A DNA stretch of 32,000 bases, from NCBI GenBank assembly GCA_963843975.1, contig CAWJMG010000001.1, positions 1,260,001-1,292,000 on the forward strand, written 5' to 3'. Each line of letters begins with the position of its first letter. Positions within the stretch are counted from its first letter, which is position 1. Origin of the DNA: an uncultured Actinomycetes bacterium (GTDB lineage Bacteria > Actinomycetota > Actinomycetes > S36-B12 > CAIYMF01). The translations under genes were made by a program, and so were the position numbers. Below, piece after piece: positions 1-32,000 of this stretch. Below the pieces are notes generated by a model. The model was not told the origin of the DNA. It saw only the letters and a list, made by a program, of their open reading frames with translations, and made no database searches.

Positions 1-498
1 GACGTCGAAGGTGACCCCAGCCGGCACCGTCCATCCGGGTGCGGTGAGCCGGACCGGGAAGATCCGCTTGGTCGAGGTCTTGGACACCGGGTCGGCGAAC
101 GACACGGCGGTGCCGAGAGCGGTGGCGCTGCGGCTCGACGCTGCACCCGGGTTGCCCGACGTGTCGTCCGCGCTGAACGAGTAGGCGTAGGTCGCTCCGA
201 GCGTGAGGCCGGTGTCGGTCCACGTCATGGTGCTGGCGGGGGCGGGCGGCAGCGGCACCGTGAACGGGACAGCAACGCCGCCCGTCGGCGTCCGCGTGAC
301 CAGGAGGTTCGCCCGGTCCGAGTCAGATGGCAGGTCGAGCGTGAAGATGATCGACGAGCCGGCGAGGACGGCGGGGTGCGGCGTCACCGAGCCGGGTGGA
401 GTCGTGTCGCCGACCGCGGACGCCGGTGACGGCGCGACCAGCACCGTGAGAAGCGCCCCGGACGCGACGGCAACCCACACAGAAGGACGAACGACCAT
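1..498 (-). CDS. secreted hypothetical protein, N-terminal 166 aa only (3' end runs off the window)
   Basis: Absent from the ORF track because it is open to the window edge. Manual translation from ATG (complement of 496-498) gives MVVRPSVWVAVASGALLTVLVAPSPASA/VGDTTPPGSVTPHP... with no stop down to position 1. It has a basic n-region, a hydrophobic core and an A-x-A site, i.e. a Sec signal peptide. Third-position G/C bias is as strong as in the core genes. Confidence 0.55.
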   Translation of the reverse strand, partial: MVVRPSVWVAVASGALLTVLVAPSPASAVGDTTPPGSVTPHPAVLAGSSIIFTLDLPSDSDRANLLVTRTPTGGVAVPFTVPLPPAPASTMTWTDTGLTLGATYAYSFSADDTSGNPGAASSRSATALGTAVSFADPVSKTSTKRIFPVRLTAPGWTVPAGVTFDV

Positions 499-617
499 GA
501 CCCCACCCCTGAACGACGACGACCCCCGCCGGAACCACATCACGGACCGGAAGGTTCCGGCATCGTCCGTTGTGATCAGACCGCGGCCGTTCGGCGCAAC
601 GTCGCCCGGGATGTGCG

Positions 618-644
618 AAGGGCGGCCCCGTCGGGACCGCCCTT
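618..644 (-). terminator. GC hairpin just outside attL; probable native terminator of tRNA-Leu before the insertion
   Basis: AAGGGCGG (618-625) pairs with CCGCCCTT (637-644), plus an inner CCC/GGG extension. It lies 7 nt outside the 22-bp repeat copy, where the tRNA 3' flank would be in an empty site. Confidence 0.4.
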
Positions 645-651
645 GCGTCAC

Positions 652-673
652 GTGCGCGAGGGGGGAGTTGAAC
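652..673. repeat. attL: 22-bp direct repeat identical to the 3' end of tRNA-Leu
   Basis: GTGCGCGAGGGGGGAGTTGAAC at 652-673 is identical to 14773-14794 (acceptor and T-arm of tRNA-Leu, + strand reading). Identity stops after 22 bp (T vs C), with only patchy similarity beyond. Confidence 0.75.
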
Positions 674-790
674 TCCGAGTGGGGTACGACCGTTCGTTGG
701 TGTCACGTGCCGTGGACTGCCATCGCCGCAGGTCAGGCGTCCGCTGACTGACGGGACTGCTCGGTTAGCGGGCTGTATTCACAGGTTGTT

Positions 791-810
791 CGTGACCAAC
801 TGCGTGACCA
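791..810 (+). promoter_or_regulatory. two direct CGTGACCA repeats, 12-bp period (candidate integrase arm-type / Xis sites, left end)
   Basis: CGTGACCA at 791-798 and 803-810, about 118 bp inside attL. The same GTGACCA core is repeated with the same 12-bp period near attR (14684-14704). Confidence 0.45.
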
Positions 811-1015
811 CTGGGTCCCGGGCGCGCGCTCGCATCTAGTCAGCCGCGAACACCGCTGCGTGGCGCCAGGTCGCTCTGCTTGGGCCAACGCCTTCCAATC
901 CACCCCCAAACGCCTAGACCCGCCCAGTGGTTGGAGCGTCACCGGTGGACGCGACCAGGCTCCGATCGCCACGAGCTGCGAGTGGCCACGGGTTGGGGCC
1001 AACCCATCTGTCGCC

Positions 1016-1447
1016 TCAGGCAGTCGCGCGGCTATCCGCCCTACCCACAACCGGCTCGACCGCATCCACCAACCGCTTCAGTTCCAGGTAGTAGCGGTCC
1101 TGCAGTCCTTCGGTACCGAATTCAAGAACCGCCTGAGCCCGGCAAAACGCTGCCAGCGCCTCGCTTTGCCGGAGTGCCTCGTCCTCAGGCGTTTGGTGGG
1201 AGCCTCCCGCTTCTGACTTGCGACCGTAGGCGGCAACCTCGTGTCGGAAGTTGCGAAGGTTGCGCTCGAAGGATTCGACCAGCGCCTTCGCTCGCTTGTA
1301 GTCGCGATCAGCGCCACGGCGACAGGTCTCCGAACAGAACTCACGTCGTCGACCGCGCCCCGCCGTCTGGACGATCGGATTGCGGCAAGAGAGTCGACCG
1401 CAGTACTCGACGACCTCAAAGTCTTGATCGGTGAGGGGCTCAGTCAT
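1016..1447 (-). CDS. hypothetical Cys-rich (zinc-ribbon-like) small protein, possible regulator
   Basis: 143-aa ORF. The N-terminus carries C-x4-C ... FC-x3-C (CGRLSCRNP...FCSETCRR) followed by a predicted helical region. The opposite-strand ORFs (880..1434, 1241..1660) look like shadows. No family assigned. Confidence 0.55.
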   Translation of the reverse strand: MTEPLTDQDFEVVEYCGRLSCRNPIVQTAGRGRRREFCSETCRRGADRDYKRAKALVESFERNLRNFRHEVAAYGRKSEAGGSHQTPEDEALRQSEALAAFCRAQAVLEFGTEGLQDRYYLELKRLVDAVEPVVGRADSRATA

Positions 1448-1462
1448 GATGGTCCGTTTGTT

Positions 1463-1700
1463 CGCGCGAAATTGGGCTCATTGGCTGCACCTTTGGGGCT
1501 CTCACGCCACGAGAATCTCACGCTCAGACCACTCGGCGAGGGTTGGCGCGCCGAACTACAACGATGTTTTTGCGCGCGAATATGGGCGCTTTTCACGGCC
1601 GATTGTCCGCTGAGCCCGGCGTGGCGGGCGCTCAGCACGGCAGGGGCGGTGTACGACTAGATCTGTCCGGGTCCAGATGGCCGGGACGTAAGCGCGCGAA
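1463..1700. promoter_or_regulatory. divergent control region with three CGCGCGAA repeats
   Basis: CGCGCGAA at 1463-1470 (inside the perfect palindrome TTCGCGCGAA 1461-1470), 1573-1580 and 1693-1700. All are in the same orientation within the 383-bp gap between the divergent genes 1016..1447(-) and 1830..2156(+). Confidence 0.3.
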
Positions 1701-1764
1701 AACACCAAAGCGCCCGGCGGCTAGGCCGGGCGCTAAGGCGCACGAGACGGTGATGTCTCTGCAT

Positions 1765-1784
1765 GTGATCTGTCATGACATCAC
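1765..1784. promoter_or_regulatory. near-palindromic operator-like site upstream of the DUF1508 gene
   Basis: GTGATCTGTCATGACATCAC contains the perfect palindrome TGTCATGACA (1771-1780). GTGATGTC (1750-1757) is also mirrored by GACATCAC (1777-1784). The site lies about 45 bp upstream of the GTG start at 1830, whose SD is GAAGGAGAAG. Confidence 0.35.
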
Positions 1785-1829
1785 TCCTTCTGGTGCTCGC
1801 GCAATGCCTCGAAGCAGAAGGAGAAGCAG

Positions 1830-2156
1830 GTGCGGTTCAGCGTAGGTAAGGACACCGGCGGTCACGACACGTGGTGGCTCTACGGCGCCAACAACGAGCT
1901 GGTCGCGTGGGCAGGCGAGTCATTCGCTTCTGCCTTCAACGCCCAGCGTGCTGCGAAGTCGTTCAAGGCTGGGGCCAAGTCCGCCCGGTACGACATCTAC
2001 CTTGACGACGCGGGCGCTTACCGCTGGCGGGCGTGGCGGTCCTCGGACAAGGTGGCGTCCTCCGGTCAGTCGTTCTCGAGCCGGGCGGCGGCTCAGATCG
2101 CGGCAGACAATGTCCGGGACAACGCCGGCGGCGCGAGCGGCCTCCCTGAGGCCTAG
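1830..2156 (+). CDS. DUF1508 / YegP-like protein (two tandem repeats)
   Basis: 108 aa with two ~45-aa repeats (..WWLYGANNELVAWAGESFASAFNAQRAAKSFKAGA.. and ..YRWRAWRSSDKVASSGQSFSSRAAAQIAADNVRDNA..). These fit the YegP/DUF1508 repeat pattern as I recall it. A good SD precedes the GTG start. Confidence 0.75.
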   Translation: MRFSVGKDTGGHDTWWLYGANNELVAWAGESFASAFNAQRAAKSFKAGAKSARYDIYLDDAGAYRWRAWRSSDKVASSGQSFSSRAAAQIAADNVRDNAGGASGLPEA

Positions 2157-2205
2157 CGATAGTGGGGGCTGGTCGGCGCTGGACGCCAGCCAGTCCCCAC
2201 TATCG
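2157..2205. terminator. bidirectional hairpin terminator between convergent genes
   Basis: CGATAGTGGGGGCTGG (2157-2172) pairs with CCAGTCCCCACTATCG (2190-2205). One G:T position is a wobble only in the + transcript. There is an inner GGCG/CGCC extension. Confidence 0.6.
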
Positions 2206-2221
2206 CCGTCCCGCGGTGTCT

Positions 2222-3133
2222 CTACAGAGGAACTCGGAGTTCCGGCTGCTTCAATCTCACAGCGAGTGGCACGGAGTCCCGGTAGAGACTCGCCTTGGTG
2301 TCATCCAACCGGTCGCACCAAGGCGTCGTGACGGTGAAGCCGACGTCCTTAGCTCGCTTCTCGAAAGTTTTGGACAACGCGGTCCATCGATCGACCGCGG
2401 CTGGGTGCAGGGCGCCCTTGGACAGAACGAGCAGAGTGACCGATCTGGGTGTGAGCCGACTCCCCGTGATCAGTATCCGCACCTCGGCCACCTGACTCCA
2501 CCAGGAGGAGTCGTCGATACCACTGGTCTCGATCGCGCGATTGATCTCCGCAACCATCGTGCCCGACAGGAAGTCGTGCAGCGCCGGACGCGCGACCTTC
2601 GCTGCGAGATGGTTTGCGAACCGGAGTTCGTCGACTTCGCCTGCGAAGGCCGGTACGGGCTCTACCTCCAGTAGAAGCGCTTTGCTGAGTGGCAGGCTGA
2701 TTCGAAGGTCCGCGACATAGCGGCCATCGAGGCTGGCGCCCGTCAGTCCAACGCGATCGACAAGGGCGAACGTGATGAGTTCGGTCCATCGGTGCTCCGG
2801 ACAGCCCTGCAACTGGAGGACGGGGCTCACCTGCACGAACGGATGCCGAGCGCCAGGCCCAGTGGCGGCAATGTCGCACGTCTGCGACGTGATGATGAAG
2901 AACTCGGCCTGCGACGTCCAGACCGCGACTCCCGCCTCCTCGTGGTCCGGTATCGCTACGGGATCAATTCCGGTCACCGGGTCAGTCGCGGCGCTCGGCG
3001 CCTGCCAACTGAGGTCCGCGGCGCGAACGAGATGCCCCTGGATCCAGCGGTCGAGAGACGCGCGCTGATCTGGGCTCCACACGCGCGGGGTCACGGCCGC
3101 TAGGAGTCCAAGGTCTCCGTCAGTGGCAGGCAT
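2222..3133 (-). CDS. hypothetical protein, cassette gene 3 (303 aa, no family recognised)
   Basis: Part of ORF 2222..3577. The first start after the upstream stop is ATG at 3131-3133 (MPATDGDLGLL...), 10 nt downstream of the gene-2 stop. Contains FFIITSQTCDIA and a C-terminal region SKTFEKRAKDVGF. Ends at the 2157-2205 terminator. Confidence 0.65.
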   Translation of the reverse strand: MPATDGDLGLLAAVTPRVWSPDQRASLDRWIQGHLVRAADLSWQAPSAATDPVTGIDPVAIPDHEEAGVAVWTSQAEFFIITSQTCDIAATGPGARHPFVQVSPVLQLQGCPEHRWTELITFALVDRVGLTGASLDGRYVADLRISLPLSKALLLEVEPVPAFAGEVDELRFANHLAAKVARPALHDFLSGTMVAEINRAIETSGIDDSSWWSQVAEVRILITGSRLTPRSVTLLVLSKGALHPAAVDRWTALSKTFEKRAKDVGFTVTTPWCDRLDDTKASLYRDSVPLAVRLKQPELRVPL

Positions 3134-3143
3134 CAGCGACTGT

Positions 3144-3899
3144 TCAACGATCTGCGGAGTCGGCGGCCGCGAACCTCGACGCCAACTCCCACGACAACGG
3201 ATCATCGAAGTCGCCCCGCTGGCTAGCTTCGGCGAGAGCCTCCCGAACGAGTTCACGATGTCGGCCCTGCTGGATGAGGTCCCGTCTCGCGGCCCCGCCC
3301 GCGCGCACCCAGCTTGAAACATCATCAACCTGTCCGCAGAGGGTCTCGACGGACTGTACGAACGACCAGAGGTCCCCTTGCGTATCCAGCCGAGGTGCCA
3401 CTCCGTTCTGCCAGTTGAACCAGTTGCGCTGCTTGATGTGCGAGCCCTTGACCACATCGCTGTCGGGAACACCCAGCTTCTCAGCGAGCCATCGCACGGC
3501 CGCCACAGCATCGCCGGGCCTTGCTGGTGCCGTGTCGGTTCCGCGAGGGCCGGCCGCCTCCGTGACGACCGCCACAACCCCAGACACCGTGGACCAAAGC
3601 AGCACGGGAGAGTCCGTACGCCACCCCTCGAGGGGGATCGTCAACGTGCACCTGCGACGCCAAGTCGCGGCGCTGCCGGTGACAAGCTCAGCGACAAGTC
3701 GCGTGGAGACACCGCCGTCGGCGTTCATGGCGAAGGATTGTCCGGCGGCCGGGTGTTCCCAGACACGAAGCACATCTCGCACAACGGAGTTGGCGACCGT
3801 GCCCAAGGCGATCGGCGTTCCATCGAACATCGTTTCGGGGAACAGCTCGTCTCCGAACTCCCCCGTCACGCCCACCAACGAGGAGGCCATGACTGCCAT
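3144..3899 (-). CDS. hypothetical protein, cassette gene 2; C-terminal half resembles an Xre-like HTH + DUF2384-type antitoxin module (tentative)
   Basis: ORF 3144..3908 has a TTG start. ATG at 3897-3899 is more likely (MAVMASSLVG...) and lies 1 nt after the gene-1 stop (TGAcATG). The segment RWLAEKLGVPDSDVVKGSHIKQRNWFNWQNGVAPR looks like an HTH with the W..G..P tail. It is followed by SSWVRAGGAARRDLIQQGRHRELVREAL. The N-terminal ~130 aa are unassigned. Confidence 0.65.
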   Translation of the reverse strand: MAVMASSLVGVTGEFGDELFPETMFDGTPIALGTVANSVVRDVLRVWEHPAAGQSFAMNADGGVSTRLVAELVTGSAATWRRRCTLTIPLEGWRTDSPVLLWSTVSGVVAVVTEAAGPRGTDTAPARPGDAVAAVRWLAEKLGVPDSDVVKGSHIKQRNWFNWQNGVAPRLDTQGDLWSFVQSVETLCGQVDDVSSWVRAGGAARRDLIQQGRHRELVREALAEASQRGDFDDPLSWELASRFAAADSADR

Positions 3900-3900
3900 G

Positions 3901-4743
3901 TCACTCAACCGTGCCCCCCGCGGACGAACCCTTGTCGTAAACCAAACCTAGTTCGGCAGCGTACGCATCCGTGAGCGCCTGACGAAACGTCTCCGCCGCA
4001 GCCCGATTCAAGGCTGTGAACGCAGCCAACGCAGACGCGCCATTCAGCGGTTCCGCACGGTCGTCGAACACGTCCAGGTCGAACAGGTAGCTGTAGCGAT
4101 GGCGAGCGGCTGCGTCAACGAAGACGCCATGTCGCAGAACCGACTTCGTGCCGTCCTCGTTGCTCAGCTCCAGCTGCTGATGGGCCTGGGTCACTCTTGA
4201 TGCTAGGTAGCCGCCGGCCACTGGTCCAAGCAGGGAGGAGTCCAGGTGCTTCGCCCACCTCGACGGGCTGTCGGCTTCGGAGTCCGTCAGTCGATTTACG
4301 TAGCGAAGCCCGACCCGGACCCGCAGCGCGTTCTCGTACGCGACCTCGACCCACCTGAGAACCGGTACCAGCAACGGCTCGAACGTCTCACTCCATCGCG
4401 CGTATCGACTAGTTTGAACCAGGACCGTCCCCGGGAGGATGCTCAGGTGCACCTGAGTCGGCTCGTCGACCAGTTCCCACCCACGCGCCACCTCACCCCG
4501 TACTGACTGCCCGCCGTCTGGGTTAACCGACACGGTCACCTCCTGGCGCACCGCCTCGTTGATCACATTGAAGCTATGCCCGCCCGCGCGCAATGCGTCC
4601 CGGAGGGTCAAGGCGGCATCCCGGTCGACCTCGGGCGCGGCCGTGTTGAACCTCAACTCAGCGACGGCAACCTCGATCGCTGGCCGCTCCAGGGTGAAGT
4701 GACGACCGGTCGTGCCGGCGGTCGACGTCTCAGGACTCGTCAT
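3901..4743 (-). CDS. hypothetical protein, cassette gene 1; resembles the sporadically distributed TIGR04255 family (tentative)
   Basis: 280 aa with a strong SD (AAGGGGG) 6-7 nt upstream of the ATG. The N-terminal PAIEVAVAELRF motif and the ~270-aa length match my recollection of TIGR04255 proteins. This needs HMM confirmation. Confidence 0.75.
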   Translation of the reverse strand: MTSPETSTAGTTGRHFTLERPAIEVAVAELRFNTAAPEVDRDAALTLRDALRAGGHSFNVINEAVRQEVTVSVNPDGGQSVRGEVARGWELVDEPTQVHLSILPGTVLVQTSRYARWSETFEPLLVPVLRWVEVAYENALRVRVGLRYVNRLTDSEADSPSRWAKHLDSSLLGPVAGGYLASRVTQAHQQLELSNEDGTKSVLRHGVFVDAAARHRYSYLFDLDVFDDRAEPLNGASALAAFTALNRAAAETFRQALTDAYAAELGLVYDKGSSAGGTVE

Positions 4744-4979
4744 TTGACCCCCTTCGTAAATTGCACTCTACTTGCATAACAGCGGCTACCGACAATCGGT
4801 GCCGCGACACTCCGCCGTTCGAGTAGCGATGGAGCCGAGCCGCAAGTACTCGCAGCCAGCCGGTCAGAACGCGGCATCCCAGGTGCCAGTGCATGCGGCG
4901 GGCAGTCGTCGCGCCACTCGTCGCGGCGGGCGACAATCCACGCGACAACCAGTTGGGCCTCGGCGGAGACGCTAGGCAT
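4740..4979 (-). CDS. possible small ORF (79 aa) translationally coupled to cassette gene 1
   Basis: ATG at 4977-4979 (MPSVSAEAQLVVAWIVARRDEWRDD...). Its stop overlaps the gene-1 start as ATGA. The first third has coding-like third-position G/C, the rest does not, and there is no clear SD. Confidence 0.25.
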   Translation of the reverse strand: MPSVSAEAQLVVAWIVARRDEWRDDCPPHALAPGMPRSDRLAASTCGSAPSLLERRSVAAPIVGSRCYASRVQFTKGVK

Positions 4980-5380
4980 CTGCCAACACATCGAGTCACG
5001 CCGCCGACGGCAACCCCTCCGGCATCCCGGAGGCACTCAATCCGCCTCGATAGCGACCGACGTTCGCCGTCAGCCTTGAGTCCCGCCACGGACGGCTGCT
5101 TGATCGAGAGCCGGACACCGTGAGGCGGCCCCACAAGTCTTGATACGGACTAGGCGGTCCAGCGTCGGCCGTGGCGTTCGTCCCCTTCCCAGTGTCGGCC
5201 CTTCAGGCGGTGGCGGGTAAGCAGCGGACTCAGCCCGTTCGGCATTGGGCCTTGCAGTGATCGGCCCGTCAGGCTCACTCGCTGACAACCGAAACGCAGT
5301 GTCCGGCGTTGCGACGTGCCCTCCATCCGCGGCTGAAATCTCACCAGACATGTGCATTGTCGGCGTGCGCTGCTACGGTC

Positions 5381-5407
5381 GTAATCGGTTGTGCTGCAAC
5401 GGATTAC
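5381..5407 (+). promoter_or_regulatory. candidate oriT inverted repeat upstream of the relaxase gene
   Basis: GTAATCGGTTG-TGCTG-CAACGGATTAC pairs at 10 of 11 positions, 34 bp upstream of the relaxase start. The position is typical for MobF oriT hairpins. No nic consensus could be verified. Confidence 0.3.
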
Positions 5408-5440
5408 CGGATCGTACTGGTTGATGATGGGTGGTGGTCG

Positions 5441-8400
5441 GTGGTGCTGTCCAGTGCCAAGATCGGCCGCTCGTCGTGGCGGTACTACCAGGACTCCGTC
5501 GCCCGGGGTGCGTGCGAGTACTACGCCGAGGCCGGCAACGCGCCCGGCCGCTGGCACGGCGCCGGCCTGCCCGAACTCGACCTGACGCCGGGTGCTCGGG
5601 TGGAGGAGGCGGAGCTGGAGGCGCTGTTCGCGCGCGGCCTGCACCCCGTCACCGGGGCGGCCCTCGGCCGCGCGTGGCGCTCGGATGCCGTCACCGGGCA
5701 CGATCTGACGTTCTCTGCGCCGAAGTCGGTGTCGGCGCTGTGGGCGCTCGGCGACGACGCGACAGCGGCTCAGGTCCGCGCTGCGCACGCAGCGGCCGTC
5801 GAGGCGGCGCTGGGGTTCCTCGAGGCGCATGCGTCGTTCTCGCGTCGGGGCCGCGACGGTGTCGAGCAGATCGCCACCGCGGGGTACGCGGCGGCGCTGT
5901 TCGAGCACACGACATCCCGGACCGGGGACCCACAGCTGCACACGCACGGTCTGGTGGTGAACAAGGTCCGCTGCCCAGACGGGGTGTGGCGCACCATCGA
6001 CGGCTACGAGGTGTTCCACCACAAGAAGGCGGCCGGCGCGCTCTACCAGGCCGCGCTGCGCACCGAGCTCGCCACCCGCCTCGGCATCGCCTTCGAACTG
6101 GTGTCGGAGCATGGGCAGGCCGAGATCGCCGGCGTCCCTGACGAGCTCCTCGCCGCCTGGTCGACCCGCACTCAGGCGGTGATGGCCGACGCCATCCCCA
6201 CCATCGCGGAGGCCGAGGAGGCGCTCGGGCGGCCGGTGAGCGCGGCGGAGCGGACCAGGATCGTCAAGACCGCGGTCCTGGCGACCCGCCCGCCCAAGGA
6301 CCACCACGTCCCCGAGGCCGGGCTCCGGTCCCGGTGGCGGGAGCAGGCCCACGCGCTGGGCTGGGACGGCGAGCGGCTGTCGCGGTCCGCACGCCTCGCG
6401 AGCCCCGACGGCATCAGAAACCTCCTCGAGGGGCGAAGCGGCTCGCCCGTGACCGTCACCAGCGACGGCGCCCCCGTCATGACCGCCGTCACCGAGTCTG
6501 TCAGCACCGTCTCTGCCACCGTCAGCACTGTCACGGCCGCCGTCGCGACCGCGGAGGACTCCGTCACGAACTCCGTCACCACCGTCACGAGGACCGGCGT
6601 CGTGGTGACGGACTCCGTCGTGACGGTCGGGGACTCCGTCACCGACTCCGTCGCGCACACCTCGAAGCAGCCATTTGCAGGTGTGGACGCCGGGGGCGAC
6701 CTGACGGAGTGCGTCACTGACTCAGTCACCAGTGGACGCGCCGAGCCGTTCGCCGTCCGGCCGTCGTGGCTCGCCGACGCCGTGACGGCGGTCGGGCGGT
6801 CGGGCGCGGTGTGGTCGGCGGCGGACCTGGCGGTGCAGGTCGCCGCCCGCCTCCCCGTCACCGGCCCGGGTGCGCCGGAAGATGCGCGGAAGACCGCCGC
6901 CGTAATCGAGGCCCTGACCGCCCAGGCCCTGACCGGCGCGTCGGCAGGTGCCGTCCCGCTGGGGACGGATCCGTCGGGGGCGACGGCGCGGGCGTCGGAT
7001 GCCCGCTACGCCTCCCGCGAGGTCGTCGACACCGAGGCCGCCATCATCGAGGCGGTGCTGGACGGGTTGCGGCCGCCGCGCCGGCTCCCCACGACCGTCC
7101 TGCAGGCGTCGACCCCGGCCGGGCTGTCGCAGGAGCAGCAGGTCGCGGCGGTGCGGCTGGTGTCCTCCCGCGACCTGGTCACGGTGATGGTGGCCCCAGC
7201 CGGGGCGGGCAAGACCACCGTCCTCGGAGCCGCCGTCGCCGGCTGGACCACGGCGGGGGCGCGGGTGCTCGCGCTGGGCCCGTCGGCGCGGGCCGCCAGC
7301 GAGCTCGCGGCCTCGACCGGCGTGGCGGGGGTGACGGTGGCGCGGTTCCTGACCCAGCAGACCGCACTCGACACCCGGCCGCCCACCCGCAGCAGCCCCG
7401 GTGTCCGGGATGAGCGGCGGTTGCGTCGCGGCGACGTGCTCCTGGTCGACGAGGCCTCGATGCTCGCGACGTCTGACCTCGCCGCGCTCACCACCCGCGC
7501 CCAAGAGGCGGGGGCGCGGGTGGTGCTGGTCGGCGACCCCGCGCAGATCGGCGCGATCCGAGCTTCCTGGCGGGATGCTCGAGCACCTCGCCCACCTCCT
7601 CCCTTCGCGCGTCGTCGAATTGAGCGGGTTGCACCGGTTCACCCACGCCTGGGAGGCCGCGGCGACGCTTCGGCTGCGCGCCGGCGACGCACGGATCTTG
7701 CGCACCTACCAGGACCAGGACCGGATCCACCCGGCCGCGGACGGGGACGCGGCTGCGGACGCAGTGTTCGACCGCTGGCACACCGCGGTCAGCGACGGCC
7801 TTGACGCGTTGATGCTGGCCCGCGGCTGGGGCGACGTGATCGCGCTGAACGCCCGCGCCCGCGCGGCCGCGATCGCCACCGGCCAGGTCACCGGCGCGCC
7901 GCTGCTGACGGTCACCGCCTGCACCGCCTCCACGCGCGGCCGCCCGGAGACGCGTGAGTGGCGGGTCGGGGACGTGATCATGGCCAAGAAGAACACCGCC
8001 GATCTGCGGATCGGTGCGGACCAGGTCCGTAACGGGGACCGGTTCACCGTCCTGTCCGCGACTCCCGACGGCGACGGTCTGGTCGTGGCGGATCTCGCAG
8101 GCCGCGGCCGGACGTTGATGCCGGCCGCCTACCTCGCTCGACATTCGGAGTTCGGGTGGGCCGCGACCATCGACGCCGCCCAGGGCGCCACCACCGACAT
8201 CGCGGTCACCCTCGCCCGTCCCGGCCTGGATCGCGAGCACCTCTACGTCGCCATGACCCGCGGCCGGCACGAGAACCACATCCACACCACCCCCGCCGGT
8301 GCCGAGATCGACGCCGGCCCCCACCACACGAGTGACCGCACGGCACAGGAGGTCGATGCCCTCGAGCAGCTCACCCGCGCCCTGGCCACCACCGGGCGCG

Positions 8401-8990
8401 AACGCGCCGCCCACAGCCTCCTGAACCCGGCCGTCGACCAGGCACGGAGTGCGCGGTTCGACGCCGCAGAGCCCGCGTTCCCCGCCCCACCGACACCGGT
8501 GGAGCTCCGCTACAACCGGGACCGGCTCCAACGGGCCGTCGCCGATCGCGACCACCTGCGCCGACGCCTCGACGACGCCCAAGCCGACGTCGAACGCCTC
8601 GGTGCCGAAGTAGCGCAGCTGCCGGTCTGGGCCCGGCGCCGCCGACGCGACCTCACCACCGCCCTGCACGCCGTCCATCGGGACGTCGACGTCGTCGACG
8701 CCCACCTCGCCCGCGCCGAGGCCGCCGTCGCCAGGGCCAGCGCGAGCGTCGACGCCGACATGGCCGAGCACGCCGCAGCAACGACCGCTGGGACCGCGGA
8801 GCGACGCAGCCGCTGGCAGCGCCGCAGCGATCAGCCCTATCGCAACCCCAACCTCGTCACCGACCCCGCCGACACGGCCATGGTGCGCGAGCCCGACATC
8901 GTGGCGGCCGGCCCCGACAGCCAGCCAAGCGAACAGTCCCCACTCCGGCCAGCGCGCCAAGTGCCTGGGCACGATGCACCGGGGCGCTGA
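5441..8990 (+). pseudogene. MobF-family (TrwC-type) relaxase fused to RecD/TraA-like helicase; reading frame broken (+1) near 7560-7566
   Basis: N-terminus (V)VLSSAKIGRSSWRYY with the His triad region HTTSRTGDPQLHTHGLVVN. Helicase motifs: Walker A VAPAGAGKTT, Walker B VLLVDEASM, LVGDPAQ. The sequence then continues only in the 7401..8990 frame (GGMLEHL..., ATIDAAQGATTD, YVAMTRGRHENHIH). Start is GTG 5441 or 5444. The break may be an assembly artefact. Confidence 0.85.
6448..6735 (+). repeat. degenerate in-frame V-T-D/E-S-V repeats (GACTCCGTCAC-like) forming the relaxase-helicase linker
   Basis: The peptide reads VTVTSDG..VTESVSTVSATVSTVTAAV..DSVTNSVTTVT..VVVTDSVVTVGDSVTDSV..ECVTDSVTS. The DNA shows repeated GACTCCGTC(A/G)(C/T) units at irregular spacing. 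Confidence 0.6.
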
Positions 8991-9122
8991 CCACGCCGAC
9001 GTAACTGGTCAACAGGACTGCGTGGCAGCGGTCCACGACTTGCCGTGTGTCGGGGCCTCGCGGCGCGCACCTGAAGGTGGGTGCTCGTGCTGGACGGGCG
9101 CCACCAGCACCAGGGAGTACGT

Positions 9123-9347
9123 ATGGACCGCACCGACCTCGACCACCTCCCGCCCCTGATCGACGTCCCCACTGCGGCCGCCGTCCTTGGCATCGGCCGC
9201 ACCCTGGCCTACGACCTGGTCCGCACCGACCGCTTCCCGACCCCCGTGCTGCGCGTCGGCAAGCTCATCCGCATCCCCACCGCCGGGCTGCGCCGCCTCC
9301 TCGACGCCGACCCCGCAGCACTGACGCCGGGTACCGAGACCGCCTGA
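9123..9347 (+). CDS. xis: excisionase-family helix-turn-helix DNA-binding protein
   Basis: 74 aa from ATG 9123 (SD GGGAG). LIDVPTAAAVLGIGRTLAYDLVRTDRFPTPVLRVGKLIRIPTAGLRRLL is the typical MerR-like Xis HTH plus wing. It lies directly upstream of int. Confidence 0.8.
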   Translation: MDRTDLDHLPPLIDVPTAAAVLGIGRTLAYDLVRTDRFPTPVLRVGKLIRIPTAGLRRLLDADPAALTPGTETA

Positions 9348-9509
9348 TCGCCGGCGTGTCGTCCACAGGGACGAGCCGGCGCCGCTTGGTCCCGGCTCAC
9401 CAGCGTGGGATGCCTGGGCTCCAACGTTCGAGAGGGGAGACTTCATGAGCCGCCGTGACCAGAACGCGCCGTCGCCTCAGAGCCTCATCGCGCCGGCGGG
9501 TGGTGCGCG

Positions 9510-10716
9510 GTGACCGGGCGGCGCGGAAGCATCCGCCAGGACATCAACGGCACCTGGTCCTACACCGTCGACATCACCGCACCGGGCGAGAACCGCCGCC
9601 AGATGCGCAAACGCGGCTTCCCCACCCGCCGCGCAGCGCAGACCGCGCTGACGAAGGTGCTGCGCGAACTGGACACCGGCGCGCACGTCGACCCCAGCCG
9701 GCTCACCCTCGCGAACTACATCGAGTCTCAGTGGCTGCCCAACGCGAGAATGCGGCTGCGTCCCTCCACGCTCCACTCATACCAGCGGAACCTGCGCATC
9801 CATGTCCTACCCGCCCTCGGTGCGGCGCCGCTGCAGCGCATCACCGGCAGCCAGCTCACCGCCCTCTACGCCCAGCTCCTCGAGGACGGGCTCGCTGACC
9901 GATCCAAAGCCCGCAACGGCAACACCGGGCTCAGTGTGCGCACTGTCCGCTACATCCACACCATCATCGGCAGCATCCTCAAATCCGCCGTCAAAGCCCG
10001 ACTGCTCAACCACAACCCCGCGGACCAGGCAGAGCCGCCTCGCCTGTCCGCCGCAGCCGATGGCACCCGCGCGGCGAAGACCTGGGCCGCCGCCGAGGCT
10101 CGCAGCGTTCCTCGACGCCACTCGCGGAACCCGAGAGCAGGCCCTCTGGCACCTGCTGGCCACCACCGGGCTGCGCCGAGGAGAAGCTCTCGGCCTCGCT
10201 TGGGCCAACGTCGACCTCGAGGCCGCACGCATCACCATCGTCCGCACCCTCATCGACATCCACGACACCGACGACGACCGACCCGTCTGGTCCGACCCCA
10301 AGACCGCTGCAGGCCGACGCTCCGTCGCCCTCGACCCGGGAACCGTCGCCGTCCTCCGAGCACACAAAGCCCTCCGAGCGCAGGACCGACTTCTCATCGG
10401 CACCACCGGGAACCCCGACGTCGACGACCTCGTCTTCACGCGAGCAGACGGCCGGCCCTACCACCCTGAGCGACTGAGCCGAGCGTTCAAGACCCAGATC
10501 CGCGCGGCCGGTCTCCCCGAGATCAGGCTGCACGACCTAAGGCACACCTGGGCCACACTCGCCCTTCAAGCTGGAATCCCGGCCAAGGTCGTGCAGGACC
10601 GGCTCGGGCACTCAACAGTCGCGATCACGCTGAACATCTACAGCCACGTAACGCCGCAGTTGCAGAGCGATGCGGCCTCTGCAGTGGCTGCCTTGATCCG
10701 CCAAGGTCGCACATGA
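9510..10716 (+). pseudogene. int: tyrosine recombinase / phage-type integrase; reading frame broken (+1) near 10095-10101
   Basis: The N-terminal arm-binding domain (MTGRRGSIRQDINGTWSYTVDI...RKRGFPTRRAAQTAL) and core-binding domain are in the 9510 frame. The catalytic domain is in the 9802..10716 frame: ATTGLRRGEALGL (Arg), HDLRHTWATLAL (H-x-x-R), LGHSTVAITLNIYSHV (His/Tyr). The junction reads TWAAAE|LAAFLDATRG. Confidence 0.9.
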
Positions 10717-10802
10717 GCTAGGGCCTCGCCCCCTTGGCGTGGTACCCGCAGTAGCTGCGGCCAGCGTGGGAGAGTGGCCGCATCAACAGGGCCGGGGGCA
10801 AC

Positions 10803-11612
10803 GTGAGCGACTTTCTCTTTCCCGTGGACGGTCCCGTCGTCCACATTGAAGCAACGGGCCATGGCAGTTCCGGCTCCGCAGCCTTCGACCGGTTGAGGGC
10901 GTACTTGCTGCGTGATCCAGCCGTACGCATCGAGATGGAGAACGCCTTCTCGAGTCTCACCGAACGCATCAACGTCTCAGACCGTGGCAGTCGGTTCGTG
11001 GCGGGCGCGACCGGAGAGTGGATCATCGCCGCCGCCTGCTACGCGGCCGGGATCATCGCGCTCCCCGAGGGCCACAACGCTGACGGTTTCGACCTGGCCG
11101 GTGTCCAGGCCGCGGCACAGGGCCTGTTCTCCGTCAAGTGCTCGTTCTCCAAGACCAGTGGCTTCCGCATCACCAACGGCATCAACGGTTCGGGCAAGGG
11201 CTTCGTCGAGCCGACGATCTTCGCCCACCAACGTCTCGGCGGCCTGGTCTTCGCCGACCCGGTGAAGCACACGGCCCTTGCGGCAAAGGCCCAGACGAAG
11301 CCTGACGCCGTCGTTCTGGGCCTTTCCGCCATCATCGACCATGCTCGCGAGAACGCGTCGTGCGTAATCGCGATGGCAATCCCGCTAAACCAGGGCCGTG
11401 GCACGTACGACCCGGCGCTGGAATTCGTGCGGTCGCTCCTCACCGGTGAAGGTCACTACCCGAACCTCTCGCGTGTGTTCGACGATGTGAAACGCCAGAG
11501 CGCTGGAACGAGTGTGGTCGCCGAGATCCGCGACCTGAAGGCACTCAGGGACCAAGGTGTCCTGTCGCAGGAGCAGTTCGAGCGCGCGGTCGACAAGCTA
11601 GTCACGTCGTAG
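10803..11612 (+). CDS. hypothetical protein: putative PD-(D/E)xK-like nuclease core (tentative) with C-terminal SHOCT domain
   Basis: 269 aa. GEWIIAAA...HNADGFDLAGV...GLFSVKCSF resembles an E...D...(S/E)xK restriction-endonuclease-like core. The C-terminal IRDLKALRDQGVLSQEQFERAVDKLV fits the SHOCT short C-terminal domain. Confidence 0.7.
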   Translation: MSDFLFPVDGPVVHIEATGHGSSGSAAFDRLRAYLLRDPAVRIEMENAFSSLTERINVSDRGSRFVAGATGEWIIAAACYAAGIIALPEGHNADGFDLAGVQAAAQGLFSVKCSFSKTSGFRITNGINGSGKGFVEPTIFAHQRLGGLVFADPVKHTALAAKAQTKPDAVVLGLSAIIDHARENASCVIAMAIPLNQGRGTYDPALEFVRSLLTGEGHYPNLSRVFDDVKRQSAGTSVVAEIRDLKALRDQGVLSQEQFERAVDKLVTS

Positions 11613-11846
11613 GGATTCACCGTGCCGCGAACTGGGCCAAGCTGTCCGACCCTCAGGCGGTTCGTCCCCATTTCCTACATCGCGCGATGCCGACAACCGC
11701 TAGCAGGGTTCTCTGACACGCGCCCGTGGGCGCACGCCCCGCACCTCCCATAGCGGGAACCTTCTGGCACCCTGGGTTGGTGACATTCGGGGGATTGCCC
11801 ATGGAGATCCGATCGACCACAGCTCGTCGCGGTCGAGAGGGCTGAC

Positions 11847-12995
11847 GTGCGGCAGCGAGGAAACCGTCTGCTTCGCGGGGCCGCCGCAGGGCTTTCGGGC
11901 GTGGTGCTCGTCGGCACAGTGTTTGCCTGGGCCGGTTGGGCAAGCATCGGCCTTGTCGAAGGCAACCTCACTGTCGACAACTCCCTAGGCGGAGTCCTCA
12001 GCACCCCGAGCGCAAAACCATCCGACGGACAGACCTACACCGCAGAGAACGTCCTGATCGTCGGATCGGACACCCGAAGCGGGCAAGGGACGGGTTACGG
12101 CTCCCTCGCTGACGCCAGCGGCAACGGGCACTCCGACACAACCCTGCTCCTCCACATCTCCGCCGACCGCAAGTCCGCGTACGCCGTGAGCATCCCCCGC
12201 GACTCCTGGGTCTCACGTCCCGGTTGTAAGGCGGATGGGACCACAGACGGAACGACCGTCACCGGGAAGTTCAACGCCGCCTTCGCGGTCGGCGGCCGGG
12301 CCTGCGTCATCTCCGCCGTGAAGGCCCTCACCGGCGTCCCCATCGACCACTTCATCGAGGTCGAGTTCAAGGGCTTCGAAGCCATCGTGAACGCCCTCGG
12401 TGGAGTCACCATCTGTTCCACCCACGCCATCTCCGACCCGATCCGGCCCGACGGCCACGGCGGGCACAAGGGGTCCGGCCTGGAGTTGCCGCAGGGTGAG
12501 TCCACCCTTAACGGCAAGGATTCACTCAAACTCATGCGGGCCCGCTACATCGGCCAAGGAACTGACCTCGAACGCCTCGACCGACAGCACAAGTTCCTCG
12601 CCGCCGTCATTCGTCAAGCCACCTCAAGTGGCCTGCTGACCGACCCCGTCAGGCTGTACAACGTCCTCTCAGAAGTTGCCAAGGCACTGACTGTTGACCC
12701 AGGCCTGTCCGGTGACGGGCTCCAGCAGTTCCTACTCAGCGTCCAGGGCCTCAAGCCCAGCGACGTGCGCTTCTATACCGTTCCGACGGTGGCACGAGGC
12801 GACGGCGCCAACCTCCTCTGGGTCGACGGGGATGCGGACAAGATGTGGAAGGCGATGATCAAGGACACCGCCTACCCACCCAAGACCGGCAAGCCCTCGC
12901 CATCCGCGACGAGCAAGACCTCGCCGAGCCCTAGCCCAACCAAGGTTGTCTCGGCTACGACCGGCACAGCAGCGGACACGACCTGCCTGTCTTAG
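11847..12995 (+). CDS. LytR-CpsA-Psr (LCP) family cell-wall glycopolymer transferase
   Basis: 382 aa with an N-terminal TM anchor. LCP core motifs: NVLIVGSDTR, SDTTLLLHI, SIPRDSWV, HFIEVEFKGFEAIVNALGGV, ARYIGQGTDLERLDRQHKFL. The tail is Ser/Pro-rich. Confidence 0.85.
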   Translation: MRQRGNRLLRGAAAGLSGVVLVGTVFAWAGWASIGLVEGNLTVDNSLGGVLSTPSAKPSDGQTYTAENVLIVGSDTRSGQGTGYGSLADASGNGHSDTTLLLHISADRKSAYAVSIPRDSWVSRPGCKADGTTDGTTVTGKFNAAFAVGGRACVISAVKALTGVPIDHFIEVEFKGFEAIVNALGGVTICSTHAISDPIRPDGHGGHKGSGLELPQGESTLNGKDSLKLMRARYIGQGTDLERLDRQHKFLAAVIRQATSSGLLTDPVRLYNVLSEVAKALTVDPGLSGDGLQQFLLSVQGLKPSDVRFYTVPTVARGDGANLLWVDGDADKMWKAMIKDTAYPPKTGKPSPSATSKTSPSPSPTKVVSATTGTAADTTCLS

Positions 12996-13144
12996 GTCCG
13001 CACTCTCACGTCCGTGCGCTCAACGGCTCACAGAGACCGACTCAGAAGCCAGGACCAGACTCGGCGGTGAATCGGCCGTCGCAGAGCGAGCGCGCCCAAG
13101 TGCTATTGCCGGGGTTCTCGGTCCGAGGAATGGGACGCACCCGG

Positions 13145-14498
13145 TTAGACGACTGCGGCCCTGTCGTCACTCGTCAAACTGCGCGACGAACTCCCGCCGA
13201 GCACGGCCTCAACGATGCTCCGGGGGATCCATGCCTGATCGCGCTCCACGTGGGCACGCATCACGTGCTTCACGACACCGACGTGAACGCCGTTGCCGAT
13301 CTGCTTGTAGGAGTACTTGTCGGACTGCTCACCGAAACTGAAGCTCGCGGGCAGACCTTGCACTCGCGCTGCCTCATCTGGGCTGATCCGGCGGCGACGT
13401 GGTCCGATGATCGACGTCTGCGTGATGGCGACGAATGCGGGCAGGTACGTCGCCGCCTTGACCCTGACACCGGATGGGCGCAATTGGATGACGCAGTTGT
13501 ACACGTCGCGCTTTGTGTCACCCGCCTGCCACTCAAACTTCCGTCGGCTTGGTGAGAGCTTCCCGCAGTTGACCCCACCGGGACTTCCACTCCGTGATCG
13601 CCGTCGCGTGACGCTCGAAGAAGGCGGCGTTCTTCTCGAGGAAGTTGAGCTTCCATGCCGGCAGCCGCGCGTCGAACCCACCCGTTGGCCTCGGGCGGAG
13701 GTCGTCAGCCCAGATAGGGAACCCCGGCAACTTCTCATTGATCGCGACTGTCTTGAGGAAGTCGTTCCAGACTGCCAGGACGAGCTTCTCGTCGTCGGTC
13801 AGCCCGTACTTCCGACGGAGTCGGCGCTCCTCGGGAGTGCCCGGCGCAGCCAGCCACTCTTCGATCCGCCAGCTCTTCGGATCCCACCCAGCTACCGGCT
13901 TCGCCTCCAAGAGCGGAGGAAGCTCGTGGCCCAGGAGCGAGCCGGCATCGGGCTGATCACCAACGAAGGTGGCGGTGATGAACACGCGTTCGCGGACCTG
14001 TGGGCCACCGCCAAGCGCCGGCGGCATCAGGTGCGGAGACATTACTGCGGGGTGGTCAGAGACGCGGTAGCCCAAGTCCCTCAGTGTCTGGATGATGACG
14101 TCCCACTCGTGGCGGTGGCGCGGGCCAGCAACGTTCCGGACGTTCTCGAGGATCACGACGGAGGGCCGCTGGCTCTCCAGAACGCGAGCAATGTTGTAGA
14201 AGAGCGTGCCCCGGGCCTCTTCCATGCCTTGCTGCCGCCCTGACTTGGAGAAGGGCTGGCAGGGGAAGCCGCCGGTGAACACGTCGTGCGGAGGCACGGT
14301 GACCAGGCCGTCTGCCGGAGCCTCGACCGTGATGTCTCTGAGGGCGTCGACACCCCAGTTGTTGAAGTAGACAGCGGCAGCGACGGAGTCGTTCTCGCAG
14401 GCCCACGCGCAACTACCGCCGAGGTCTGACAGAGCCGCGTGGAAACCACCCACGCCAGCGAATGCATCGGCGAACGTGTACACCCTGGCCTCCTTCAC
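13145..14498 (-). pseudogene. DNA (cytosine-5)-methyltransferase; reading frame broken (+1) near 13556-13562
   Basis: The 14498 frame carries motif I FADAFAGVGGF, motif IV GGFPCQPFS and motif VI ILENV. The C-terminal motifs are only in the 13145..13738 frame (RRRISPDEAARVQGLPASF, YKQIGNGVHVGVV). A long variable/TRD region lies between them. No adjacent Vsr or obvious REase gene. Confidence 0.9.
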
Positions 14499-14535
14499 TT
14501 AGCTGAGCTTACAGCTATTTCAAGATCAAAGCTAG
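14499..14535 (-). promoter_or_regulatory. AT-rich promoter region of the methyltransferase gene, possibly leaderless; contains four AGCT
   Basis: The minus strand reads AAATAGCTGTAAGCTCAGCTAA-GTG. TAAGCT is a TANNNT -10-like hexamer 7 nt before the GTG, and no SD is present. AGCT occurs at 14501, 14506, 14513 and 14530. Confidence 0.35.
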
Positions 14536-14683
14536 ATGCGCCCACCGACTGTTCGAGGGCAAGGGAGAGCCGGCTACGGGCGGTCTCCCGAACCTCGGAG
14601 GTTGACCCGCGACAACGAGGGGCTGCGAGGCGCCAGCGCCGCGGGTTGGTCGTCGTTGAGCCCAGAGACGTCCCCATTCCGAC

Positions 14684-14704
14684 TGTGACCAATCCTGTGA
14701 CCAA
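14684..14704 (+). promoter_or_regulatory. two direct TGTGACCAA repeats, 12-bp period (candidate arm-type sites, right end)
   Basis: TGTGACCAA at 14684-14692 and 14696-14704, 69 bp inside attR. Core, orientation and spacing match the pair at 791-810. Confidence 0.45.
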
Positions 14705-14726
14705 CGGCGCCCCGTAACGGAGAACG

Positions 14727-14761
14727 ACAGATGCCGCAGGTCGTTGACCTGCGGCATCTGT
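14727..14761 (-). terminator. perfect 16-bp hairpin immediately 3' of tRNA-Leu, supplied by the element
   Basis: ACAGATGCCGCAGGTC-GTT-GACCTGCGGCATCTGT lies 10 nt from the tRNA 3' end and inside the island. Confidence 0.6.
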
Positions 14762-14770
14762 GTCGGGCCG

Positions 14771-14857
14771 TGGTGCGCGAGGGGGGAGTTGAACCCCCAC
14801 ACCCTTTCGGGTACACGGACCTGAACCGTGCGCGTCTGCCTATTCCGCCACTCGCGC
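14771..14857 (-). tRNA. tRNA-Leu (anticodon CAG), class II with long variable arm, CCA encoded
   Basis: The reverse complement folds as a cloverleaf: acceptor GCGCGAG/CTCGCGC, anticodon stem CACGG/CCGTG with loop TTCAGGT, long variable arm, T arm GGGGG-TTCAACT-CCCCC, then A-CCA. A tRNA-Leu next to fhaA is conserved synteny in actinobacteria (leuT next to Rv0020c in M. tuberculosis). Confidence 0.95.
14773..14794. repeat. attR: 22-bp direct repeat within the tRNA-Leu 3' end
   Basis: Identical to 652-673. Confidence 0.75.
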
Positions 14858-15046
14858 GTGCGGGGAGAAGGCTAACACGCAGGTCGGAGCCGTTACGAAC
14901 CGCCGAATCGGGTCACGGAACGGCCGACCCGGGGCCGTGAAGGAACGGTCTGCACCGTCCCGACAGTTACGATCATGGGACGGCGGTGAACGCCCGGGGC
15001 GGGGCATCCGTCGACCGGCGACCGCCTCGGCACTGAGGGAGGCGCG

Positions 15047-15754
15047 GTGGGTCTGCTCGACCGCTTCGAGCAGCGGCTCGACCGCATGGTCAACGGTGCC
15101 TTCGCGCGCGCCTTCAAGGCCGAGGTGCAGCCCGTCGAGATCGCCTCGGCGCTCACCCGCGAGATGGACGACCGGGCAGCCGTGGTCAGCCGCGGCCGCA
15201 CCGTGGTGCCCAACGTCTTCGTCGTCGACCTCAGCCCGCACGACCACGACCGCCTCAGCGTGTACGCCGGCACCCTCACAGAGGAGCTGGGCACGATGGT
15301 GCGCGAGCACGCGGAGGAGCAGCGCTACACGTTCCTCGGCGGCACCGAGATCACCCTGGCCCGCGACGACAGCCTCGAGACCGGCCTGTTCCGCGTGCAC
15401 AGCGAGGCCAAGGCGGGCATCGCGAGCAACCCCGTCGCGCCGCGTACGCCGTCCACGCCCTCGCGTCCGCAGACCGACGCCGGCCAGCCGCGCCTCGTGT
15501 CCGACGACGCCCAGCACGTCCTCACGCGTGCCGTCACGCGCATCGGCCGCGGCAGCGACGTCGAGATCCGCGTCGACGACCCCGGCGTCTCGCGCCACCA
15601 CGCCGAGATCCTGCTCGGCCGCGAGGTCGTGCTGCGCGACCTCGGGTCGACCAACGGCACGTACGTCGACGGCGTCCAGGTCGGTGAGGTGGTGCTGACC
15701 GACGGCGCCACCGTCCAGCTCGGAGGCACGCGGCTGACGTTCCGGGCGGGCTGA
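15047..15754 (+). CDS. fhaA: FhaA: DUF3662 + FHA domain protein
   Basis: N-terminus MGLLDRFEQRLDRMVNGAFARAF (DUF3662). C-terminal FHA domain (RIGRGSDVEIRVDDPGVSRHHAEI...LGSTNGTYVDG). SD GGGAGG precedes the GTG start. Confidence 0.9.
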   Translation: MGLLDRFEQRLDRMVNGAFARAFKAEVQPVEIASALTREMDDRAAVVSRGRTVVPNVFVVDLSPHDHDRLSVYAGTLTEELGTMVREHAEEQRYTFLGGTEITLARDDSLETGLFRVHSEAKAGIASNPVAPRTPSTPSRPQTDAGQPRLVSDDAQHVLTRAVTRIGRGSDVEIRVDDPGVSRHHAEILLGREVVLRDLGSTNGTYVDGVQVGEVVLTDGATVQLGGTRLTFRAG

Positions 15755-15758
15755 GCCC

Positions 15759-16256
15759 GTGTCGGAGCTGCTCCTCACCCTGCTGCGCCTCGGATTCCTG
15801 GCGCTCATCTGGCTGCTGGTGATCATCGCGATCGTCGTGCTCCGCCGCGACCTCCGCTCGCCGCGTGACGCCCGCCTGCTCGTCCCGGCCAAGGCCCCGC
15901 ACCCGACCGGCGGCCAGGCGCCCCGCGCGCCCAAGGAGCCGAAGCAGGCCAAGGCCACCAAGGGCGGCGCGCGCAGCCTCGTCGTGGTCGAGGGTCCGCT
16001 CACCGGCACCGTCATCCCGCTCGGCGCCGCCGACGTCACGATCGGCCGCGCGCCCGACTCGACCCTCGTGCTCGACGACGACTACGCGAGCAACAACCAC
16101 GCGTCCATCACGCTCAAGGGCAGCACGTGGGTCGTCACCGACCTCGGATCGACCAACGGCACCTGGGTCGACCGGGCGCGCATCACGAGCCCCACCCCGC
16201 TCTCGACCGGCCACCAGCTCAAGGTCGGCCGCACCGTCCTCGAGCTGCGGAAGTGA
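15759..16256 (+). CDS. fhaB: FhaB/FipA: membrane-anchored FHA domain protein
   Basis: N-terminal TM helix and C-terminal FHA domain (TIGRAPDSTLVLDDDYASNNHASI...LGSTNGTWVD). It follows fhaA after 4 nt. Confidence 0.9.
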   Translation: MSELLLTLLRLGFLALIWLLVIIAIVVLRRDLRSPRDARLLVPAKAPHPTGGQAPRAPKEPKQAKATKGGARSLVVVEGPLTGTVIPLGAADVTIGRAPDSTLVLDDDYASNNHASITLKGSTWVVTDLGSTNGTWVDRARITSPTPLSTGHQLKVGRTVLELRK

Positions 16257-16260
16257 CGTC

Positions 16261-17646
16261 ATGGCACTGATGCTCCGCTCGGCCGCGCGCTCCGACGTCG
16301 GTCTCGTGCGCTCAGGCAACGAGGACTCCGGCTACGCCGGCGACCAGCTGCTCGTCGTCGCCGACGGCATGGGCGGCCACGCCGCCGGCGAGCTCGCCTC
16401 GGCCGCGGCCATCGCCACGATGTCCGAGGTCGAGCCTGCAGGGCTCGGCGACGTCGAGGCCCTCGAGCGCCTGTCCGAGGCGGTCGTCGCCACCAGCGAG
16501 CGCATCGCCGACGTCGTGTCGGCCAACCCCGAGCTCGCGGGCATGGGCACCACGCTCACCGCACTGGCCTGGCTCGGCGGCGATCCGCCGCGCGTCGCCG
16601 TCCTGCACGTGGGCGACTCCCGCGCCTACCTGCTGCGCGACAGCGAGATGCGCCAGGTCACCCGCGACCACACCTACGTGCAGACGCTGATCGACTCCGG
16701 CCGCATCACCGCGGAGGAGGCCACGCGGCACCCGCGCCGCAACCTCCTCATGCGCGCGATCGACGGCGTGCACCCGGCGGAGCCCGACGTCTCCGTGCGC
16801 GAGGCACGCGCCGGCGACCGCTACCTCGTGTGCAGCGACGGCCTGTGCGGCTACGTCTCCGACCCCGACATCGCGCGCCTGCTCGCGCTCGCCGACCCCA
16901 CCGCCGCCGTCACCGCGCTGGTCGACGCGGCGCTCGAGGCCGGTGCGCCCGACAACGTCACGTGCGTCGTGGCCGACGTCGTCCCCATCGAGGAGGGCGC
17001 CGGCGGCGAGCACGAGGCACCGGTCGTGGTGGGCGCCGCGGGCGAGCCGCGCAACCGCGAGCGCCTGCCCGAGCTCACGTTCCCCGCGGACGCCCAGATC
17101 GACACCCGCCCGGCCACCGTCGTGCGCGTCTCGACGCAGAGCTCGACGGGCGAGGCAGGCGTGGCACCGATCGGGCGCGTCTACCACGAGGAGCAGGCAG
17201 CCTCGCGGCACGGCCTCAGCCGCCGCTGGATCTGGGCGGTCGCGGCCGGCGTCGCCGTGGTCGCCGTCCTCGTGGGCCTGCTCGCGATCACCATGACCTG
17301 GGCCCGCGGCCAGTGGTACGTCGGCAGCGACAGCGGCTACGTCGCCATCTACAACGGCGTCCCCGGGTCGATCGGGCCGATCAGCCTGTCGACGGTGGAG
17401 GAGCGGTCCGAGATCACGATGGACTCGCTGCCCGACTTCGAGGCCATGCAGGTCGAGGGCACGATCGCCACCGACAGCCTCGCCAACGCGCAGCAGATCG
17501 TGCAGCGCCTGCGCGAGCGGGCCGCCCAGTGCCAGGCCGCGCCCACCACGCCCGGCTGCCCCGGCGCCCCGACCGACTCCGACACGGGTACGCCGTCGGC
17601 CTCGGCATCGCCGTCCGCGTCGCCCAGCGCCTCGGGCAGCCCGTGA
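16261..17646 (+). CDS. pstP: PP2C-family Ser/Thr phosphatase PstP
   Basis: True start is ATG 16261 (MALMLRSAARSDVGLVRSGNEDSGY). The upstream part of ORF 15865..17646 overlaps fhaB. Motifs ADGMGGHAAGE and CSDGL, then a TM segment and an extracytoplasmic tail. Confidence 0.9.
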   Translation: MALMLRSAARSDVGLVRSGNEDSGYAGDQLLVVADGMGGHAAGELASAAAIATMSEVEPAGLGDVEALERLSEAVVATSERIADVVSANPELAGMGTTLTALAWLGGDPPRVAVLHVGDSRAYLLRDSEMRQVTRDHTYVQTLIDSGRITAEEATRHPRRNLLMRAIDGVHPAEPDVSVREARAGDRYLVCSDGLCGYVSDPDIARLLALADPTAAVTALVDAALEAGAPDNVTCVVADVVPIEEGAGGEHEAPVVVGAAGEPRNRERLPELTFPADAQIDTRPATVVRVSTQSSTGEAGVAPIGRVYHEEQAASRHGLSRRWIWAVAAGVAVVAVLVGLLAITMTWARGQWYVGSDSGYVAIYNGVPGSIGPISLSTVEERSEITMDSLPDFEAMQVEGTIATDSLANAQQIVQRLRERAAQCQAAPTTPGCPGAPTDSDTGTPSASASPSASPSASGSP

Positions 17647-19052
17647 CCACGCCGGCTGCGGCCCCGGCCGTGCCCCGCTACCGCCAGCCCGACCGGCGGT
17701 GGGCAGAGCTCGGCCTGCTCGTGGGCGCGTTCGCGATCGGGGCGGCGGCGTACATCCAGGTCGACCTCGCGGTGCTCGGGAAGATCGCCGACGACACGAT
17801 CCCCGTGCTGCTCACGGTCGTCACGCTCGTGCTCGTGGCGCACGGCGTCGTGCGCGTCGTCGCGCGCTACGCCGACCCGATGCTCGTGCCCGCAGTCGTC
17901 ACGCTGAACATGCTCGGCCTGGCGATGATCCACCGGCTCGACCTGGCCGACGCGCAGCGGGCGCAGCGCAACGGCAGCGAGATCCCGAGCCCCGACGTCT
18001 ACAGCCAGCTCACCTGGACCGGCCTCGGCATCGTGCTGTTCGTCGCTGTGCTCATCGTCGTGCGCGACCACCGCAAGCTGCAGCGCTACACCTACACCGC
18101 GATGTTCGCCGGTCTCGTTCTCCTGCTGCTGCCGCTCGCGCCGTTCGTCGGCGCCACCATCAACGGCGCAACGCTCTGGATCCGCCTCGGCAACCTCTCG
18201 TTCCAGCCTGGCGAGCTCGCCAAGATCATGCTGACGATCTTCTTCGCGGGCTACCTCACCGTCACCCGCGACTCGCTCGCGCTCGTGCGCACGAAGGTGC
18301 TCGGCCTCGAGTTCCCCCGCGGCCGCGACCTCGGGCCGTTGCTCGTGGCCTGGCTCGTCTCGCTGGCGGTGCTCGTGTTCCAGCGCGACCTGGGCACGTC
18401 GCTGGTGTTCTTCGGCCTGTTCGTCACGATGCTCTACGTCGCTACGCAACGCCGCAGCTGGCTCGTGCTCGGCTTCGTCCTGTTCGTCACGGGTGCGACG
18501 TTCGCGTTCCTCGCGTTCGGCCACGTGCGCCAGCGCGTCGACGTCTGGCTCGACCCGTTCGGCGACGAGGGCGACACCAGCTACCAGATCGCGCAGTCGC
18601 TCTACAGCTTCGCCAGCGGCGGCATGTTCGGGTCCGGCCTCGGGCAGGGCTACCCGCAGCTCGTGCCGTACGCCAAGAGCGACTTCATCATGGCCGCGTT
18701 CGGCGAGGAGATCGGCCTCATCGGCGTCGCCGCGATGCTCGTGCTCTACGCGATCATCGTCGAGCGCGGCCTGCGCACCTCGATCGCCTGCCGCGACATC
18801 TTCGGCACGCTGCTCGCGTTCGGCCTCTCGATCGTTCTGGCGCTGCAGGTCTTCGTCGTCATCGGCGGCGTCACGCGGCTCATCCCGCTCACCGGCCTCA
18901 CCACGCCGTTCCTCTCCCAGGGTGGCTCCTCGCTCGTGGCCAACTGGATAGCCATCGGTCTGCTCATGCGCATTAGCGACGCCGCCCGCAGGCCCGACAC
19001 CGACAGCGGCGTCGCCCTCGAGGACGCACCCACTCAGGCGGTGCGCCTGTGA
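17643..19052 (+). CDS. rodA: SEDS-family peptidoglycan polymerase RodA/FtsW
   Basis: The GTG start overlaps the pstP stop (GTGA). Polytopic membrane protein with PGELAKI, SYQIAQSLYSFASGGMFGSGLGQG, AKSDFIMAAFGEEIGLIG and TGLTTPFLSQGGSS. Confidence 0.9.
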   Translation: MTTPAAAPAVPRYRQPDRRWAELGLLVGAFAIGAAAYIQVDLAVLGKIADDTIPVLLTVVTLVLVAHGVVRVVARYADPMLVPAVVTLNMLGLAMIHRLDLADAQRAQRNGSEIPSPDVYSQLTWTGLGIVLFVAVLIVVRDHRKLQRYTYTAMFAGLVLLLLPLAPFVGATINGATLWIRLGNLSFQPGELAKIMLTIFFAGYLTVTRDSLALVRTKVLGLEFPRGRDLGPLLVAWLVSLAVLVFQRDLGTSLVFFGLFVTMLYVATQRRSWLVLGFVLFVTGATFAFLAFGHVRQRVDVWLDPFGDEGDTSYQIAQSLYSFASGGMFGSGLGQGYPQLVPYAKSDFIMAAFGEEIGLIGVAAMLVLYAIIVERGLRTSIACRDIFGTLLAFGLSIVLALQVFVVIGGVTRLIPLTGLTTPFLSQGGSSLVANWIAIGLLMRISDAARRPDTDSGVALEDAPTQAVRL

Positions 19053-20500
19053 TCCGCTCTGTACGCCGCCTCGCCGCGATCGTGTCCGTGCTGCTGTTCG
19101 CGCTGCTCGCGAACCTCACCTACCTGCAGTACTTCGCGGCGTCCGAGATCCGCGCACGTCCGGCCAACAGCCGCACCCTGCTGGAGGAGTACTCCCGCGA
19201 GCGCGGCCCGATCCTGCTGGGCTCCACGGCGATCGCGTCCTCGATCCCCACCAAGGACCAGCTGAAGTTCCTGCGGCAGTACGCCCGCGGTCCGCTCTAC
19301 GCGCCGGCCACTGGCTTCTACTCGCTCGTGTACGGCGCCACCGGGATCGAGCGCGCCGAGAACCCCGTGCTGTCGGGCTCGGACGACCGCTTCTTCGTCG
19401 ACCGCGTGCAGCAGCTCTTCGCCGGCCGCGGTGTGAAGGGCGGCGCGGTCCGCCTCACGATCGACCCGCGCGCTCAGAAGGCGGCGTACGACGGCCTTGC
19501 CGGACGCACGGGCGCCGTCGTCGCGATCGACCCGCGCACGGGCGCGATCCTCGCGATGGCATCGTCGCCGTCGTTCGACCCGAACGTGCTGTCGAGCCAC
19601 GACCCGGCCAGCATCCGCAAGGCCTACGAGAAGTACGACTCCGACCCGGCCAAGCCGATGCTCAACCGCCCGCTCGTCATGACGCTGCCCCCGGGCTCGA
19701 CGTTCAAGCTCGTGACCGCCGCGGCGGCGCTCGAGAGCGGCCAGTACCAGCCCGACACCGAGGTGCCGGGCCCGGCGTCGCTCGACCTGCCGGACACGAG
19801 CAAGAACCTCAACAACTGGTCGGGCACCGCGTGCGGCCCGGGCGGCGTCACGACGCTCGCCAACGCGCTCGCCGTCTCGTGCAACACCGCGTTCGCCTCG
19901 ATCGGCCTCGACCTCGGCGACGACGCGCTGCGCGCGCAGGCCGAGAAGTTCGGCTTCGGCACCGGTTTCGAGATCCCGCTGCGCGCGGCGACCAGCCGCT
20001 TCCCCGCCGACCCCGACGAGCCGCAGACGGCGATGAGCGCCATCGGCCAGTTCGACGTCTCGGCCACCGCGCTGCAGATGGCGATGGTGGGCGCGGGCAT
20101 CGCGAACAACGGCCAGGTCATGAGCCCCTACCTCGTGAGCGAGATCCTCAGCCCGGAGCTCGAGACGCTCGAGACCGCGGAGCCCACGGCGTTCTCGCAG
20201 GCGATGTCGCCGGCCAACGCCGCGCAGCTGCTCGCGATGATGGTCGGCGTCGTCGAGCAGGGCACCGGCTCGAACGCGCGGATCCCCGGCGTCGCCGTCG
20301 GCGGCAAGACCGGCACGGCGCAGACGGGCAACGACCAGAAGGCGCACGCGTGGTTCGTCGGCGTCGCGCCGGCCGTGCCCGGCGGCACCGAGATCGCGGT
20401 CGCGGTCGTGCTGCAGAACGGCGGCGGCGCGGCCGAGATCAGCGGCAACGCGCTCGCGGCGCCGATCGCCAAGGCCGTCATGGAGGCGGTGGTCGGATGA
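19049..20500 (+). CDS. pbpA: class B penicillin-binding protein PbpA (transpeptidase)
   Basis: The GTG start overlaps the rodA stop. N-terminal anchor; SxxK (GSTFK), SxN (SCN) and KTG (GKTGTAQ) motifs. Confidence 0.9.
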   Translation: MIRSVRRLAAIVSVLLFALLANLTYLQYFAASEIRARPANSRTLLEEYSRERGPILLGSTAIASSIPTKDQLKFLRQYARGPLYAPATGFYSLVYGATGIERAENPVLSGSDDRFFVDRVQQLFAGRGVKGGAVRLTIDPRAQKAAYDGLAGRTGAVVAIDPRTGAILAMASSPSFDPNVLSSHDPASIRKAYEKYDSDPAKPMLNRPLVMTLPPGSTFKLVTAAAALESGQYQPDTEVPGPASLDLPDTSKNLNNWSGTACGPGGVTTLANALAVSCNTAFASIGLDLGDDALRAQAEKFGFGTGFEIPLRAATSRFPADPDEPQTAMSAIGQFDVSATALQMAMVGAGIANNGQVMSPYLVSEILSPELETLETAEPTAFSQAMSPANAAQLLAMMVGVVEQGTGSNARIPGVAVGGKTGTAQTGNDQKAHAWFVGVAPAVPGGTEIAVAVVLQNGGGAAEISGNALAAPIAKAVMEAVVG

Positions 20501-20657
20501 CCGTCCTGAGGCGGGTCACGTCCCGGAACCCGGTGCGCGGGCACGGCGTCCGTGCATCAGAGGCAGGTCCGCCCTGCGGGGTGGCGCACGCCGCCCGCCC
20601 AGGGCTGTCAGACTCGGCACGACGGTCCACGGACCGCACCAGCCAGGAGGAGGAACG

Positions 20658-22403
20658 GTGAGCGAGGAGCTGCGCCGGCTCGGCGATCGGTACGAGATCG
20701 GCGAGGTGATCGGCCGCGGAGGCATGGCCGAGGTCCACGAGGGCCGGGACCTCCGGCTCGGGCGCCGGGTGGCCATCAAGATCCTGCGCCCCGACCTCGC
20801 GCGCGACCCGAGCTTCCAGGCCCGGTTCCGCCGCGAGGCCCAGAGCGCCGCATCGCTCAACCACCCCAACGTCGTCGCCGTGTACGACACGGGCGAGGAC
20901 GTCCTGGCCGACACCCCCGACTCCACCGGCGCCGTCGTCCCGTTCATCGTCATGGAGTACGTCGACGGCCAGACGCTGCGCCAGCTGATGAGCAGCGGCC
21001 GCCGCCTCCTGCCCGAGCGGGCGCTGGAGATCACCGGCGGCACGCTCGCCGCCCTCGACTACAGCCACCGCCACGGCATCGTGCACCGCGACATCAAGCC
21101 CGCCAACGTCATGCTGACGCGGGGCGGCGAGGTCAAGGTCATGGACTTCGGCATCGCGCGCGCCCTGGCCGACTCCGGCCAGACGATGACGCAGCAGTCG
21201 GCCGTCCTCGGCACCGCGCACTACCTGTCGCCCGAGCAGGCGCGCGGCGAGGTCGTCGACAGCCGCAGCGACCTGTACTCCACCGGCTGCCTGCTCTACG
21301 AGCTGCTCACCGGGCGCCCGCCGTTCACCGGTGAGTCGCCGGTCTCGATCGCGTACCAGCACGTGAGCGAGGCGCCGGTGCCGCCGTCGCAGTTCGACCC
21401 GTCGGTGACGCCGCAGATCGACACCATCGTGCTGCGGTCCCTGGCGAAGAACCCCGAGGACCGCTACCAGAGCGCCGCCGAGATGCGCTCCGACGTCGAG
21501 CGCGCGATCGCGGGCCTGCCCGTCACCGCGCCCGTCCCCGTCGTGTCGCAGGAGACCGCGGTGATGGCGCCGGTCGGCGCTGCCGCGGCGTACGCGGCCG
21601 AGGAGGAGAAGAAGAGCAACCGCAGTCCGGCGTTCTGGATCCTCCTGACGCTCGGCATCATCGCCGTCGGCGTGGCCACGGTGCTCGTCGGCAAGGCGAT
21701 CTTCGGCTCGCCCGCCGTCGAGAAGGTCGGAGTCCCCGACCTCGCCGGCCTCACGATCGCCGAGGCGCAGGCGTCGCTGGAGAAGAGCGGCCTCGTGCTC
21801 GGCACGCAGACGCCGCAGCCCAGCGCCGACAAGCCCAAGGACACGATCATCAGCCAGAACCCCGTCAAGGGCGGCCAGATCGACAAGGGCAGCGCGGTCG
21901 ACGTCGTCGTCTCCACCGGCAAGGACACCGCGATCGTGCCCACGCTCACGGGGCTGACGTCGGTCGACCAGGCCCGCGCCGCACTCGTGGATGTCGGGCT
22001 CACGCTCGGCAAGGTCGACCAGGTCGACTCCGACCAGCCGCAGGGCGTCGTCGTCGGTCAGAGCCCCGGCTCGCAGGAGACCGTCGATGCCGGCACGCCG
22101 GTCGACATCCAGGTCTCCAACGGCAAGGCCAAGGTGCCGGACGTCGTCGGGTCGAGCGAGGCCCAGGCACGCAGCGACCTCATCAACGCCGGCTTCGACA
22201 TCAACGTCGTGCAGCAGGAGACCTCGGCGCAGCCCGAGGGCACCGTGCTCGCACAGTCGCCCAAGGCCGGCACCAGCGCCGTCCGCGGCACCCTGGTGAC
22301 GATCACCGTCGCCAAGGCCCCGCCGCCCCCGTCGCCCACGCCGACCCCGGACCCGACGACTCCGACGCCGCCGGTCAGCCCGACCCCGGGCACGACCCCG
22401 TAG
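20658..22403 (+). CDS. pknB: Ser/Thr protein kinase PknB with extracellular PASTA repeats
   Basis: Strong SD GGAGGAGG. Kinase motifs [33 protein letters not shown] helix is followed by three PASTA-like repeats and a Pro/Thr-rich tail. Confidence 0.95.
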
Positions 22404-22420
22404 GCGCACGGCACGAAGCA

Positions 22421-22454
22421 CGAAGGCCCGGAACCGCGAGGTTCCGGGCCTTCG
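22421..22454. terminator. bidirectional hairpin between convergent pknB and trpG
   Basis: CGAAGGCCCGGAACC-GCGA-GGTTCCGGGCCTTCG, a 15-bp perfect stem with a GCGA loop. Confidence 0.7.
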
Positions 22455-22534
22455 GCGCACACGTCCGGATTTGGTAGTGGAAGGGCGCGCTATACGCCGC
22501 TCTAGCACTACCGAATCGGGTGGTGGCTCGTTCC

Positions 22535-23159
22535 TCAGGCTCCGACGACGGGGGCCAATCCCGCGCTGCGCTCGACGGCGTCGGGCTGGCCGCAGCGCAC
22601 GAGCCAGTTGGCCAGCATGCGGTGGCCGCCCTCGGTCAGCACGCTCTCGGGGTGGAACTGCACGCCCTCGACGTCGAGGCTGCGGTGCCGGACGGCCATG
22701 ATGACGCCGCTGTCGGTCGACGCGGTCACCTCGAGCCTCGGGCGGCACGGTCGCGGGGTCGATCGCGAGCGAGTGGTAGCGCGTCGCGGTGAACGGGTCG
22801 GGCAGGCCGGCGAGCACGCCGTCGCCGTGGTGGTGCACCTGGCTCGTCTTGCCGTGCAGCAGCTCGGGGGCGCGCACGACGTCCGCGCCGTAGGCCTCGC
22901 CGATGGCCTGGTGACCGAGGCATACGCCGAAGATCGGGAGGACGCCGCCGAGCGTGCGGATCATCTCGATGCAGACGCCGGCGTCCGCGGGGGTGCCGGG
23001 GCCGGGCGAGAGCAGCACGCCGTCGTAGCCGCGCGCGTCGTCGGTGGTGACCTCGTCGTTGCGCCGTACGTCGACCTCGGCACCGAGCTGGGCGAGGTAC
23101 TGCACGATGTTGAACACGAACGAGTCGTAGTTGTCGACGACGAGGATGCGCGCGCTCAC
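22535..23159 (-). pseudogene. trpG: glutamine amidotransferase component II (anthranilate / aminodeoxychorismate synthase, TrpG/PabA); frame broken (+1) near 22733-22739
   Basis: The N-terminal part is buried in shadow ORF 20478..24113: VSARILVVDNYDSFVFN, LSPGPGTP, catalytic [11 protein letters not shown], ...[15 protein letters not shown]. The C-terminal part is ORF 22535..22729 ([15 protein letters not shown]...[22 protein letters not shown]). The junction PPE|LEVTA matches the usual ..P.ELEV.A.. of TrpG. Confidence 0.85.
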
Positions 23160-23229
23160 GTGCCCATCATCGCCCACGCGGGCGCGTGCAGCCGACCGGG
23201 TTCCGCGCTGGCGGCGTACGGCGACGGCG

Positions 23230-23424
23230 TCAGCGCAGCAGCGAGACGACGAAGGAGGTCGTCGAGCCCTCGTCGACGGTGACCTGGTTGAACGGCAGCC
23301 GCGGCTCGAGCCAGGGGAAGACCCACTGGAACAGGACGAGCACGACCGCGACGAGCAGCGCGAGCGCGAGCACCGTCTTGAGCGGCCAGGGGCCGGGCAG
23401 GTGCTTCCAGATCCAGCCGTACAA
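23230..23424 (-). CDS. small membrane protein (64 aa), conserved-looking neighbour of trpG
   Basis: TTG start. MYGWIWKHLPGPWPLKTVLALALLVAVVLVLFQWVFPWL contains one TM helix. Nearly all codons end in G/C. Confidence 0.65.
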   Translation of the reverse strand: MYGWIWKHLPGPWPLKTVLALALLVAVVLVLFQWVFPWLEPRLPFNQVTVDEGSTTSFVVSLLR

Positions 23425-23479
23425 CGGGGCCTCTGCTCGGGTCGGGTGCGGTCGGTCGGTCGGTCTGCGGTGCGGACGG

Positions 23480-24283
23480 TCAGGGCGTGAGGGTCGGGTC
23501 GATGTTGTCGGGCGGACCGTCGGTCACGTAGCGGCTGCCGGTGAGCTCGCCCCACCAGGCCCAGCGCCCGGTCGAGCCGTAGCGCGGGGTGCAGGTGGTC
23601 ATCGTGAGCAGCTTCTTCGTGGGCTTGGAGTCCGGGAAGCCGGGCACGGGCTCGATCACCCACGTGTCGGTCGGCGTGAGGTTCGGGTCGTCGTGCGTGA
23701 GCGTGTACGTGTACCAGACCTTCTTGGTGCGCACGTAGACCTTGTCGCCGACCTGGAGGTCGGGGAAGTTCGCGAACGGCTCGCTGTGCGAGGACCGGTG
23801 CGCGGCGAGGGCGAAGTTGCCCACGGCCCCGGGCATCGCGGTGTCGACGTAGTGGCCGGCACCTGCCGCGAGGATGTCCTTGCCGGTGCCCTCGGTGAGG
23901 GGAAGCCCCCACACGTGGTCGGCGAGGCGCGGGATGTAGAGCAGCGCGAACCCGGTGCCGTAACCGGGCTCTGCGATCGGCTTGTCCGTGACCGGCTTCG
24001 GCGTGGCGGCCGGCGTCGGTGTCGCGGCGCCCTGGTCGGGATCGGCCCACGACTGCTCGATGTCCTGCCGCTCCTGGGCGATGGCCTGCGCGCTCTCGAC
24101 GTTGGTCCACCACAGCTGGTACGCGACCATCAGCAGCAGCAGCGCGCCGACGGTGATGAACACCTCGCCCACGCCGCGGATGACCGCGCGCACGCGGTTG
24201 CCCCGGGTCTGGGCCACCGGCGCCGGGCCGGGGATCTCCTGGAGCAGCGCGGTGCGCAGCTCCTCCTGGTCCTCAGGATTCAT
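23480..24283 (-). CDS. class E-type sortase (transpeptidase)
   Basis: N-terminal TM anchor. His motif NFALAAHRS, active-site LLTMTTCTP (TLxTC) and a downstream Arg region (GRWAWWGEL). Confidence 0.9.
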   Translation of the reverse strand: MNPEDQEELRTALLQEIPGPAPVAQTRGNRVRAVIRGVGEVFITVGALLLLMVAYQLWWTNVESAQAIAQERQDIEQSWADPDQGAATPTPAATPKPVTDKPIAEPGYGTGFALLYIPRLADHVWGLPLTEGTGKDILAAGAGHYVDTAMPGAVGNFALAAHRSSHSEPFANFPDLQVGDKVYVRTKKVWYTYTLTHDDPNLTPTDTWVIEPVPGFPDSKPTKKLLTMTTCTPRYGSTGRWAWWGELTGSRYVTDGPPDNIDPTLTP

Positions 24284-24292
24284 GGCTGTTCC

Positions 24293-25099
24293 TCATCCCC
24301 CCGTGGCCACGCGCGCGAACGACGGCAGCAGGGGGCCGGTGAACGCGGGCAGTGCGAGCCGGTCCTCCCCCTGCACGACGTAGCCGAGCCCGTAGAGGTC
24401 CACGTACTCACGGTAGAGGGCGACCTGCGGGTCCTCGTCGAGGGCCCGACCGAGCGCCGCGGTGTCGCCGACGGCCGACACGGTGAACGGCGGGGAGTAG
24501 ACGCGGCCCTGGAGGATGAGCGTGTTGCCCACGCACCGCACCGCGGACGTCGAGACGATCCGCTGGTCCATCACCTGCATGGCCGAGGCTCCTCCTCTCC
24601 ACAGCGCGTTCACCACTGCCTGCACGTCCTGCTGATGCACGACGAGGTCGTCCGGCGACGGGTTCCCGGGCAGCGCGCCGTCGCCGCGCGGTGCGTCGTC
24701 GAGCGCCACGGTGATGCCCGGGCCGACCACCGGGGTGAGCCCGGCGGGCGGCGAGAGCGCTGCCGTCGTGCGCTGGGACGCAGCCAACGCGTCGCCGGTG
24801 CCCTGCTGGGCGGTGAGGTCGGACACCTCCTGACGCAAGCGTGCGACCTCCGCCTCCTGCGCGGCGACCCGCTGGGCCGACCGGGTGACGAGGTCGCGGG
24901 TGTCGACCGCGCGGCCGCCGCGCAGGTCGGTGCCCGCGGCGGTGTGGGCGCTCGCGACCACGAGCAGTCCACCGAGGGCGGCCACCAGGCCGACGGCGAC
25001 GGCGCTGGTGCGGGCCGGACGGCGGAGGCGGCCCCGGACGGCGGGCGACGGATCGGGGTCGGCGGCCACCGCCTCCCGCTCGTGCCCGACGACGTCCAT
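24293..25099 (-). CDS. DUF881 domain membrane protein
   Basis: A TM segment, a coiled segment, then GPGITVALDD...DDLVVHQQDVQAVVNALWRGGASAMQVMDQRIVSTSAVRCVGNTLILQG.YSPPF.V.AVGD, typical of DUF881. Its position between sortase and crgA is conserved. Confidence 0.85.
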   Translation of the reverse strand: MDVVGHEREAVAADPDPSPAVRGRLRRPARTSAVAVGLVAALGGLLVVASAHTAAGTDLRGGRAVDTRDLVTRSAQRVAAQEAEVARLRQEVSDLTAQQGTGDALAASQRTTAALSPPAGLTPVVGPGITVALDDAPRGDGALPGNPSPDDLVVHQQDVQAVVNALWRGGASAMQVMDQRIVSTSAVRCVGNTLILQGRVYSPPFTVSAVGDTAALGRALDEDPQVALYREYVDLYGLGYVVQGEDRLALPAFTGPLLPSFARVATGG

Positions 25100-25158
25100 G
25101 CCCGTTACGCTACGACGGACCCGGCGCCTGACCGGGGATAGCGAGCAGGAGACCAGTC

Positions 25159-25413
25159 GTGCCTGAGTCCAAGGGGCGCCGCAAGAAGGCGTTCACGCCT
25201 CCGAACGAGACGCCCAGGTCGGTCAAGATCGGCAACCCGTCGTGGTGGGTGCCGGTCATGCTGACGCTGTTCATCGTCGGCCTGATCTGGATCGTCGTGT
25301 ACTACATCGCCGGTGCCGACCTGCCGCTGATGAAGGACCTCGGCTGGGTCAACGTGCTCGTCGGGTTCGGCTTCATCTTCGCCGGCTTCGGCATGGCGAC
25401 CCGCTGGCGCTGA
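25159..25413 (+). CDS. crgA: cell division protein CrgA
   Basis: 84 aa. MPESKGRRKKAFTPP...NPSWWVPVMLTLFIVGLIWIVVYYI plus a second TM helix, the canonical CrgA architecture. Confidence 0.95.
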   Translation: MPESKGRRKKAFTPPNETPRSVKIGNPSWWVPVMLTLFIVGLIWIVVYYIAGADLPLMKDLGWVNVLVGFGFIFAGFGMATRWR

Positions 25414-25444
25414 CCGCCCAGTCACCCCGTCCGACCGGGCTACT

Positions 25445-25526
25445 TACACGCGTGTAGTTCTATCCCCAGGTGTGGACAGGGTTGTGGATAACTAGCCCCT
25501 GTCCCCAGGGATCGCCCTGTGGACAG
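25445..25526. promoter_or_regulatory. cluster of DnaA-box-like 9-mers plus a 12-bp perfect palindrome
   Basis: Palindrome TACACGCGTGTA at 25445-25456. TGTGGACAG at 25471-25479. TGTGGATAA at 25483-25491 is the exact complement of TTATCCACA. TGTGGACAG again at 25518-25526. Weaker TATCCCCA (25461-25468) and TGTCCCCA (25500-25507) are also present. The last strong box and TGTCCCCA could alternatively form a hairpin. Confidence 0.35.
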
Positions 25527-25550
25527 AGAACACCCGGCTCTGGTAACGCC

Positions 25551-25589
25551 ACGACGCCCCCGGACCCTCATGAGGGTCCGGGGCGTCGT
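25551..25589. terminator. bidirectional hairpin terminator (crgA / thiolase convergent pair)
   Basis: ACGACGCCCCCGGACCCTCA / TGAGGGTCCGGGGCGTCGT form a near-perfect ~18-bp stem. Confidence 0.7.
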
Positions 25590-25626
25590 CGCAGGTCAGA
25601 GCAGGTGACAGCCCGTGGTGGGCTGG

Positions 25627-26775
25627 TTACAGCAGCTCGAGGATGGTCGCGTTGGCCATGCCGCCGCCCTCGCACATGGTCTGGAGGCCGTAGCGGGTGC
25701 CCTCGCGGCGCATGCGGTGCACGAGCGTCGTCATGAGCCGGGCACCCGAACCGCCGAGCGGGTGACCGAGGGCGATCGCGCCGCCGTCGGGGTTGGTGAG
25801 CGCGGGGTCGGCGCCGGTCTCGGCGAGCCAGGCCGCGACCACCGAGGCGAACGCCTCGTTGACCTCGAAGGTGCCGATGTCGCCGATCGAGAGGCCCGCG
25901 CGGGCGAGCACCTTCTCGGTCGCGGGGATGACGCCGGTGAGCATCAGGATCGGGTCCGACCCGGTCACGGCCACCGAGTGGACCCGCGCGATCGGGGTGA
26001 GGCCGAGCTCGGCCGCCTTCTCCGACGTCGTCAGCAGCAGCGCCGCCGAGCCGTCCGAGATCTGGGAGGCGTTGCCGGCCGTGACGACGCCGTCCTCCTT
26101 GAACACTGTGCGCAGGCCCGCGAGGGTCTCGAGCGTGGTGCCGCGGCGGATGCCCTCGTCGGTCGCGAAGCCGCCGACGCCCACGATCTGGTCGGCGAAG
26201 TGGCCGGAGTCGGTGGCTGCGGCCGCGCGCTCGTGCGAGGCGACGGCGATCTCGTCGAGCTGGGTGCGGGAGAGGCCCCACGTCGAGGCGATCATCTCGG
26301 CCGAGATGCCCTGGGGCACGAGGGCGTTGTTGTAGCGCTCGAGCATGCGGCTCGGGAACGGGCCGTCGCCACCGTTCGCGTTGGAGAACATCGGCACCCG
26401 CGACATCGACTCGGTGCCGCCCGCGATCACGACGTCGTAGTGCCCGGCGACGAGCCCGGCGGCGGCGAAGTGCACGGCCTGCTGGCTCGAGCCGCACTGG
26501 CGGTCGATGGTGGTGCCGGGCACCGACTCGGGGAAGCCGGCGGCGAGCAGCGTGTTGCGGGCGGCGTTGAACGCCTGCTCGCCGACCTGCGAGACCGTGC
26601 CCCAGATGACGTCGTCCACGATTCCGGCGTCGATGCCGGTGCGGGCGACGAGGTTCTCGAGGACGTGGGCGCCGAGGTCGCCCGGGTGGATCCCCGACAG
26701 CGCCCCCTTGCCCGGCTTGCCGACGCCGACGGGCGTGCGGATGGCTTCGACGATGACGGCGTCGCGCTGGCTCAT
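25627..26775 (-). CDS. acetyl-CoA C-acyltransferase (thiolase)
   Basis: 382 aa with active-site DRQCGSSQQA, NEAFA, GHPLGGSGARL and CEGGGMANA. Confidence 0.95.
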   Translation of the reverse strand: MSQRDAVIVEAIRTPVGVGKPGKGALSGIHPGDLGAHVLENLVARTGIDAGIVDDVIWGTVSQVGEQAFNAARNTLLAAGFPESVPGTTIDRQCGSSQQAVHFAAAGLVAGHYDVVIAGGTESMSRVPMFSNANGGDGPFPSRMLERYNNALVPQGISAEMIASTWGLSRTQLDEIAVASHERAAAATDSGHFADQIVGVGGFATDEGIRRGTTLETLAGLRTVFKEDGVVTAGNASQISDGSAALLLTTSEKAAELGLTPIARVHSVAVTGSDPILMLTGVIPATEKVLARAGLSIGDIGTFEVNEAFASVVAAWLAETGADPALTNPDGGAIALGHPLGGSGARLMTTLVHRMRREGTRYGLQTMCEGGGMANATILELL

Positions 26776-26865
26776 GGCAGGGATCCTCCTCGCGGTCGCG
26801 GCCCGGAACGGGCCCGCGCTGTTACCGAACGCTAACCCAGCGGTGTACCCGGGCGGGAGGGGTGG

Positions 26866-27711
26866 TCAGCCGCCCGTGATGGCGCCGAGCCCGGCCTGGA
26901 CGAGCTGGTTGGTGAGCTGCTGGTCGCGGACGACGGTGAGCACGGCGAGCAGCGCGACGACCGCCAGGACGCCGCCCACCTGGACGGCGATGCGGCCCTT
27001 CTGCGGGGCGTAGGCGAACACCGCGGCCACGAGGGCGCCGGTGACGAGGCCGCCGAGGTGCGCGCGCCAGTCGACGCCGGAGATCACGAAGCCCAGGACG
27101 ATGTTGATGCCGATGAGCCCGAGGATCTGCGTGGTGTCGAAGTTCAGACGCCGGCCGACGACGACGTACGCGCCGAGCAGGCCGAAGATCGCACCGCTCG
27201 CACCGACGGACAGCGTGTTCGGTGCGCTGAACCAGAAGGACGCGATCGAGCCACCGAGACCGGCGACGACGTACAGCACCGCGAACCGCACGTGGCCGAG
27301 GACGTACTCGAGCTGGGGGCCGAGCATCCAGAGGAAGAGCATGTTGAGGCCGATGTGGAGCAGCCCGCCGTGCAGGAACATGCTCGTGAAGAGCCGGTAG
27401 TACTGGTCGTCGAGCGAGACGAAGATCGGCCACATGCCGAAGTCGCCAGTGGCGACGTCCTGGGTGAGGAACTGCCAGCCGTAGGCGACGACGCACAGCG
27501 CGATGAGCGCGATGGTGACCGTCGGGCGGCTCGGCACCGTCGCACCGAGGCGGCTCTTGACCGGACGCACGGAGGCCTTGGCCTCGGCGATGCACTCCGG
27601 GCAGTGGAACCCGACCGACGCGGAGGTCATGCAGTCCGGGCAGATCGGCCGGTCGCAGCGGCCGCAGCGGATGTAGGTCTCGCGGTCGGGGTGCCGGTAG
27701 CAGACCGGCAC
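26866..27711 (-). CDS. rhomboid-family intramembrane serine protease with N-terminal zinc ribbon
   Basis: CYRHP...CGRC..ICPDC...HCPEC at the N-terminus. FLHGGLLHIGLNM, GASGAIFGLLGA (catalytic Ser) and AHLGGLVTG (His). Confidence 0.9.
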   Translation of the reverse strand: MPVCYRHPDRETYIRCGRCDRPICPDCMTSASVGFHCPECIAEAKASVRPVKSRLGATVPSRPTVTIALIALCVVAYGWQFLTQDVATGDFGMWPIFVSLDDQYYRLFTSMFLHGGLLHIGLNMLFLWMLGPQLEYVLGHVRFAVLYVVAGLGGSIASFWFSAPNTLSVGASGAIFGLLGAYVVVGRRLNFDTTQILGLIGINIVLGFVISGVDWRAHLGGLVTGALVAAVFAYAPQKGRIAVQVGGVLAVVALLAVLTVVRDQQLTNQLVQAGLGAITGG

Positions 27712-27732
27712 CCCGGGCGCCGAGCGCTCGGA

Positions 27733-28257
27733 TCAGGCGTCGACATCCTCGACCGTTACGGACTCGATGACGACGTCGGACACCGGACGGTCCATGCGGC
27801 CCGTCTGCGTGGTGGCGATCGCGTCGACGACCGCGCGGCTCTCCGCGTCGGCCACCTCGCCGAAGATCGTGTGCTTCATGTTCAGGTGCGGGGTGCTCGT
27901 CACCGTGATGAAGAACTGCGAGCCGTTGGTGCCGGGGCCGGCGTTCGCCATCGCGAGGAGGTACGGCCGGTCGAAGCGCAGCTCGGGGTGGAACTCGTCG
28001 CCGAACCGGTAGCCCGGGCCGCCGGTGCCGGTGCCGAGGGGGTCGCCGCCCTGGATCATGAAGCCGCTGATGACGCGGTGGAAGACCGTGCCCGCGTAGA
28101 GCGAGTCCGAGCGCTTCTGGCCGGTCTTCGGGTCGGTCCACTCCTGGCTGCCGTCGGCGAGCCCCACGAAGTTGCGCACGGTCTTCGGCGCGTGGTTCGG
28201 GAAGAGCTCGATGCGGATGTCGCCCTGGTTGGTGTGCAGCGTCGCGAAAGTAGTCAC
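27733..28257 (-). CDS. ppiA: peptidyl-prolyl cis-trans isomerase, cyclophilin type
   Basis: FHRVISGFMIQGGDP, GTNGSQFFIT and HTIFGEV motifs; 174 aa. Confidence 0.95.
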   Translation of the reverse strand: MTTFATLHTNQGDIRIELFPNHAPKTVRNFVGLADGSQEWTDPKTGQKRSDSLYAGTVFHRVISGFMIQGGDPLGTGTGGPGYRFGDEFHPELRFDRPYLLAMANAGPGTNGSQFFITVTSTPHLNMKHTIFGEVADAESRAVVDAIATTQTGRMDRPVSDVVIESVTVEDVDA

Positions 28258-28330
28258 GGCCGAATCCTCGCACGCGAGACGCCGACCGCGCCCCCCGGCG
28301 TACCGGGCCCCGTCTTCCGGCCCGGCGTCG

Positions 28331-28951
28331 TCAGGGGGTGCGGCGGGCGCGGTCGAAGGGGCCGCGGCTGTTGATCTGGGCGTCGGCCACGATCGTGGCG
28401 ATGCGCTTGGCCCGGGTCTCGGGCTTCCTGGCCAGGAGGATCAGCTCGAGCAGGCCGCGCTTCACCGAGCGGGGGAAGGCGTCCCAGTTGGCCCGCGCCG
28501 GGGGATCGGCGTCCAGGGCCGCGGCGAGGTCGTCGGGCTCGACGAGGTTCTCGACGTCGTCGAGCTTGGACCAGCTGCCGTCGGCCCGGGCCTGCTCGAT
28601 CACCGCGGTGCCTCGCGGGAGCAGGAGCCCTGCCGCCTCGAGCAGGGCGACGCGCTCCTTGTTGGGCCGCGACCAGCCGCTGCCCTTCTTGCGCGGGGCG
28701 CACCAGAGCATCCCGCGCTCGGCGTCCAGGCTTCCCGCTGTGCTGTCGACCCAGCCGACGCAGAGCAGCTCCTGCACCAGGTCGTCGTACGCCACCGCGG
28801 GGCGGCTGGTCGCCTTCTTCCACGACGCCACCCACACGCCGGCGCCGTCGTCCTGGTGCGCGACGAGCCAGGCGCGCAGCTGGGCGCGGGTCTCCGGCTG
28901 CACGAAACGGCGGCCGTCGGGGGCGGTGCCCTCGACCGCCTTCTTCGCCAT
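28331..28951 (-). CDS. YdeI/OmpD-associated family protein
   Basis: 206 aa. The C-terminal WDAFPRSVKRGLLELILLARKPETRAKRIATIV matches the YdeI/OmdA signature as I recall it. Confidence 0.7.
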   Translation of the reverse strand: MAKKAVEGTAPDGRRFVQPETRAQLRAWLVAHQDDGAGVWVASWKKATSRPAVAYDDLVQELLCVGWVDSTAGSLDAERGMLWCAPRKKGSGWSRPNKERVALLEAAGLLLPRGTAVIEQARADGSWSKLDDVENLVEPDDLAAALDADPPARANWDAFPRSVKRGLLELILLARKPETRAKRIATIVADAQINSRGPFDRARRTP

Positions 28952-28992
28952 GGGTCCATGGTGGGGTCGATCGGGCTGGTAGGCATGCGGTC

Positions 28993-29568
28993 ATGGAGAT
29001 CCGGCCGCTCGACACTGAAGGCTGGCCCGCCGCGGCAGTGCTGCTCACGCGCGCGTTCCTCGACGAGCCCTACGTGATCGAGCAGTACGGCGACGACCGC
29101 ATCCGGCGCGAGTCGGTGCTGCTCGAGCACTACCGCGCCGAGGACCCCGCCCGCTTCGAGGTCGTCCTCGCGGCGTACGACGGCGACGCGCTGCTCGGGC
29201 TCGTGCAGGGATCGCTGCCCGGACGGTGCCTGGCGTGCACGCGGCAGGTCGGGACGCCGCGGCCGGACGACCCCGAGGACGCGCTCGAGTGGGAGTTCCG
29301 CTCGAACGTGGCCGTGGCGCACGCGACCCAGGCCGAGCACGGCTCGGTGGGGAAGCTCGGCGTCGATCCGGATGCGCAGGGGCGAGGCGTGGGGCCCGCG
29401 CTGCTCGCTTCGTTCGCCTCGCAGGTGCGCGACGCAGGTGGCGACCTCGTGCTGCTGGAGTGCCAGCCGCACCGGGATGCGTTCTACGAGCGGGCCGGGT
29501 ACGAGCGCGCCCTGCAGTTCCCGGATCCGGTCGGGCCCGATGCCAGCCTGATGCGGCTGCGGCTGTAG
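28993..29568 (+). CDS. GNAT-family N-acetyltransferase
   Basis: 191 aa with acetyl-CoA motif A LGVDPDAQGRGVGPALL and a C-terminal FYERAGYE. Confidence 0.8.
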   Translation: MEIRPLDTEGWPAAAVLLTRAFLDEPYVIEQYGDDRIRRESVLLEHYRAEDPARFEVVLAAYDGDALLGLVQGSLPGRCLACTRQVGTPRPDDPEDALEWEFRSNVAVAHATQAEHGSVGKLGVDPDAQGRGVGPALLASFASQVRDAGGDLVLLECQPHRDAFYERAGYERALQFPDPVGPDASLMRLRL

Positions 29569-29841
29569 GTGCGGATCGATTGCGATGAAGGGTGGGCCCC
29601 CGCTGGGCGACGATGGCCGAAGGCCTCGTCTAGTAGGGGACTTCGTTGCTAAGAGCGCAACACAGTCGGTTTTCATCGGTTGCGTGTCCACAGCTGGGTT
29701 GCGCTCTGATGCTGGCGGTGCCGCCATCGGAGGCACGGGGTCATACCCGTGGAGTCCCCTACTGCGCATCATGGCGCTTCGGTGGGGACATGGCGCGTGC
29801 GCTCAGATGCGCAGCGGGGGCCCACAGCCTTCGTGGCAGGA

Positions 29842-29898
29842 GATCGAAAGGGGCTCCTGGTCCCCCAAGAACGGGGGGACCAGGAGCCCCTTTCGATC
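29842..29898 (-). terminator. 25-bp perfect hairpin 4 nt downstream of tRNA-Ala
   Basis: GATCGAAAGGGGCTCCTGGTCCCCC-AAGAACG-GGGGGACCAGGAGCCCCTTTCGATC. Confidence 0.7.
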
Positions 29899-29902
29899 GA
29901 CG

Positions 29903-29975
29903 TGGAGGCTAGGGGACTCGAACCCCTGACTTCTGCCTTGCAAAGGCAGCGCTCTACCAACTGAGCTAAGCCCCC
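29903..29975 (-). tRNA. tRNA-Ala (anticodon TGC)
   Basis: Reverse complement GGGGGCTTAGCTCAGTTGGTAGAGCGCTGCCTTTGCAAGGCAGAAGTCAGGGGTTCGAGTCCCCTAGCCTCCA. It has the G3:U70 identity pair, the anticodon loop CTTTGCAAG and a TTCGAGT T-loop. CCA is not encoded. Confidence 0.95.
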
Positions 29976-30009
29976 GGAGACGGTCCCGAGGACCGCCCGG
30001 TGGTGCGGA

Positions 30010-30135
30010 TCAGCGCAGGTCGGGAGCCGAGGTGGCCTCGGTCCAGAGATCCTGCTCCGCTCGCGAAGCACTGATCTGCTGGTAGACGACATAGCCGACC
30101 GCGGCGAGGGCGGCGAGCACGAGCAGCTTCTTCAC
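30010..30135 (-). CDS. DLW-39-type small membrane peptide (41 aa)
   Basis: GTG start with SD GGAAGG. MKKLLVLAALAAVGYVVYQQISASRAEQDLWTEATSAPDLR has one TM helix plus a D-L-W motif. Its location between tRNA-Ile and tRNA-Ala downstream of gyrA is characteristic. Too short for the ORF track. Confidence 0.7.
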   Translation of the reverse strand: MKKLLVLAALAAVGYVVYQQISASRAEQDLWTEATSAPDLR

Positions 30136-30167
30136 GGTTCCTGCCTTCCCGAGCGGGTGGGGCGTGG

Positions 30168-30245
30168 TGGTGGGCCTAGATGGACTTGAACCATCGACCT
30201 CTTCCTTATCAGGGAAGCGCTCTAACCAGGCTGAGCTATAGGCCC
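30168..30245 (-). tRNA. tRNA-Ile (anticodon GAT), CCA encoded
   Basis: Reverse complement GGGCCTATAGCTCAGCCTGGTTAGAGCGCTTCCCTGATAAGGAAGAGGTCGATGGTTCAAGTCCATCTAGGCCCACCA. Acceptor GGGCCTA/TAGGCCC and anticodon loop CTGATAA. Confidence 0.95.
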
Positions 30246-30331
30246 CAGGCGTGCCGGAGAAGGCTACCCCAGCGGACCGAGGTCCCCAAAACGGGGAGGT
30301 CGTGAGGACGACCGTACGCCGAAGCCGCGAG

Positions 30332-30880
30332 TCAGGAGTCCTCGGACAGCGTGACCTCGAGGCCGCCGGTGAGCCCGACCGAGAGGTTGTACAGGAACGC
30401 GAACAGCGTCGAGAGCGCCGACACGAGCACGATCTCGATCGCGGCGAGGACGAACGCGATGCCCATGACGCGGTTGAAGCCGACGAGCGACTCGAAGTCG
30501 AACGAGGTCGACGCCGTGCCCGCCAGGTCGTCGACCGTGCGGGCGATCGCGGCGAACACGCCCGTCACGTCGAGCGTCCACCACAGCAGCGCGAGCGCCA
30601 TGACGATGACGATCGACAGCGACACCGAGAGCATGAACGCCGTCTTCATCACCGACCACGGGTCGAGCCGCGTGACCATGAGCCGCGCGCGGCGCGGACC
30701 GGCCGGCCGCATCTGCGCCGTGGGCACAGGCTGCGGAGCACCCGATCCCGAGCGCGGGTCGAGCTGCGCACGCGGGTCGCTCGCCGGACGCTGCGGAGCC
30801 ACCGTGCGCTGGGGGGCGGCCGTGCGCTCAGCAGCCACCGAGCGCTCCGTCGAGCGCGGGGTCGTGCCTGCGGTGTCCAC
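30332..30880 (-). CDS. DUF3566 domain transmembrane protein (Rv0007-like, downstream of gyrA)
   Basis: C-terminal ARLMVTRLDPWSVMKTAFMLSVSLSIVIVMALALLWWTL...FAFLYNLSVGLTGGLEVTLSE. ORF 30332..31060 overlaps gyrA, so the start was moved to GTG 30880, just after the gyrA stop and preceded by GAGGGG. Confidence 0.8.
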   Translation of the reverse strand: MDTAGTTPRSTERSVAAERTAAPQRTVAPQRPASDPRAQLDPRSGSGAPQPVPTAQMRPAGPRRARLMVTRLDPWSVMKTAFMLSVSLSIVIVMALALLWWTLDVTGVFAAIARTVDDLAGTASTSFDFESLVGFNRVMGIAFVLAAIEIVLVSALSTLFAFLYNLSVGLTGGLEVTLSEDS

Positions 30881-30893
30881 CGGTGGTGTCCCC

Positions 30894-32000
30894 TCAGCTC
30901 TCGGTCGGGTCGTCGCTCGAGGTCTCCACGGTAGCCGAGGGCTGCTCGTCCGCCACGTCGGACACCGTCTCCGGCGCCTCCGCAGTCGTGCCGTCGCCGT
31001 CCGTGACCACGTCGGTGTCCACGTCGACGTCGGCGTCGTCCTCGTCGTCGCCGGCCTCACCGCGTGCGACGGCGACGATCGCGTTGTCGTCGCTCACCGA
31101 CATCAGCGAGACGCCCATGGTGTCGCGGCCGGTCGCCCGGATCTCCGACACCCGGGTGCGGATGACGACGCCGTCCGACGCGATCGCGTAGACCTCGTCG
31201 TCCTCCGACGCCACGAGCGCGCCGACGAGCGAGCCACGCTCCTGCACGAGCTTCATCGCGCGGACGCCGTAGATGCCGCGGCCCTTGACGCTCCACTCGT
31301 CGACCGGCGTGCGCTTGGCGTAGCCGCCGTCGGTCACCGTGACGACGAACGCGCCCTCGCGGACGGTGTCCATCGCGAGCAGGTGGTCGCCCTCGCGGAA
31401 CTTCATGCCGATGACGCCGCTGGTGTCGCGGCCCATCGGGCGCAGGGTCGCGTCGTCGGCGGTGAAGCGCGACGACATGCCCTTGGCCGACACGAGCATG
31501 AGGTCGGCGCCGTCATCGACGAGCTGCGCCGAGATGAGCTCGTCGTCGTCGCGCAGGTTGATCGCGATGATGCCGCCGCTGCGGTTGGAGTCGAAGGCCT
31601 CGAGCTTGGTCTTCTTCACCATGCCGTCGCGGGTGGCGAGCACGAGGTACGGCGCAGCCTCGTAGTCGCGGATGTCGAGCACCTGGGCGATCTGCTCCTC
31701 GGGCTGGAACGCGAGGAGGTTGGCCACGTGCTGGCCGCGAGCATCACGCCCGGAGTCGGGCAGCTCGTACGCCTTGGCCCGGTAGACGCGGCCCTTGTTC
31801 GTGAAGAACAGCAGGTAGTGGTGCGTCGTGGTCACGAAGAAGTGCTCGACGACGTCGTCACCTCGAAGGGCTGCGCCGCGCACGCCCTTGCCGCCGCGAC
31901 GCTGCGCGCGGTACAGGCTCGCGACCGTGCGCTTGGCGTAGCCGCCGCGGGTGATCGTGACGACGACCTCCTCCTCGGCGATGAGGTCCTCGTCGGTGAC
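30894..32000 (-). CDS. gyrA: DNA gyrase subunit A, C-terminal part (5' end outside window)
   Basis: The frame stays open from 32000: [55 protein letters not shown]... These are beta-pinwheel repeats, followed by an acidic D/E-rich tail. The ORF track shows only the part from an internal GTG (31883). Confidence 0.95.

Follow-up and report, generated by a model that had tools for sequence, protein, structure and literature searches.

A TIGR04255-headed three-gene cassette on an actinobacterial mobile island: a candidate toxin–antitoxin-like module with a constant first component

What is the function of three tightly coupled genes that lie together on a mobile island of an uncultured Actinomycetes bacterium? 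The genes run co-directionally from 4743 to 2222 on the minus strand of the window, by which we mean the whole 32,000-nucleotide stretch of DNA analyzed; a Shine-Dalgarno site precedes them and a strong hairpin follows (Table 1). A sequence check reproduced all the gene coordinates, the order and the spacings given in an initial annotation. Gene 1 starts with an ATG at 4743 and ends with a TGA at 3903-3901, 1 nt before the gene-2 ATG at 3899, and 10 nt separate the gene-2 stop from the gene-3 ATG at 3133; 4-nt overlaps are typical of homologous loci. Gene 2 has three candidate starts: from TTG 3908 the product has 254 aa, as in both close homologs, from ATG 3899 it has 251 aa, and from ATG 3890 it has the 248 aa of the NCBI call. 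For gene 3, the 303-aa form is favored over the 290-aa NCBI call because homologs keep the N-terminal DLxLL..VP motif. The strong hairpin that had been placed at 2157-2205 was found at 2157-2207, and the 86-nt hairpin region has a folding energy of -48 kcal/mol (z = -3.7 versus shuffles). It is likely a bidirectional terminator; a simple scan for terminators did not report it.

Table 1. Features of the three-gene unit, in window coordinates.
Feature	Position	Strand	Remark
Promoter/operator-like element	4761..4777	-	Tandem direct repeat around a -10-like box, read from the sequence
Shine-Dalgarno site GAAGGGGG	4748..4755	-	6 nt 5' of the gene-1 ATG
Gene 1, TIGR04255 family protein, 280 aa	3901..4743	-	Constant first gene of the trio
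Gene 2, putative antitoxin and autorepressor, with hypervariable N-terminal half	3144..3908	-	254 aa from TTG 3908
Gene-2 conserved C-terminal half, Xre-type HTH and MbcA/ParS-like region	3201..3515	-	About residues 132-236
Gene 3, putative toxin/effector, 303 aa	2222..3133	-	
Gene-3 N-terminal domain, MazF/PemK/CcdB fold	2654..3076	-	About residues 20-160; Foldseek of AlphaFold model
Gene-3 Q84-T-C86-D87 motif	2873..2884	-	Invariant in 99 family members
Gene-3 C-terminal alpha/beta domain	2225..2653	-	Residues 161-303
GC-rich hairpin, 23-bp stem, without T tract	2157..2207	.	Between convergent gene 3 and DUF1508 gene

The three-gene arrangement is not due to chance. All three proteins have homologs, with E-values down to 1e-60 or better, and gene 1 is found upstream of gene 3, with order and tight coupling kept, in all 22 genome loci that were identified via gene 3. 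The homologs are thus not scattered singly, the pattern that the initial annotation had named as evidence against a functional unit. These loci belong mostly to Actinomycetota and come from Nocardioides, Streptomyces, Arthrobacter, Blastococcus, Acidimicrobiia, Solirubrobacterales and one Eremiobacterota MAG. Among TIGR04255 loci with enough flanking sequence, a sample skewed toward relatives of the window's trio, the three-gene order was present in 47/51, compared with 73/183 control ORFs from the same loci; a third gene of the gene-3 type was present in 47 of the 62 unique loci. Independently annotated copies of the trio occur on plasmids of Vibrio furnissii, Acinetobacter baumannii, Chroococcidiopsis and Sinorhizobium, the Vibrio copies on conjugative plasmids and the A. 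baumannii copy on a plasmid-labeled record. These plasmid copies are few and were recovered solely with more distant TIGR04255 queries; tblastn with the window's gene 1 and gene 3 gave no match among plasmids, and gene 1 gave no copy among phages.

The third gene had matched nothing in the initial annotation, but its product has a recognizable fold. The AlphaFold model (pLDDT 93.6, pTM 0.85) was compared with the PDB using Foldseek, and the top 49 matches are all MazF or CcdB, with TM scores of 0.5-0.67 normalized to the targets; the best, 7bxy, has an E-value of 3.4e-4, a probability of 1.0 and a target-normalized TM of 0.62. The kinship with MazF/CcdB is one of fold, the SH3-like barrel, because no sequence-profile similarity accompanies it: gene 3 has no Pfam match at E<=1, PemK_toxin and CcdB included, the family profile has no match among PDB sequences, and hhalign of the family against single B. 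subtilis MazF and CcdB sequences gave a probability below 1%. Every one of the 132 gene-3 homologs is annotated as hypothetical. The Gln, Cys and Asp of the central motif, together with Q32-G33 and R182, stay invariant when proteobacterial, cyanobacterial and short 183-aa relatives are added, the last of which lack the C-terminal domain. MazF and CcdB are not known to use an invariant Cys in their mechanisms. In one isolate genome (L014) gene 3 is interrupted by an in-frame stop, and in two MAGs by frameshifts; toxin genes often decay through stops and frameshifts.

Gene 2 is hypervariable in its N-terminal half: a word search found only two close homologs, and the 24 positional orthologs can be aligned solely across the C-terminal half. 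The profile of these orthologs matches the M. tuberculosis antitoxin MbcA (PDB 6fkg_C, E 7.2e-6), with an alignment covering residues 17-110 of the 115-residue chain, and 13/24 orthologs match the Xre-like-HTH family PF20432 in Pfam (best E 2e-5). The window's gene 2 alone has no Pfam match at E<=1 and, like gene 3, none in PHROGs. At the level of profiles, therefore, the C-terminal half appears to be an Xre-type HTH related to MbcA, and the proposal of an antitoxin-like HTH behind an N-terminal domain is supported at that level. PF09722 (DUF2384) itself was matched by none of the 24 orthologs, and only the MbcA alignment covers that region. A RES or ADP-ribosyltransferase (ART) toxin partner for the MbcA-like protein was also considered and rejected, as no such family matches gene 1 or gene 3.

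Immediately 5' of gene 1, ATGCAA (4777-4772) and GTGCAA (4766-4761) form a tandem direct repeat of period 11 that flanks a -10-like TAGAGT (4770-4765). The window's own repeat is short, at 5-6 nt per copy, and at the same place in other loci there are tandem repeats of period 11-12 around a TAnnnT box, with clade-specific half-sites (TGCAT, TGCAG, GTCCAG, TTCACA, TGTGTAAT). A repeat identity of at least 7/8 was found in 29/46 HTH-type loci, against about 10% expected from shuffles, and in 2/12 truly non-HTH cassettes. Unlike the tandem direct repeat, palindromes upstream of gene 1 are not conserved between loci. A simple sigma-70 scan did not call a promoter upstream of gene 1. We infer that gene 2 binds the tandem repeat.

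Gene 1 had been assigned to the sporadically distributed TIGR04255 family, and the NCBIfam HMM bears this out with 82.4 bits against a cut-off of 30 (E 4.4e-23) and an alignment spanning model positions 2-250 of 252. The family record has no functional annotation, and the searchable literature contains no paper that mentions it. The family is large and cross-phylum, comprising 5026 representative clusters, defined at 50% identity, at E<=1e-3. Genes 2 and 3 are replaced together in other TIGR04255 operons, so that the middle gene changes along with the third gene. The third-gene types seen are Fic/Doc, PIN (E 3e-6), HEPN-like (a weak match, E 0.012), retropepsin-like (E 3e-6) and DUF7689 (E 3e-40), and the remote first genes of these variant cassettes are bona fide TIGR04255 members at 102-150 bits. 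The Pfam scan for Fic/DOC covered loci L052, L054 and L056, where the third gene is above the Pfam cut-off; L053 carries the same 218-aa third ORF.

We consider that the trio is probably an autoregulated three-component toxin–antitoxin/abortive-infection-like module with a constant TIGR04255 component, carried as island cargo. It presents the generic layout of a type II toxin–antitoxin (TA) system, with adjacent, co-directional, coupled genes, an HTH antitoxin-like gene upstream of a putative toxin gene, and an operator-like tandem repeat around a -10-like box. Gene 3 would be the effector, in which a MazF/CcdB-fold domain with QG...Q-x-C-D...R is joined to an extra C-terminal domain. Gene 2 would be both the cognate antitoxin of gene 3 and the operon repressor: its fast-evolving N-terminal half would neutralize gene 3, and its conserved Xre/MbcA-like HTH half may contact the tandem repeat on either side of the -10 box. 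Gene 1, the constant third component, stays the same while the gene 2/gene 3 pair is swapped for other antitoxin/toxin pairs, and might control the antitoxin as a stabilizer and/or a sensor of infection or stress, a role suggested by analogy with the SecB-like chaperones of the three-part systems TAC and CmdTAC. Loss of gene-1 control would then release the toxin and lead to cell arrest or death, and the module may confer an anti-phage phenotype.

The genomic setting bears on whether such a module would serve phage defense or the mobile element itself. The initial annotation placed the trio on a tRNA-integrated mobilizable element that also carries a methyltransferase and a SHOCT gene, and this was borne out: the island is 14.1 kb long, lies in tRNA-Leu and is bounded by two 25-nt direct repeats matching the 3' end of tRNA-Leu (652-676 and 14773-14797, 96%); its genes include those for a TrwC relaxase, an integrase, a SHOCT protein and a C5 methyltransferase. 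The suspected defense-type neighborhood recurs at homologous loci, where restriction, Wadjet, TA or mobile-element genes are frequent neighbors. Examples include an Mrr-type nuclease with Imm53, an SNF2/DUF1156/DUF499-HEPN system, Wadjet JetABC, multiubiquitin-ThiF-DUF6527, VapBC with a methylase and Cas6, and, in Arthrobacter, an integrase/relaxase element with SNF2-DUF4391-methylase. Some trio loci lie amid ordinary chromosomal genes, one of them among metabolic genes. It is possible, on balance doubtful, that the same architecture serves addiction or stabilization of mobile elements, through post-segregational killing or island maintenance, rather than phage defense. TA modules classically stabilize such elements, and the cassette is found on an integrative mobilizable element here, on the Arthrobacter element and on conjugative plasmids; however, several chromosomal copies have no adjacent mobility genes, and many copies adjoin dedicated anti-phage or restriction systems. 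The two roles are compatible rather than exclusive.

Two further alternatives concern gene 1. Its sequence has no match in Pfam, PADLOC or PHROGs, gene 1 and 28 relatives match no SecB-type or other relevant Pfam family, and the family profile has no match among PDB sequences. The AlphaFold model (pLDDT 84.9) has no convincing match among PDB folds (TM < 0.2). Its elements run in the order beta-alpha-beta4-alpha, then beta-alpha-alpha-beta3-alpha. Across cassettes Y114, R147, G173 and D222 are invariant, and R31, G88, W89, R143, G145, W163 and D224 nearly so. Alternating charged strand residues and weak matches to RNA triphosphatase/capping enzymes raised the candidate of a CYTH/triphosphate-tunnel enzyme, which was rejected as unsupported, with TM <0.2, probabilities <0.4 and a Gln in many members in place of the putative acidic E29.

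The first of these alternatives, which we regard as unlikely, is that gene 1 binds DNA or acts as a regulatory partner, such as a co-repressor or anti-repressor working with the HTH protein, rather than as a chaperone or sensor, making the cassette a two-gene TA system plus regulator. There is precedent in omega-epsilon-zeta and paaR-paaA-parE, TA pairs with an extra regulator; the secondary-structure order of the model may resemble a TBP-like/SRPBCC repeat, its weak fold matches are Bet v1/PYL/PRELID-type proteins, and the conserved operator-like repeat lies immediately upstream. The second, which seems to us quite improbable, is that gene 1 is itself the toxin or enzymatic effector, neutralized by the MbcA-like gene 2 as MbcT is by MbcA, with gene 3 a variable accessory or second effector. 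By the cluster count given above, no other component is as widely conserved as gene 1, which has invariant charged strand residues (R31, R143, R147, D222, D224), and in MbcTA (PDB 6fkg) the conserved antitoxin domain contacts the toxin directly. Nevertheless, gene 1 stands before the antitoxin-like gene and has no match to any toxin family, RES and ART included, TIGR04255 is also found at the head of operons in which the middle gene lacks an MbcA-like domain, and it is the third genes that carry the classical toxin domains (Fic, PIN, HEPN-like, MazF fold). That the trio is no conflict system at all but a mobile regulated operon in which a transcription factor accompanies two enzymes, acting for instance in stress or small-molecule metabolism, is very improbable: the gene-1 and gene-3 sequences match no family of tested function and one locus lies amid metabolic genes, but none of the three proteins matches a metabolic family, a match that the initial annotation had named as evidence against its own reading, and the sporadic cross-phylum spread on mobile elements, the exchange of the third gene for Fic, PIN or HEPN-like domains, the antitoxin-type HTH, the tight translational coupling and the toxin-fold matches all argue against it.

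A wider form of the three-component TA/abortive-infection-like reading can be proposed tentatively. TIGR04255 might be the hallmark of a widespread, undescribed superfamily of three-component Abi/TA modules, in which the constant TIGR04255 protein, as sensor or chaperone, would license interchangeable antitoxin–toxin pairs (QxCD/MazF-fold, Fic/Doc, PIN, HEPN-like, retropepsin-like and DUF7689), and the QxCD protein might represent a new enzymatic toxin class on a MazF/CcdB scaffold. Neither the three-gene system nor the systematic placement of TIGR04255 at the head of three-gene cassettes that end in toxin-like genes is described in the searchable literature, and the system is absent from the PADLOC models; PADLOC-DB v2.0.0 gave no match to the three window proteins at E<=1 or to ten variant-cassette proteins at E<=0.01. 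If the proposed reading is true, it would provide the first functional context for a large, cross-phylum family, a modular three-gene layout, missed by current defense and TA catalogs, in which toxins can be swapped, and a new family of toxins marked by an invariant Q-x-C-D site on a MazF/CcdB scaffold. It would also make a concrete operator, promoter and gene set available for direct tests. The copies on the Vibrio conjugative plasmids and the A. baumannii record suggest that the module may matter for the maintenance of plasmids or for resistance to phages in hosts of clinical relevance.

Several known systems share parts of this architecture. A type III TA system (ToxIN/AbiQ), which pairs a Kid-like toxin with RNA antitoxin repeats, was considered and rejected, since there are no tandem repeats within or next to 2222-4743 and no Rfam family in 1-15200. 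MazEF, Kid-Kis and CcdAB have their fold in common with the gene-3 N-terminal domain, whereas gene 3 is a two-domain protein with no HMM or hhalign similarity to them and with an invariant Q-x-C-D that is foreign to MazF/CcdB; the trio has no MazE/CcdA-type antitoxin, and the antitoxin-like gene next to gene 3 belongs to another family. In MbcTA, Xre-RES and ParST, as in the trio, the antitoxin-like gene precedes the putative toxin, and the gene-2 C-terminal profile aligns to nearly the whole MbcA chain (E 7e-6). The known partners of MbcA/ParS/Xre antitoxins are toxins of the RES/ART kind and not MazF-like proteins. In the trio, the partner is not of the RES or ADP-ribosyltransferase type, PF09722 is not detected, about 130 aa of hypervariable N-terminal sequence are added in gene 2, and a third gene is obligatory.

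Like the trio, PanAT (Panacea, DUF4065) combines one constant protein domain with varied toxin domains, many of them unrelated to one another (PMC8832971). Panacea is the antitoxin itself, in two-gene modules; in the trio, the constant protein is encoded by a separate first gene and the middle gene co-varies with the toxin. TAC and CmdTAC have been described as antiphage three-part modules (bioRxiv 10.1101/2024.02.24.581848; PMC11618068). A chaperone-addiction element, a feature of TAC, was not identified in the trio. The third protein of TAC is SecB-like and usually encoded last, whereas that of the trio is TIGR04255, without a Pfam match and encoded first. In both TAC, including M. tuberculosis HigBA-SecB(TA) and CmdTAC, and the trio, three co-transcribed genes are found on mobile elements and in defense islands, and a TA pair is combined with a constant third protein that associates with different TA families.

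The three minus-strand ORFs that the initial annotation had proposed as an accessory or defence-type cassette were re-read in the window and lie exactly where it had placed them. Gene 2 has two alternative starts: TTG 3908, which gives a protein of 254 aa, the length of both of the only two close homologues found by word search, and ATG 3890, which is the NCBI call. The hairpin region beyond gene 3, an 86-nt stretch, has a folding energy of -48 kcal/mol (z = -3.7).

Features of the cassette, its surroundings and homologous loci (window coordinates; Lxxx:a-b are coordinates within homologous loci from genome and metagenome scans)
Feature	Coordinates	Strand	Remarks
Upstream tandem direct repeat	4777-4761		ATGCAA-N5-GTGCAA, upstream of gene 1; brackets TAGAGT
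Gene 1	4743-3901	-	280 aa; GAAGGGGG (Shine-Dalgarno) 6 nt upstream of ATG
Gene 2	3899-3144	-	ATG 3899, 1 nt past gene-1 stop
Gene 3	3133-2222	-	303 aa; start 10 nt past gene-2 stop
Hairpin	2157-2207		23-bp, GC-rich; between gene 3 and convergent DUF1508 gene, common to both
DUF1508 (YegP-like) gene	1830-2156	+	convergent with gene 3
TrwC-type relaxase/helicase	5309-7804, 7401-8990	+	two overlapping frames, on island
Tyrosine recombinase (integrase)	9802-10716		on island, not adjacent to tRNA
C5 cytosine methyltransferase	13533-14498	-	only Pfam profile positions 1-161 of 324 (first half) matched
Direct repeats, tRNA-Leu(CAG) 3' end	652-676, 14773-14797		25 nt, 96% identical
Fic/DOC third genes	L052:6499-7155, L054:2207-2872, L056:2055-2711		above Pfam cut-off; middle gene still Xre-like HTH
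Third ORF of L053	L053:6289-6945		same 218-aa ORF as in Fic/DOC cassettes; domain scan covered L052, L054, L056
In-frame stop in gene-3 homologue	L014:8148-8150		Blastococcus mobilis DSM 44272; genes 1 and 2 intact
Frameshifted gene-3 homologues	L012:7649-8744, L022:7710-8637		two long-read MAGs; genes 1 and 2 intact

When one genome per species was scanned for the gene-3 motif, 22 loci were returned; each of them has a gene-1 homologue and a middle gene containing the conserved gene-2 C-terminal half directly upstream on the same strand, bearing out the expected co-occurrence. The genes typically overlap by 4 nt. These loci belong to Nocardioides, Streptomyces, Promicromonospora, Arthrobacter and relatives, Blastococcus, Acidimicrobiia, Solirubrobacterales and one Eremiobacterota MAG. 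Annotated trios (TIGR04255, HTH regulator, hypothetical protein) are present on plasmids of Vibrio furnissii, Acinetobacter baumannii, Chroococcidiopsis and Sinorhizobium, where the third gene matches the gene-3 HMM with E 5e-8 to 1e-30. A gene-1-seeded metagenome scan gave 55 TIGR04255 loci, and every close TIGR04255 relative with enough contig is followed by gene-2-like and gene-3-like genes. Among the unique TIGR04255 loci whose downstream flank reaches 1.7 kb or more, 47 of 62 have a gene-3-type third gene, in a sample biased towards relatives of this window. In a separate test, two coupled downstream genes were present at 47/51 TIGR04255 loci versus 73/183 control ORFs from the same loci, and three extra look-ups with independent gene calls each contained trios. 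The trio is almost certainly a conserved functional operon.

Gene 1 was confirmed as a member of TIGR04255, the NCBIfam "sporadically distributed" family (E 4e-23, 82 bits versus a cut-off of 30), and has no match in Pfam, PADLOC or PHROGs. Searched with a profile, 1.84 billion representatives yield 5026 clusters of the family at E<=1e-3, almost all of them single-domain and about 260 aa long. No solved structure convincingly resembles the AlphaFold model (pLDDT 84.9; TM < 0.2). Its only confident fold relative among viral models is BFVD A0A515MGR4 (202 aa; E 6e-7, TM 0.55 to target), and judging from these models at least one virus may encode a TIGR04255-like protein.

The window gene-2 protein on its own matches no family. 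In an alignment of 24 positional orthologues the N-terminal half is hypervariable and the C-terminal half conserved; their profile matches the M. tuberculosis antitoxin MbcA (PDB 6fkg_C) with E 7e-6 along almost the full length of the chain, and 13 of the 24 match Pfam "Antitoxin Xre-like HTH". The antitoxin-like HTH suggested by the initial annotation is supported at the level of the orthologue profile; PF09722 (DUF2384) was never matched. The TAGAGT upstream of gene 1 is a -10-like TAnnnT box some 15 nt upstream of the Shine-Dalgarno site. In homologous loci a TAnnnT box at this position is likewise flanked by a tandem direct repeat, with a period of 11-12 and with half-sites that differ from clade to clade (AGTGCAT, GTGTGCAG, GTCCAG, CTTCACA, GTTCAR and, in Vibrio and Acinetobacter, TGTGTAAT). 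Repeat identity of at least 7/8 was found in 29 of 46 HTH-type loci versus about 10% in shuffles, and in 2 of 12 cassettes without a middle-gene HTH; the window copy has 5-6 nt per half, no more. From its sequence, the repeat looks like an operator that overlaps the promoter and would be bound by the gene-2 HTH.

The gene-3 family has at least 132 members, all "hypothetical" proteins, with invariant Q84-T-C86-D87, D142, K151 and R182; once plasmid relatives are added, Q32-G33, Q84, C86, D87 and R182 are invariant. Comparison of the very confident AlphaFold model (pLDDT 93.6, pTM 0.85) with the PDB identifies a MazF/PemK/CcdB toxin fold in the N-terminal domain (about residues 20-160); the C-terminal part is an alpha/beta domain. 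The best 49 PDB matches are MazF or CcdB without exception (lowest E 3.4e-4, with probability 1.0; TM normalised to the targets about 0.6), and no similarity to MazF/CcdB is detectable at the sequence level. Either a decaying toxin or a mistake in assembly may explain the broken gene-3 homologues of three loci.

Distant TIGR04255 genes, each of which scores above the NCBIfam cut-off, also lead tightly coupled three-gene operons, with different genes 2 and 3. Cassettes L052, L053, L054 and L056 have a third gene of 218-221 aa behind the TIGR04255 and Xre-like HTH genes, and a GC content of about 0.60 versus 0.69-0.72 in their flanks. The third genes of the non-Fic variants (L059, L061, L067, L070, L073, L075, L077, L078, L080, L082, L084) encode PIN (E 3e-6), DUF7689 (E 3e-40), retropepsin-like (E 3e-6) or weakly matching HEPN (E 0.012) proteins, a short QxCD relative of the gene-3 N-terminal domain (183 aa, carrying "LMTQSCDL...VDLRR"), or proteins of no recognised family. 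Their middle genes are unrelated and without an HTH, two of them matching DUF5678 weakly. Across TIGR04255 cassettes, a swapped third gene is accompanied by a swapped middle gene, and the MbcA-like HTH is confined to gene-3-type and Fic-type partners.

Some copies sit amid ordinary genes. The S. prunicolor copy adjoins an Mrr-type nuclease and an Imm53 gene, and the Arthrobacter copy lies on an integrase/AlpA/relaxase element with PhdYeFM and an SNF2-DUF4391-methylase system. Others adjoin an SNF2/DUF1156/DUF499-HEPN system or are close to Wadjet JetABC and transposases, or to a faint Mrr_cat match. A Rhizobium plasmid copy adjoins a multiubiquitin-ThiF-DUF6527 system, and a Thermus plasmid copy VapBC, a methylase and Cas6.

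GC of the window is high (about 65-75%), and lower in the island on its left. The tRNA-Leu(CAG) repeats are the att sites of this 14.1-kb integrative mobilizable element. ARAGORN places the tRNA at 14771-14857; an Rfam gathering-threshold scan of 1-15200 gave zero families, tRNA included. The first relaxase ORF covers profile positions 2-133 of the AAA_30 domain and the second ORF positions 133-189, and the gene is probably frameshifted and decaying, or else affected by a sequencing error. Other cargo comprises a SHOCT-domain protein, a LytR-family protein and the C5 methyltransferase, beside which no restriction enzyme was recognised and which is perhaps orphan or truncated. A 143-aa ORF (1016-1447, minus strand) has weak PHROG matches and nothing stronger. 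Positions 18001-19000 have anomalous composition (AT skew -0.27, GC dip to 0.68 versus a 0.72-0.75 background).

We propose that the cassette is an autoregulated three-component toxin–antitoxin-like module; a conflict or TA nature is likely. Gene 3 would be the effector, because it has a toxin fold and an invariant polar site and because classical toxins take its place elsewhere. Gene 2 would be the cognate antitoxin and repressor: its HTH is of an antitoxin family, it lies upstream of the toxin and co-varies with it, its N-terminal half evolves fast, and there is the operator-like repeat. Gene 1 would be the constant third component. This division of roles is favoured with moderate confidence, and an anti-phage phenotype is slightly short of an even prospect. 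In TAC/CmdTAC a constant SecB-like chaperone stabilises antitoxins from different TA families, and the chaperone reportedly takes part in phage sensing. Purely by analogy with these nearest functional analogues, gene 1 might govern how stable the antitoxin is, or act as the sensor of the trigger, although such a chaperone or sensor role is rather doubtful.

The same module could serve element addiction instead of defence; the two roles are compatible with each other. Gene 1 is possibly a DNA-binding co-regulator, but the upstream repeat follows the HTH gene and not TIGR04255. Three points speak against gene 1 as the toxin and the MbcA-like protein as its antitoxin: the gene order, the absence of a toxin-family match and the existence of operons without an MbcA-like middle gene. 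Both the toxin domains and the distribution argue against a non-conflict operon. A type III TA system was excluded, there being no RNA repeats in or next to the cassette.

Returning to the toxin–antitoxin-like module, PADLOC models matched none of the three proteins and none of ten proteins from variant cassettes, and no mention of TIGR04255, IPR026349 or DUF7689 was found in the literature searched; we therefore rate the cassette as a putative TA or abortive-infection module whose constant component and toxin family are both new. Specialists may find it surprising that a "sporadic" family of 5,000 clusters marks modular three-gene cassettes with swappable toxins. Among the known-system features compared, the cassette has only TIGR04255 membership and the MazF/CcdB fold similarity. 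Gene 3 shares the fold of MazF/CcdB but not their sequence families, and the trio lacks both the RES/ART partner and the PF09722 domain of MbcTA-type systems. Published accounts (10.1101/2024.02.24.581848; PMC11618068) describe TAC/CmdTAC as antiphage modules. Their defining SecB-like protein is absent from the trio, but with its constant third protein the trio would work much as they or another tripartite TA system do.
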